Origin: Dehalococcoidia bacterium
GTDB lineage: Bacteria > Chloroflexota > Dehalococcoidia > Bin125
Length of the DNA: 64,000 nucleotides
Assembly (NCBI GenBank): GCA_965220315.1
Contig: CBDCPP010000002.1
Span: 579,088-643,087, forward strand
Direction of reading: 5' to 3'
Numbering within the stretch: position 1 is the stretch's first letter; the number at the start of each line of letters is the position of its first letter. This document shows, piece by piece, positions 1-64,000 of the stretch. Made by a program: the position numbers and the translations under genes. The notes under the pieces are model-generated. The model did not search any database and was not told where the DNA came from. It worked only from the letters and a program-made list of their open reading frames with translations.

Positions 1-979
1 CCCCGAACCCGCCCACTTCGTCGTACAGCTTCCGGATCCGCCAAGCCACCTCCTCCGGACTCCCTACTAAGTACCGCGTGTCCACCATGTACTCCGCCGT
101 CACCGCGTCATCCGCCATCGCTGGATCGTGCTTCACGATCTCCAGAAAACCGTACTTCGCCAAAATCGGCCGGAAGTAGCCCAGGAAGTCTCGCGCCAGC
201 GTCCCCTGCAACGCCTCCGCCCGCGCCTCCTCCGATGTCGGCGCCACAAAAACCTCACGCGCGATTCGCCAATCTGCCCGGCTCACCGTCCGTCCACCGC
301 GCGCTGCTCCCTCCTCTACCGCCTCCCAGTGCGTCTTTAGCACCCAAGGCGGCACGTAATTGATGCTCATCGGGATCCAGCCGCGCTCTCCTGCTAGCTT
401 CAGCGTCTCCGATCTCGGCGTCAGTCCCGCCACGGCGATCGGCGGGTGCGGCTGTTGGTATGGCTTCAGGTGCACCCAAAACCCCAGATCCTCCTGCGGC
501 TCCGGCATCGTGAAGCGCCAGAACTTGTTCGCGTAGGTCCCCGGCGGCAGCCCCGCCCAGATCTTCAGCACCATCTCCAACGTCTCGAGCGTCAGGGACC
601 GATGCTCTCCCGCCTCGTCATCGACCCCGAACACGTCGAAGTCCAGCGGCGTCGCCCCCGATCCGATCCCCCAGCGGAACCGCCCCCGCGCTTGGTGATC
701 CAACTGTGCGATCCGGTGTGCGATGTGGAAGGGGTTGTGGTTTGGGAGGCAGGTCACCCCCGTCCCCAGCTTGATCTGCTCCGTCCGCGCTAGGGCCTCC
801 GCAATGAATAGCTCCGGCGCTGGGATGTTCTCCCAGGCGCTCGTGAAGTGCTCCCCGATCCACGCCTCGGTATAGCCCAGCTGATCCAGCAGCACGATCT
901 GGTCCATGTCGTGCCGGATCGTCTGTCCGAAATCTGCCTCCGGCGGATGCAGCGGCATCGCAAAGTAGCCAAGCTCCAT
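1..979 (-). CDS. LLM-class (luciferase-like) flavin/F420-dependent oxidoreductase; C-terminus runs off the window start
   Basis: The reverse-strand translation from the ATG at 977-979 reads MELGYFAMPLHPPEADFGQTIRHDMDQIVLLDQLGYTEAWIGEHFT and stays open to position 1, ending ...SPEEVAWRIRKLYDEVGGFG. This is the typical luciferase-like monooxygenase N-terminus. A GGGGAGGA ribosome-binding site lies upstream. It is missing from the ORF track because no stop falls inside the window. Confidence 0.7.
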   Translation of the reverse strand, partial: MELGYFAMPLHPPEADFGQTIRHDMDQIVLLDQLGYTEAWIGEHFTSAWENIPAPELFIAEALARTEQIKLGTGVTCLPNHNPFHIAHRIAQLDHQARGRFRWGIGSGATPLDFDVFGVDDEAGEHRSLTLETLEMVLKIWAGLPPGTYANKFWRFTMPEPQEDLGFWVHLKPYQQPHPPIAVAGLTPRSETLKLAGERGWIPMSINYVPPWVLKTHWEAVEEGAARGGRTVSRADWRIAREVFVAPTSEEARAEALQGTLARDFLGYFRPILAKYGFLEIVKHDPAMADDAVTAEYMVDTRYLVGSPEEVAWRIRKLYDEVGGFG

Positions 980-1128
980 CGCCGTTCCTCCCCATCCTGC
1001 GCGCCGCGTGAGTATGCCACAGTCCGCCTCCGCCGACACACGCCCCGCCGCGTTGTCGATCCCTGTTCCGCTCGCTAGCCTGCGATCGCTTGGGATACCG
1101 GCGAATATTCGGCGAGGAGGCCCCGCTC

Positions 1129-1590
1129 ATGCCCACACTCGAGGAACGCATCCTCCAACTCGAGGAGATCGAAGCGATTCGGCGGCTCAAGAACGTTTAC
1201 GCTGCTCATTGCGATAACAACTACGATCCTGACGCCCTCGCACCCATGTTCACCGAGGACGCCGTCTGGGAGATGGGTCCCCTCGGCCGCTTCGAAGGAC
1301 GGCAGCAGATCAAGAACTTCTTCACCGAAGTCTCCGGGAAATTCACCTTCGCTCTTCACTACATGTGTGGCCACATGATCGACTTCGTCTCCCCCACCGA
1401 AGCCACCGGCACTTGGTATATCTGGGAGACTGCCACCATCGACGGCGTCCCCATGTTCGTCGCTGCTACCTACGAGGACCGCTACGTCAAGCAGGACGGC
1501 GAATGGAAATTCGCCCGCGTCAAGGTCAACCCCGCCTTCATGACTCCTTACCATGATGGCTGGGTCAAAACTCAGTTCCCTCCCGACTAA
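1129..1590 (+). CDS. SnoaL-like / NTF2-fold small protein
   Basis: ORF 1090-1590. An internal ATG at 1129 is preceded by GAGGAGG. The roughly 150-aa protein has the composition typical of SnoaL/NTF2-like polyketide-cyclase-fold proteins (LEEIEAIRRL, WEMGPLGRFEGR). Assignment is by family resemblance only. Confidence 0.5.
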   Translation: MPTLEERILQLEEIEAIRRLKNVYAAHCDNNYDPDALAPMFTEDAVWEMGPLGRFEGRQQIKNFFTEVSGKFTFALHYMCGHMIDFVSPTEATGTWYIWETATIDGVPMFVAATYEDRYVKQDGEWKFARVKVNPAFMTPYHDGWVKTQFPPD

Positions 1591-1939
1591 GCTCCCTCTT
1601 ACCTGCTCCCCCAAGAGCTAAGCGCGTACTGGTACTCTTTCCTCACAGCAGGATCGAAGGAGAGATGGAAGAGAGGTGTGGCTCCGAGGATGACCCGCCC
1701 CCAAAAGAGTGGGATTATCTCAAGAAGGTTAAAAGGGGAGCAGCTGGGAACGGTTAGAGAGCCTGTGCCATGATGGGCCGTGGCGTCATTGTTAATCGGA
1801 TGCGCTGGTTCGCTGCAACGATCCTATGTGTTGTAAAGATGCCTATTTTTGTATGGCGTGCCGTGCAGTTTTGGCGATCTCTTAGCGCAGGGGATCAGCG
1901 ATGCCCGTTTCGGGGAAAGATTCCCTGAGGCGAGGGCCT

Positions 1940-2338
1940 GGGTAAACAGCGATATAATCCCCTTCTGTTTTCCGTCTTGGCGTTGTTTATCGCCAGCGTC
2001 GTCTCTTCGTCGGCGGATGCCCAGAGATACACTGGGCTGTTGAGCTTGCTGAGCGGCCTGCCGATCTGGCTGGCGGGACTGTTCGTCTCACAACCGGACG
2101 TGTGATCGCCCAAATACTCACGTACTTCCCTTTTACGGCGCCGCCGACGCTGATGATCAAGCTCGGCGCGGGGAGCGCTATGTCGGAGGGCGAGATCGCC
2201 CTCGCTTTGGGGATCGTCGCCGCAACGGCGGTGGTCTTGCTTTGGATTGCAGCCCGTGTATTCCGGGTCGGAATCCTACTCTCCGGTCAGCGGATCACCG
2301 GGCGCGATGTCTGGGCGGCGCTGTGGCACGCTAACTAG
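1940..2338 (+). pseudogene. possible frameshifted remnant of an ABC-2 type transporter permease (C-terminal part)
   Basis: Overlapping short ORFs in two frames (1849-2043, 2102-2338) encode hydrophobic permease-like segments (LLSLLSGLPIWLAGLF; GIVAATAVVLLWIAARVF). The region is AT-richer than its surroundings and no complete gene is present. Confidence 0.25.
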
Positions 2339-2421
2339 TATTTCGAGTGTTTTTCTGCACTGGCTGGCGGCGCGGCTCGCGTCTGTATCTCCGTGCGGCG
2401 CGACGGAAGAACGGCACTTGT

Positions 2422-3207
2422 CTAACCCAAACCCGGGGTCGGCAGGAATCCTCCATCCACCACGATCTCCTGCCCTGTCACGAACGTGGAAAGGTCACTC
2501 GCCAGCCACGCCGCCGTCCGCGCGATGTCCAGCGGTTCCCCCGCTCGCGGGATCGGTTGTGATTCGGCGAACAGCGCTACTTGCTCTGCCCGCGTCTCGG
2601 CCTGCAAACGCGGATCAGCCAGCGACTGCGGCGTCACGATCAGTCCCGGCTGGATCGCATTCACACGAATCTTGTGCTTTCCGTACTCCACCGCCGCCAC
2701 CCGTACCAGTCCTCCGATTCCCGCCTTGCTCGCCGCGTACGCCGCCGAAAGCGGCAACCCAAACTCCGCCGCGATCGAAGAGGTCGCGATGATCGATCCT
2801 CCGCCCCGCTCGATCATGTGCGGGATCGCCGTGCGCAGGCAGAGGAACGTACCCCGCAAGTTCGTCGCGATCGTCTTGTCGAACTCTTCCTCGCTACAGT
2901 CCGCCAGGCCGCCCGTTCGATAAAACACTCCAGCGTTGCTGAACATCACGTCCAGCCCGCCCCAGCGCTCCACCGCCGCTGTGATCAACGCCTGCACCGC
3001 TGGCGCCTGCGACACATCGGCGCGTTGGAACACCGCCTCCCCACCGTCTTCGCGCGCCGCCGCCGCGCTCGCCTCTCCTCCTCTCTCGTCTACATCCCCC
3101 ACCACCACCTTGGCCCCTTCCCGCGCGAACACCCGCACGCTCTCCGCGCCGATCCCGGAGGCCCCGCCCGTTATCACCGCCACTTTGCCGTCTAGCATGC
3201 CCATCAT
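2422..3207 (-). CDS. SDR-family short-chain dehydrogenase/reductase
   Basis: It has the N-terminal TGGASGIG Rossmann motif and the catalytic YAASK motif (SAAYAASKAGIGGL). It abuts the upstream SDR gene at 3207 with one shared base, consistent with an operon. Confidence 0.85.
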   Translation of the reverse strand: MMGMLDGKVAVITGGASGIGAESVRVFAREGAKVVVGDVDERGGEASAAAAREDGGEAVFQRADVSQAPAVQALITAAVERWGGLDVMFSNAGVFYRTGGLADCSEEEFDKTIATNLRGTFLCLRTAIPHMIERGGGSIIATSSIAAEFGLPLSAAYAASKAGIGGLVRVAAVEYGKHKIRVNAIQPGLIVTPQSLADPRLQAETRAEQVALFAESQPIPRAGEPLDIARTAAWLASDLSTFVTGQEIVVDGGFLPTPGLG

Positions 3208-4019
3208 TAGCGGCCCTCACCCGCTTTCGTCCGCCGCAGCGCTTCATCCACCTCCGGCGCACGAAAGCTGTTCAACAGGTACCCCCCGTCGACCATGATC
3301 GTCTCTCCCGTCATCCAGCTACTTTCGTCGGACGCCAAGAATACCGCCGCATTGGCAATATCCAGCGGCTCGCCCAGATGCCCCAACGGCACGTGCCGCT
3401 CGAAATGGTCGCGCACTTCGGGGATGCCCAGCAGACCGCTGGAGATCCGCGTCGGTACCGGCCCCGGCCCGATGCAATTGACCCGGATCCCATGCGACGC
3501 CAGCGCTACCGCCGCCGACTTGGTCAAATTCTTCACCCCCGCCTTGGCTGCGGTATAGGACGGCGCCAGCGGTGCCCCTACCTCACCCAATTGGCTGCCC
3601 GTGTTGATGATCTGGCCGCCCTCCCCTTGCGCGATCATCTGCCGCGCCGCGATCTGGTTGCAGATGAAGACCCCTCGCAGGTCGACGGCTTGTACGCGGT
3701 CCCACTCCTCATCCGTCAGATCCAAGAAGCCGGCGCGCTCCACGGTCCCTGCGTTCGCTACCATCGTCGTCAGCTTGCCGAATCGCTCGACTGCCGCCTC
3801 GACACCGGCCTGAATCTCCGTTCGCTTGCTGACGTCACAGTGCACCATCAGCGCCTCATGGCCACGCTCTCGTACTCGCTGCGCCGTCTCTGCCAGCCAG
3901 GTCATATCGATGTCCGCGATCGCCACCTCCGCCCCCTCTTCCGCGAACCGTTCTGCCATCGCCCGGCCAAAACCGCTGGCGGCACCCGTGATGAACGCTA
4001 CCTGTCCCTTGAGTCGCAC
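3207..4019 (-). CDS. SDR-family short-chain dehydrogenase/reductase
   Basis: It carries ITGAASGFG and YTAAKAG motifs. The start is a GTG at 4017-4019 with an AGGAGG ribosome-binding site. Confidence 0.85.
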   Translation of the reverse strand: MRLKGQVAFITGAASGFGRAMAERFAEEGAEVAIADIDMTWLAETAQRVRERGHEALMVHCDVSKRTEIQAGVEAAVERFGKLTTMVANAGTVERAGFLDLTDEEWDRVQAVDLRGVFICNQIAARQMIAQGEGGQIINTGSQLGEVGAPLAPSYTAAKAGVKNLTKSAAVALASHGIRVNCIGPGPVPTRISSGLLGIPEVRDHFERHVPLGHLGEPLDIANAAVFLASDESSWMTGETIMVDGGYLLNSFRAPEVDEALRRTKAGEGR

Positions 4020-4183
4020 AGTTCGCTCCTCCTGCCCGACGCTTCCATGCTTGACCCGCCGAGGCTAACGAGGCATCCGCGGCAGTCAAGCCGCAGCTAT
4101 TGTGTTGTGTGTTAGTACACGGCTTGTGTTGACACACGGCCGCAGCAAGCTAGATTTCCATTCGTCCCAGAGAGGAGGGGACC

Positions 4184-6241
4184 ATGGCTTTCCGAGTCGG
4201 TGTTGACGTGGGTGGAACCTTCACGGACCTTCTTCTCATTGACGAAGACGGCGGTGCCCGACACATCGCCAAAGTCCCCTCTACTCCTCCGGACCTCTCC
4301 GCTGGCGTCCTGCAAGGGCTGGAGAAAGTTTGCCAACAAGCCGGCATCGAGCCACAGGCGATCAGCCAAGTCATGCACGGCACCACCGTAGCCACCAACG
4401 CCATCCTCACCGGCAGCGGCGCTCGCGTTGGCCTCGTGACTACGCAGGGTTACGGACAGGTGCTGCAAGTGGCCCGCTCCTTCGTCCCCGGTGGTCTAGG
4501 TGCCTGGGTGATCTATAACAAGAGCGCCCCACTCGCCCCGCTCGAGTTGACGATCGAAGCTAAGGAACGCCTCAGCGCCCGCGGCGATGTCGTCGAACCC
4601 CTGGACGAAGACGACCTCCGCGCCAAGCTTCGCCAGCTCAGAACTCGTGGCGTTGAGGCGCTCACCGTCTCGCTGATCAATGCTTACGCCGACGGCCGAC
4701 ATGAGCGCCGTGTTCAGGCGATCGCCGAAGAGGAAATGCCCGGCGTGCCCGTCTCCCTTTCGTCCGAAGTGATCCCGGAAATGCAGGAGTACGAGCGCAC
4801 CATCACTACCGTCGCCAACTCTTACGTGCGCCCTACCGTAGCCAGCTATGTGACGGCGCTCCAAAGCGATCTTCGCGACCGGTTGAGCGACCACAACCTC
4901 CACCTGCTTCGCTCCGACGGTGGTCTCGCCTCGGCCGAAACCGCTCGTGCCACTCCTGTCAACCTGCTCATGAGTGGTCCGGCTGGTGGTGTCGCCGGCG
5001 CCATCTGGATCGCCCAACAGGCCGGTTACCACAATCTGCTAACTTTCGATATGGGCGGAACTTCTACCGATGTCTGCCTCGTGCAAGACGGCCGCGCCCG
5101 CACCCGCCGCGAAACCACCGTCGGCGACGTGACCGTGCGCGCCTCGTCCCTGGACGTGCGCACGGTTGGTGCAGGAGGCGGCTCCATCGCCCATGTTCCC
5201 GAACTCACCAAAGCCCTGCGCGTCGGGCCCCAGAGCGCTGGCGCCGATCCTGGTCCTGCCGCCTACAACAAGGGCGGCACCAACCCGACCGTCACCGACG
5301 CCAATGTCGTTCTCGGCTACCTCCCCGACACCGCTCGCCTCGGCGGCGAACTTGCCATCGATCGCGTAAAAGCTGCTACTGCTGTCGAGACCGTCGCAGA
5401 CGCTCTCGACCTCTCCCTGGAGCGTGCTGCGGCCGGCATCATTGATATCGTCAACGAGAACATGTTCGGCGCTCTCCGCCTGGTATCCGTCGAACAGGGC
5501 TACGACCCCCGCGACTTCGCCCTCGTCGCCTTCGGCGGCGCTGGACCCATGCATGCCAACGCGCTCGGCCGCCTCATGAATTCCTGGCCGGTGGTCATTC
5601 CGCCCGGACCGGGCGTGCTCTGTGCCTATGGCGACGCCACCACCCGCTTGCGCAACGAAGCTTCCCGCACGTTCATTCGGCGCTTTCCCGAAACGAGCTC
5701 CACTGAAGTGGGTGCCATCCTCAAGGAACTGCAAGAAACCGCTGCTGCGGCGCTCGACGCCGAAGGCGTCCCCCGATCCGACCAGGCCACCACCTGTCAG
5801 ATCGACCTCCGCTACCACGGCCAAGGCTTGCTCCTCACCGTCGACGTGGCGCTCGACGGCTTCACCAGCGGCGGCCTAGAAGCCGCTGGTGTTCAGTTCG
5901 ACCAGATGCACACGCAGCTCTTCACCTTCGCCCTCGACGCCGATAAAGAGGTGGTGAACCTACGTGCGGTCGTCCACGGTCAAGCCACCACCCTCGCTGC
6001 GGAGACGCTGGAATCGAGCGGTCCCGATCCGGCTGCCGCTGCCACCGGTACCCAAGCGATCTACGTGGACCAAGAGCAGCGTCAAGCCACCATTTACAAC
6101 CGTGCTGCCCTTCGCGCGGGGCACCGCATCCCCGGTCCCGCGATCGTGACAGAAATGGATGCCACCAGCCTCATTCTGCCCGGTCACACCGGCGAGATCG
6201 ACGCGCTGGGCAATATCCTCATCCGCCCCAACACGAGCTAG
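4184..6241 (+). CDS. hyuA: hydantoinase/oxoprolinase A family (HyuA; N-methylhydantoinase-A-like, ATP-dependent)
   Basis: The 685-aa protein starts MAFRVGVDVGGTFTDLLLIDEDGG, the canonical HyuA ATPase N-terminus. A GGAGG ribosome-binding site lies upstream. Confidence 0.9.
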   Translation: MAFRVGVDVGGTFTDLLLIDEDGGARHIAKVPSTPPDLSAGVLQGLEKVCQQAGIEPQAISQVMHGTTVATNAILTGSGARVGLVTTQGYGQVLQVARSFVPGGLGAWVIYNKSAPLAPLELTIEAKERLSARGDVVEPLDEDDLRAKLRQLRTRGVEALTVSLINAYADGRHERRVQAIAEEEMPGVPVSLSSEVIPEMQEYERTITTVANSYVRPTVASYVTALQSDLRDRLSDHNLHLLRSDGGLASAETARATPVNLLMSGPAGGVAGAIWIAQQAGYHNLLTFDMGGTSTDVCLVQDGRARTRRETTVGDVTVRASSLDVRTVGAGGGSIAHVPELTKALRVGPQSAGADPGPAAYNKGGTNPTVTDANVVLGYLPDTARLGGELAIDRVKAATAVETVADALDLSLERAAAGIIDIVNENMFGALRLVSVEQGYDPRDFALVAFGGAGPMHANALGRLMNSWPVVIPPGPGVLCAYGDATTRLRNEASRTFIRRFPETSSTEVGAILKELQETAAAALDAEGVPRSDQATTCQIDLRYHGQGLLLTVDVALDGFTSGGLEAAGVQFDQMHTQLFTFALDADKEVVNLRAVVHGQATTLAAETLESSGPDPAAAATGTQAIYVDQEQRQATIYNRAALRAGHRIPGPAIVTEMDATSLILPGHTGEIDALGNILIRPNTS

Positions 6242-6252
6242 AGAGGGCAGCG

Positions 6253-8145
6253 ATGCCGGCCACCTTTAATCAAACCAACACGACGCCCTTCCAGAAAGTC
6301 TCGGTGGACCCTGTCACCCTGGATATCATCGAGAACGCCCTGCGCAACGCCCGCTTTGAGATGGATGCCGTGCTCTTCCGCACCGCTATGTCTCCAGGCA
6401 TCCGCGAGCAGCATGACGAGTTTCCCATGATCGCCAACTTGGACGGCAAGATGGTCGTCGGCCAGTTCGGCTCCTTCATCCATGGTTTCCTCCAAGCCTA
6501 TGACGGCGTGATCGAAGAGGGAGACGTTTTCCTCACCTCGGATCCCTACAGCTGCGACGCTGCCATCAGCCACGGCAACGACTGGCTAGTCTTGATGCCC
6601 ATCCACAAAGACGGCCGCATGATCAGCTGGGTGGCGATGTTTGGGCACGTCACGGATGTCGGCGGCAAAGTGCCCGGTAGTCTCCCCACGGACGCCCGCC
6701 AGATCTTCGAAGAGGGCGTCATCATCCCGCCCGTCAAGATCTATAAGCGCGGCGTGCTACAGGAGGACATCCTCGATCTGATCCTGCGCAACTGCCGTCT
6801 CCCGCAGTGGAACCGCAGCGACCTCAACGCCATCCTCGCTGCCTGCCGCCTGGCAGGACGGCGCACGATCGAGCTCGCTGAGCGCTTTGGCGACGACGTT
6901 TACTACTCTGCTCTGGAGGAACTGCTGGATCGCAACCGTCGCGCTATGCGGGAGCTGATCCGCACCATCATCCCCGAAGAAAAGCGCACCTTTGAGGACT
7001 ACGTCTGCGACGACGGCTTGGGCATGGGTCCCTACAAGCTCCATTGCGCTATGTGGCGCGAGGGCGACAAAGTCATCTTCGACTTCGCAGAGACCGATCC
7101 GCAATCGATCGGCTCCATCAACTTCTATCTCAGCGAAGCCATGTTCAAGATGTTCTGCGGTGTCTTCATGATCATGGTCTTCGACCCGCAAATCCTCTTC
7201 AACGACGGCTTCTATGACCTTATGGAAGTACGCATTCCCAAAGGTTCCCTGCTCAAACCTCGCCGCCCCGCCGCGCTCTCCTGCCGCACCCATACCCTCG
7301 GCCGCGTGTTCGACATCATCAGCGGCCTCTTTGGACAAGGTGCCCCCGACCTGCTCTGTGCTGCCGGCTTCTCCGACAGTCCGCATTTCATGTACTCCGG
7401 CTATGACAAGAATGGTGAGTGGTACCAGCTCTACCAGATCGGCTTCGGTGGTATCCCTGGCCGCCCCATGGGTGACGGCCCCGACGGCCACTCGCTCTGG
7501 CCCTCCTTCACTAACGTTCCCAATGAGTTCCTGGAAAGCTACTTCCCTCTCCGCATCGACACCTATGAGACCGTGACCGACTCCGGCGGCCCTGGCTTGC
7601 ATCGGGGAGGGAACGGTATCTCCATCGGCTATCGTTTCCTTGAGGCTGGCGAAATCTCGATTCATGACGATCGCTGGCTCACCTACCCCTGGGGCGTCAA
7701 CGGGGGTTTCCCCGGTGGCCGTAGCACCAAGCTGCTCGTGCGCACCGACGGCTCCCGTGAGTACCTCCCCTCCAAGTGCGACCGCATCGTGGTTGAGGAA
7801 GGCGACATTCTCTACTTCAACACCTGGGGCGGTGGCGGTTGGGGCGACCCCCTCCAGCGCGCCGCCGCCCTCGTCGCCGCCGACGTTGCTGGCAACCTCG
7901 TCTCCGTCGAGGGCGCCAAGCGCTACGGCGTCGTGATTAACGGCGACGGCACCGTGGACCAAGCGGCTACCATCGCCCTTCGGGAAAAGATCGCGGCCGA
8001 GCGGTCCGCGCCTCAGCTATTCGACTTCGGCGGATCGATCGAAGAGCTCAAGGCCCGCTGCAAAGCGGAAACCATGCTAGACCCGCCCACAGAGCCGCAG
8101 CTTCCGCGCTGGCTCTCCGCCAGGCAGTCGGCTGGCGTCGGCTAG
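6253..8145 (+). CDS. hyuB: hydantoinase B/oxoprolinase family (HyuB)
   Basis: The 630-aa protein has conserved HyuB blocks (DPVTLDIIENALRNARFEMDAVLFRTAMSPGIRE ... SGGPGLHRGGNG). It lies 11 nt downstream of hyuA. Confidence 0.9.
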   Translation: MPATFNQTNTTPFQKVSVDPVTLDIIENALRNARFEMDAVLFRTAMSPGIREQHDEFPMIANLDGKMVVGQFGSFIHGFLQAYDGVIEEGDVFLTSDPYSCDAAISHGNDWLVLMPIHKDGRMISWVAMFGHVTDVGGKVPGSLPTDARQIFEEGVIIPPVKIYKRGVLQEDILDLILRNCRLPQWNRSDLNAILAACRLAGRRTIELAERFGDDVYYSALEELLDRNRRAMRELIRTIIPEEKRTFEDYVCDDGLGMGPYKLHCAMWREGDKVIFDFAETDPQSIGSINFYLSEAMFKMFCGVFMIMVFDPQILFNDGFYDLMEVRIPKGSLLKPRRPAALSCRTHTLGRVFDIISGLFGQGAPDLLCAAGFSDSPHFMYSGYDKNGEWYQLYQIGFGGIPGRPMGDGPDGHSLWPSFTNVPNEFLESYFPLRIDTYETVTDSGGPGLHRGGNGISIGYRFLEAGEISIHDDRWLTYPWGVNGGFPGGRSTKLLVRTDGSREYLPSKCDRIVVEEGDILYFNTWGGGGWGDPLQRAAALVAADVAGNLVSVEGAKRYGVVINGDGTVDQAATIALREKIAAERSAPQLFDFGGSIEELKARCKAETMLDPPTEPQLPRWLSARQSAGVG

Positions 8146-8171
8146 CCTGTAATCACGGCAGACGACGCATC

Positions 8172-8810
8172 ATGGCACAAGATCTCAACCAAGATTACGT
8201 CGGCGCTGGTTACAATCAGCGCCTCGGCTTCGGTGACCGCCCTGCCCTCCTCGTGGTCGATATGGTGGAGGCCTATTTCGATAAGACCTCGCCCCTCTAC
8301 GCTGGCGTCGAGGACGCTCTGGAGTCCGCCAAACGCGTGCTCGCGGCCGCGCGGCAGGTCGGCGTCTTCACCGCCTTCACCAATGTGCGTTATATGAAGG
8401 GCGCCCTCAATGGAGGCATCTTTGTCAAGAAAGTGCCGACGCTTCAAATCTTCGAAGAGGGATCAGCGCTGGGCGATTGGCCCGAGGGCCTCGATCCTCG
8501 CGACGACGAGCTCATCATCTCCAAGCAATATCCCAGCGCCTTCTTCGGCACCAGTTTGGCGGCCACCCTCACTTCGCTCGGCATCGACACGCTGATCATT
8601 GCCGGCCTCACTACCAGCGGCTGTATCCGCGCGACCTGCATCGATACCGTCTCCAGCGGCTTCCGCCCCATCATCGTGCGCGAGGCCGTCGGCGATCGCG
8701 ATGAGCGGCCCCACGAGGCCAACCTCTTCGATATGAACGCCAAATACGGAGATGTCGTCAGCGAAACCGAGGTGATCTCCTACCTGCAGGAGATCGGCGC
8801 CTCCTCCTAG
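8172..8810 (+). CDS. isochorismatase-family cysteine hydrolase (N-carbamoylsarcosine amidase / pyrazinamidase-like)
   Basis: The 212-aa protein shows isochorismatase-fold signatures (ALLVVDMVEAYFD, K in VFTAFTNVRY, GCIRATCIDTV). It is the third gene of the hyuAB cluster. Confidence 0.75.
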   Translation: MAQDLNQDYVGAGYNQRLGFGDRPALLVVDMVEAYFDKTSPLYAGVEDALESAKRVLAAARQVGVFTAFTNVRYMKGALNGGIFVKKVPTLQIFEEGSALGDWPEGLDPRDDELIISKQYPSAFFGTSLAATLTSLGIDTLIIAGLTTSGCIRATCIDTVSSGFRPIIVREAVGDRDERPHEANLFDMNAKYGDVVSETEVISYLQEIGASS

Positions 8811-9664
8811 CGCACTGTCTCCGCCGCCGCTTCCGCCGCTCGGTACCGCTCTACTCCGAGTACGCGCGCGATTGCTTCCACATCCGGCATCTTTCGCGCG
8901 GTCGCATCAATGCGACCGCGACGCGCCAGCTCCTCGTAGATGTCTCGGATCGCGCCGAACAACGCATGGATCGTATCGAGGGCGAGTATCAGTCGGTAGC
9001 CTAAAGCTGCCGCCTCTTCCGCTTGCAACAGCCCACTATTCAGCAGCCGCGGCAGATCCGGCGCCATCGCCGCCACCCGCTCGATGTCATCCCGTGTCTT
9101 GAGTCCGTCGACGAACACCAAGTCCGCTCCTGCTTCCGCGAAGGCGTGGATCCGCCGATCGACCTCGTCCCAACCATGCGGTGCCAGCGCGTCCGTCCTG
9201 GCGATCACCACCAGCGATCCGTCGTGGCGCGCGGCACATGCTGCCCGCACCTTCTGCACCGCTTCCTCGATCGGGATTACCTCCTTGCCGGTCATGAATC
9301 CGCAGCGCTTGGGCCAAACCTGATCCTCAATGTGCAGCGCCGCCACCCCTGCCGCCTCATAGCTTTCGATGGTCCGTGTGACGTTGGCCGCGTTGCCGTA
9401 GCCTGTATCCGCATCTGCGATCACGGGCACGTCGACTGCCGCCGCGATCCGCCGGGCGTTCGCCACCATTTCGCCCATCCCCAGTAGTCCGATGTCCGGC
9501 ACCCCGTGCGCCGCCGCCGTTCCGAATCCAGTCATGTAGACCGCCGCATGTCCGGCTGCAGCGGCATACGCGGCCTGCCCGCCGTCCCATACGAACGGCG
9601 CAACGACCGTCCCTTGATCCATGAGAGCCCGGAGTCGCGCTCCGGGTGACGCTGTTTCTGGCAT
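8807..9664 (-). CDS. isocitrate lyase / PEP mutase family protein (methylisocitrate lyase or carboxyvinyl-carboxyphosphonate phosphorylmutase-like)
   Basis: It carries the conserved TGFG, PVIADADTGYGN and ALHIEDQ motifs of the ICL/PEPM superfamily. The preferred start is the ATG at 9664 with an AAGAGGAG ribosome-binding site (ORF-track start 9682). Confidence 0.8.
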   Translation of the reverse strand: MPETASPGARLRALMDQGTVVAPFVWDGGQAAYAAAAGHAAVYMTGFGTAAAHGVPDIGLLGMGEMVANARRIAAAVDVPVIADADTGYGNAANVTRTIESYEAAGVAALHIEDQVWPKRCGFMTGKEVIPIEEAVQKVRAACAARHDGSLVVIARTDALAPHGWDEVDRRIHAFAEAGADLVFVDGLKTRDDIERVAAMAPDLPRLLNSGLLQAEEAAALGYRLILALDTIHALFGAIRDIYEELARRGRIDATARKMPDVEAIARVLGVERYRAAEAAAETVR

Positions 9665-9726
9665 ATCGTCTCCTCTTACCACTTGCGCTCCGCGGTATCG
9701 TAGCGGCCAGAGTTGGGAGGATAACG

Positions 9727-10665
9727 ATGGCGAAACCGGGCATCATGGTGGCCGCTCAGCCGGGGGAGCGCCGCGCCGCGATCGAACTTGCTCAGCAGCT
9801 CGATCATCAGGGGTTCGATCACATCCTTTGTCCCTATGACTGGGCGGTCCCCAAGGGGGACTGGGTCGGGGCCGTCTCGGAAGTCTATGACGCTCTCAGT
9901 CTCTGCTCTGCCATTCTCCAGGCTACCAACGAGATTACGGTTGGCAGCGGCATCAGCATTACCTACATGCGCCACCCCGCCGACTTGGCTGGCGCTGCTT
10001 CCTTCAACCATGAGATCAGTGGTGGCCGCTTCCGGCTCGGCCTCGGCACAGGCCATGCGGCGATCCTAAAGCCATTCGGGATCACCTGGGAAAAGCCTTT
10101 GGAGCATGTCCGCAGCTACGTCCAGCAGCTGCGTGCCGCAAGCCGCGGCCAGCCCTTGCCCCCAATATGGATCGCTGCCCTGCGGCGCAAGATGACCCGG
10201 CTTGCTGGTGAGGTCGCGGAAGGCGCCCTCGGCGCCAACATCCCGCTCTCCCACGTTGCGGCCCTGCAGCAAGAGATTCCCGAGGCGAAGCGAGCACAGT
10301 GTACCTTCGCCAACATCGCGCCGATCTGGATCACCGAAGACCGCGAGGAAGGCCTCGCCTTCGTCCGGCGCTTCCTCGCGCTCCACATGCCGCTCCCCAA
10401 CTACACTGCCTTTTTCACGGAAGCTGGCTATGGTGAGGAAGTTCGGCGTGCGCAGGCTGCGCTCGCCGTCGGCGACCACGCGGCTGTGGAAGCGGCCATC
10501 AGTGAGCGCATGGCGGAAGATATCGGGATCTTCGGTTCGCGCTCGCAGATGCGCGACAAGATCGAAGCTTGGCAAGCGGCGGGCGTCACTCTCACGGTCT
10601 CGACCCTCTGGGCCTCCGAGCACCAGCCTGCCGCCGTTGCCCGCGTTGCCGCTCTGCTCGCATAG
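9727..10665 (+). CDS. LLM-class (luciferase-like) F420/flavin-dependent oxidoreductase
   Basis: The internal ATG at 9727 of ORF 9646-10665 is preceded by GGGAGG. The protein MAKPGIMVAAQPGERRAAIELAQQLDHQGFDHIL has luciferase-like TIM-barrel family composition. Confidence 0.8.
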   Translation: MAKPGIMVAAQPGERRAAIELAQQLDHQGFDHILCPYDWAVPKGDWVGAVSEVYDALSLCSAILQATNEITVGSGISITYMRHPADLAGAASFNHEISGGRFRLGLGTGHAAILKPFGITWEKPLEHVRSYVQQLRAASRGQPLPPIWIAALRRKMTRLAGEVAEGALGANIPLSHVAALQQEIPEAKRAQCTFANIAPIWITEDREEGLAFVRRFLALHMPLPNYTAFFTEAGYGEEVRRAQAALAVGDHAAVEAAISERMAEDIGIFGSRSQMRDKIEAWQAAGVTLTVSTLWASEHQPAAVARVAALLA

Positions 10666-10717
10666 TGCGAACCCGCTAGTCTGCCACGTGTTGGGCGAAA
10701 CGAGGTTGAGCGAATCC

Positions 10718-12505
10718 ATGAGTGAGCGCGTCCCTCCGGCCATCGACCCTGTCTTTTATGAACTCGTCTCGACGGGCTTGCGCGCCGTCTGCAACGAGAT
10801 GGCTCTGCTCGTGGCGAAGAGCGCCTATTCCATCGCCGTGGCCGAAGGGCGTGACTTCGCCGGGGCCATCTACGATCGCCACGGTTTCTTGGTAGCGCAG
10901 GGGGAGACAGATCTCCCGGCCTTCGTCGGCATCACCATGGTGGCCGTACCCGAGGTGCTGCGCAGCATCGGCCTCGCTAATATGCAGCCCGACGACATCT
11001 ATATGATCAACGACCCCTACGTCGCCAGCACCCACTGCAATGACATCCACTTCGTCCGCCCCGTCTTCCACGAGGACCAGATCATCGCTTTCGTTTCCTC
11101 CACAGCGCACTGGTCGGATGTAGGCGGCGTCGCGCCTGGATCGATCAACGTCAGTGCCCGCTCCCACTACGAGGAAGGCGTGCGCATCCCAGCCATCACG
11201 ATCTGGCGCGAGGGGGAGCTCAACCACGATGTCGTTGCTCTCCTACTGCACAACATGCGTGAGTCCTGGGAACGCATGGGCGATCTCAACGCGCAGACCT
11301 CTGCAGTGCGGCTTGGCGACCGGCGCATCCGCGAACTCGCGGAAAAACACGGCCCCGCTGCCGTCCTGGCCGGCATGGCGGAGATTCAGAACCAGTCCGA
11401 GCGCATGATGCGAGAGAATCTTCGTGCTCTTCCAGACGGCGCCTACGAGGCGGAAGACTGGGTCGACGAAGATGTGGCAACCGGCAATCCTGTCGCCATA
11501 CGGCTGCGGCTCACCATCGACGGCGATCACGCCGATGTCGACCTTACCGCCAGCGATGGCGCCGCCGGTTCCGGCGTTAACTCCACGATTGCCGCCACGA
11601 CCTCCGCAGTCTTCATAGCGGTCGGATCGATCCTCCCCACTATGCCTATGAACGCCGGCATCTTGCGGGCGATGACGATCCGCACAACACCTGGCTCCAT
11701 CTGCCACGCGCAACCCCCCTCTGCGATCTCCGCTACCGCTGCAAGCAGCATGGAGGCAGTGATCGGTGCTGTCACCCTGGCGATGAGCGCGGCTTTGCCG
11801 GCGCGCGGCGCTGGCGTTGCATCGACGATCCTTAATACCACCTACCACGGCTGGGACACGCGCGATGGCTTCGCCACCACCTATATCTGCTATATCTGGT
11901 CACCCGGCGGCATGGGCGGTTCGCGATCTAACGACGGAGCGAACGTCGTTGGATCGCCCTACGCTTCCACGATCGTCAACGTCCCTGCCGAACTCCAAGA
12001 AAGACGCTTTCCCCTCCTCTATCAGCGTTACCAGCTCTTGCAGAACTCGGGCGGACCAGGCCGCTCGCGTGGTGGTATGGCCGTCCACCAACTCGTCACC
12101 TTCCCCTACGTGGCTGGCACTCTCTCCACCTTCGGCAACCGCGAGCGTTTCGGCCCTCCCGGCGTCTTCGGGGGTCACGTGGGACGGACAGCGGGCATGG
12201 CGCTGAATCCGGATACCGAGCGCGAGAAGTCCCTGCCTGTATTCTCGGTCCTAGTGCCCGTTGTAGTAGGGGACCTGCTCTCCTTCTGGTCCGCCGGCGG
12301 TGGTGGCTACGGCGAACCCCTAGAACGTGACCCGGAACGCGTGCTCAACGATGTGATCGACGAGTACGTCTCGATCGAGGGTGCGCGTGCGGACTATGGC
12401 GTCGTCGTGCGCGCGCTGGACCGCCGCTGCCTTTCCTATGAGATCGACGCCGGAGCGACCGCTGCTCTCCGCGCCGAGCTTCGGGCCGACCGCGCTGGCA
12501 GCTGA
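10718..12505 (+). CDS. hydantoinase B/oxoprolinase family protein (orphan HyuB-like paralog, 595 aa)
   Basis: The internal start MSERVPPAIDPVFYELVSTGLRAVCNEMALLVAKSAYS lies within ORF 10202-12505. The long N-terminal extension in the ORF track overlaps the upstream gene in another frame. HyuB blocks are present throughout (NDPYVASTHCNDIHF, GGPGRSRGGMAV). Confidence 0.85.
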   Translation: MSERVPPAIDPVFYELVSTGLRAVCNEMALLVAKSAYSIAVAEGRDFAGAIYDRHGFLVAQGETDLPAFVGITMVAVPEVLRSIGLANMQPDDIYMINDPYVASTHCNDIHFVRPVFHEDQIIAFVSSTAHWSDVGGVAPGSINVSARSHYEEGVRIPAITIWREGELNHDVVALLLHNMRESWERMGDLNAQTSAVRLGDRRIRELAEKHGPAAVLAGMAEIQNQSERMMRENLRALPDGAYEAEDWVDEDVATGNPVAIRLRLTIDGDHADVDLTASDGAAGSGVNSTIAATTSAVFIAVGSILPTMPMNAGILRAMTIRTTPGSICHAQPPSAISATAASSMEAVIGAVTLAMSAALPARGAGVASTILNTTYHGWDTRDGFATTYICYIWSPGGMGGSRSNDGANVVGSPYASTIVNVPAELQERRFPLLYQRYQLLQNSGGPGRSRGGMAVHQLVTFPYVAGTLSTFGNRERFGPPGVFGGHVGRTAGMALNPDTEREKSLPVFSVLVPVVVGDLLSFWSAGGGGYGEPLERDPERVLNDVIDEYVSIEGARADYGVVVRALDRRCLSYEIDAGATAALRAELRADRAGS

Positions 12506-12516
12506 GGAGGCTAGGC

Positions 12517-13317
12517 ATGCCGGAAACGATTACCTATGAGCGAGCCGACCGCGTCGCGCACATCATGCTCAACCGGCCGGAGCGCATGAACGCGATCTCG
12601 CCGCTATTGCAGCAGGAATTGGACCACGCTTTTGTGGAGGCAGAAACTGACGATGCTGTGAGCGTGATCTTGCTCAGTGGAGCAGGCCGGGGCTTTTGCG
12701 CTGGCTATGATCTCGCTGGTTCCGGCGACTCCGCCGAGATCCGCGGTGTCTCTGCCGACCGTGATCGCTTGGAGCGCATGATCGAGCGCTTCCTCCGCAT
12801 CTGGGAGACACGTATTCCAGTAATCGCCAAGGTGCATGGCGCCTGCCTGGCCGGTGGATCGATGCTGGCGGTTTCGAGCGATATCACGATCGCCGCCGAA
12901 GATGCCCGTGTAGGTACACCCCAGATCCCGCTTGGCGCGGGCTTCCTGGGACCGCTCTGGGCTTGGCATGTCGGTCCGAAGAAGGCCAAAGAGCTTATCT
13001 TCCCCACGGGCACGGTCATCTCTGGTGCGGAGGCGGCTCGAATCGGATTATTTAATGTTGCTGTGCCCGCTACGGAGTTGGATAGCTACGTCGAAGAGTA
13101 CGCACAGCGCGTCGCAAAGACACCCCGCGAGATTCTGGTGCTTGAGAAGCGCGCGATCAATCGCAGCCAGGAGATCCAGGGCTTCCGCGAGGCCTTCCTG
13201 CTCTCGGCGGAGTATGACGCGCTCGCCCACGCTACGGACGCCGTCCGCCAGACCAAGCAGCGAATACAGCAGGAAGGGCTCAAATCGGCCCTGGCTGCAT
13301 GGGCTAGCACTCAATAG
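12517..13317 (+). CDS. enoyl-CoA hydratase/isomerase (crotonase) family
   Basis: The 266-aa protein has a crotonase-fold N-terminus (RVAHIMLNRPERMNAIS, GAGRGFCAGYDL). Confidence 0.85.
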   Translation: MPETITYERADRVAHIMLNRPERMNAISPLLQQELDHAFVEAETDDAVSVILLSGAGRGFCAGYDLAGSGDSAEIRGVSADRDRLERMIERFLRIWETRIPVIAKVHGACLAGGSMLAVSSDITIAAEDARVGTPQIPLGAGFLGPLWAWHVGPKKAKELIFPTGTVISGAEAARIGLFNVAVPATELDSYVEEYAQRVAKTPREILVLEKRAINRSQEIQGFREAFLLSAEYDALAHATDAVRQTKQRIQQEGLKSALAAWASTQ

Positions 13318-13404
13318 CAGCCAGCCCCAGCGTTTCGCGGACGGCAGCCGTCCTGCTCGCTCTCCTCTGCGGCGCTCCGGACGAACTTATGCCCGCAGGC
13401 CGCC

Positions 13405-13428
13405 CCCAGCGCGCTTAAGCGCGCTGGG
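13405..13428. terminator. perfect 24-bp palindrome between convergent genes (putative bidirectional terminator hairpin, no U-tract)
   Basis: CCCAGCGCGCTTAAGCGCGCTGGG is exactly self-complementary. It overlaps the TAA stop of the minus-strand HyuB paralog and sits about 90 nt after the crotonase stop. Confidence 0.4.
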
Positions 13429-15202
13429 CACGCATCTCTTTGCGCAAAGCCTCGGTAGCGGCTGTGTCCACCGCATAGTCCAGCGTTCGCACATTGCGCT
13501 CGCTCATTACCACCCCATACTGATCTCGCGCATTCGCGATGCTAAGCAAGTCGTCCTGCACATCTCCAACCACATCCTCGATCGACCGATCGAGCGGATC
13601 TCCATACCCGCCTCCCCCTGCCGACCAGAAGTGCAGCGTCTCGCCAATACTCACCGGCACGTTCACCGCCACCAGTCCCACCCGCCGCTCATTCTCCGTT
13701 CTCTCGTTCATCACCAGGCCTGCTGTTGCTCCCCGCTCCCCATCGAAGCATCCCGGCGGCCCCACCTCGGCACGATTGCCGAAATTCGTCAACTGCCCCC
13801 CGGCGAAGGGGAACTCGCAAAGCTGGTCCAACCCCATCCCTCCCCGCCGCTTGCCCGGCCCGCCGGTGTTCGGCTTGATCTGATAGCGTCGCCAGAACAG
13901 CGGGTAGCGGCGTTCCTGCAGCTCGGCCGGGATATTCTGGATCGTGGCCGTGAACGCAGTCCCCACTACACTCGGGCCATCCTTGTATTTCGTCCCTCCC
14001 ATGCCTCCCACCGCCCATACGTACTCCAGGAACGGCTCGTCTCCGAACGTCTCGCGCTTGTCGATCCCGGTGAAGACGGTATTGAGGATTGTGGAGCAGG
14101 TGCCTGCGCCCCGTTCCGGCAGTGCCTGGCTCAATACCTGCACGCCGCAGCCCACCAGAATCTCCATGCTCGACGCCTGCAGCGACACCGCTGTCGGCGG
14201 CAGCGCATGGCAAATCGACCCCCGGCGCGTCTTGATTTCAACCGCGCGCATGACCCCTGCGTTCATCGGCATCGGCGGCAGGATCGCTCCCAATGAGTTG
14301 AACAAAGACGACGTGGTCGAGACGATCGTCGTGTTAATGCTGCCCGGCACCGTATCGTCACTGTCGGACATGTCGAAAGTCGCGTGGTCTCCTTCGATCG
14401 TAAGCGTGACCCGGAACGTGGCCGGATTTCCGCTCTCGAAAACCTGGTCGTTGTAGTCCTCGGTCTTGTATATGCCGTCCGGAATGGCGCGGAGCGCGGA
14501 GCGGATCATCCGTTCCGAGTAGTCCTGCAGCTCCTCCATGCAGTCCCACACCGTCTGTAGGCTGTGCTTACGGAACATCTCCTGTAAACGTGAATCCCCC
14601 GTGCGCAGCGCTGAGCATTGCGCGTTCAGATCGCCCATTCTTTCCCAGGAATCGCGCACGTTGGTCATCACCAGCGAAACCACATCCCGCTGCAGCTCGC
14701 CCTTGCGGTAGACGCGCACCGCCGGCAGCCGCACCCCCTCGTCGTAGTGGGTTACCGCACGGGAGTTCAGCGAACCCGGCACCGCTCCCCCCACGTCGCT
14801 CCAATGGGCGGTCGATTCCACGAACGCTGCCACTTGGCCTTCATAGAACACCGGCCGTACGAAGTGCATGTCGTTGCAGTGCGTGCTGGCGACATACGGG
14901 TCGTTGATCCAGTAGATGTCGTCTGGCTCCATGTTCTCGAGGCCGATCTGCTTCACGACCTCCTTGGTTGAGTACATGCTGAGCCCCACGAACGCGGGCA
15001 AGTCGTAGTCGCTCTGCGTTACCAGACTGCCTTTGGCATTACTGATCGTGCCGGCGAAGTCCTTGCCCTCGTTGATCGCCACCGAATACGCGGTCTTGGA
15101 GACGACCAGCGCCATCTCCGCGCAGGCTGCTTTCAGCGAATTGCGTACCAATTCGAAGGTGACTGGATCGACCCGCATCGTGGACTGGACGGCTTCACTC
15201 AT
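13415..15202 (-). CDS. hydantoinase B/oxoprolinase family protein (second orphan HyuB-like paralog, 595 aa)
   Basis: MSEAVQSTMRVDPVTFELVRNSLKAACAEMALVVSKTAYS is co-linear with the 10718-12505 paralog and the same length. An AAAGGA ribosome-binding site lies upstream. Confidence 0.85.
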   Translation of the reverse strand: MSEAVQSTMRVDPVTFELVRNSLKAACAEMALVVSKTAYSVAINEGKDFAGTISNAKGSLVTQSDYDLPAFVGLSMYSTKEVVKQIGLENMEPDDIYWINDPYVASTHCNDMHFVRPVFYEGQVAAFVESTAHWSDVGGAVPGSLNSRAVTHYDEGVRLPAVRVYRKGELQRDVVSLVMTNVRDSWERMGDLNAQCSALRTGDSRLQEMFRKHSLQTVWDCMEELQDYSERMIRSALRAIPDGIYKTEDYNDQVFESGNPATFRVTLTIEGDHATFDMSDSDDTVPGSINTTIVSTTSSLFNSLGAILPPMPMNAGVMRAVEIKTRRGSICHALPPTAVSLQASSMEILVGCGVQVLSQALPERGAGTCSTILNTVFTGIDKRETFGDEPFLEYVWAVGGMGGTKYKDGPSVVGTAFTATIQNIPAELQERRYPLFWRRYQIKPNTGGPGKRRGGMGLDQLCEFPFAGGQLTNFGNRAEVGPPGCFDGERGATAGLVMNERTENERRVGLVAVNVPVSIGETLHFWSAGGGGYGDPLDRSIEDVVGDVQDDLLSIANARDQYGVVMSERNVRTLDYAVDTAATEALRKEMRAQRA

Positions 15203-15424
15203 AGAATTGTCCTTTCGAACGTCGCTGGACCAAGCGCAAGTTTGCTCTTGCCGTTCGGGCAGCGGTTAAGCCTGGAATAGTTAAACAGGCAGCGCTCCAC
15301 CGAGCAACCCAGCGGCCCTTCTGGTGAGAGAACGGGTCGCTCTTAGAGGGAGAATACCGCACGATCGCCTTGCCATCTCCCACCAGACCGGCCACGCTTT
15401 GTCAATGAGTATCGCTGGCATCCC

Positions 15425-16279
15425 TTGCCCCAAGCGCGAGCGGCGGCAGGCTACCATGACACGGCATTAAAAGCGGCCTCTTCCGGGCACTTGGATCGGA
15501 GGGCCGGTATAGGCGGAATTCTCCGGGTCACGAATCTATTGAAGCGATTCGGCGGCAACCCGGCCGTCGACGGCGCTACTTTCGCGGTCGAAGAAGGGAC
15601 GATCACTGCGCTGATCGGCCCCAACGGAGCAGGTAAAACCACCTGCTTCAATTGCATCAGCGGCTTCCTCCGTCTCGACAGCGGTACGATCGAGTTTGCG
15701 GGAGAGCACATCGCCCGCTTATCTCCGCCTGCGATCGTGCGCCGTGGTCTGGTGCGGACCTTCCAAATCCCGCAAGAGTTGAGTTCGATGACCGTGCTGG
15801 AGAACTGCATGCTCGGTGTCGGCGCGCAGCGAGGTGAGCGGCCTTGGGAGCCGCTCTTCCGTCCGAAGCGGGTCGCCTGTGAGGAGCAAGCCCACGAGAC
15901 TCGTGCCCACGAAATGCTGCGTCTCATGACGCTCGACGAGTTGGCGTACGAGCGCGCCGGCAACCTTTCTGGCGGCCAGAAAAAACTGTTGGAGCTAGCG
16001 CGGGCGCTGATCGCCCGCCCCAAAATGGTCCTGCTCGACGAGCCGGCTGCCGGCGTCAACCCTACGCTCGCGCTGCAATTGGTCGATCACCTCCGCCGAC
16101 TACAACGAGAGCTGTCGGTGACGTTCTTGATCATTGAGCACAATATGGATGTGGTGATGCGGCTGGCGGACACGGTGGTGGTGATGTCTGCTGGGCGCGT
16201 GCTGACCGAGGGCGTGCCCAGCGCTGTGGTGGCTGATCCAGCGGTGCAAGATGCTTACCTCGGCAGTCAGTACCGATGA
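15425..16279 (+). CDS. HAAT-family ABC transporter ATP-binding protein (LivG/UrtD-like)
   Basis: It has a Walker A (GPNGAGKTT), an LSGGQ signature (LSGGQKKLLELARAL) and a Walker B (VLLDEPAAGV). The true start is probably internal, near ILRVTNLLKRFGG, and is not resolved. Confidence 0.8.
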   Translation: MPQARAAAGYHDTALKAASSGHLDRRAGIGGILRVTNLLKRFGGNPAVDGATFAVEEGTITALIGPNGAGKTTCFNCISGFLRLDSGTIEFAGEHIARLSPPAIVRRGLVRTFQIPQELSSMTVLENCMLGVGAQRGERPWEPLFRPKRVACEEQAHETRAHEMLRLMTLDELAYERAGNLSGGQKKLLELARALIARPKMVLLDEPAAGVNPTLALQLVDHLRRLQRELSVTFLIIEHNMDVVMRLADTVVVMSAGRVLTEGVPSAVVADPAVQDAYLGSQYR

Positions 16280-16995
16280 TGCTGTTGGAGGTACGCGGGA
16301 TCAGCGCTGGCTACGGCGGCGCCGAGATCATCCACGACGTCTCACTCCGCGTGGGCGAAGCGGAGATCGTCACCATCATCGGACCCAACGGCGCCGGCAA
16401 ATCGACCCTGCTCAAGACCATCTTTGGCCTGCTGCGCCCCTCCACGGGACGTATTGCCTTTCAGGGCAGCGATGTCACACGCGCCTCGGCGCCCAAAATG
16501 GTCGCGGCCGGCGCGGCGCTTGTGCCCCAGACGCACAACGTCTTCCCGTCCCTGAACGTACGCGAGAACCTCCAGTTGGGCGGCTATAGCCGTCGGCACG
16601 GGACGGCCGCGCGGCTCGCTGAGATCTTGTCCCTCTTTCCAGATCTCGAGCGCCGTCCTGCAGAGCGCGCTGGCAATCTCTCAGGCGGGCAGCGGCAGAT
16701 GCTCGCGATCGGGCGTGCCTTGATGCTGGATCCCGTCCTGCTCTGCCTGGACGAACCGACCGCGAGCCTTTCGCCGAGAATGCGCGGCCAAATCTTTGAG
16801 CGTATCCGCGTGATCAACGAGCAGGGCGTCGCGATTCTGATGGTGGAGCAGAACGCGAAGGAGGCGCTGCGCCTCTCCGATCGCGGCTTCGTGCTGGTGG
16901 CGGGACGCAATGCGCTGGAGCAGTCTGGAGAGAAGTTATTGGCGAACCCGGATGTGGCACGGCTCTTCTTGGGTCAAGCGACCGCATCCGCGTAG
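16276..16995 (+). CDS. HAAT-family ABC transporter ATP-binding protein (LivF/UrtE-like)
   Basis: The protein starts MMLLEVRGISAGYGG and carries GPNGAGKST, LSGGQRQMLAIGRAL and LLCLDEPTASL motifs. Its start overlaps the upstream stop by 4 nt. Confidence 0.85.
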   Translation: MMLLEVRGISAGYGGAEIIHDVSLRVGEAEIVTIIGPNGAGKSTLLKTIFGLLRPSTGRIAFQGSDVTRASAPKMVAAGAALVPQTHNVFPSLNVRENLQLGGYSRRHGTAARLAEILSLFPDLERRPAERAGNLSGGQRQMLAIGRALMLDPVLLCLDEPTASLSPRMRGQIFERIRVINEQGVAILMVEQNAKEALRLSDRGFVLVAGRNALEQSGEKLLANPDVARLFLGQATASA

Positions 16996-17091
16996 GAGCA
17001 CGCCACGGATATCGCACAGCTGGTCATCGTTGGCATTGTCTCCGGCTCGATCATCGGTCTGGGGGCGATCGGGCTGACTCTCAGCTACGGC

Positions 17092-17907
17092 GTGCTGAAG
17101 TTCGCCAACTTCGCCCACGGTGACCTGATGACGCTGGGGATGTTCCTGGCGTTCGCGGTGGTCGTCAATGCAGGACTCCACGGCGGGACGATCGGTCCGC
17201 TCTCCTTCGGCTGGGGGATGATCCCGGCTGCGCTGGTCGCCATGGCTGGGGTAGCGCTGACCGTATTGAGCTTGGATTGGCTGGTCTTTCGCCGCTTGCG
17301 CGCTCGCGGCGGCGGGTTCATCACGATGGCCGTCGCCAGCCTGGGGATCGGCATCGGCCTGCGCGCGATCGTGCAGATGATCTGGGGCCCCGCTGCCTTC
17401 CGTTACCAGTCCGGCATCAACGAAGCCACGACCATCTTCTGGGATCTCAAAGTCAAGCCGGACCAGTTCTTCATTTTCGGTCTCACCCTGCTGCTCGTGA
17501 TCGTCGTGTACCTGCTGTTGTATCGCACCAAGTTGGGCAAGGCGATGCGCGCTACCGCAGACAACCCCGACTTGGCCGAAGTCGCGGGGATCGAGACGGA
17601 GCAGATCCGTCGCTGGACCTGGGTGATCGCGGGCTGTCTCATCGCGGTAGCGGGAATCATGCTGGGGATCCAAGCGCAGCTGCGCTTCAGTGCCGGTTTT
17701 AACCTGATCCTGCCAATGTTCGCTGCGGTGATCCTGGGCGGGATCGGCAATCCCTGGGGAGCGCTCATGGGAGGCATGGTGGTTGGGATCTCGCAAGAGG
17801 TCTCGACTGAGTGGATCAACACGGGACTGAAGCCCGCCGTACCTTTCGTGATCCTGATCTTGATGTTGTTGCTGCGCCCGCGGGGGCTGTTCGGTTCGAC
17901 GATCTAG
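17092..17907 (+). CDS. HAAT-family ABC transporter permease (LivH/UrtB-like)
   Basis: It is hydrophobic multi-pass throughout. The LivH-like N-terminal sequence (TDIAQLVIVGIVSGSIIGLGAIGLTLSYGVLKFANFAHG) continues in frame upstream of the first GTG with no canonical start. The true start is therefore probably near 17005, just after an AGGAG site. Confidence 0.75.
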   Translation: MLKFANFAHGDLMTLGMFLAFAVVVNAGLHGGTIGPLSFGWGMIPAALVAMAGVALTVLSLDWLVFRRLRARGGGFITMAVASLGIGIGLRAIVQMIWGPAAFRYQSGINEATTIFWDLKVKPDQFFIFGLTLLLVIVVYLLLYRTKLGKAMRATADNPDLAEVAGIETEQIRRWTWVIAGCLIAVAGIMLGIQAQLRFSAGFNLILPMFAAVILGGIGNPWGALMGGMVVGISQEVSTEWINTGLKPAVPFVILILMLLLRPRGLFGSTI

Positions 17908-17915
17908 AGGACGCT

Positions 17916-19022
17916 GTGGACCTCTTCGGCATCGACCTGATCGTACTGGTGACTTTCGGCGGCGCCGTCAATTGGACGGTGGGCTTCCTTACGACGGTCG
18001 CCATCTTCGGCATCGTAGCGCTCGGGCTCAACCTCCAATGGGGCTACACGGGCGTCTTCAACTTCGGCGTCGTGGCGTTCTTCATGGTGGGCGCCTACAC
18101 CAGCGCCCTGTTGACTCTCCCCCATCCAGACACCGTCATCGTCACCGCGTCCGGCACCGAGGTGACGGGGATTCTCGACTACGCTGGCGGCTTCAGTTTG
18201 CCCGTTCCCATTGGCTGGTTGGCGGGCATGGGGGCGGCGGGGGCGCTAGCGCTGATCGTCGGCTTGCCGACGCTACGCCTCCGCCACGACTTCCTCGCGA
18301 TCGCGACGATCGGCATCGCGGCGATCCTGCGCAGTATCGCCAACTCGATCGAAGGATTGGTCAATCGCTCCAGCGGCCTGAGCGGGATCCCTCGCTTCTT
18401 GGATGAGCTTGCGAGCGGGGAAGACTACCGCTGGGTGCTCTTAGGAATCGCGCTGGTGACGCTGTTAGTCGTGTATCTGGCTCTGCAACGGACTACAGGC
18501 TCGCCTTGGGGTCGGGTGCTCCGCGCAATCCGTGAGAACGAGGACACTGCCAAAGCGGCGGGCAAGAACACGGTCAGCTTCCGGATGCAGAGTTTCGTGC
18601 TGGGCGGGATGATCATGGGTCTTGGCGGTGCGATCTTCGCGCACCGCTTCGGCGCCATCGCCCCAACCTCGTTCAGTGACCTGCTGGGTACTTTCCTCGT
18701 CTGGGCGATGCTGATGGTGGGGGGCAGCGGCAACAATCGCGGCGCGATCTTAGGCGCGCTTTTGGTGGGCTTCTTCTGGTTCGGGACGCCCTTGATCCAA
18801 GAGGACCTCCCGGGCTTTTTGGGCAACCGCGTCTTCATGATCCGGCAGCTGGTGATCGGATTGTTGATCGTCGCCTTCGTCGTCGCGCGGCCGCAGGGAA
18901 TCTTGCCCGAACAGCGGCGTGTCAGTCGCTTTGTCAGTGACCCGGACTCTGATGGAGGACGCTGGGCCAGCCTCCGTGCTCGCATCTCGAATCCCAGAGC
19001 CCGCCCCTCGCCAGAGGCGTGA
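17916..19022 (+). CDS. HAAT-family ABC transporter permease (LivM/UrtC-like)
   Basis: A GTG at 17916 follows a GAGG site; the ORF-track start at 17811 overlaps livH. The protein is a multi-pass membrane protein typical of LivM. Confidence 0.8.
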   Translation: MDLFGIDLIVLVTFGGAVNWTVGFLTTVAIFGIVALGLNLQWGYTGVFNFGVVAFFMVGAYTSALLTLPHPDTVIVTASGTEVTGILDYAGGFSLPVPIGWLAGMGAAGALALIVGLPTLRLRHDFLAIATIGIAAILRSIANSIEGLVNRSSGLSGIPRFLDELASGEDYRWVLLGIALVTLLVVYLALQRTTGSPWGRVLRAIRENEDTAKAAGKNTVSFRMQSFVLGGMIMGLGGAIFAHRFGAIAPTSFSDLLGTFLVWAMLMVGGSGNNRGAILGALLVGFFWFGTPLIQEDLPGFLGNRVFMIRQLVIGLLIVAFVVARPQGILPEQRRVSRFVSDPDSDGGRWASLRARISNPRARPSPEA

Positions 19023-19091
19023 CGATCCATGGAGCGGAATAAAGCGAGCGGCTCGAATGAGCCGCTCGCTTTGCGTTGCGCCTCGTGGTGG

Positions 19092-20453
19092 TCAGTTCGA
19101 CAGATCGAACGGAACCTCATCTAGGTCGACGATCGTGCCGTCCTGGTATTGCCAGATACCGATGAAGCCGGTGAGCACATCGCCGTTCGCGTCCCAGTCG
19201 ACGCTGGTGGCGGCGCCCTCGTAATTGACTGTGTTGCCGGCGCGCACGGCGGCGAGCGCGGCGGCAACGCCTTCGACGCCTGCCACTGCGATTTCGCCCC
19301 CGCCACCGCAGACCTGCCGCAACGCGTCGCGGATAGCTACGCCGTCGGTCGAACCGGCGGCTTCGGCGGCCAGTGCGAGGCAGATCGTGGCGTCATACGT
19401 CTCGGCGACGAAGGGTACCGTCGGGAGCGCGCCGTATTCGGCGATGTAGGAGGCTTCCCAAGCCTGGCTGCTTGTCGTGCCGGGGCCGCCGGTGGGCGCG
19501 GTCCCCTTGGAGCCGTCGAGGAACTCGGCCCCGATCGCGTCGATGAGTTCCTGGCTGCGGGTCCCGTCGACAAACAGGAACTGGTCGAACAGATCATTCT
19601 CCAGCGCCTCACGGACATAGACCATCGCTTCGGTTGGGAATCCGATTGCGACAAGCACGCGGGCGCCGTTCGCCGCGGCCGCTTGCAACTCCGCCAAGTA
19701 GGTCGCTTGTTCGCCCTCGTAGGATGCGACGGTTGCCCTGCCCGCAAAGGCGCCGACAAAGGACCCGGACAGCCCCTGGCCATAGGGATCGTTGACGAAC
19801 AGCACGCCGACGTTTTCGAAGCCTTCGTCCATCGCCAGCTGCGCTAGGACAGGCCCCTGGGCCGCGTCCGAGGTCGTGCTGCGGAAAAGGAAGCCGTTGT
19901 CGTTCACCAACGTGATCGCCGGCGCCGTAGCGGATGGCGAGATCGTGGGAATTCCGGCTGGGCCGGTGACGCTCTCGCCCACCGGCACGGTCACGTCACT
20001 GGCGAGCGGCCCCACGATGGCGTGGACGCCTTCGATATCAATAAGCCGGCGGGCTTCTTCGGCGCCTTGCACCGGATCCAACATGGTGTCGCCGATGGCC
20101 GCCAGTAGCACGTCCTGACCTAGGACGCCGCCAGCAGCGTTGATGTGTTTGATTGCCAGATCGGCGCCGGTCTTGATAGGTGGTCCGAACTCCGCGATTG
20201 GGCCCGAGAAATCCGCAAGAAAGCCGATGCGTAGCGGACCCTCGCTGGGCGGTGCTTCGTCTCCCGTGTCCACGGGCTGGTCGCTGGGTGCCTCGGATGC
20301 CGCAGGCATGGCCTCCTCGTCGTCGCCACAGGCCGCAGCGACCAACGCGACCATTGCTAGCGCCGCGATCAACAAGACGACGTGGAGGCTCAGGCCAGAC
20401 CGCCAGTCTCTCCACGCAGAGGTCTTCTTATAGAGGGATCCCTGGTCGCGCAT
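19092..20453 (-). CDS. ABC transporter substrate-binding lipoprotein (HAAT family, LivJ/UrtA/amide-binding type)
   Basis: The internal ATG at 20453 has an AAGGA ribosome-binding site. The protein MRDQ...LLIAALAMVALVAAACGDDEE has a lipobox (VAAC) followed by an acidic, proline-rich tether and then a periplasmic binding-protein fold (LRIGFLADFSGP...). Confidence 0.85.
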   Translation of the reverse strand: MRDQGSLYKKTSAWRDWRSGLSLHVVLLIAALAMVALVAAACGDDEEAMPAASEAPSDQPVDTGDEAPPSEGPLRIGFLADFSGPIAEFGPPIKTGADLAIKHINAAGGVLGQDVLLAAIGDTMLDPVQGAEEARRLIDIEGVHAIVGPLASDVTVPVGESVTGPAGIPTISPSATAPAITLVNDNGFLFRSTTSDAAQGPVLAQLAMDEGFENVGVLFVNDPYGQGLSGSFVGAFAGRATVASYEGEQATYLAELQAAAANGARVLVAIGFPTEAMVYVREALENDLFDQFLFVDGTRSQELIDAIGAEFLDGSKGTAPTGGPGTTSSQAWEASYIAEYGALPTVPFVAETYDATICLALAAEAAGSTDGVAIRDALRQVCGGGGEIAVAGVEGVAAALAAVRAGNTVNYEGAATSVDWDANGDVLTGFIGIWQYQDGTIVDLDEVPFDLSN

Positions 20454-20643
20454 CGCATCATCCTTTGGAAACGCCGCGCTCCGCGAAATATCTGGAACGC
20501 GAATCTCTGGGAAATGGAGGGAGCGCGCCCATTCCACTTGCACGCGCACCCTGTCAGAGGAGACTAGCACGGCGATTCCGTCGAGGGTGAGCCTGCGCGC
20601 GTGGGAGACTCGCTCTTGACCGATCGAGGGACGTAGGAGATCG

Positions 20644-21123
20644 ATGATGGAGAAACTGAGCGCCAAGGCTCAGCGCGTCCAGGATGTGATCGCCGCCGCC
20701 GGGCTGGTATTGGAAGTCCGCGAACTGCCGGCGAGTACCCGGACGGCCGCAGAGGCGGCGAGCGCGATCGGCTGCGAAGTGGCCCAGATCGCCAAATCGC
20801 TCGTCTTCCACCGCCGGGAATCGAACGCACCACTCTTAGTGATCGCGAGTGGGACCAATCGCGTCAACGGCGAGGCCGTTGCCGCTCTGATCGGGGAACG
20901 GATCACACTGGCTGCGGCGGAATTCGTGCAAGCAAGGACCGGGTTCGCCATCGGCGGCGTGCCCCCGATCGGACATGCGTCGTCTATGGATGTCTTAATC
21001 GACGAAGACCTCCGGCGATACGACGAAATCTGGGCGGCCGCTGGTACATCCCACGCCGTCTTCCGGCTCACACCTTCTGATCTTGAAGCGCTAACCAGTG
21101 GGCGCGTCGTGCGCGTGACCTAA
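20644..21123 (+). CDS. YbaK/EbsC-family aminoacyl-tRNA deacylase (ProX-like)
   Basis: The 159-aa protein has conserved K in KSLVF and a GG(V/I)PP block (FAIGGVPPIGH). Confidence 0.75.
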   Translation: MMEKLSAKAQRVQDVIAAAGLVLEVRELPASTRTAAEAASAIGCEVAQIAKSLVFHRRESNAPLLVIASGTNRVNGEAVAALIGERITLAAAEFVQARTGFAIGGVPPIGHASSMDVLIDEDLRRYDEIWAAAGTSHAVFRLTPSDLEALTSGRVVRVT

Positions 21124-21228
21124 ACTGCGTGACTCTTCGGGAGTTCAAGCGTGAGCGGACTTTCCGTCGCAGAGTGAGGGTGTAAGCCTGAGTTGCTCAC
21201 CGCCAAGAAAGAGAGAGGGAGCATCCGC

Positions 21229-22035
21229 ATGAGTGAAGAGCGCATCCTCATCCGCCGGGAAGGGCACTTGGCTTGGCTGATCTTCAACCGTCCCGAGCGC
21301 CTCAACGCGATGACCGTGGAGAGCTGGAGTCGCATGTGCGAACTCTTGGCCGAGGTGGACGCCGATCGCGATGTGCGCTGCGTAGTGCTCGCGGGCGAAG
21401 GCCGGGCATTTCTTGCCGGACATGATGTGGAGGAGATCCGCAGTCACAACGAAGGGATCGCATCGGGAACGCTGAGCGGCGCGCAGCTGCGACGGTGGCA
21501 GCAAACCTTGCAGGACAGCGCCCGCTGGCTGAGGCGGCTGCACTGCCCCGTGATCGCAGCCGTGCAGGGCTATGCGCTGGGCGCAGGCTGCGAAACCGTG
21601 GCGGCCTGCGATCTGGTGGTGGCGGGGCGCGACGCCCAGTTCGGATTTCCCGAGGTCAACATCGGCGTGACGATTACCAACGGTGGTACGTATTTCTTGC
21701 CGCGCCAGATCGGGCTGGCCAAGGCCCGCGAGCTGGCCTACACAGGAGAATTCATCGACGCTGAGGAAGCGCACCGCATAGGCCTCGTCAATCGAGTGGT
21801 GGAGCCCGGCACGGAGCGGGAGGAGGCTGGTCGTCTGGCGGCGCGGATCGCTAGCCGCGCCCCGCTGGCCGTGCAGCTCCACAAAACGATGCTCGATCGC
21901 GGCCTAGAAGCGTCGCTGGAGACTGCTCTCGATTTCGAAACCGAAGCGCTCGTACAAACCGCAATGACCCGAGACAATCTTGAGGGCGCGGCGGCATTCT
22001 TCGAGAAGCGCGCGCCGCGGTTCACCGGCCAGTAA
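21229..22035 (+). CDS. enoyl-CoA hydratase/isomerase (crotonase) family
   Basis: The internal ATG has a GAGAGGGAG ribosome-binding site. The protein MSEERILIRREGHLAWLIFNRPERLNAMT has a crotonase fold. Confidence 0.85.
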   Translation: MSEERILIRREGHLAWLIFNRPERLNAMTVESWSRMCELLAEVDADRDVRCVVLAGEGRAFLAGHDVEEIRSHNEGIASGTLSGAQLRRWQQTLQDSARWLRRLHCPVIAAVQGYALGAGCETVAACDLVVAGRDAQFGFPEVNIGVTITNGGTYFLPRQIGLAKARELAYTGEFIDAEEAHRIGLVNRVVEPGTEREEAGRLAARIASRAPLAVQLHKTMLDRGLEASLETALDFETEALVQTAMTRDNLEGAAAFFEKRAPRFTGQ

Positions 22036-22230
22036 ACCGCTAGGAAACCTATCGCGGGTGTCCAGGTGATGCTGCGGTCGGCGAGAGAGACCGCACGGCT
22101 GCGCTTGTTGCCTCCGCTTTCGCGTCAGCCACTGCGCGCCACCGGCCACTCCTTGCCGCGCGGCGCGCTCTCGTGCTCGAATTGCGCAAAGCTTGCCGGG
22201 TTTGGATGCCTGCGGAGAGAGAAGGATGAG

Positions 22231-22788
22231 ATGACACGAACAGTCGCGACACGCAGGCGAATCTCTCGCCGGTGGATGCTAGGGCTTGTCGGCCGTCTCG
22301 GGATCGGTGCCGTGGGGATTGCGCTGGTTGGCTGCGACGACGACGACGACACACCATCGCCGGCGCCGGTCGATGAGCAGCCTCTCGCGTAAGATCAGGC
22401 AGCGGCCACGCAGCAAGCGCCTATCCAGGAGCCAGCCCCGGCCGTCTCCGCGGATGGCAGCATCTAGGTGAGCCTCACGGAGTGGGAGATCATTCTGGAT
22501 GCAACGTCGGCACCCGCTGGGACAGTCACCTTCAACGTCGTGAACGATGGGAACCAACGGGGCGTCATGCATGAGCTCGCCGTGATTCGCACGGACATTG
22601 CTCCGGACGCCCTGCCCGTCTCCGGACCAGTGGTTGATGAATCCGGTCTGGATGTGTTGGGGTGGACAGGGTGCCTGGATCATGGAGAAACCGACCAACT
22701 GACACTGGAAATGACGCCCGGAGCCTACATCTTGCTCTGCAACTTCCGCCCCACTACAACCGAGGGCAGGTCTCGGGCTTCACGGTGA
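22231..22788 (+). pseudogene. cupredoxin-like secreted lipoprotein interrupted by two in-frame stops (TAA at 22390, TAG at 22465)
   Basis: A single frame encodes a Tat/lipoprotein signal (MTRTVATRRRISRRWMLGLVGRLGIGAVGIALVGC), a Pro-rich linker and a cupredoxin-like beta domain (VTFNVVNDGNQRGVMHELAVIRTD ... CNF). Two stop codons and the lack of a downstream ligand region break it up. Real pseudogene and sequence error cannot be distinguished here. Confidence 0.3.
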
Positions 22789-22789
22789 C

Positions 22790-24370
22790 CTAGTCGCGTC
22801 CGCTGCGCAAAGCGCGTCCCGGCAGGGCGCCGGTGTGCGTGCCGCGATCGATCACGACACGGCCGTTGACGATGACATAGTCGATCCCGGCCGGATATGC
22901 GCGCGGCATCTGGTGAGTTGCACGCGCCTCGACCGTCTCCGGGTCGAAAATCACGATGTCCGCCTTACAGCCGTCGCGCAAGAGACCGCGATCGCGGAGA
23001 CCCAGGCGCCGGGCGGGAGCGGAGGTCATCTTGCGGATCGCCTCCGGCAGGGAGAGATGGCCTTCCTCGCGCACGAAGCGGCCCAGAACTAGGGGGAAAC
23101 AGCCGTAGGTTCGGGGGCTGGGCCGGTCGCCGAAGACGATCGCATCGCTGGCGATCATCCCCTGCGGGTGGGCCACGAAGTGCGGGATCGTGGCTTCGGT
23201 CACCCACGCCCCGACCCAAGTCACGTGCAGCTCCTCCTCAAGGAGAAGGTCCAGCAGCGCATCCGCCGGCTCCTGCCGGCGCATCGCCGCGATCTCCGGG
23301 ACCAACCGCCCGTCATAGGGCGCGTTCTCCGGCCGGCGGAACGAGGTCAGCCAGCCCACCTCCCAGCGCAGCACCCGTTCCTTGCTGGTCAGCGCTTCCT
23401 TGATCCGCGCGCGGTCATTGGGATTGCGCAACGCTTCCATGAGGCGCTCGGGGCCGCCCTCTTTCGCCCAGTTCGGGAGCAAGATCGTGGCGGTCGTGGA
23501 AGAGTAAGGGTAGGTGTAGCAATCGAAAGTGACATCGCGTCCGTCAGTGCGAGCGGCATCGACGAGGTCCAGATACGCCTCGGCCGCGGCCGGACTGCCG
23601 AGCGGCTGATAGTAGTGCGTGAAGTGGACGGCTCCCCCGCTCATGCGCCCAATATCGAGCGCTTCTTCCCAAGGCTGGAGCGCTCCCTGGCGGCGAAGCT
23701 GCGAGCGAGTGTGCGTGTGGTAGAAGCCGTCGTGGCGAGCCGCCTCCGCCATCAAAGCCGCCAGCTCCTGGCTATCCGCGTACGAGCCCGGCGGATAGTC
23801 GAGCCCCGACGAGAGCGCCCAGGCGCCGTCCTCGATCGCTTCTCGCAATACGGCCCGCATCTCCGCGATCTCTCGCTCCGTTGCGGGCCGATCTTCCCAC
23901 CCGACCGCCCAGATTCGCAGCGGCGCGTTGCCCAGGATGAACGCCATATTGACCGCGACGGCGTTGTCGAGCTTGTGCAGGAGATCGGCCACGGTCAGCC
24001 AATCCGCCGGCGCCGGGGGGTAGCTGTTCAGACCGCAGTCCATCCAGATGAAGCGGTCGCGCTCCGCCGCGCTCTTGAACGGCGCGTGCGAGATCCCGTC
24101 GACCCCGATCAATTCGGTCGTGACGCCCTGGCGCACCTTGGGCTCATGTTCAGGGGCGCCGAGGATGGTCAGTCCGGCGTGGGAGTGGAGATCGATGAAG
24201 CCGGGGCAGACCACCAGGCCAGTCGCGTCGATCGTGCGCGCCGCCTGTAGCTCCGACGGGTCGCCGCGCTGCACGGCCAGCGTGTCGCCATCGACGATGA
24301 CGCTGCCGGCGAAGCTGGGTTCCCCGCTTCCGTCGATGATCGTGCCGTTGGTGATCAGCAGGTCGACCAT
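22790..24370 (-). CDS. N-acyl-D-amino-acid deacylase (D-aminoacylase) family amidohydrolase
   Basis: The internal ATG at 24370 has a GAGGGGA ribosome-binding site. The protein MVDLLITNGTIIDGSGEPSFAGSVIVDGDTLAVQ ... GFIDLHSH matches the metal-dependent amidohydrolase / D-aminoacylase N-terminal pattern. Confidence 0.8.
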   Translation of the reverse strand: MVDLLITNGTIIDGSGEPSFAGSVIVDGDTLAVQRGDPSELQAARTIDATGLVVCPGFIDLHSHAGLTILGAPEHEPKVRQGVTTELIGVDGISHAPFKSAAERDRFIWMDCGLNSYPPAPADWLTVADLLHKLDNAVAVNMAFILGNAPLRIWAVGWEDRPATEREIAEMRAVLREAIEDGAWALSSGLDYPPGSYADSQELAALMAEAARHDGFYHTHTRSQLRRQGALQPWEEALDIGRMSGGAVHFTHYYQPLGSPAAAEAYLDLVDAARTDGRDVTFDCYTYPYSSTTATILLPNWAKEGGPERLMEALRNPNDRARIKEALTSKERVLRWEVGWLTSFRRPENAPYDGRLVPEIAAMRRQEPADALLDLLLEEELHVTWVGAWVTEATIPHFVAHPQGMIASDAIVFGDRPSPRTYGCFPLVLGRFVREEGHLSLPEAIRKMTSAPARRLGLRDRGLLRDGCKADIVIFDPETVEARATHQMPRAYPAGIDYVIVNGRVVIDRGTHTGALPGRALRSGRD

Positions 24371-24515
24371 GGCCTCGTCCCCTCGGCCTCTCCCTCTGTC
24401 GGAGAAGGCTGCGCCAGCGACGCTCGCTGACTGTAGATCAGGAAGTTGCCGCGCGCGCGGGAGGAGTAGTCTGCGGAGACGCCCGGACCTCGTACCGCGT
24501 TGGATAGGAGCCGCG

Positions 24516-25490
24516 ATGGATGTCGACTTCAGCGACCACAACGGCAAGCTCGGACCTCCGGACGGCCGCGACTTCCCGCGCTTCATGGGGCCCACCACGT
24601 TTGCCCGGCTGCCGCGGATCGACCAGGTCACGAGCTGGGATATCGCCGTGGTCGGCGTGCCCTTCGATAGTGGGACGAGCTATCGGCCGGGCGCGCGGTT
24701 CGGGCCGCTCGGCATCCGCACGGGCTCGCGGCTGCTGCGGGCCTACCACCCGTCCCTCAAGGTCGAGCCCTTTCAGGGGCAGCAGGTGGTCGACGCCGGC
24801 GATATCGCCTGCAGCCCATACGTCATCGCGGACGCCCTCGAGCAGATCGAGGCCGCCGCGAGCGATCTGGTCGGCAAGGGCCGGCGGGTCGTCGCCCTGG
24901 GCGGCGATCATACGGTCGCGCTCCCGCTCTTGCGGACGGTCCACCGGGCGCACGGGCCGGTCGCCCTCGTCCATTTCGACGCACATCTCGATACCTGGGA
25001 CACCTACATGAAGGTGCCCTTCACGCATGGGACGCCGTTCCGCCGGGCTGCCGAAGAGGGATTGTTCGTCGTCGGCCAGTCGATCCACGTGGGGATCCGG
25101 GGGCCGCTCTACGGCGCCGAAGACCTGAGCGGGGACGCGGCGTTGGGCTTTTCAGTGCTGGGCAGCTGGGAGATCGAGGAGATCGGGATTGGCGGCGTGG
25201 TCGAGCGCGTGCGGCAGCGGGTCGGGGATCAGCCGGTGTACCTCTCGATCGACATCGACGTGCTAGACCCCGCCTTCGCTCCGGCGACGGGGACGCCCGA
25301 GATCGGCGGCTTTTCCACCAGGGAGCTGGCGGGAATCTTGCGGGGCTTCGCCGGGTTGGAGATCGTCGGCGCGGACGTCGTCGAAGTCGCGCCCGTGTAT
25401 GACCACGCGGAGGTGACCACGATCGCCGCAGCCAATCTCGTGTGGGAGATCCTGGGCCTGATGGCGCTCCGGCGTGCGGCGGTGCGGTAA
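24516..25490 (+). CDS. agmatinase/arginase-family ureohydrolase (agmatinase, guanidinobutyrase or related)
   Basis: An ATG at about 24515 is preceded by AGGAG. The protein shows conserved ureohydrolase blocks (GVPFDSGTSYRPGARFGP, GGDHTVALP, DAHLDT, SIDIDVLDPAFAPATGTPE). Confidence 0.85.
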   Translation: MDVDFSDHNGKLGPPDGRDFPRFMGPTTFARLPRIDQVTSWDIAVVGVPFDSGTSYRPGARFGPLGIRTGSRLLRAYHPSLKVEPFQGQQVVDAGDIACSPYVIADALEQIEAAASDLVGKGRRVVALGGDHTVALPLLRTVHRAHGPVALVHFDAHLDTWDTYMKVPFTHGTPFRRAAEEGLFVVGQSIHVGIRGPLYGAEDLSGDAALGFSVLGSWEIEEIGIGGVVERVRQRVGDQPVYLSIDIDVLDPAFAPATGTPEIGGFSTRELAGILRGFAGLEIVGADVVEVAPVYDHAEVTTIAAANLVWEILGLMALRRAAVR

Positions 25491-25501
25491 TCGGGAGACA
25501 C

Positions 25502-25560
25502 TACTATTGAAGGCACGGAGGGGTGGCAGAGCGGATGATTGCGGCGGTCTTGAAAACCGC
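25502..25560 (+). repeat. direct repeat: upstream region plus 5' half of tRNA-Ser through the anticodon stem-loop (att-like partial copy A)
   Basis: TACTATTGAAGGCACGGAGGGGTGGCAGAGCGGATGATTGCGGCGGTCTTGAAAACCGC matches 27023-27085 (upstream sequence plus tRNA positions 1-43) with a few mismatches. It then diverges abruptly. Confidence 0.7.
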
Positions 25561-25565
25561 AGTAA

Positions 25566-26936
25566 TCACGATCCATGAGCGGCCACACTTGCCGACTGTT
25601 CACGAAGGCTCGCAAAGTCATCGGCTGTGACGCGCTGCTCTGCGCTCGCCATGTCATCCTGGAACTTCACACCTTCGCCTTCCAGCACCTCGCGTGGATC
25701 GCGAACGTCCTCCGGGTCGGTCCATCGGAAGTCGTGGGCTATCTTGCCATCGCTGGTCAGTGCGCGGTACGCGGCTGGGCACTTCCAGCACTGTGTCACA
25801 TGCCGGCCCACGGCTCGGGCAGAGCTGCCAATCACCTCTGCCAGATCCTCGTAGGTAGTCCACTTTCCCGGATGAACGAGTGCTAGCAGACGATGGATTT
25901 CGGACCAGTCCCGTCCGAAGCCTGCCAGCTCGGCAAGGCTCGATCCATCCTCTGTGATCCATAGTCGTGGCCCTTGCAACTTTGATCGGTACTTCTCACC
26001 AGATGCTTCGCTAATGATGTGCCTGGCGAGGCCTGTGGGACTCCAAAAAGTACCATCGGGTTTCCACACCAACGGCCTACGGGGCCTGTTCCGCCAAGCA
26101 GCACATCCTCGATGACGATCGGTGCCGATCCATTCCTGCACTACGTCACGCACCGGCAACGGGAGTGCTGTCCATCTAAGCTCCAGTCGTTCACTATCCG
26201 GAAGCGTCCGCTCAGCGATGAGCGTAGTCACCGCGTTAGCCTCCCGCCGTCCCTGAGAACGCTCGACCGCCGCTCGTTGTTCGGCTCGTCCTGGTGTCAC
26301 GGTGAACTCTTCGACATCACTCACCGGCCACACCGATGTGACAATTAGGATCAGGTCGCGCTCTGTGCGATGGGCGCTGAACTCGATCAATTCGACATCC
26401 ACACCCATTTCGGTGAGCCACACCGCGCTGGCAGTGACTTGCGGACCGAAGGCCGTTGCTAGCAATATGATTCGGGGCCGCCGGAGTAGGTCTTGTTCGA
26501 GTGCACCACCAACGTGTTCTTCCAGCAACACTTGGGCGTCGTCGGCAGCTATCGCTGTTCCCCCCACCTTGGCGAGGTAAGTCGCGTGGCTTTCAGCAAG
26601 TTGCTCAGGAGTGAAACGTGAGGCGAACGCAGCGTACTTGATCGCCTGCATCTCAGTTGCATCGGGTGCCCGGCCGCGCTTCAATTCAGCAACTACCAGT
26701 CGGCCATCCGCGTCGATCCCTAACAAGTCGAGGCGGTCTGAAGCGGTGCCTACCCGACTCTGCCAGCCGCTGAACTCAAAGGTAACGATGCGGATGTCAG
26801 GCCCCAAGATTTCAGGATTCGTGCGAACCCACTCCTGCAAGTCAGCTCGCTCACGAAGGCTGGCTTCCGCGAGGCTGATCGGTTGGGCTCGCTGAGCCTC
26901 GCCCTTACCGACTGCGAATACGAGCTCTTCTGCCAT
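25566..26936 (-). CDS. fusion protein: N-terminal NucS/RecB-like PD-(D/E)xK nuclease domain + C-terminal MGMT-type DNA-binding domain lacking the catalytic Cys (ATL-like)
   Basis: The N-terminus has a DLLGIDADGRLVVAELKRGRAPDATEMQAIKYAAFA motif (D...ELK...Q..Y, as in NucS/DUF91 nucleases). The C-terminus has WTTYEDLAEVIGSSARAVGRHV...PAAYRALTSDGKIA...EVLEGEGV, the MGMT DNA-binding-domain pattern with PAAYR in place of PCHR. It is the sole gene between tRNA-repeat copies A and B. Domain calls are by motif only. Confidence 0.55.
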   Translation of the reverse strand: MAEELVFAVGKGEAQRAQPISLAEASLRERADLQEWVRTNPEILGPDIRIVTFEFSGWQSRVGTASDRLDLLGIDADGRLVVAELKRGRAPDATEMQAIKYAAFASRFTPEQLAESHATYLAKVGGTAIAADDAQVLLEEHVGGALEQDLLRRPRIILLATAFGPQVTASAVWLTEMGVDVELIEFSAHRTERDLILIVTSVWPVSDVEEFTVTPGRAEQRAAVERSQGRREANAVTTLIAERTLPDSERLELRWTALPLPVRDVVQEWIGTDRHRGCAAWRNRPRRPLVWKPDGTFWSPTGLARHIISEASGEKYRSKLQGPRLWITEDGSSLAELAGFGRDWSEIHRLLALVHPGKWTTYEDLAEVIGSSARAVGRHVTQCWKCPAAYRALTSDGKIAHDFRWTDPEDVRDPREVLEGEGVKFQDDMASAEQRVTADDFASLREQSASVAAHGS

Positions 26937-27040
26937 CGCAATCCCTCCTAGCGAGCGAGGTCATCTTCGTAGCGGCGTCTGATCAGGATCGCCAGGTTCA
27001 CAATACGACGCTCATGCGGGTACTACTATTGAGAAGGTGC

Positions 27041-27130
27041 GGAGGGGTGGCAGAGTGGATGATTGCGGCGGTCTTGAAAACCGCTAGGCGCCTCGGCGTC
27101 TCGGGGGTTCGAATCCCTCCCCCTCCGCCA
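27041..27130 (+). tRNA. tRNA-Ser (anticodon TGA), class II with long variable arm, encoded CCA
   Basis: A cloverleaf can be drawn by hand: acceptor GGAGGGG/CCCCTCC, U8, a 3-bp D stem, anticodon stem GCGGT/ACCGC with loop CTTGAAA (U33, anticodon UGA), an 18-nt variable arm, T arm GGGGG-TTCGAAT-CCCTC, discriminator G and CCA. Confidence 0.85.
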
Positions 27131-27636
27131 GTGCATAGGATTTCGTCGCGCTTATGGATAAGGCTATACCGGACCGAGATGAGACAGCCGATCCTGCCGA
27201 CATTTACGCATTCACCGCAGCCTTTCGTTGGTTGAAGCTTGAGGATCGAGTGGCCCTGAAAACGTGGTGATCAGCGCAATGCCAGATGGCACCCTTTAGG
27301 GTCTTCCTCGCGATCTGCCAATCCGCTGCCGTCATCCTCCTTGATGCGGTCAGCGCAGCCCCGCACAGGCGCGATCGAAGCCCCGGCTGAGAGAAATGAG
27401 ACCGTGGAGGGCTACCGAAGTCTTGAAAGAGAGGGTTGCCGGAGCTGACGTAGAGCAGGGTGTATCGTTAGGGTTGACACCACCTGTTGAGACGCCCATG
27501 GGCAGGGTAGAAGGTGCGATGCCCAATTACTGTGGTGGTCTCGAATATGGTGGACCAAGCCGTTGGCGAAATCGGGTGGGCCAGCCGATTGCCCTGGCAA
27601 TGATGGCTTCCCTGCCGCGAGCAATCCTCTGAAAGG

Positions 27637-28275
27637 ATGATGAAGATGGTTGATGAACGAGAGATCGGGAATCGGGTCAAAGGCAGTGTCATCGGGCTGC
27701 TCAAAGGCACGGGAGAGGTCGCTGCAACCGCTGTGGGTGAAGTCGCCAACCTCACCCGAACGACAGTCAAGGAAACTGGCGAGACAGGCGGCGCAGCCGC
27801 CAACCTAGCGGTGGGAGCCGTCAAGGGAGCCATTGACGCCGTTGGCGACATCGGCGGCGAAGCGGCACAGACCGCGGCCACGACCCTCACCGCGACGGTC
27901 GACGCGGCGACGCAAGTCGGAAGCTCCGTCGGAAACGCCGCCAAGGGAGCGGTGATCGGCGCCGTGGAAGGCTCCTCCGAGGTCGGGGCGGAGTCGGTGG
28001 AGGCGATCGGCAAGACCAGCCGGGCGGCCGTTAGTGAAGCGGCGATGATCGGTGCTGACGTCACGACTGCGGCCGTTGGAGCCGTTGAGGGCGCTATTGA
28101 GGCCGCCAAGAAGACGGGGATCGGTGTGGAGGACGCCGCGGCGGCGGCGGCAACCGGCGCCATTGAGGGCGCGGGCGAGGTCAGCGAAGCGGCTGCCGTA
28201 CGAGTGCGGCGTTCTGTGGAAGGGGTGATTCAAGGAGTGCAGGTGGTCGCCAAGACGGCGAGTGGGAAGAGCTAA
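27637..28275 (+). CDS. Ala/Gly/Val-rich repeat protein (LEA-like / amphipathic 11-mer repeats), function unknown
   Basis: The 212-aa ORF contains many GAV(I/E)GA(V/I)(E/D)A-type repeats. It is the only ORF between tRNA copies B and C. The gene call rests on repeat periodicity alone. Confidence 0.45.
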   Translation: MMKMVDEREIGNRVKGSVIGLLKGTGEVAATAVGEVANLTRTTVKETGETGGAAANLAVGAVKGAIDAVGDIGGEAAQTAATTLTATVDAATQVGSSVGNAAKGAVIGAVEGSSEVGAESVEAIGKTSRAAVSEAAMIGADVTTAAVGAVEGAIEAAKKTGIGVEDAAAAAATGAIEGAGEVSEAAAVRVRRSVEGVIQGVQVVAKTASGKS

Positions 28276-28590
28276 GCGGGTAGCGCTGAGGGCCTTGCGT
28301 CGCTAGTCGACAGTGAGGGGCCTCAGCCGTACCGAGGGCGCGAGGTTCAGCCCGCCTACGCGAGTAGCGTTCCTTGGCGAGCCGCTTCGCGGGGTTCGAT
28401 CAGTTTGGCACCGACTCCGCATGGGCTGAGCTGGTATGTGGTCCTCTTTAGCTATATCGACGGCTGTCACCCATTTGTCACCTAACTCGTCGACAGGAAG
28501 TATTGAAGGCAGGGACTTGTAGCACCGTTCCCTCGAGAAACGTGGGCGGAAGCGGAATCGTTGACACGCGCCGCCACCCAACAGATCCGC

Positions 28591-28657
28591 TGCGGCGGTC
28601 TTGAAAACCGCTAGACGCCTGAGTGTCTCGGGGGTTCGAATCCTTCCCCCTCCGCCA
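28591..28657 (+). repeat. direct repeat: 3' portion of tRNA-Ser from the anticodon stem to CCA (att-like partial copy C)
   Basis: TGCGGCGGTCTTGAAAACCGCTAGACGCCTGAGTGTCTCGGGGGTTCGAATCCTTCCCCCTCCGCCA matches tRNA positions 26-90 with about 6 mismatches. The 5' half is replaced by unrelated sequence, although TATTGAAGGCA from the tRNA upstream region persists at about 28512. Confidence 0.7.
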
Positions 28658-28845
28658 CACCAATGCAAGAAAACACTTATTTTATAGGGATAGTGACCAA
28701 TCTACGGTAAGTCATTATCACTTAGTATATCCCGCACGATTTGGCAGCCAGTGCGCCTCCTGGTTCTGGGCGACCGCAGCGCGCAGGTAAACGACGCCAC
28801 GCACAAAAGTGCTTGTTTGCTCGGGAACATCGGCCCACCGGCGGA

Positions 28846-29415
28846 TTAGATGAACATCTGCGGGAGCATGTCCCAACTCAGGATCCGGGCCACATCCCCG
28901 GAGAGCTTGGGGTCTGCGCTTTCCCCCGGCACATCCCAGAAGACGGTGCCGGGGTCCCCGTCGCCGATATCGGCCAGCAGCAACGCCAGCGCCTCGCTGC
29001 GGCGCTCGGGGGCGATCTCGAAGTAGTCACAGAGACTCGTCAGCGGGATCCCGAGCCGCGAGCGGCCGTTCACCCGCACCCGCACCCCCTCGAGGTTGCC
29101 GTGCTTCACATGCCAGGAGATGCTCTGCGGCGTCATGTCGACGAGGCGCGCCACCTGATCGCGGGAGATCACCACCTTCTGCTCGGGGGAGCTACCGGTG
29201 GAGGCGATCACCACCTCCTGCTCGGGGGAGTGGAAGGTGGGGGAGATGCGCGCGTCCGGCCGCGAGCCGTTCCACTTTTGGTTCGCAAGGAGTACCAGCA
29301 ACATGTTATCGCCCACGATGGCCGCGATCGCTTCCGCGGGGACGTGGTGCTCCAACGCGAGCGTCACCAGCCGCTCGATCTTTTCCTGCAGTCCTTCGTC
29401 TTCGGTATCGGCCAT
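28846..29415 (-). CDS. excisionase-family (MerR-like) HTH DNA-binding protein
   Basis: The C-terminal VISRDQVARLVDMTPQSISWHVKHGNLEGVRVRVNGRSRLGIPLTSLCDYF matches excisionase / HTH_17 domains. It sits next to the att-like tRNA fragment and downstream of the terminase genes. The start is taken as the internal ATG (ORF-track start 29469). Confidence 0.5.
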   Translation of the reverse strand: MADTEDEGLQEKIERLVTLALEHHVPAEAIAAIVGDNMLLVLLANQKWNGSRPDARISPTFHSPEQEVVIASTGSSPEQKVVISRDQVARLVDMTPQSISWHVKHGNLEGVRVRVNGRSRLGIPLTSLCDYFEIAPERRSEALALLLADIGDGDPGTVFWDVPGESADPKLSGDVARILSWDMLPQMFI

Positions 29416-29646
29416 CGTCCTCGCCCTGCCTGCCCTGGCTCGCCAACCACAAAAAAGCGATCCTCGCAATACCCTAGCGTAGTGGCCATGACAAATGGGC
29501 CGTGACGGGCTTTTATGGAATAAGCGCCTCAGCGCCCTCAGAATCGGGCTGGCGAGCCTGAACGGCCGCTGACGCCCCCCCCAAAAAAAGGCGGGGAATG
29601 CGGTCCTTGGGGCCGTCCGCCGTCGCCAACGCCCACTGACCGCATC

Positions 29647-31299
29647 CTAGACGGCCTCCGTGGCCAAGGGGTGGCCGTCGAGCGTTCCCACATGCACCCC
29701 GGGCGACGTCTCCATCTTGCGCAAAAAGGCCAGCACGTAGCGCCGCGTGTCCATGGCGTCGCCGTGCTGGTCGACGGTGCGGTTGGCGACGTACTTATCG
29801 CCCGTATTGGGGTTGCGCTGCAGGCGGCGCTTGTAGACGACGAACTCATGGCGCGAGTGCCGGCAGCGGCGGTCGATCGTGAACTTGTTGGCCTTGAGCT
29901 TCTCCGTCAGCAGCGTCCAGAGGGAGCGGTCGTTGTCGACCTTGCGCTCCACGTAGATCCCGTGCGGCGCCAGCTTCTGGGCGAGGGAGTAATTCATGGC
30001 CCCTTCGGAGGGATCGGGGCAGACGGCGAAGACGGGCGCGATGGCGTGCAGCTGCAGGACATAGGCCACGATCTCATCCAGGCCCACGGCATCCTTGCGA
30101 TAGAGCTCCCCGAATTGATGCAGGTGCCCGGTGCCGGAGACGCCATAGGGACAGACGGCCGTGGGGTCGCCGCCGCCGGCGCCGTAATCGATGCCGAAGA
30201 GCCGGATGCGGGCCTGCGACCAGCGGAAGGGCGGGTCGTGGGGATCGGTCGCCATGGTGCCGTCGACGTACTCCGGGTACCAAAGGGTGTTGTTCCCGCC
30301 CACGAAGGCATCGACAGCCGTCTTGGGGAACTCCTGCAGGAACTCGTACTCGGCCCCGATGTAGCCCTTCTTGCGGCCCTCCCACCAATCCCAGTTGATG
30401 GCGAAGCCGAGGCAGCCATGTTCCTCGTAGCCGGGCGCGACGCAGGGCCGGTCCTCCCAGGTTTCCATCGACCCATCCCCGCGGCGCCGCAGCCCGCCGC
30501 AGTCGGCGTGGGGCTGCAGGTGGATCCCGATCCACTTCCCCGCCTCGCGGTCATAGCGCCGCGGCCGCACCCACCAGGGGTACATGATGCCGTGCGTGCC
30601 GGGGATGAGGCCGTAGCGCGCCGCCCAGTAGCGGTTGGCGAAGAAATCGCCGATGTCGGTGATCTGCTCGGCGTTCTCGGGGATCTGCCCGCCGCTCGAG
30701 GTCGACACCTGAAAGAGCTGCTCGGCCTGGGGCTCGACGGCGGCGTAGGTTTCCTTGGCGTAGTTGTGCTTGGCGGCCTCATCCCAGAGCGCGATCTTGG
30801 TGGTATCGCCGCGGCCGGCGTCCTCGGTCGAGGGAAAGACATTGATTTCGCCGCCGCCCTTGATGTTGAGATCGAGCTGGGTGGGCGGCCGCTGCGGGGC
30901 CACCTGGATGTGCCCGGGCAGGTGGTCGTACATGTAGCGCTGCTTGCCATAGAGCTTCTTCGCCTCGCGCTCATTCTGCGAGAACTCCTGGTAGATCGCG
31001 CCCGGCTGGCCGTAGAGCACGTTCCAGAGAATGTAGCCGCCGATGTACCAGGACACGCCGATCTGCCGCCCCTTGAGGATGACGGCGCTGTGGCCGGCCG
31101 TCAGGATCTGGGGCAGCGTCCAGCCGGTGGGTTCGAAGATGGGATTGTCGAAGAAGGCCCAGTCCTCCATGAGCTGGGGCCCGGCCTCGCCCAGGATCTG
31201 CAGATGGTGCCGGAAAGCGCCGAAGGACCGCCGTGCGAAGGCCCGTTCGATGTCCTCGCCCGCCGCCAGGGCGACCTGGTCAACCAGCTTCCTTGCCAT
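29647..31299 (-). CDS. phage terminase large subunit (TerL; ATPase + nuclease)
   Basis: The ATG at 31299 has a GGAAGGA ribosome-binding site. The protein MARKLVDQV... has a Walker A-like ILKGRQIGVSW and a C-terminal nuclease region with conserved acidic residues. Length (about 550 aa) and architecture fit TerL. Confidence 0.75.
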   Translation of the reverse strand: MARKLVDQVALAAGEDIERAFARRSFGAFRHHLQILGEAGPQLMEDWAFFDNPIFEPTGWTLPQILTAGHSAVILKGRQIGVSWYIGGYILWNVLYGQPGAIYQEFSQNEREAKKLYGKQRYMYDHLPGHIQVAPQRPPTQLDLNIKGGGEINVFPSTEDAGRGDTTKIALWDEAAKHNYAKETYAAVEPQAEQLFQVSTSSGGQIPENAEQITDIGDFFANRYWAARYGLIPGTHGIMYPWWVRPRRYDREAGKWIGIHLQPHADCGGLRRRGDGSMETWEDRPCVAPGYEEHGCLGFAINWDWWEGRKKGYIGAEYEFLQEFPKTAVDAFVGGNNTLWYPEYVDGTMATDPHDPPFRWSQARIRLFGIDYGAGGGDPTAVCPYGVSGTGHLHQFGELYRKDAVGLDEIVAYVLQLHAIAPVFAVCPDPSEGAMNYSLAQKLAPHGIYVERKVDNDRSLWTLLTEKLKANKFTIDRRCRHSRHEFVVYKRRLQRNPNTGDKYVANRTVDQHGDAMDTRRYVLAFLRKMETSPGVHVGTLDGHPLATEAV

Positions 31300-31861
31300 C
31301 GTGTGTTTCCTTCCAGGCGGCCCATTCCTTATCCAGCGCCATCGTCTCCTTGGCCACCGCGCGCCAGCGCTCCTCCAGATGCTTGGGACAGGTCGCGAAA
31401 TCCCGCGTCGGCGCTCCGCCCGCGCCCACGACGGGCAACGCGGCCGCTTCCTCATCGAGCTCTTTCCGCTTGTCGATCAGGATCGCCAGGCTCGTGCTCA
31501 TGCTCTTCACCTCGAGCGCGGTGATGTCGTCCCGGGCCTCCCACCGCTCGAGCTGCCGCTCGATCAATCCCACTTCCCGCCACAGGATGTCCGCGATCTT
31601 TGACCGCAGCCGATCGCGCAACTCGTGGACCGCCCGTTTCCCACCCCGGCGCAGATCCGGCGGCGGCCGCACATCCTTCCGCTTCGCCCGCGGCTTCTCG
31701 CCCCGACGCTTCCGCGCCAGCGCGATGATGTGCCGGACTTGTTCGTAGCTCAGCCCCACCGCGTCCGCGATCGCCTGGTACGTCACCCGTTGGCCCGGCG
31801 GAGCGAACCACATCGCCTCCACCTGCTCCCGGTCCGCAGGCGTCACTTGTCGCTCGGGCAT
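31280..31861 (-). CDS. putative terminase small subunit / HTH DNA-binding protein
   Basis: The 193-aa protein has a sigma-70 region-4-like HTH (RVTYQAIADAVGLSYEQVRHIIALARKR) followed by a charged coiled region. It lies immediately upstream of terL and overlaps it by about 20 nt. Confidence 0.5.
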   Translation of the reverse strand: MPERQVTPADREQVEAMWFAPPGQRVTYQAIADAVGLSYEQVRHIIALARKRRGEKPRAKRKDVRPPPDLRRGGKRAVHELRDRLRSKIADILWREVGLIERQLERWEARDDITALEVKSMSTSLAILIDKRKELDEEAAALPVVGAGGAPTRDFATCPKHLEERWRAVAKETMALDKEWAAWKETHDGKEAG

Positions 31862-31891
31862 CCGCCCTTTCGGTACTTAGCTACACACTGT

Positions 31892-32000
31892 GCTGGCAGT
31901 CTAGCTAATCCGGAGTTCCCAATGGATCTTCAGACGATCAGTTGCGCCCCAGCCCACGATTGCGGCCGGCCGTGGAGGAAGTCCTCCCGCGCACGCTGGT
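31892..32000. repeat. about 110-bp imperfect direct repeat, copy 1 (duplicated gene 3' end + downstream regulatory region, immediately upstream of terS)
   Basis: GCTGGCAGTCTAGCTAATCCGGAGTTCCCAATGGATCTTCAGACGATCAGTTGCGCCCCAGCCCACGATTGCGGCCGGCCGTGGAGGAAGTCCTCCCG closely matches 32411-32530. Confidence 0.7.
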
Positions 32001-32056
32001 CATCGTGCTGCAGGGTATGCGCTGATCGGTGCCGTGTCGTTCTCCTTCGGGCTGCA

Positions 32057-32365
32057 TCAAAAATCAGTAATGTCGACGTGCTTCGTGGGTCGATACGATG
32101 CATCGGCATCCGCGATCGACTGGCAGTACTCGCACTCGGTTCCTTCGAGGACGGCCCGGACGATGATTTGGTGGTCGGGGCCAACCCCTTCCCAGGTGTG
32201 ACCGATCGCTGGATAGTCACGGCTCGGAGACAGGCCAAATTGATCCTCGGTGGACAGGGGCACAATTCCCCCTGCTCGCTCGGGTCCAGCAATCCGACCA
32301 AGCACCATGTGATAGTGGGACACGCCCGGCACGTAGGTGACAGCTACGGTCACTGCCTCGGTCAT
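32057..32365 (-). CDS. hypothetical small protein (102 aa), phage-associated
   Basis: MTEAVTVAVTYVPGVSHYHMVLGRIAGPERAGG... has an AGGAGG ribosome-binding site and balanced composition. A duplicated C-terminal module from the 32449 gene family is appended downstream in another frame. Confidence 0.4.
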   Translation of the reverse strand: MTEAVTVAVTYVPGVSHYHMVLGRIAGPERAGGIVPLSTEDQFGLSPSRDYPAIGHTWEGVGPDHQIIVRAVLEGTECEYCQSIADADASYRPTKHVDITDF

Positions 32366-32410
32366 AGCGGGCCTCCTAGTTGTTCTTGAGGTAGCCGGAC
32401 GTCTCAATGC

Positions 32411-32530
32411 GCTGGCAGTTTAGCTGATCCGGGTTCCCCAATGAATCTTCAGACGATCAGTTCCGCCCCGGCCCAGGCTTGCAGCCGGCCGTGGAGGAAG
32501 TCCTCCCGTGCGCGGTCCTCGTCGTAGGGC
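32411..32530. repeat. about 110-bp imperfect direct repeat, copy 2
   Basis: It closely matches 31892-32000. It comprises the last ~22 codons of the 32449-32703 ORF (DRAREDFLHGRLQAWAGAELIV, stop) plus about 45 nt of downstream non-coding sequence. Confidence 0.7.
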
Positions 32531-32703
32531 AGGGTGTGCGTCGAGACCCGCACGCGCTGCCCGCGGGGATAGTCGACGTAGAAGCTCGAGAGCCGCCCGT
32601 GCCAATCCCGGCTGCACTTGATCCGCCGCGCGTCATTGACGTCCTTGCGCACGGCCCGCAGGGCCCGCATGAGGTTCACCGCGGGATCCACGCCCGCGGT
32701 CAC
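32449..32703 (-). CDS. hypothetical small protein (84 aa), phage-associated
   Basis: MTAGVDPAVNLMRALRAVRKDVNDARRIKCSRDWHGRLSSFYVDYPRGQRVRVSTHTLPYDEDRAREDFLHGRLQAWAGAELIV. Its C-terminus and 3' flank are duplicated at 31892-32000. Confidence 0.4.
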   Translation of the reverse strand: MTAGVDPAVNLMRALRAVRKDVNDARRIKCSRDWHGRLSSFYVDYPRGQRVRVSTHTLPYDEDRAREDFLHGRLQAWAGAELIV

Positions 32704-32851
32704 GCGGAGCAGAGGGGGCAGCAGGCGCTGATCATGGGGGCATGGTAGCGAGGAAACAAGCGCATGCGCGAGGATCAGAGAGGAATCTCGTGATCCCGAA
32801 GTGCCCGATGGTCTACGCTGTAGAAAGTGACGCGTAGCGCGCTGGTATCAG

Positions 32852-33220
32852 TTAAGGGGTGGCAGGTGGATCGTCCTCTTCGTCGGAGTCTGAGCCCGCC
32901 CCGGGGAAGCCTTGCTCGCGCAAGCGTTGCCCGAGATCCTGGTAGTGCGCGCGAATGCGAAGACCAGCCTCCAGCGAGACTTGCAAGCTCCGAATTCCGG
33001 TCCGCGTTCGCGCGGTCGTTTCATCGTCTCCTGACAGGTCAGATAGTGCCTCTTCAACAGCTGCATCAAAGCGGTCCAGAAACGCTTGCAGATCTAGTGG
33101 CTGCAATGGATCAAGACCTTCGACGACAGCTGCGACAAAGATCCCCACGCTCTCAACCTGCAGGTCCTCCGGCTTAAAGTTACCGAGGTCCCAGTCCGAC
33201 CCCTGTCCTTCCTCGCTCAT
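32852..33220 (-). CDS. hypothetical acidic protein
   Basis: The internal start gives MSEEGQGSDWDLGNFKPEDLQVESVGIFVAAVVEGL... within ORF 32852-33364. Composition is acidic and there is no recognisable domain. Confidence 0.35.
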   Translation of the reverse strand: MSEEGQGSDWDLGNFKPEDLQVESVGIFVAAVVEGLDPLQPLDLQAFLDRFDAAVEEALSDLSGDDETTARTRTGIRSLQVSLEAGLRIRAHYQDLGQRLREQGFPGAGSDSDEEDDPPATP

Positions 33221-33231
33221 GGGGCCTCCGT

Positions 33232-33789
33232 TCACCGCGCACAGGCGGGCAACGGCTTCCCGACGCGCGCCTGTGCGAAGCAGGCCCCCGTCCTCTGTTG
33301 AGAATCCGCGATGACGTCGGGGAGCTCCCGGTTGTCGGTAAACGCGGTGATCGGTTCCTTCCATTCGGCCGTGCCGCCCTGCGGGGTCACGTAGCGCAGG
33401 ACATAGATCAGCTCGAACCAGTTGTATCCGTCGTCGCCATCGTCGACTCGTCTCTCGACGACGACCCAGTCGTGGGACGGCGGCTCGGCCTGCTCCAGGC
33501 GCCGCGTGGCGACCCGTGCGCTGGCGGCATCGCTCCGGGCCGCGCTGATCTCGCTCCGGAGATCGTCGATCACGGCCTGCATGGTGGCGACGTCCGCCTG
33601 GATCCCGCTGGGATCGTAGCGCTCGAGGGCTTCCACAGCCGTGAGGCGCGTCTCGACGCTTTGGATCCGAGTCCCGATGTCAACGCGGCGCTCCTGCGCA
33701 AAGCGATACGTCAAGAAGATCGCGGCCACCAGAGCCCCGACCACGACCACGCCGACGAGCGGGACCAGGAACGGACGCCACCGACGCAT
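33232..33789 (-). CDS. membrane-anchored hypothetical protein (single N-terminal TM helix)
   Basis: MRRWRPFLVPLVGVVVVGALVAAIFLTY gives an N-in TM anchor. It is followed by a coiled, charged ectodomain. Confidence 0.45.
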   Translation of the reverse strand: MRRWRPFLVPLVGVVVVGALVAAIFLTYRFAQERRVDIGTRIQSVETRLTAVEALERYDPSGIQADVATMQAVIDDLRSEISAARSDAASARVATRRLEQAEPPSHDWVVVERRVDDGDDGYNWFELIYVLRYVTPQGGTAEWKEPITAFTDNRELPDVIADSQQRTGACFAQARVGKPLPACAR

Positions 33790-34038
33790 AGGTGCTCCCT
33801 TGCAACATGAGCGGAACTCGTTGCCACACCAGTCCTGCGAACGGAGCTACAAGGGAGCGTGGAGGCTCCGCTCGGTTCCATTCGCAGGGTGTGGCGGCAG
33901 GGACGCTACGGGATAAGTGAGGTGCCGTCTAGGCCCAGACGGTTTCAACGTAACCCGCGCCAGTGCTAGGCTCACGCGGGCCCGCGACCCTGGATGCCAG
34001 CGCCCGCGTAGCAGCCCCCTCTCAGAAAAGAGACGAGT

Positions 34039-34471
34039 AGTGAAACTTCGATTTATCTGGTTAGCCGAGAAGATCGAACCCCGACCCGATGGGAAGATCA
34101 ACATGACAGGGGTCTTCAATACGCTAAAGTTTTCAGCGTTTCCCGCGACTTATCCCCAGATTGATTGTCTACTCGAATTGTCTGTGCCACTGGAAGAACT
34201 AGAGGAAAGGAAGACGGATCATCAGATCCGTCTCACTCTGACCAACCCCGCCGGTCAAGTGGTCCAGCAGACACCGGACGACGTCGGCTGGTTTCAACTC
34301 CCCAGCCGTGCGGAAGGGCCTACGCCAAGACCCGGGGTGTTCGTGGTTCCGGCAGCACTACAACTACAGTTTCGGAACCTTCGCTTCGATCGCCCTGGGG
34401 ACTTCGCCCTGCGCGTAGATCTCGACAACACAAAGCTCTGGGAGACACCGGTTCTGATTGAACAGGCGTAA
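34039..34471 (+). CDS. hypothetical protein
   Basis: A GTG at about 34039 follows a GAGACGAG site. The 144-aa product is VKLRFIWLAEKIEPRPDGKINMTGVFNTLKF..., with no family recognised. Confidence 0.4.
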
Positions 34472-34534
34472 AGGCAAACGCCGCGTAGATTATGGGCGGG
34501 GGGGCTGCTGCGTCCACAGAGGCCTCTCTTCGGC

Positions 34535-34774
34535 TCACCCGGCCCCGGGTGACAACACCCGCTGGCCCGAGTATCCTACCCAGGCCGCCGCCACCTCGCG
34601 TGCTCGAAGAAGGCCCCGCCCCCAGCGGGGTCGTTTGCATTCTACCACCTTGATCGCCCGCCGCGCATTCCCGGCGTACTTCTTGCAAGTGGCCGAACAA
34701 TACTTCTTCAGTCGCCAACCCTGAAACAGACCACCGCATTGCTTGCAGCTCTGCGTCACTTCTCGCTCGGCCAT
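34535..34774 (-). CDS. small zinc-ribbon protein (CxxC ... CxxxC)
   Basis: MAEREVTQSCKQCGGLFQGWRLKKYCSATCKKYAGN has two Cys pairs. It is convergent with the upstream gene. Confidence 0.35.
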   Translation of the reverse strand: MAEREVTQSCKQCGGLFQGWRLKKYCSATCKKYAGNARRAIKVVECKRPRWGRGLLRAREVAAAWVGYSGQRVLSPGAG

Positions 34775-34823
34775 GCCCTTAGCTTAGCCCAGCCCCCCAA
34801 GACCTCCATAAGCTCCAGGGATG

Positions 34824-34842
34824 GGGGGGGGGGGGGGGGGGG
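34824..34842. repeat. G19 homopolymer tract
   Basis: AGGGATG followed by 19 consecutive G, then ATTTTGGG. It lies in a 1.3 kb stretch (34780-36140) with no convincing ORF. Confidence 0.9.
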
Positions 34843-35093
34843 ATTTTGGGCAGAGGATCCCCGATCGGATCCGGAAAAACCACCCGATATGGGATCTGTA
34901 TCGAGAAGATGCTCCGCTCTTGTTAGGAGAAAGTTCGGCCTGCCGGCTGGCTGGCGAGGACGAGTCGGTCCCGGCAGGCCTCCTTTTGGGGTGAGGACAG
35001 ACGAACGGAGCCATTCGTGCTCTCTGGCCTACCCCACCAGAGAAGAGCCACTAGCCGAAGGGGCGACCACAGTAGCAGTTGGGTAGTCCCATT

Positions 35094-35167
35094 CCCTATC
35101 GGCTCCCTATCCCATCCCTATCCAAATCCCAACCCCCCCCCCAGGGTTATATGTCCCACTCCCTATC
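35094..35167. promoter_or_regulatory. iteron-like array: four CCCTATC repeats (three at exact 11-bp spacing, the fourth about four helical turns away) flanking a C10 tract (35133-35142)
   Basis: CCCTATC occurs at 35094, 35105, 35116 and 35161. The 11-bp phasing places the sites on one DNA face. A TGTGTACACA palindrome lies at 35288-35297 and AT-rich sequence lies downstream. Confidence 0.45.
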
Positions 35168-36214
35168 CCATGCCCTGGTCGCAGACGCAGAGAGGGCCTG
35201 CGGCGACGACTCCAAACGTACGGTCAATGCGGAAGAGCCCGGCCCATGGTCCATGGTGGGCCATCGGATCTCTTAAGACCCTACAGTGTGTACACATTGA
35301 GTACTTAATAAGGAAAGGATGGGCCGGGATGGACCATGGGCCACCGAGACACTCCCGGTTCCGGCCGCGGCCACACGCCGCATCGATCGCGGCGGTCGCC
35401 GCGCCGGGAGAAGGGATGCGCCGCCGCGCGTTCGTCGGGAAGGCCCGCTAGCGACCCGGGCGATCCCGCCGCCCACGCCGCCGCGCAGGGAGCAGTGGCC
35501 GCGCTGCGCGCGACTGTCTCTTTCGCCCCCGTTCCCGCCGAGCACGCCGCTCGCTGAACCGCCACGGCGCTGACCTAAGCACGGCCGGGGAGCGCCGCAA
35601 CACCTGGAACGGGGGCAGGCGCGGCCTGGGGCGTGAGGCCCTCCATCCGCGGCCGCGATCGCCGCGCGCCACGCGATCCGCCCGCGCCGGCCGCCGCGCC
35701 TGCCCCCTGTCGGTTCAGCGTGGCAGGCCCAGCGCCGCATCAAGGGGCGAGCAGGCAGCCCGCTCAAAAATCGGCGCGAAGAACGCACGGTAGGCCTGCC
35801 CCCTGGACGCGGCGCATCTGGGAGGCGGCGGCGGTGGCCATGCCTCCTGCTATGGGTTTGCGCTCCATGTGCACCCTGCGCAGCCCGCTCCGCGACAACC
35901 CATCTCCGAACGCGACAGCCCCTCGCCCAGCGCAGGCGCAAGCATGTTCGGCTGCGCTGGAGGACCAGCGCTGCCGATGCTCGCCTGCACGTCCTGGTCA
36001 AGGGTGCGGCTACGCCCACGCCGGAGGACCGGCGCGCCCTTGACCAGGACGGGACGGAAACCTGCCTGCCTGGTTGCCCGATCGTATACCCCGGCCTCAA
36101 GAGTGAAGGCTACGCCCAGGCCGGAGGACCGGCCTGCTCTTGACCCCGGAGTCATGGGGACAAGCGACCAGGCCGGCGACGGGAGCCGGAGGGATAAGGG
36201 AAAGGGACCCAACC

Positions 36215-37351
36215 ATGACCGACCGCCAACACCACGAGGACGACTGCAGCGAATGCGGAGGCACCGGCATCGCACAAGAGGCCGCCATCCCAGTGCCCGG
36301 ACCCGATGGCTACTGCCAGCCCCGCCAGGGCACTGGCCAGACCAGGGAGGACCCAGTGACCACGACCGACGACACGCCAACCATCAACCTCCACCGCGAC
36401 TGCTGCCCCGACGCAGCCATCGAGAACGACCCACCCGATCCGGACACGCACCTGGCCTACGAGGTCGACCCGCCTGAGGTCCAAGCCACGGGAATCATCC
36501 TCAAGTTCGACACCGATGGGACCTACCAACGCATCGAGCAGACGGGCCCCCTTGGCCTCGAGCTGATGCAAAAGCTCGTCGACGGCTACATCGAGCGCGT
36601 CATCACCCCCAGCTTCGACCTTTGGGTGAACGAAGAGGGGCTCATGCGCGACGACTTCGAGCCTAACATCGGGGCCAGCTACCTACTCGGCAAGCACGGC
36701 GCCCCCAACACCATCATCCTCGGACCCGCCTTCATCGCCGCCAGCAACGACGATGGAGAGAGCGTGCCCGCACCCACCGAGGTGATCGACATCTGCCTCG
36801 CCAGCCTCCACCAACTCGGCTACACGCAGGGAACGGAGAGCGCTGGCTGCGACGAGTGCGGCGGACTCTGCGACAACGACCACCGGCCCATCGCAGGAGG
36901 GAGCGGTGCATCCCCCGAAGGCACGGCCACCGTCGCCATATCAGCCGAGGTCCTCATCGTCGTCCCGCTCGAGCGCGGCGAACGCGCTGCCCTCGCCCTC
37001 AACAACAACGCTGGCAGCGACGCCTGGTCCCGCGTCGTCGAGAACGCCTACACCCGTCTCTCCATACAGATCGACGGCGTCCACCAGCCCGCCGAAGACG
37101 TTGCCTGGGGCCAGCCCTTTGTTGTAGCAAGCCCGCCACCCATCGCCGGAGGCGCGGCCATCACACTCCCCTCCAACGTCACGATGGACCAGGTCCTGGC
37201 CCTGGTCGAGGCCGACGACAACCTGGGGCTCTGCACCCACTGCGGCGCCGAGGCCAGCGGCATCGAGCCGGACGCCAACGCCTACGCCTGCGAGGACTGC
37301 GGCCGCAGCGCCGTCACCGGCGCCGAAGGCCTGCTGCTGGCCCTGGTCTAG
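36215..37351 (+). CDS. DUF3846-like phage/plasmid protein with two Cys-rich zinc-ribbon ends; contains two copies of the PIAGG linker motif
   Basis: The internal ATG at 36215 follows AAGGGAAAGGGA. The protein has an LKFDTDGTYQRIEQTGPLGLELMQKLVDGYIERV ... DLWVNEEGL (DUF3846-like) core. The motifs HRPIAGGSGAS (36886) and PPIAGGAAI (37141) precede C-terminal modules. The DUF assignment is from memory of the family, not a search. Confidence 0.55.
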   Translation: MTDRQHHEDDCSECGGTGIAQEAAIPVPGPDGYCQPRQGTGQTREDPVTTTDDTPTINLHRDCCPDAAIENDPPDPDTHLAYEVDPPEVQATGIILKFDTDGTYQRIEQTGPLGLELMQKLVDGYIERVITPSFDLWVNEEGLMRDDFEPNIGASYLLGKHGAPNTIILGPAFIAASNDDGESVPAPTEVIDICLASLHQLGYTQGTESAGCDECGGLCDNDHRPIAGGSGASPEGTATVAISAEVLIVVPLERGERAALALNNNAGSDAWSRVVENAYTRLSIQIDGVHQPAEDVAWGQPFVVASPPPIAGGAAITLPSNVTMDQVLALVEADDNLGLCTHCGAEASGIEPDANAYACEDCGRSAVTGAEGLLLALV

Positions 37352-37598
37352 CCGTGCGCACCTGCGACCACTGCCAGGCAGTGATGCGGGGCGCGCGCCG
37401 CCGCTACGGCTGCGACTACTGCCGCGCTCAGCTCTGCAGTAAATGCTACGACGCCCACCGCTTCACCCCCAGCCATCGCCCGCGTCCCTGTCCGCAGGCG
37501 GCGCGGGCCCAGCCCGCGTAGCCCCTTCCATCCACCCAGCACGCACAGAACAGCCCCGGCGCCGGCCGGGGCTGTTGCGTTAAGCGAAGGACACTCCC

Positions 37599-40500
37599 AT
37601 GACCACGATCACACGACTCGACACCCCCTGGGGACCCGCGCAGACCATCACCGAGCTCGCGCCCGGTGTCCGCATCGTCACCACCGCCAGCCACGGCGGC
37701 CTCCAGATCGAGGAGCCGCAATGGCTGGAGCTGCCCGCCGCCGTGCGGCGCACGTTCACCCGGCTGCACCCCAAGGGCTGGGCCGAGGAGGACTGCGAGA
37801 TGGCGATCGCCCTGGTCCTGCTGGGCCTGGCCGAGCACCCCTACTTCGGCGGCCCCGACTCCAAGGTCCGCCGCGCGGCGATCGGCATCGCCAACTTCTT
37901 CGAGACCTACCACCCCTGCCGGGAGCCCCTCGCGGCCTTCAAGCCCATCGCCGGGGGCAGCGGCGCCGAGGCGTGCGCGCACCGGCACGTGCTCTCCCTC
38001 CGGTGTCCCGACTGCGGGCAGACCATGCACCGCACGATCGCCGAGGTCGTCCGCTGCCACCCCTGCCGGCAAGCCGATGGTCTCGGCCACGCCCGCGTGA
38101 CGCAGGTCGAGCGCACCGAGGAAGCCTGGGACGAGCAGCTCCGCCAGCAAGCCAGCGCGCCCGTCCTGGCGGTCGCCCGCGAGCACTACGCCTCCCCCGC
38201 CCAGACGCCCTATCACTGCGAGGAGCTGGCCGCGCGGGAGCAGGAGCTCTACCACTGCACGACCCGCGAGCTCGAGCAGATCTGCCTCGACCTGGACATC
38301 CCGATCCGGACGCCCGAGGGCTGGAGCATCCCCACCGAGCCCGCCTACGTCGCCCACAACGAACAGCGCATCCACCTCGCCCAGGCGAGGGAGCGCGCCT
38401 ACCTCGAGTACTACAAGACCACCGTCGGCGGCCCGCCGATCGCCGGAGGGAGCGGAGAGATCGACACCATGCGTATCACATTCACCCCCAGTTGCAGCTG
38501 CGGCGCGACATCGCCCGGCTTCGACCGCCAAGACGAGGCCCGGCTGTGGGCCCTCCACCACATCGAGGAGCGGCACCTGAACGACCCCGAGCCCGAGCCC
38601 TTGCACGAATACCAGATCCACGTCCGCGAGACCGTGATCATGGACCGCTGCTACGGAGTCCGCGCCGCCAACGAAGAGCAGGCCAAGGACAACAACCAAG
38701 CCGACTGGGAGTGGCTCAACGAATCCGAAGTCGACACCACCGCCACCCAAGTCACCGAAGTGCGGCACCTGAGCGGAGCCGGCTGCGCAGGGTGCACCGC
38801 CGAGCAGAAGCCCATAGCGGGAGGCAGCGGCGAAGAGCAACCGATAGTCCCATGCGTCGCCCCCACCGACAGCGACGACGAGACCGAGCTACTCCACGAG
38901 TTCACGGTCGACGCCAACGACACCATCATCAGCGACCGCGTCTACAGCGTCTTCGCCCACAGCGAGGACGACATTCGGCAAGAGCTCGGCGAGTGGGATT
39001 GCTCGAGCCAAGGCGACGAGACGCTCCTCTCCCGCGAGCTGACCAGCATCGACCATTACCCCCCAGGCTGCCGCGCCTGCCAGGAAGCGCAGATGCTGCA
39101 GCCCATCGGGGGCGGCGCCGTCCGCAACCCCAAGCTCAAGTGGACCGCGCGCGGCCGCGGCGGCAGCCGGGAGTTCCGCGCCCTGCCCTACGTCATCTTC
39201 CACCCCTATGACGAGTCCCGCATGGGCGCCGGCGGCGGGGGCGGCATCCCCGTCTCCGACCAGTGGCGGCTCCACGTCGAGGGCGAGCCCGTTCGCTACT
39301 CGCGCAAGGATGGCTGGAGCGGGAAGAGTGAGACCCTCGGCACCTTCACCATGCTAGCCGCGGCCAAGGCCCGGGCCCAGGCCCACGCCGACGCCCGCTC
39401 CATCGAGCACCAGCAGCTCAACGAACAGCTCGGCCTCAAGCCCATCGCGGGAGGGAGCAGCGAAGGGGACTCCCCCTTCGTCCAGTGCTGGCCCATCGCC
39501 GAGTACTTCGCTGCCCTCCCCGAGGAGGCATTGCGGCAGCAGATAGGAACCTACAGCCCCGGCAAGAACTTCAAGCCGTGCTGCGTCGGCGCCCACCTGG
39601 CGTTCTTCCTCGGGACGGAGCTCCTCACGCGCAATCTGCTCGCCCCCTACCACGACTTCCTCGATGGCGAGAAGGCCCTTGCTGAGCAGCTCAACCTCGA
39701 CCCGCACACCGTCAGCACCCTGCTCTACGCAGCCGGAGCCGACACCAACCCCTTCGGCTATCGCCAGTGGCCCGTGCCGCCGGCGCAGGTGTTCACCAAC
39801 CTCCTGACGATCGAGAAGATCCCGCGATCACACGAAGCGGGACCCATGCACTCCGCCGCCATCGATGCGTACAAGCAGAGCCAAGCGCTCAAACCGATCG
39901 CGGGCGGGAGTGGGGAAGAGGAACCCATCCCCGGCTGCGAATGGTGCGATCCCGATCCGGATCCGGATAGCCCGAATCCACCCGACGCCATCGCCTCCGG
40001 CGCACAGCGCCTCGAAGAAGCAAAGAACGCCCTCTCGGACGTCTTCCACGTCATGGACGAGCACGCCCTCGACAACAAGCGCGAACCATGGCTGCACCAG
40101 CTATGGGACGCCCGTCAAACCATCGACTGCATCCAAGAGAACGCACCGGGCTGGGAGGAGCCGACCATCAAGCCCATCGCGGGAGGGAGCGGCGAGGAGG
40201 AACCCCCGCGGCTCACCACCCGCGAGCGCAAGGAGCGCCGCCTCAAGCGACGCCTGGACTGGGCCGAGAGCCGCGAGCACAAAGCCGAGCAGACCCGCAA
40301 GGCGGCCGATGCCGCCGTCGCCGGGATCCCATTCGGTCAACCCATCCTCGTGGGACACCACAGCGAGAAGCGCCACCGCCGCGCCATCGACCGGCACGAC
40401 CGCAACTTCTTGAAGACGGGCGAGCACTTGCACATGGCGGACCGCCACCGCCGCCGGGCGGCCGGGATTCAGGAGCAGCTGAACCGCTCCATCTACTCGG

Positions 40501-40847
40501 ACGACGACGACGCGATCCCCGCCTTGCAGCAGCGCATCGCCGAGCTCGAGGCCCGGCGCACGCGCATGAAGGCCATCAACCAGTGGCTGACCAAGCACGG
40601 CGGGATCCCCCGGCGGCGGGTGCCGCGCGGCTCGGAGCGGGCCCTGTTCGAGAAGGCCGGCGAGGCGATCAAGCGCTGCCACGCCGAGCTGACGCTGACC
40701 CAGAAGGAGGGCCAAGAGATCGTCCAAGCGCTCCAGTTCAACGGCGTGCTCGGCTACCCCAGCTACGCCCTCTCCAACCTATCCGCCAACATCCGCCGCC
40801 AAGTCAAGCGGCTCGAGCGGCTGCAGAAGGAGGCCCCCGATGCCTAG
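37599..40847 (+). CDS. 1082-aa multi-module protein: seven unrelated small modules (zinc ribbons, DUF3560-like C-terminal module, etc.) joined by a recurring KPIAGGSGEE linker
   Basis: A GAAGGA site precedes the ATG at 37599. Linker instances lie at 37941, 38434, 38808, 39108 (degenerate), 39438, 39891 and 40170. The last module (about 210 aa, ...GQPILVGHHSEKRHRRAIDRHDRNFLKTGEHLHMADRHRRRAAG...) resembles DUF3560. Confidence 0.65.
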   Translation: MTTITRLDTPWGPAQTITELAPGVRIVTTASHGGLQIEEPQWLELPAAVRRTFTRLHPKGWAEEDCEMAIALVLLGLAEHPYFGGPDSKVRRAAIGIANFFETYHPCREPLAAFKPIAGGSGAEACAHRHVLSLRCPDCGQTMHRTIAEVVRCHPCRQADGLGHARVTQVERTEEAWDEQLRQQASAPVLAVAREHYASPAQTPYHCEELAAREQELYHCTTRELEQICLDLDIPIRTPEGWSIPTEPAYVAHNEQRIHLAQARERAYLEYYKTTVGGPPIAGGSGEIDTMRITFTPSCSCGATSPGFDRQDEARLWALHHIEERHLNDPEPEPLHEYQIHVRETVIMDRCYGVRAANEEQAKDNNQADWEWLNESEVDTTATQVTEVRHLSGAGCAGCTAEQKPIAGGSGEEQPIVPCVAPTDSDDETELLHEFTVDANDTIISDRVYSVFAHSEDDIRQELGEWDCSSQGDETLLSRELTSIDHYPPGCRACQEAQMLQPIGGGAVRNPKLKWTARGRGGSREFRALPYVIFHPYDESRMGAGGGGGIPVSDQWRLHVEGEPVRYSRKDGWSGKSETLGTFTMLAAAKARAQAHADARSIEHQQLNEQLGLKPIAGGSSEGDSPFVQCWPIAEYFAALPEEALRQQIGTYSPGKNFKPCCVGAHLAFFLGTELLTRNLLAPYHDFLDGEKALAEQLNLDPHTVSTLLYAAGADTNPFGYRQWPVPPAQVFTNLLTIEKIPRSHEAGPMHSAAIDAYKQSQALKPIAGGSGEEEPIPGCEWCDPDPDPDSPNPPDAIASGAQRLEEAKNALSDVFHVMDEHALDNKREPWLHQLWDARQTIDCIQENAPGWEEPTIKPIAGGSGEEEPPRLTTRERKERRLKRRLDWAESREHKAEQTRKAADAAVAGIPFGQPILVGHHSEKRHRRAIDRHDRNFLKTGEHLHMADRHRRRAAGIQEQLNRSIYSDDDDAIPALQQRIAELEARRTRMKAINQWLTKHGGIPRRRVPRGSERALFEKAGEAIKRCHAELTLTQKEGQEIVQALQFNGVLGYPSYALSNLSANIRRQVKRLERLQKEAPDA

Positions 40848-41256
40848 CACGATCGATTGGGCCGAGCGCTCCCCCAGCGGCGGCCGCTTCGGCCGTCTCA
40901 AGGACGGGCTCTCGATTGCCTGCGCCCTGCCCGCTTGCGCAAGCCAGTGGGGGACGGGCGAGATCGACCCCGAAGGGAAGCACCAGAAGATCGCCCTGCT
41001 GTGGCAGCAGCCGGACGGCTCCATCGTCCACTCCCGCTGCGCGCCAGAGGAGGAGAAGAGTCGCTACGCATTTCAGTTGGACGACGCAACCCCCGGCAAG
41101 GAACCGGAGTTCTCCAACCGCACGGGCAAGCTATGGACGGGCCTGCAGCACGGCAGCAGCGGCCCCTGGCTCTTCCACGGCGCACGCTACTTCCAAGGCC
41201 AGGCCCGCTACGACCCGATCCTCTGGCGACGCGCCGACCAACAGCAGCTCCTGTAG
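40840..41256 (+). CDS. hypothetical protein (138 aa)
   Basis: MPSTIDWAERSPSGGRFGRLKDGLSIACALPACASQWGTGEIDPEGKHQ... has balanced composition. Its start overlaps the end of the modular gene. Confidence 0.4.
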   Translation: MPSTIDWAERSPSGGRFGRLKDGLSIACALPACASQWGTGEIDPEGKHQKIALLWQQPDGSIVHSRCAPEEEKSRYAFQLDDATPGKEPEFSNRTGKLWTGLQHGSSGPWLFHGARYFQGQARYDPILWRRADQQQLL

Positions 41257-41296
41257 AAAGGACCAGCCTCTGACCCCAACCCAGATCGCCGCCTGG

Positions 41297-41650
41297 ATGC
41301 AGCGACCTGCCACCCTCACCCCACACGCAAAGATGCTCCTGGCGCTGCATCGCAACAGCCCAGGAGCGTGGCATCAAGGAAGGACAATCCCGATGCCCAA
41401 TCAGCCTAGCATCCCCTACGAACCACGCACCTGCCCCGGCACGACCGAACACACCTGCGGGGAGATCCTCGCCGGCGAGAACCGCCGTCAGATCCGCTGC
41501 CTCCAATGCAGCCGCGACTACAACAACGAGCGCCGCCGCGCCAAGAACGCCGGTGTTCCCTTCGGGATCCCCAAGAACCAGCTCGAGCTCCCCATCCCCT
41601 GGCGTGGCCACGTCATCGACACCGACCCCGCCGAGCAAAGGACATTCTGA
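41297..41650 (+). CDS. hypothetical zinc-ribbon protein (117 aa)
   Basis: The ATG at 41297 gives MQRPATLTPHAKMLLALHRNSPGAW ... CPGTTEHTCGE ... CLQCSRDYNNERRRAKN. It is the 3' part of the long ORF-track frame 40088-41650, whose 5' part is an antisense artefact. Confidence 0.35.
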   Translation: MQRPATLTPHAKMLLALHRNSPGAWHQGRTIPMPNQPSIPYEPRTCPGTTEHTCGEILAGENRRQIRCLQCSRDYNNERRRAKNAGVPFGIPKNQLELPIPWRGHVIDTDPAEQRTF

Positions 41651-42178
41651 TGAACAACCGCAGCACCCACGCCACTACCAGGACCCGAGGACCGCCAAGC
41701 TCCCTCTCCCTCCCTCGATAAGAAACAAAGCCCAGCCCTACCCGCGCCCAGCCAACTTAAGACCGTGGGCCTCGCACCCCGGCCGCGATTCCCCGGGGAA
41801 ATCCCCCAGGGGCAGACGGTTTCGCGCGCGGAGGGCCCGCTCAGGGGGGCGGTTTCGGGCGATCGGGCCCCGATCACGCCGCCGGCGCCCGCCGCGGGCA
41901 TCCACAGCAGGGGCCTTGTGGGACACGCGATCGAGGGCGTGGGGGCCCGCCAGCCACCGCTGAGCGGCTCCTGGAGGGAAATTCGGGGGTTCGAGGCTGG
42001 AGGAGCGGCCGATATCCGCCTTTCCGACCGGCGGATGTGCGTGCGCCTCAGGCCCAGTGTCAAGTAGCTTTACACGTGATCCATGCCGCCGCGTGTGGCG
42101 AAATCGAACGGGCGCCCTGCGATCGAGGTTGCCAGCAGGAAAGCCTTCCGTACCATGTTTCCTGAAAACGGAGAGCCG

Positions 42179-45100
42179 ATGCCGGGTACCACTGCACAAG
42201 AAACCATCGCCGCGGCGCTCGACACCCTAGCCGAGAAAGGCCCGCACGCCACGGACGGCAAGTGGCTCGAAGACCTCACGGTGGCCGTCGCCCCGTACCT
42301 CAAAGAATGGGACGTCGCCTGCTGCTACGCCTGGTCCGACTGGCCCGAGCGGGAGACCCACTTTCCGGGCACCACGAACCAAGATCCCGGCATCGATGCC
42401 GTGGCGATCCGCCGCAGCGACGGCGCGCACATTGCCATCCAGTGCAAAGCCCGCCAGCTGGACGCGCACGGCCGGGGCGCTCCCATCGCCAAGGGGGAAA
42501 CGGCCGACTTCGCCAGCGCATCCGCCGGCTCGTTTTGGGCGGAGCGCTGGCTGGTCACCAACGGCGACAATCCCTTGAACGCAGGGGCTCGGCAGGTCCT
42601 CTCCATGGCGGACACGCCCATCAAGTGGATCAATCTCACCACTGATCTGGAACAGCAGCCCGCCGGCGGCCCCGCAGAGGAGTGCCCGCACTGTCAGCCG
42701 CACCCGGCCGGGGAGTCCCCACGCCAGACCAAATCCTGCATGCAGAACGAAGCCGTGACCCGCAGCGTCCGCCTGCTCAAGGAGCACGAGGACTCGGCGA
42801 GCGGCGGCTGCCCGGTCGGCCAAGCGCGGGGCAGGCTCATCCTGCCCTGCGGCACGGGCAAGACCCGCATCTCCCTGCGCATCATCGAGGCGCTCACGCC
42901 GCGCGGCGGCCTCTCCATCGTTCTCTGCCCCTCCATCGCCCTGGTCGCCCAGATCCGGCGCGAGTACCTGCAGCACACCACCAAGACCGTCCGCGCCCTC
43001 GCGGTCTGCTCCGACAAGACCGCCGGCTACGACCCCAGGAAGGAAGGCACCAGGAACACCGCCAAGGATCCCACCGTCGACAACAGCAACGTCAGCGCCG
43101 CCGAGGTCAAGGGCAAGGTCACCACGGACGCTGGCGAGATTGCCCGCTGGGTGCGCGAAGGCACGGACACCGAGGCGGTCAACGTCATCTTCGGCACCTA
43201 CCAGAGCGGCCTCAGGGTTTCGGAAGCGCTGTGCCAAACCGGAGCCACCGCCGCGGTGCTTGTCGCAGACGAAGCCCACAGGACGGCCGGCCTGCGCCGC
43301 AAAAGGAAGGCGAAGACTGGCCAGGCCTCGGAGGACGAGCAGCGGATCCGGGACTTCACCCTCTGCCACGACAACACGGCATTCCCGGCGACCTACCGGG
43401 TTTACCAGACTGCCACTCCCCGCATCTACACCGAGGCCGCTCCTCGCGGCGACAGCGACTGGCTGGTCCGCTCCATGGACGACGAGACCGTCTTCGGGGT
43501 GGATCTCTACCGCAAGAGCTACGTGGAAGCCGTGAGCAACGGTTGGCTGGCCGACTACCGCATCATCGCCTTGGGGGTCAACGACCCCGCCGCCTACGAG
43601 GCGGCCAACGCCCTGGCGCAGAAAACCGCCGGTGCCGGGAAACAGGCTCTGACAACGACCCACTTCCTGCGTGGTCTCGCCCTCGCCCTGGTCGTGGGCG
43701 GGGCCACCCAGGACGAGGAAAGCGGGGCGATCGCCATCAAGTCCTGCATCGCTTTCATGAACACCGTCGCTCGATCCGACAAAATGGCCGAGGCGCTGCA
43801 GAGCGCGCCAGTGCGCGACTGGCTCCGACAATGGCTCCACGACAACAGAAACGGCCAGCCGGCCGCCAGCTACACCCTGGAGCACCTAGACGCGACGAGC
43901 AACGTGAGCTCCCGGGAGAGCGCCAAGCTGCGGCTCGCCCAGGCCAGCGAAGAGAAGCCCCACGGCGTCATCAATGTGGGCATCTTCGGGGAGGGCACCG
44001 ACTCGCCTTCCCTCAGCGCCGTGGCTTTCCTCGAACCCAGAAAAAGCCCCATCGACGTGGTCCAGGCGGTGGGCCGGGCGATGCGCACCGCCCCCGGCAA
44101 GGAGTACGGCTACATCATCTGCCCCGTCCTCATCCCCCTGGCCGGCGACCCGGAGCAGTGGCTCAGCAGCAGCGGGCCGGATGACGGATGGCAGGAGCTC
44201 GGTCAGATCCTCCGCGCCCTGCGCGCCCACGACTCACGCATCGAGGAGGAGTTGGCGGAGCTGCTGCACCTATACGTTCCCACCCCGCCCAAAACACAAC
44301 GCACCCTCGTCGCCCTCGCCAGCGGAATGCAGAAGCGCATCCGGTACGTGGTGCACGACGGCGCGCCGGGCGAAGCGCAGGCCGCGGTGGAGCGGGTTCT
44401 GGACGGGGCAAGCACGATCGCAAAGGAGTTCCAACCCATCCGTGCACTCGCGGCGGCCGCCCCGGCGGCGCCCCAAGACAGTGCACCGTTGCAATATTCG
44501 CCGCCGGGTGAGCACGGTGGCCCGCTGGCGCCGGGGCACCAGATCGCGGAACGTCCCGAGCCCGTGCAGATCGTCACCGGGAAGCGGAACCAAGACGGGA
44601 GCGTCGAGCTGCGCCTGGCCGGCGTCAGCCGCGCCAAGCCCCGGGCGGACGGCAACCTGGGCCCTGTGGACATCGGCAAGACGAAGGCGAAAGCCAAAGC
44701 CATGATCAACAATGGCGCGGGCTCCCGCCTCCCCGCAGGGAAGCAAAAGGCGGCCCGCCGCACCCGGGAGGAGATCGCCGAGCAAACCGCCCTGCGGCTG
44801 CTCGATCTGAGCGGTCTGGGCGAGCACGGCAACGCGATCACGGTCAACCTGCTGTCGCGCTCCGGCCTCAGCGACAACCGGATCCTCCGGGATCTGAACC
44901 TCCTGGAAGCCGGCGTCAGCGAAGCGGCTCATCACCTCCGCAGTGACGGGCTCGCCACGGCGCTGGACGCGTACTTCGGGCTGGACAATCTCGAGCCGTC
45001 CGCCCGCACACAGCAGGCCGACGGCTGCACGATCGCGGCCCTGCTCATGATGAACGCCGCGATGCTGCACCAGCGCATCCACAGCGGCGGCTGGCTGTCG

Positions 45101-47440
45101 GGCATCAGCGACCTGGCGACCCTCAAGAACGACACCAACGTCGTCCAGCGCACGATCCGGGAATGGGGTCGCATCATGTGGCACGACTTCCGGCCCGTGT
45201 TGGAACCGGCGCTCAAGGCCATCTATGCCATGGAGGAGACCGGCAAGAAAGCCGGGCTGGAGCGGGCGCTGCACCATCTCGCGGCCGAAGCCGAGCGCAT
45301 CGCCGAGGTCTACGCCGACATGGGGGCGGATCACGCCGGCCCCCTCTTCAACAAGGTCATGGGCAACCAGGCCAGCGACGGCGCCTACTTCACCCGGCCC
45401 GTGGCCGCCTCGATCGCCGCCCGTCTCGCCCTGGACGCCTGTGGCGAGGCGGATTGGTCCGCCGCCCGAACCTGGCAGGACCACAAGATCGTGGACCTCG
45501 CCTGCGGCAGCGGCACCCTGCTCGCTGCCATGCTCACCGACATGAAACGGCGCGCCAGAGAGCGCGGGGCCAGCAAGAACCAGCTCGCCGATCTGCAGAA
45601 GCTGGCCGTCGAGGACACGATCACGGGGCTGGATATCAACCCGATCTCGCTCCAGCTGGCGGCAGCGCAGCTGACCGCAGGGAACCAAGAGATCCGCTAC
45701 CGCCGGATGGGGTTGCACTGCATGCCCTACGGCCCACGCCGGGATGATTCAACCCGGGCTTCCACCGGCACGCTGGAACTGTTGGAGCAGAAGGCCATCA
45801 TCCCGAGAGCGCATGAATTGGACCTCGCCGGCGACAGCGAAATCGCGGCGCGGGCCACCTGGGATCCCGCTGACGACGCCGAATTAGAGGATGCCGTTGC
45901 CGCCGCCATGGATGCCCGCATCGTCATCATGAACCCCCCCTTCACCAACCGGGCCAAGATGGGCGCGAAGTTTCCCAAGGCAACGCAGGACCAGATCCGC
46001 TCCCGGACCGACGCCCTCGAGGGACTGCTCGTGGGCGCGGACCCGAGCCTGACGGGATTCGCGGATAAAAACTCGCTCAGGCCGCTCTTTGTGGCCCTGG
46101 CGGATCGTGTGCAAACGCGGCCCGATGGGGTGGTGGCGATGATCAACCCGACCATCGCGCTGTCAGCCACGTCGGGGCTAGAGGAACGGCAGATCCTGGC
46201 CCAGCGGTTCCACATCCACACAGTGCTGACCTGCCACCAGCCCGGCAACATCAACATGAGCCAGAACACCAGCATCAACGAGAGCATCGTGGTGATGCGC
46301 CGCCACGAGGCCGGCCCCAAGCCTCCCACGCGCTTCGTCCACCTGGACAGGTTCCCAGCTGACGAGAGCCAGGTGGAGGATCTATACCGCCACCTTCAGT
46401 CATGTCCTCAAGGGCAGATGTCGAACGGCTGGGGAGAGGTCTCTGAGTGGCCCGCCGACCGTATGGAGGAGGGCGACTGGTCGCCGGCCATCTGGAGGTC
46501 GCCGGAACTGGCTGAAACGGCGCGGAAGTATGCAAATAGCCCGTACTTAACCGAAATAGGAATCCCGGACCGCACAGCTCACGCTTCAAGCCAAAGGCTA
46601 TACGAGAACTTCGAAAAATCACCAATGGATCACCCAGGAATGATACCCGTGATTGGGTCGAAAGGGGCCGGAGGGCAGAAAACCATCAGGGCTACACCAG
46701 ATGAGAACTGGATCCCGAGACAAGGACGAGAATCTCAAGCAGAGCACTATGGTAAATGGCACTCACACCTCCTCGTCACCGCCGGACAAGCAACAAACAC
46801 AGCACGCTTGACCGCAGTCGCCAGCGAAACCAAATACATTGGAGGAGGATGGTTCCCTGTTACAGGAACACAATTGGACGAATCGAAAGCCATTGCTGTC
46901 TTCCTGAACTCTACCGCCGGGCGACTGCAATTCATGCGAAGTCCCGGAAGAAAACTAGAATTCCCGAAGTACCAACCGGATGTGATCAACACCCTCCGCA
47001 TCCCCGAGGTCAGAGACGCCCGTATCCGCAAAATCCTCGCCGACTGCTGGGAGCGCACCAAGGAGATGGAAGTGCCGCAGTTTCGCGACGGGGAGTGCGA
47101 GGTTCGCGTCCTCTGGGACAATGCCGTCGCCGAGGCCATGAATTGGAACGTCGAAGACCTGGCCCACTCCCGCCAGATGCTTCACAACGAGCCGCACGTC
47201 CGCGGGCTCGGCTACAACGAGTATGGCGACGCGCTTGAGGACGGCGATGATACCGATCCACTCCCCGGCGTCGCGGTTGAAGTAGCGATCGCGCCAAAGC
47301 ACGATCTGGAACAGGCCTACTTCTGGACCCCCGAGTGGCAAGAGGCCGAAGCGAAAGCCGATCGGGACTTCGCCAACGAGGACTACTACGAAACGGGCGA
47401 CGTCGAGGACCTCATTCGCTGGCTGAACGATGGAGAATAA
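42179..47440 (+). CDS. single-polypeptide Type ISP-like restriction-modification enzyme: Mrr-family nuclease + SF2 helicase-like ATPase + gamma-class N6-adenine methyltransferase + C-terminal target recognition domain
   Basis: The N-terminus has DPGIDAVAIRRSDGAHIAIQCK (Mrr catalytic-domain motif). Helicase motifs follow: I (LPCGTGKTRISL), II (VLVADEAHRTAG) and VI (QAVGRAMR). The methyltransferase has motif I (VDLACGSGTLL) and motif IV (IMNPPFTNR). About 500 aa remain at the C-terminus. The probable start is the ATG at 42179 with a GGAGAG ribosome-binding site (ORF-track start 42083). Confidence 0.75.
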   Translation: MPGTTAQETIAAALDTLAEKGPHATDGKWLEDLTVAVAPYLKEWDVACCYAWSDWPERETHFPGTTNQDPGIDAVAIRRSDGAHIAIQCKARQLDAHGRGAPIAKGETADFASASAGSFWAERWLVTNGDNPLNAGARQVLSMADTPIKWINLTTDLEQQPAGGPAEECPHCQPHPAGESPRQTKSCMQNEAVTRSVRLLKEHEDSASGGCPVGQARGRLILPCGTGKTRISLRIIEALTPRGGLSIVLCPSIALVAQIRREYLQHTTKTVRALAVCSDKTAGYDPRKEGTRNTAKDPTVDNSNVSAAEVKGKVTTDAGEIARWVREGTDTEAVNVIFGTYQSGLRVSEALCQTGATAAVLVADEAHRTAGLRRKRKAKTGQASEDEQRIRDFTLCHDNTAFPATYRVYQTATPRIYTEAAPRGDSDWLVRSMDDETVFGVDLYRKSYVEAVSNGWLADYRIIALGVNDPAAYEAANALAQKTAGAGKQALTTTHFLRGLALALVVGGATQDEESGAIAIKSCIAFMNTVARSDKMAEALQSAPVRDWLRQWLHDNRNGQPAASYTLEHLDATSNVSSRESAKLRLAQASEEKPHGVINVGIFGEGTDSPSLSAVAFLEPRKSPIDVVQAVGRAMRTAPGKEYGYIICPVLIPLAGDPEQWLSSSGPDDGWQELGQILRALRAHDSRIEEELAELLHLYVPTPPKTQRTLVALASGMQKRIRYVVHDGAPGEAQAAVERVLDGASTIAKEFQPIRALAAAAPAAPQDSAPLQYSPPGEHGGPLAPGHQIAERPEPVQIVTGKRNQDGSVELRLAGVSRAKPRADGNLGPVDIGKTKAKAKAMINNGAGSRLPAGKQKAARRTREEIAEQTALRLLDLSGLGEHGNAITVNLLSRSGLSDNRILRDLNLLEAGVSEAAHHLRSDGLATALDAYFGLDNLEPSARTQQADGCTIAALLMMNAAMLHQRIHSGGWLSGISDLATLKNDTNVVQRTIREWGRIMWHDFRPVLEPALKAIYAMEETGKKAGLERALHHLAAEAERIAEVYADMGADHAGPLFNKVMGNQASDGAYFTRPVAASIAARLALDACGEADWSAARTWQDHKIVDLACGSGTLLAAMLTDMKRRARERGASKNQLADLQKLAVEDTITGLDINPISLQLAAAQLTAGNQEIRYRRMGLHCMPYGPRRDDSTRASTGTLELLEQKAIIPRAHELDLAGDSEIAARATWDPADDAELEDAVAAAMDARIVIMNPPFTNRAKMGAKFPKATQDQIRSRTDALEGLLVGADPSLTGFADKNSLRPLFVALADRVQTRPDGVVAMINPTIALSATSGLEERQILAQRFHIHTVLTCHQPGNINMSQNTSINESIVVMRRHEAGPKPPTRFVHLDRFPADESQVEDLYRHLQSCPQGQMSNGWGEVSEWPADRMEEGDWSPAIWRSPELAETARKYANSPYLTEIGIPDRTAHASSQRLYENFEKSPMDHPGMIPVIGSKGAGGQKTIRATPDENWIPRQGRESQAEHYGKWHSHLLVTAGQATNTARLTAVASETKYIGGGWFPVTGTQLDESKAIAVFLNSTAGRLQFMRSPGRKLEFPKYQPDVINTLRIPEVRDARIRKILADCWERTKEMEVPQFRDGECEVRVLWDNAVAEAMNWNVEDLAHSRQMLHNEPHVRGLGYNEYGDALEDGDDTDPLPGVAVEVAIAPKHDLEQAYFWTPEWQEAEAKADRDFANEDYYETGDVEDLIRWLNDGE

Positions 47441-47696
47441 GCTGCGGGCCTCGCGGCGCTTTCAACAGAGCTACCGTAAGAAGACCCCCGAACAGCAGCA
47501 GGCGATCGCGGCGGCGTTGACCCGCATGCAGACATCCATCGATCACGCCTCCCTCCGCGTCCGCAAGATCCAGGGGCACGACAATATCTGGGAGGCGCGT
47601 GCCGGCTTGTCGCTCCGCATCACCTTCACCCGCGACGACGGGGGCCTCTACCTGCGCACGAACTGCAGTCACGACCAGGTCTACCGCAGCCCCTAA
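47430..47696 (+). CDS. RelE/ParE (HigB-like) family toxin
   Basis: The 88-aa protein has a C-terminal ...RKIQGHDNIWEARAGLSLRITFTRDDGGLYLRTNCSHDQVY matching the RelE/ParE fold pattern (G.DN.WE.R...RI.F........L....H.EVY). Its start overlaps the RM gene stop by 11 nt. Confidence 0.5.
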   Translation: MENKLRASRRFQQSYRKKTPEQQQAIAAALTRMQTSIDHASLRVRKIQGHDNIWEARAGLSLRITFTRDDGGLYLRTNCSHDQVYRSP

Positions 47697-47749
47697 CGAG
47701 CCGACTCGGTGGCCTCCATCCCAGCCTGATTAATCGGAGACGGCATGCC

Positions 47750-48079
47750 ATGGACCTCAAAACACGGACCGTCCGTGAAAAGCTCATCTGGGTCGCCGAG
47801 CACAAGGAGACGATCGCGTACTCCGACGTGGCGCGCATCGCCGATCTGCCCGTGCGCGACCGCGGCCTGTTTCAGATCCTGGACGACATCAGCACCCACG
47901 AGCACAAGGCTGGCAGGCCGCTGCTAACGGCGGTCGTGGTCCGCAAGGGGGACGGCATGCCCGGCGCGGGCTTCTTCAAGTTGGCAACGCGGTTGGGGCA
48001 CCATCGCGCTGGCGCGTACAGAACGCGGTTCTGGGACAGAAAGCTATACTGGACACGGGACCGGGTCTACGCGCGGTAG
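47750..48079 (+). CDS. hypothetical protein, possible HTH partner of the RelE-like gene
   Basis: MDLKTRTVREKLIWVAEHKETIAYSDVARIADLPVRDRGLFQIL has a possible HTH (TIAYSDVARIADL). It lies 54 nt downstream of the toxin-like gene in a lower-GC islet. Confidence 0.35.
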   Translation: MDLKTRTVREKLIWVAEHKETIAYSDVARIADLPVRDRGLFQILDDISTHEHKAGRPLLTAVVVRKGDGMPGAGFFKLATRLGHHRAGAYRTRFWDRKLYWTRDRVYAR

Positions 48080-48424
48080 GCCAGCGTCTGACTTTGTTGA
48101 CATGAGGCGCCCATGTACCGTGCGGCCTGTGATCACGCCTAGTGTAAAGCTTCTTAACAGCGGCCCATGCCCTATAATCGAATAGTCGCGCGCGATTAAA
48201 GAGCATCCCCGCCGCGCAACTCGAGAAGAGGGCTTGGTGAGCGCCCCCAACCCTCCGCGACCGGCAGGGAACCCTGCCCCAAAAAAGGCGGGGCCGCAGG
48301 GCCCTACGCAGGATGATTGGGCTGAGCGTATTCAGATCGCCAAGACCGCTCGCGAGCAAGGCCGGAAGGCGCGCGAAGGAATACCACCTTCCCGCCCTGG
48401 CCCTCGGATTCCACTATCGAAGTC

Positions 48425-49276
48425 ATGACTGAGCCAGGGCACGATCGCAGCCCACTCTACGAAGCCCACAACGCGCAACGGTATGAGCGGCAGACGCTAA
48501 TTCGCGCTTACCAAGACGCCTACTCCTGCCGGCTCGTTGTGCTATTGGGGTTCTTGTTCCCCAATAGCGTGACTCTTTTTGAAGACACGCTCTATGACGC
48601 CACCCCGCAGGAGGACTTGCACATCATGTTGCAGACCCCTGGCGGAGATGGAGAAACGGCACTTCGGCTTCTGCGCCAGGCGCAATCGCGGTGCAAGAGG
48701 CTGACTGTCATGATTCCCGATCAGGCCAAGAGCGCCGGAACGCTCTTCGTTCTTGGCGCGGACGAGATCTATATGGGGCCAACGAGTGATCTTGGCCCAA
48801 TCGACCCGCAATTCCGAATGTCTGACAACTCCGTCGTGCCAGCCCGAGCGATCATTGCGGCAGTCAGAGATGCAGAGGAACGGGTCCAGAAAAGCCCCGA
48901 TACGTATGCGCTTCACGCATCGCTGTTGAGCAACATCACATCCATGCAGGTACAGCAGGCAAAAGACGCGATCGCCCGCACTGGCGATCAGCTGAAAGAG
49001 GCCCTTGCCTGCGCCGGGGGAAGAGACGAAGGCCAACTTGAAAAGCTCGCAAGCGATCTGCAAGAGCCGCTAGTGGAATCTCCGCAGAGCCATGGAACCA
49101 CGATATCGGCCGCGGATGCCAAAAAGTTAGGCCTCCCCGTTCGGATAGCAGACCCACTGGAACCACAGTGGCAAGACGCTTGGCGGATGTGGGCGAAATA
49201 CGCGGCGGCCGGTGCTGGGTATGGCGGGATGTCGGTGTACGAGGGGCAAAAGGCCTCACACTTAATCCCTGCATAG
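48425..49276 (+). CDS. SDH-family (serine dehydrogenase proteinase, ClpP/crotonase fold) serine peptidase
   Basis: LHIMLQTPGGDGETALRLLRQAQSRCKRLTVMIPDQAKSAGTLFVLGADEIYMGPTSDLGPIDPQ matches the ClpP-like fold with its nucleophile Ser in the AKSAG context. Confidence 0.55.
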   Translation: MTEPGHDRSPLYEAHNAQRYERQTLIRAYQDAYSCRLVVLLGFLFPNSVTLFEDTLYDATPQEDLHIMLQTPGGDGETALRLLRQAQSRCKRLTVMIPDQAKSAGTLFVLGADEIYMGPTSDLGPIDPQFRMSDNSVVPARAIIAAVRDAEERVQKSPDTYALHASLLSNITSMQVQQAKDAIARTGDQLKEALACAGGRDEGQLEKLASDLQEPLVESPQSHGTTISAADAKKLGLPVRIADPLEPQWQDAWRMWAKYAAAGAGYGGMSVYEGQKASHLIPA

Positions 49277-49429
49277 GCATCGTGGAAGTCTGCGCAGCCC
49301 GCGACGACGAAGTCGCCACGCGTGCCGACCTGACGGCGCTGGAGCTACGGCTGACCCTCTGGATGGGCTTCGGCTTCGCGCTCACGCTGGGCATCCTCAT
49401 CCCCCTCGTCGCGCTGACGTGAAGCACCC

Positions 49430-50100
49430 GTGCCAGAGATCGCTCCGTCGTTTGCTGTGTGGTGTTTGAATGCGGAGCTGAAACGGCAGGGCCTCCCGAA
49501 GCGAACAGGATGGCCGTGGGCCCGACAATTGGCGGTTCCGTACACAAAGCTGCACGCCACGCTCCGCTCCCTCTTTCTCGAGGCCATCGTTCTTGGGGCT
49601 CGTGATCCTGCTTTGGGAGTGAGCCTGATCTGTGAAGAGTGGGAAGCAATCATCGACAGTCCGATGCGTGTGACAGATCCCGATAAAAGCATCGCGGTGC
49701 TGGAGGAGATGTTCTCTGAGATGGTCCTTAACGATCTCACTGCGTGGTCGACAAGTTATGCAATCGCCAAAGTGTTGCGTGAAGCGGTAGATCGGCCCCT
49801 CGCAGCAAACGACTCCCCCTCCCTCCGCTGTACCAGTTGTTCCACCAGCATGGAGAAAGGATTCCCTGGCGCGAAGTTGAGACCACATTGGTGCGGAATT
49901 GGGTGAGCGCGCAGTTCGCGGCCGCCCTCTGGCATGGGATGAAACGATCAGACGATCACGAGATCACTTCGATGGCGGCGCCGATTCTCGGCCGAGAAGT
50001 TAGGCTCTTCGACGCAGTTCATCCAACGAAGCACGCCCCAGACGACCAGCTTGTCGCAGCGATACAGCAGCGTGGAATCAGCATGGAGAAGTTTTGGTAG
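49430..50100 (+). CDS. hypothetical protein, apparently split by a +1 frameshift near 49840-49906
   Basis: Two overlapping ORFs (49430-49906 and 49837-50100, the latter with a TTG start) have protein-like composition. The overlap falls in a CCCCCTCCCTCC run. Confidence 0.3.
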
Positions 50101-50412
50101 GTCCACGTCTCGGTCCGCACGATACAGATGCGCAGTACCTCAATGGATAGACGCAACGCTAACTGCCTCCCGTGTACCCGCTCCTCTTTTCCCACGGCGC
50201 GATCATGTCCGCTAAGGGCCGCTATCGGTCAAGCAGGGCGTTGCCGGGACGGCCCCGAGGGACAGCCCCGATTGACAGCACGGATGGACAGCAAAGACAC
50301 TAGACGCACGTGGAGCCGGTCGGGTTGTCAGCCCGCAAGCGCTCGGCAAGGTAGCGGCCTATCCGAGCGCGCCCGGCCCCGCGGCATCGTACCGCACGCC
50401 CCCGCTGTGCCC

Positions 50413-51077
50413 CTATCGGGTCGGGTCGGCACTCAGTTCAATAGCACAGGTTAGGCTCGTCTCGATCATCCAGCGCTCGCCTTGGGCGGGCGACGGAGCC
50501 CCGTCGGAGAACGCGGCGACGAAGTCCGCGAAGGGCACGTGGCGTTCGAACCAGAAAAGCACGCAGACGCAGGCCTCCGGCGTGGCATCCTCGCGACACC
50601 CCGTCAGGAAGGGCTCGACGATGAACGCAGGATACGGCGCGGCCACGAACTCCAGATCCGGCTCGGCGTTCAGCTCGGCAGCACAATGCACCGTGGCCTC
50701 GGCGGCCCAATCCAAACCCCGGTCGCTGGAAATCAGATCGGGCAACGCGTCATCCAAGTCTGCGGCGGGAACGTTCTGCGCGAACCAGTCAAAGGCACAG
50801 GCGCAGAACGCAGCCGGGCTGGCGCGTCGCTGGCCAGGCCACGATGATCGGACAACTGTTCCTCCCATTCGTCCACGGTCGGGAGATCATCGAGGGTCGC
50901 GGTCACCGGCTCGCGCGGCCGCGGTGCGGGCTTGGGCGGGGCGCCGGTGTCGACGACTCGGACGCGGTCACGGTCGTGCGGGCGAAGTCTTGGCCGCCGT
51001 CGTCCGAGCGGGCCGACACGATGTAGAACACGGCCACACCAATGATGATGCCAGCCCACACCCACAGCGCGCGCATT
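50413..51077 (-). pseudogene. membrane-anchored protein with an internally duplicated Cys-rich domain, broken across three frames
   Basis: The ATG at 51077 encodes a TM helix (MRALWVWAGIIIGVAVFYIVSAR). A Pro-rich linker (APPKPAPRPREP) follows in a second frame. A tandem domain (AFCACAFDWFAQNVPAADLDD... / EACVCVLFWFERHVPFADFVAAF...) follows in a third. Both frame switches fall in GC homopolymer-rich runs. Confidence 0.3.
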
Positions 51078-51282
51078 ACTTTTCGGTCGTCCGTCTCTCC
51101 GAATGACGTTCCGTGACCGATGTCCTCCTAGAAGACGTCAGGATCAGATCATTTGATTGCAATGGGGGGAACTCCAGGGAAATACCCACCGTGGGTTCGC
51201 GCCGGGATCTGCCTCGGCACGACCTCCGATCGTGGGTCCCGGTCGGCGCCCGCAGTGAGTCGTCGGTTGGTGGCAAGCTCCC

Positions 51283-54200
51283 TTAGCCGCCGACCGTCTG
51301 GGCACGCGGCGCCACCACCCAGAGCACGTCCCCGGGTGCGATGGCGAAGCCCCCGCGCCCCAGGGCGGGGAGGTAGGCACGGTCCCAGGCCCGGGTGGCG
51401 CGGGTGTACTGCCAGACGACCGTCACGTCCGTCCCGTCGAACAGATCGGCCGCCCGCGTGGCCGCCCCCGGCGGCACGACCACCAGGTCGCCGCCCGCCC
51501 GCAGATCCAGGGTGATGGGGTCGGCGACGGGCGCAGTTGGGGGCGGTGTCCCCGCCACGGGCAGCGTCTGGGCCACCGATGCCACGACCCAGAGCACGTC
51601 GCCGCCCGCGATGGGAAAGCCGCCGCGGCCCAAGGCGGGCAGGTAGGAGCGGTCCCAAGCCCGCGTGGCTCGGTTGTACTGCCAGGCGATCGTCACGTCC
51701 GTCCCGTCGAACAGATCGGCCGCCGTGGTGGCCGCCCCCACCGGCACGGGGACGAGGTCGCCGCCCGCGCGCAGATCGAGGGTGAGGCCGGGCGGCGCTG
51801 CGGCGACCGCCCCGTCGCCGAGCCGCACCCGGTAGGTCTTCGTGCGCTGGCCGTCGGCCGCGGTCACGGTGACGGTGATCGCGGCGAGCCCGGCCAGGGT
51901 GATCTGGTGGCCGTTCGTCTCGTCGCCGTCCGCGTCGGGCGGGGCGATCGCGATGGCCGTCCGGCGCTGCAGCGCCGCTGCCGTGACCGTAGTCTCCGCC
52001 ACGCCCTCGGCGATGACGCCCTCGTAGCCGGTCTGGCTCGGGTCGAACGCCCCGATGGCGATGCCGCTAAGGGTGAGCGCCGCCAGCCGGGCGTCGCCAG
52101 CGTCGGGCATGTTGTAGGTGTAGACGCGGTCGTCGCTGGCGTCCACCACGTACATCACGTCGCCGTCGGACCAGATGCCGCGGGGGCTGTTGTTGCTGGC
52201 GCTGCTGAGATGGGTGAAGTCCTCCTCGCGAACGCGCTCGAGTTCGTCGGCCTCGTCCTCTGCTCCCTGCTCGTCTGCCGGAACGGGCAGGCGGTAAGCA
52301 AAGAGGCGCCTGGGGCTGGCACCGGCGTCGGAGATCCAGACGGTCACCCGGTCCGACCAGATGCCCTGGGGGTCGCTGTTGCGGGCGGCGAGGGGGTAGG
52401 CGGCCAGTAGGGCGCCGCTCGCCAGGGCGTAGACGAAGACGCGGGTGGCACGATCGTCGAGCACCCAGATCAGGGTTGCGTCGGCCCAGAGGCCGCGGGG
52501 GTCGCCGTTGCGGGCGTCGAGCGCGATGTCGCGGTCCTCGAGCCGCTCGCCGGTGGCGAGGTCGTAGGCGAAGAGCTTGTCCTGGCCGCTGTCGGAAACC
52601 CAGATGGTCGTGCCGTCGGCCCAGATCCCGCGGGGGGCGCGGTTCTTCTCGTCGAGCGGGAACTCCCGCTCCTTGAGGCGGTCGCCGGTCTGCAGGGCGT
52701 AGGCGTAGACCCCGTCGCCGGCGCCGTCGGGGTTGTCGGCCACCCAGAGGGTCGTGCCGTCGGCCCAGGCGCCGGTGGGCGCGGCATTGCCGCCGTCGAG
52801 CGCGGCGAGGTCATGCTTCACGGTCCACTCGAAGTCGCGATCGCTGGGCGACGGGCCGTCGCCACCCCCGCCCCCGCCGCCGCCACCGCCACCCGTCGTC
52901 GGCGTCGCGGCAGTAGTGGGCGGGTAGGCGCGGAATATGGTCACGTGGTAATCCCGGGTGCTGTAGCCGTCCTTCGCCCTGACCTTCCAGTTGACGAAGT
53001 TACGGCCGGACTTCATCAGGGGTACTCGGATGCTGTGGGTGTGTGGGTCGACGTCCATGGTGTCCCCGAGCGTTTCGAATGTGGCGTCCGGGTCTTTCAG
53101 CGTGAAGGTGACGGTGACCTCCGTGACTGCATAGTCGACTTCCGCCTGGTAAGACGTGGCGCCCGGCTCCGTGAAGGCGGGGTCCAAGGTGCCGCTGCTC
53201 AGCGTCAGCGCGCTCAGCCCCGTTTCGCCCGGGAGCAGGCACGCGGTGTTGGCCCCGGTGAAGAAGCGCAGGCCGGCGTTGGTGAGCTTGGCGCGGAGGG
53301 CGGCCTCGGTCGGGTCCGTGGTGAAGGTGTTGCCCGAGATGTCGAGGAAGGTGAGGGACGTGGCGAACGGGTCGAACCGGGTCAGGTCCAGGGCGGTCAG
53401 GGCGTTGCAGGAGAGGTCGAGCTGAACCAGGCCGGTCAGCCCGTCGAAGATGTCCGCGGGCAGGGCCGTGATGTCGTTGTCGGTCAAGTAGAGAGAGGAA
53501 AAGCCGGCGCCCAGCGGGTCGAACAGGTCGGCCTCCAGCGTTGTGAGGTTGTTGTTCGACAGGAAGAGCCATGACAGGCCGTCCAGCCCCTCGAAGATGT
53601 CCTCGTGCAGGGACGTGAGGCCGTTGTCGTGCAGGGAGAGACCCGTCAGGCTGTCGAGCGGGTCGAAAATGTCCTCGTGCAGCGTCGTGAGGTCGTTGTT
53701 CCCCAGGATGAGCGTTTTCAGGCCGGTGAGTCCGTCGAAGATGTCCTCGTGCAGGGACGTGAGGCCGTTGTCGCTCAGTGGGAGATACGTCAGGCTGTCG
53801 TCCAACGGGTCGAACAGGTCGGTCTCCAGTGTGGTGAGGCTGTTCCGTTGCAGCCAGAGCTCCTTGAGGTTGACCAACCCGTCGAAGACGTCCTCCGGGA
53901 GCGTCGCGAGACTGTTGTCGTTCAGGGTGAGTCTCTCCAGGCCGGTGAGTCCGTCGAAGATGTCCGCGTCCAGGGTCGTGAGGCTGTTGCCGTACAGGTG
54001 GAGCTCCTTCAGGCTGTCGTCCAACGGGTCGAAGAGCCCGGCGGGCAGCGACGTGAGGCCGCTATCGAAGATCAAGAGCTCCTGGAGGTTGACCAACCCG
54101 TCGAAGACGCCGGCGGGGAGCGTCGTGAGGGTGCTGTTGCCGGTCAGCCCGAGCACAGTCAGGCCGGTAAGTCCGTCGAAGATGTCGGCGTCCAGGGTCG

Positions 54201-64000: not shown

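Follow-up and report, generated by a model that had tools for sequence, protein, structure and literature searches.

The locus and its genes

The window analysed here, a 64 kb stretch of DNA from a Dehalococcoidia bacterium, carries on its + strand a large gene for a single-chain restriction-modification-type enzyme, an overlapping gene for a predicted small toxin and, further downstream, an open reading frame (ORF) of 109 aa (Table 1). The large ORF is open from 42083 to 47440, where it ends with TAA. The start of the enzyme is most likely M33 of this frame (residue numbers below count from the opening of the frame), because homologues do not align to residues 1–30, the database protein is 1753 aa long and a promoter-like site is found at 42129–42156. 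The toxin gene starts at 47430, ahead of the end of the enzyme gene, so that the two share 11 nt (47430–47440), and it lacks a separate Shine-Dalgarno sequence. An Rfam scan of 41500–51500 found nothing and a megablast search of 42083–48100 against plasmids gave no match.

Table 1. Coordinates of the features described in the text, given as positions in the window
Feature	Position	Strand	Basis
Nuclease-helicase-methyltransferase gene, single chain, 1753 aa	42179..47440	+	ORF, Pfam domains, start evidence
Mrr-family nuclease domain, aa 79–192	42317..42658	+	Pfam Mrr_cat_2, E=2e-9
SF2 helicase-like ATPase, aa ~220–730	42740..44272	+	ResIII and Helicase_C matches
Variable, indel-rich Pro/Ala linker, aa ~781–840	44423..44600	+	120-sequence alignment
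Gamma-class N6-adenine methyltransferase core	45368..46300	+	Pfam N6_Mtase, fold matches
C-terminal beta-rich domain at the target recognition domain position, aa ~1407–1715	46301..47227	+	AF2 pLDDT 72–98
AT-rich mosaic block, aa 1473–1634	46499..46984	+	Third-codon-position segmentation
Acidic linker, predicted disordered, from core end (...EPHVRGLGY) to antitoxin motif	47228..47299	+	pLDDT 29–34
Antitoxin-type C-terminal tail, aa ~1740–1785, EQAYFWTPEWQEAEAKADRDF...DVEDLIRWLNDGE	47300..47437	+	HMM match
RelE/YafQ/YoeB-fold toxin gene (predicted), 88 aa	47430..47696	+	Profile, AF2, Foldseek
109-aa ORF without family match, probably outside the module	47750..48079	+	Tested as HigA-like partner

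Architecture of the enzyme

Along the enzyme, Pfam matches occur in the order Mrr_cat_2 (aa 79–192), ResIII (220–447), Helicase_C (596–669) and N6_Mtase (1096–1195), and six motifs can be located, namely GIDAVA...IQCK (aa 103–122), CGTGKT (256), DEAH (396), QAVGRAMR (661), DLACGSG (1138) and NPPF (1284). Among 50 family members, each of the six is invariant or conserved to 90% or more, and none of the nuclease, helicase and methyltransferase motifs is degenerate. The nuclease motif (42389–42448), with a family conservation of at least 90%, aligns with GVDLVA...IQAK of LlaBIII, the catalytic D...QxK lying in the same polypeptide. Helicase motif I is at 42848–42865, DEAH at 43268–43279 and motif VI at 44063–44086, while methyltransferase motif I, DLACGSG (45494–45514), precedes motif IV, NPPF (45932–45943), both being invariant in the family.

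The first-pass annotation of this DNA, made from the sequence alone, had assigned the enzyme to the architecture of the Type ISP enzymes LlaGI and LlaBIII. The order of domains and the intact motifs agree with this assignment, since in LlaGI/LlaBIII too a single chain carries an Mrr nuclease, an SF2 ATPase, a gamma-class N6-adenine methyltransferase and a C-terminal recognition domain. Homology at the sequence level, on the other hand, covers only the nuclease-ATPase half: aa 95–730 match LlaBIII in a phmmer search against the PDB (4xqk, E=1.4e-50; 5ffj, E=7.8e-50) and the PADLOC REase_MTase_IIG model matches aa 81–722 (E=4e-91). In the methyltransferase and recognition half, neither the PDB phmmer search nor the PADLOC Type ISP/IIG model detects similarity to LlaGI/LlaBIII, the matches stopping at aa ~722–730. 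The enzyme also differs from LlaGI/LlaBIII in having about 200 extra residues between motor and methyltransferase, including the Pro/Ala linker, in which identity is 0.20–0.38 and the gap fraction 0.22–0.24 over the 120-sequence alignment.

The hallmarks of Type ISP enzymes include an all-alpha coupler between the ATPase and the methyltransferase, and a recognition domain with a TaqI/BpuSI-like core. The AF2 model of the window enzyme is helical at aa ~930–1200, with mixed confidence; no sequence match was found, and the variable linker is inserted between motor and methyltransferase. When the methyltransferase-containing model was searched with Foldseek, BpuSI, CamA, M.BseCI, M.TaqI and PglX were retrieved at E=1e-10 to 1e-6, with the methyltransferase core itself modelled poorly (AF2 pLDDT <50 at model residues 250–349). 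The matches to BpuSI, CamA, M.BseCI and M.TaqI take in their recognition domains, as alignments of the whole model rather than as per-domain superpositions, and the beta-rich C-terminal domain is probably the target recognition domain. Judging from these sequence and fold comparisons, the methyltransferase and recognition half is of a different lineage from that of LlaGI/LlaBIII and is kin to TaqI, BpuSI, CamA and PglX at the level of the fold only.

The Type ISP-like family to which the enzyme belongs is large (~3500 members), very conserved and uncharacterised. Its members are 63–70% identical over 95% of their length across diverse metagenomic contigs, an unusual degree of conservation, and the few named matches are from Chloroflexota.

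A recombined block in the putative recognition domain

Within the enzyme gene, overall GC is about 0.67 outside 46400–47150 and drops to 0.52–0.57 inside this interval, where the 500 nt of lowest GC in the whole window also lie. Maximum-likelihood segmentation of third codon positions places the bounds of the block at 46499 and 46984, with a log-likelihood ratio (LLR) of 48.9, the highest value from 100 shuffles being 8.6; GC3 is 0.512 inside the block and 0.861 outside (binomial p=3e-26). Amino-acid composition was rejected as the cause, since the drop occurs at third codon positions and GC1 and GC2 hardly change. Across the family, variation is greatest in this block, with a pairwise identity of 52% against 70–73%. 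At aa 1476–1610, which overlap the block, the enzyme is 85–89% identical in amino-acid sequence to three homologues (P0003–5) to which it is 68–69% identical elsewhere, and DNA identity is 83–95% as opposed to about 55–80% elsewhere.

Composition and phylogenetic incongruence together show that the block is a recombined cassette, acquired from a lower-GC relative and forming the variable core of the putative recognition domain. An AT-richer segment had been pointed out before as consistent with a horizontally swapped specificity domain; both its compositional significance and the signature of exchange are borne out here. The exchange would have changed the specificity of the enzyme, and the block represents a mapped candidate specificity cassette for this Type ISP-like family.

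The toxin gene

An exhaustive HMMER search with the 88-aa product of the overlapping gene recovered 163 remote homologues, and a word-indexed search found only the protein itself. No direct Pfam match was obtained, the ORF being below Pfam detection. Its profile, however, matches RelE3 (3bpq, E=1.1e-7), PHROG 1213, a RelE-like toxin family, matches the ORF at E=8e-4, and among 80 members of its family, 10–14 match each of ParE_like, ParE-like_toxin, ParE_toxin, YafQ_toxin and Gp49. The AF2 model (pLDDT 91.4) predicts a RelE (BECR) fold, in which an N-terminal helical hairpin packs on an antiparallel beta-sheet, and Foldseek aligns it to YafQ, RelE, YoeB and RelK with TM scores of 0.66–0.79. 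All of the nearly invariant residues of the family (F11, L42, G49, R63, T65 and H81) are present. In the RNase branch of the RelE/ParE superfamily, the catalytic residues are an Arg on the sheet and a His or Tyr near the C-terminus. Manual alignment sets R63 and H81 opposite YoeB R65 and H83, a candidate equivalence. By profile and by predicted fold, the ORF is thus a genuine RelE/YafQ/YoeB-fold toxin of the RelE/ParE superfamily, in line with the class suggested for it originally. The same fold is found in the toxins of the type II systems RelBE, YefM-YoeB and DinJ-YafQ.

An antitoxin-type tail on the enzyme

The first-pass annotation had correctly placed the end of the enzyme gene inside the start of the toxin ORF but had seen no antitoxin upstream. 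Here it was mistaken: the enzyme carries the predicted toxin-binding motif of an antitoxin, joined to it in frame over its last ~45 residues. An HMM of 53 C-termini of partner antitoxins, built without the window, has a single match in the window, at the C-terminus of the enzyme (E=3.7e-15). The closest relative of the toxin has a partner to which the tail is homologous and which ends ...IWTPEWQRWE...DAEDLIRWLNAGD, and another partner ends EQAYFWSEKWQEGERE... The specific counterpart of the arrangement is a set of MazE/AbrB-type antitoxin and RelE/ParE-like toxin pairs that are common in Chloroflexota MAGs, in which, as in the window, the antitoxin motif (QAYFWTEEWQxGExxAxxDIxxGR..., also QAYFW[TS]xEWQ...) comes first, the toxin follows and the genes overlap or abut. 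The tail is, as judged by this homology, a type II antitoxin peptide, homologous to the C-terminal end by which small antitoxins, of the MazE/AbrB type and related ones, bind their toxins.

We found 148 other loci with the tail motif, all of them in short ORFs (median 99 aa at 80 metagenome loci; typically ~90–110 aa at 68 genome loci), and the toxin family lies directly downstream in 119 of the 148. The antitoxins that partner the toxins have N-terminal MazE_antitoxin or AF2212-like domains, and the motif is seen on MazE-like, AF2212-like and domain-less antitoxins. The window departs from the usual case, a small (~90–110 aa) separately translated antitoxin that mostly has a DNA-binding domain at its N-terminus, in that the motif closes an enzyme chain of 1753 aa. 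Such a fusion was seen only once, at one of 149 motif loci and in one of the 120 enzyme homologues listed. Three long stop-to-stop ORFs with the motif (L098, L100 and L107) were rejected as spurious upstream extensions in high-GC DNA rather than fusions. Two Logan assemblies from other sequencing runs are identical to the window over 46264–47838 and 46881–47845, and the in-frame junction is thus not an assembly slip.

The two helices that AF2 predicts in the tail are of low confidence, as would be expected if this segment becomes ordered upon binding. A profile of the tail gave only chance matches against the PDB, where no solved structure has the motif, and a word-indexed search with the 60-aa tail found no words shared with any protein. 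Similarity to the window pair is uncorrelated between toxin and tail (Spearman -0.10, 102 pairs); co-inheritance thus rests on individual examples (the pairs at L003 and L079), and co-evolution is not claimed. The end of the enzyme varies within its own family: among the 120 homologues listed, 44 have a different C-terminal extension of ~90 aa (the 'HWF' module), while the window enzyme keeps ahead of the motif the short acidic tail that is seen in 66. This repeated gain of C-terminal extras hints that appended modules can be functional.

Proposed mechanism and alternatives

The explanation that we favour, and hold to be likely, is that the locus as a whole encodes a Type ISP-like enzyme with a fused antitoxin tail that restrains the overlapping toxin. 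The enzyme itself would thus probably hold the toxin in check via its tail. Functional coupling of toxin and enzyme, one of two possibilities raised earlier for the missing antitoxin, is the one favoured here, in the form of a covalent antitoxin-peptide fusion suggested by sequence homology. By analogy with LlaGI/LlaBIII, the methyltransferase and recognition domain would read an asymmetric site and methylate it, and at unmodified sites the SF2 motor would translocate and the N-terminal Mrr nuclease would cut. Ribosomes finishing the enzyme ORF would go on to translate the toxin, which would then never exceed the antitoxin, and the tail would capture the toxin and keep it latent on the enzyme. 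Release could follow from proteolysis of the tail or linker, or from a stop in enzyme synthesis upon loss of the element or phage shut-off, and the free toxin, a putative mRNA interferase, would cut ribosome-bound mRNA and lead to growth arrest. The module would act at the least as an addiction device that secures the enzyme gene together with its island, and it might also provide an abortive-infection back-up.

A bolder form of this idea is a guarded two-effector immune protein, in which phage attack on the enzyme, its degradation, its out-titration or the shut-off of its synthesis would free the toxin and turn failed restriction into abortive infection. The logic would be that of PrrC-EcoprrI with a covalent antitoxin, and the variable C-terminus of the family, with the antitoxin tail here and the 'HWF' module in 44 of 120 homologues, would be where secondary effectors dock in general. 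This proposal is quite doubtful. On the other hand, the fusion may be a recent accident without a selected role. A short antitoxin-toxin cassette would have inserted just behind the enzyme gene, and the enzyme stop and the antitoxin start would have been lost in a small deletion; the tail would still neutralise the toxin, hence its survival, and the whole would be an ordinary addiction cassette with no functional link to restriction. The singleton status of the fusion and the short acidic tail kept before the motif fit such an origin. The closest relatives of the tail, at L003 and L009, are moreover antitoxins of only ~56–58 aa without a DNA-binding domain, so that a plain read-through fusion would reproduce the observed arrangement. 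Nothing speaks directly against this account, which departs from our favoured explanation only in whether the coupling was selected, apart from the hint of functional appended modules given by the ~90-aa extension. We regard it as unlikely, yet as deserving some weight.

Other accounts separate the toxin from the enzyme altogether. A small antitoxin might be made on its own, either by proteolysis of the enzyme or from an internal start, at non-canonical ATC/CTG codons (47291–47308) or at ATG 47177 (M1699), leaving enzyme and toxin-antitoxin (TA) pair functionally independent. Given its predicted disorder, the linker would be accessible to proteases, and initiation at the in-frame M1699 would yield a protein of 87 aa, about the size of a free antitoxin. 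This is nevertheless very unlikely: M1699 lies within a conserved segment of the family, in-frame ATG, GTG and TTG are absent from the stretch that separates the core end from the motif, neither 47177 nor the rare codons follow a Shine-Dalgarno-like sequence, and the 3' end of the enzyme gene contains no + strand promoter-like site.

The remaining possibility raised earlier was a module of reversed, HigB-HigA-type order, in which the 109-aa ORF would be the antitoxin and the enzyme tail irrelevant. This ORF follows the toxin gene after 53 nt and in the same orientation, and the toxin does lie upstream of the antitoxin at 3 of the 68 genome-derived loci; at those three, however, the antitoxin still has the same C-terminal motif. 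The 109-aa ORF, a singleton cluster, matches nothing in Pfam, NCBIfam, PHROG or the PDB and shows no helix-turn-helix (HTH) or antitoxin family match at E up to 10, and none of the ORFs at the 68 loci is homologous to it. With no antitoxin features and no conservation beside toxin homologues, it was rejected as a HigA, and we consider the reversed order extremely improbable. Least credible of all is decay or lack of expression of the toxin ORF, with the tail as a meaningless leftover. The lack of a direct Pfam match and the presence of only one sequence-identical cluster would be compatible with decay, but the ORF is intact, fits the family profile over its full length with the nearly invariant residues in place, is modelled with high confidence and adjoins the antitoxin motif through the tight abutting or overlapping junction typical of the family.

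Relation to known systems

Type ISP enzymes translocate along DNA driven by ATP, cleave on collision and place m6A on one strand of an asymmetric site, and we know of no characterised member of the class that carries an antitoxin tail. In comparison with the MazE/AbrB-type pairs, the N-terminal DNA-binding or dimerisation domain of the antitoxin is replaced in the window by a restriction enzyme of ~1700 aa, and the usual autoregulation by the antitoxin cannot work in this setting. A functional parallel is the anticodon nuclease PrrC, which is kept latent by the Type Ic enzyme EcoprrI and is freed when phage inhibits EcoprrI (PMC1484252, PMC2610378). By hypothesis, the two cases would share the logic of an RNA-cutting toxin silenced through physical association with a restriction-modification enzyme. 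They are not homologous: PrrC is an ABC-ATPase/anticodon nuclease held non-covalently on a multi-subunit Type I enzyme, whereas the window would combine a RelE-fold toxin with a covalently fused antitoxin peptide.

Fused TA proteins and multidomain RelE/ParE proteins have been described, such as CapRel SJ46 (PMC9712102) and those in a survey (PMC11980606), and some defence operons include RelE-type toxins, in one instance beside a DUF262 Type IV-restriction-like protein (PMC11980606). In these cases, toxin and antitoxin are either fused in one chain or encoded by separate genes of an operon, unlike the fusion in the window. The accessible text of the survey contains neither 'methyltransferase' nor 'helicase' and describes no restriction-modification enzyme that bears a fused antitoxin peptide (PMC11980606).

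If the tail does neutralise the toxin, one polypeptide would be both restriction enzyme and antitoxin, a natural case in which the antitoxin is a large enzyme and has no DNA-binding domain. The locus would then offer a simple test of whether a growth-arrest effector can "guard" a restriction enzyme, and the ~45-residue motif would be a portable toxin-neutralising tag. Restriction enzymes and TA modules are usually treated as separate defence layers that cluster in islands. The homologues of the window enzyme are stand-alone genes, one of which sits in a CBASS/Druantia defence island.

An antitoxin motif at the end of the enzyme

The enzyme gene and the 88-aa toxin gene overlap by 11 nt, as the first-pass annotation had it (toxin ORF from 47430, enzyme TAA to 47440), and the junction sequence is identical in two Logan assemblies from separate runs. 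That annotation saw no antitoxin upstream; as judged by sequence, an antitoxin-type C-terminal motif is in fact fused in frame as the enzyme's own tail. The nearest toxin homologue is P0122; the product of its upstream gene ends ...CIWTPEWQRWEMLADYNRMTGACYEPDDAEDLIRWLNAGD, the enzyme ends ...EQAYFWTPEWQEAEAKADRDFANEDYYETGDVEDLIRWLNDGE, and a second partner antitoxin ends EQAYFWSEKWQEGEREVNEE..., the motif common to partner C-termini being QAYFWTEEWQxGExxAxxDIxxGR..F....e....L. Scans recovered this motif at 68 loci in species genomes, mostly Chloroflexota, and at 80 in metagenomes, with the toxin family directly downstream at 53 + 66 = 119 of the 148 and upstream of the motif ORF at 3. The motif-bearing ORFs are all short (typically ~90–110 aa at the genome loci, median 99 aa at the metagenome loci), and their N-terminal domains are MazE_antitoxin (E=2.5e-10), AF2212-like or unrecognised. 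A few long stop-to-stop frames with the motif proved to be spurious upstream extensions rather than fusions. Toxin and motif belong to a RelE-superfamily toxin–antitoxin family common in Chloroflexota MAGs.

An HMM built from 53 genome-derived partner C-termini, none from the window, matches a single one of the 1073 stop-to-stop ORFs in the window, namely the enzyme (aa ~1740–1783, E=3.7e-15). The core of the enzyme family ends ...EPHVRGLGY at aa 1711, a short acidic tail follows, as in 66 homologues, and the frame then runs on into the motif, which is found in none of the 119 other homologues (best of 3504 matches). In the AF2 model the tail is of low confidence, with two short helices over FWTPEWQ and DLIRWL; such a region is usual for antitoxin segments that fold on binding. 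A co-variation test of toxin similarity against tail similarity was negative. The nearest tail relatives, at locus L003 and in an orphan ORF at L009, are apparently ~56–58-aa peptides without an N-terminal domain. The orphan (Tepidiformaceae MAG OZ251525.1; ~58 aa, 69% identity to the tail) is flanked by a birA-like gene and rpsB; no toxin gene is near it, and it may represent either a remnant or a minimal antitoxin that stands by itself.

The toxin

Neither Pfam nor NCBIfam matches the toxin ORF itself, and a word-indexed search returned its self-match alone, whereas exhaustive searching with HMMER brought up 163 remote homologues, 85–100 aa long. Aligned, these show the pattern of the RelE superfamily, with near-invariant F11, L42, G49, R63, T65 and H81, among which R63 and H81 are the putative catalytic Arg and His. 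Each of ParE_like, ParE-like_toxin, ParE_toxin, YafQ_toxin and Gp49 is matched by 10–14 of 80 family members; the toxin profile matches M. jannaschii RelE3 (E=1.1e-7) and the ORF a PHROG RelE-like toxin (E=8e-4). The AF2 model (pLDDT 91.4) superposes with YafQ, archaeal RelE, YoeB, RelK and HigB at TM 0.66–0.79. The RelE/ParE-like identity first proposed is thus borne out by residues, profile and fold, the best structural matches being ribosome-dependent mRNA endonucleases and not gyrase-poisoning ParE.

The enzyme and its family

The ORF scan gives a single frame for the enzyme, and alignment makes M33, the start originally chosen, most likely the true one, since residues 1–30 align to none of 119 homologues (best of 3504 matches), an identical database protein is 1753 aa long and a promoter-like site precedes it. 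Pfam domains run in the order Mrr_cat_2, ResIII, Helicase_C, N6_Mtase, and the motifs initially read by eye, together with the nuclease D...QxK, are intact: across an alignment of 50 family members each is either invariant or conserved to at least 90%. Residues 95–730 share homology with two Type ISP enzymes, LlaBIII (E=1.4e-50) and LlaGI (E=7.8e-50), with helicase motifs and nuclease catalytic residues aligned, and the PADLOC Type IIG/ISP model covers aa 81–722 (E=4e-91). Both matches end at aa ~722–730, and the C-terminal 1050 residues give weak N6_Mtase-type matches only. The AF2 model of aa 930–1785 (mean pLDDT 67.7) is good at aa ~1409–1709 (pLDDT 72–98), with a poorly resolved, unreliable methyltransferase core; its fold matches, BpuSI (Type IIG), CamA, M.BseCI, M.TaqI and BREX PglX (E=1e-10 to 1e-6), are gamma-class adenine methyltransferases with recognition domains. 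The core of the Type ISP recognition domain has the same fold as M.TaqI and BpuSI (PMC4872093). The LlaGI/LlaBIII-type architecture suggested earlier therefore holds for domain order and for the nuclease and helicase half, but the methyltransferase and recognition half is of a different lineage. Within the Type ISP-like kind the enzyme counts as a new and divergent member, and its mechanism is likely Type ISP-like.

By sequence comparison the family is large (3504 matches at E<=1e-10) and strikingly conserved, the best 120 showing 62–70% identity over 93–98% of length; the few named homologues among these are Chloroflexota. Their C-termini comprise a short acidic tail (66/120), an unrelated ~90-aa extension (44/120), other long tails (2/120, one being the window's own protein) and unclassifiable ends (8/120). 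The extension, with the consensus HPAYQ.II.MGEPAVP.LL.RL...HWF.AL..ITG..PV...RG...M...WL.WG, has no Pfam match; at locus L008 it is followed by a DUF7689 gene. The family seems prone to acquiring added modules at its C-terminus. In all four homologue neighbourhoods inspected the gene stands alone. One of these loci, L007 (contig ctg587023, 735547-756946), where, among the best 120 of 3504, the AT-rich block has its nearest homologue, is a defence island. It encodes the CBASS pair CD-NTase/Cap15 and, for Druantia, DruA together with a large helicase, adjoining TrwB-like and relaxase-like genes, a conjugative-element remnant.

A recombined segment in the presumed recognition domain

The AT-richer segment noticed at first proves significant on calculation. 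The window as a whole is rich in GC (mean 0.651, SD 0.041, 500-nt windows). In the segment GC3 drops from about 0.85–0.9 to 0.46–0.52, with GC1 and GC2 nearly flat, and two-breakpoint segmentation delimits a block at aa 1473–1634 (LLR 48.9 versus <=8.6 in shuffles; GC3 0.512 versus 0.861 outside, p=3e-26). To three homologues, P0003–P0005, amino acid identity is 85–89% in aa 1476–1610 versus 68–69% in aa 40–1470, and DNA identity 83–95% in 46433–47030 versus about 55–80% elsewhere; their genes have the same local GC3 dip. The block and the remainder of the gene thus differ in history. Every other homologue among the best 120 of 3504 reaches at most 62% in the block, and a homologue with another block variant, from a high-GC host, has a mild dip only. 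These comparisons establish acquisition by recombination. The horizontal swap proposed earlier stands in that sense; a non-homologous domain swap is ruled out because the block aligns without gaps to all 119 homologues (best of 3504). Lying within the domain after the methyltransferase core, it is the family's most variable segment (mean pairwise identity 52% versus 70–73%) and is presumably a specificity cassette.

Proposed mechanism and alternatives

We propose that the tail would bind and neutralise the toxin. As there is no Shine-Dalgarno before 47430 and no promoter-like site on the + strand within the 3' end of the enzyme gene, toxin translation would be coupled to the ending of enzyme translation, keeping the toxin at or below the antitoxin level. 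The toxin would be freed when the disordered linker and tail are proteolysed or enzyme synthesis is arrested, and it would then cut mRNA and bring growth arrest. The module might serve gene or island stabilisation alone or, by analogy with PrrC and EcoprrI (PMC1484252), an abortive-infection back-up.

A serious rival, though we hold it improbable, is a recent fortuitous read-through fusion in which neutralisation was merely kept; it is serious because the fusion is a singleton. There is little support for an antitoxin made separately, no in-frame ATG, GTG or TTG lying between core end and motif, or for a dead toxin, all six near-invariant residues being kept. Equally little supports the 109-aa ORF as the HigA-type partner suggested at first; this ORF, a singleton cluster, has no Pfam, NCBIfam, PHROG or PDB match and no detectable relatives.

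Term searches of a survey from 2025 on RelE/ParE toxins, mono- and multidomain (PMC11980606), brought up fused toxin–antitoxin genes and a RelE homologue that shares an operon with a Type IV-restriction-like protein. The words 'methyltransferase' and 'helicase' are absent from the survey, no antitoxin peptide on a restriction-modification enzyme appeared in the passages covered, and a full-text literature search surfaced no such peptide. The arrangement, a single occurrence with a presumed tail–toxin interaction, is unusual and directly testable.

Flanks of the module

The left flank (29650–41000) has the look of an island of phage or mobile-element origin. Further left, the anticodon-arm region of tRNA-Ser(TGA) has a 24-nt exact copy 1.5 kb downstream, which may be the attachment-site remnant of an integrated element. 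At 0.7 kb past the toxin comes an SDH-type protease gene, within a lower-GC stretch (0.57–0.60, ~48350–50300); a protease beside a fused, linker-exposed antitoxin hints at a possible link. Beyond 51283, on the right, the genes are ordinary chromosomal ones, namely a gene for a 2952-aa LRR/PKD/cadherin surface protein and one for a clostripain-family peptidase.

Features of the module, its flanks and related loci
Feature	Position	Strand	Remarks
tRNA-Ser(TGA)	27041-27130
24-nt copy	28591-28614
Terminase-large-subunit-like ORF	29650-31455	-	weak, E=2e-4
DUF6941	33917-34471
DUF3846	36140-37351
DUF7007+DUF3560 protein	37599-40847		1082 aa
Enzyme ORF	42083-47440	+	M33 at 42179
Promoter-like site	42129-42156
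AT-rich block	46499-46984
Toxin ORF	47430-47696	+	88 aa
109-aa ORF	47750-48079	+
SDH-type ClpP-fold serine protease	48425-49276		SDH_protease (Pfam) E=4e-12; Clp_like_SDH (NCBIfam) E=2.6e-18; PHROG 11747 E=4e-33
~90-aa C-terminal extension (example)	L007:13071-13397		seen among homologues P0003-P0121
Orphan tail-like ORF	L009:3962-4129
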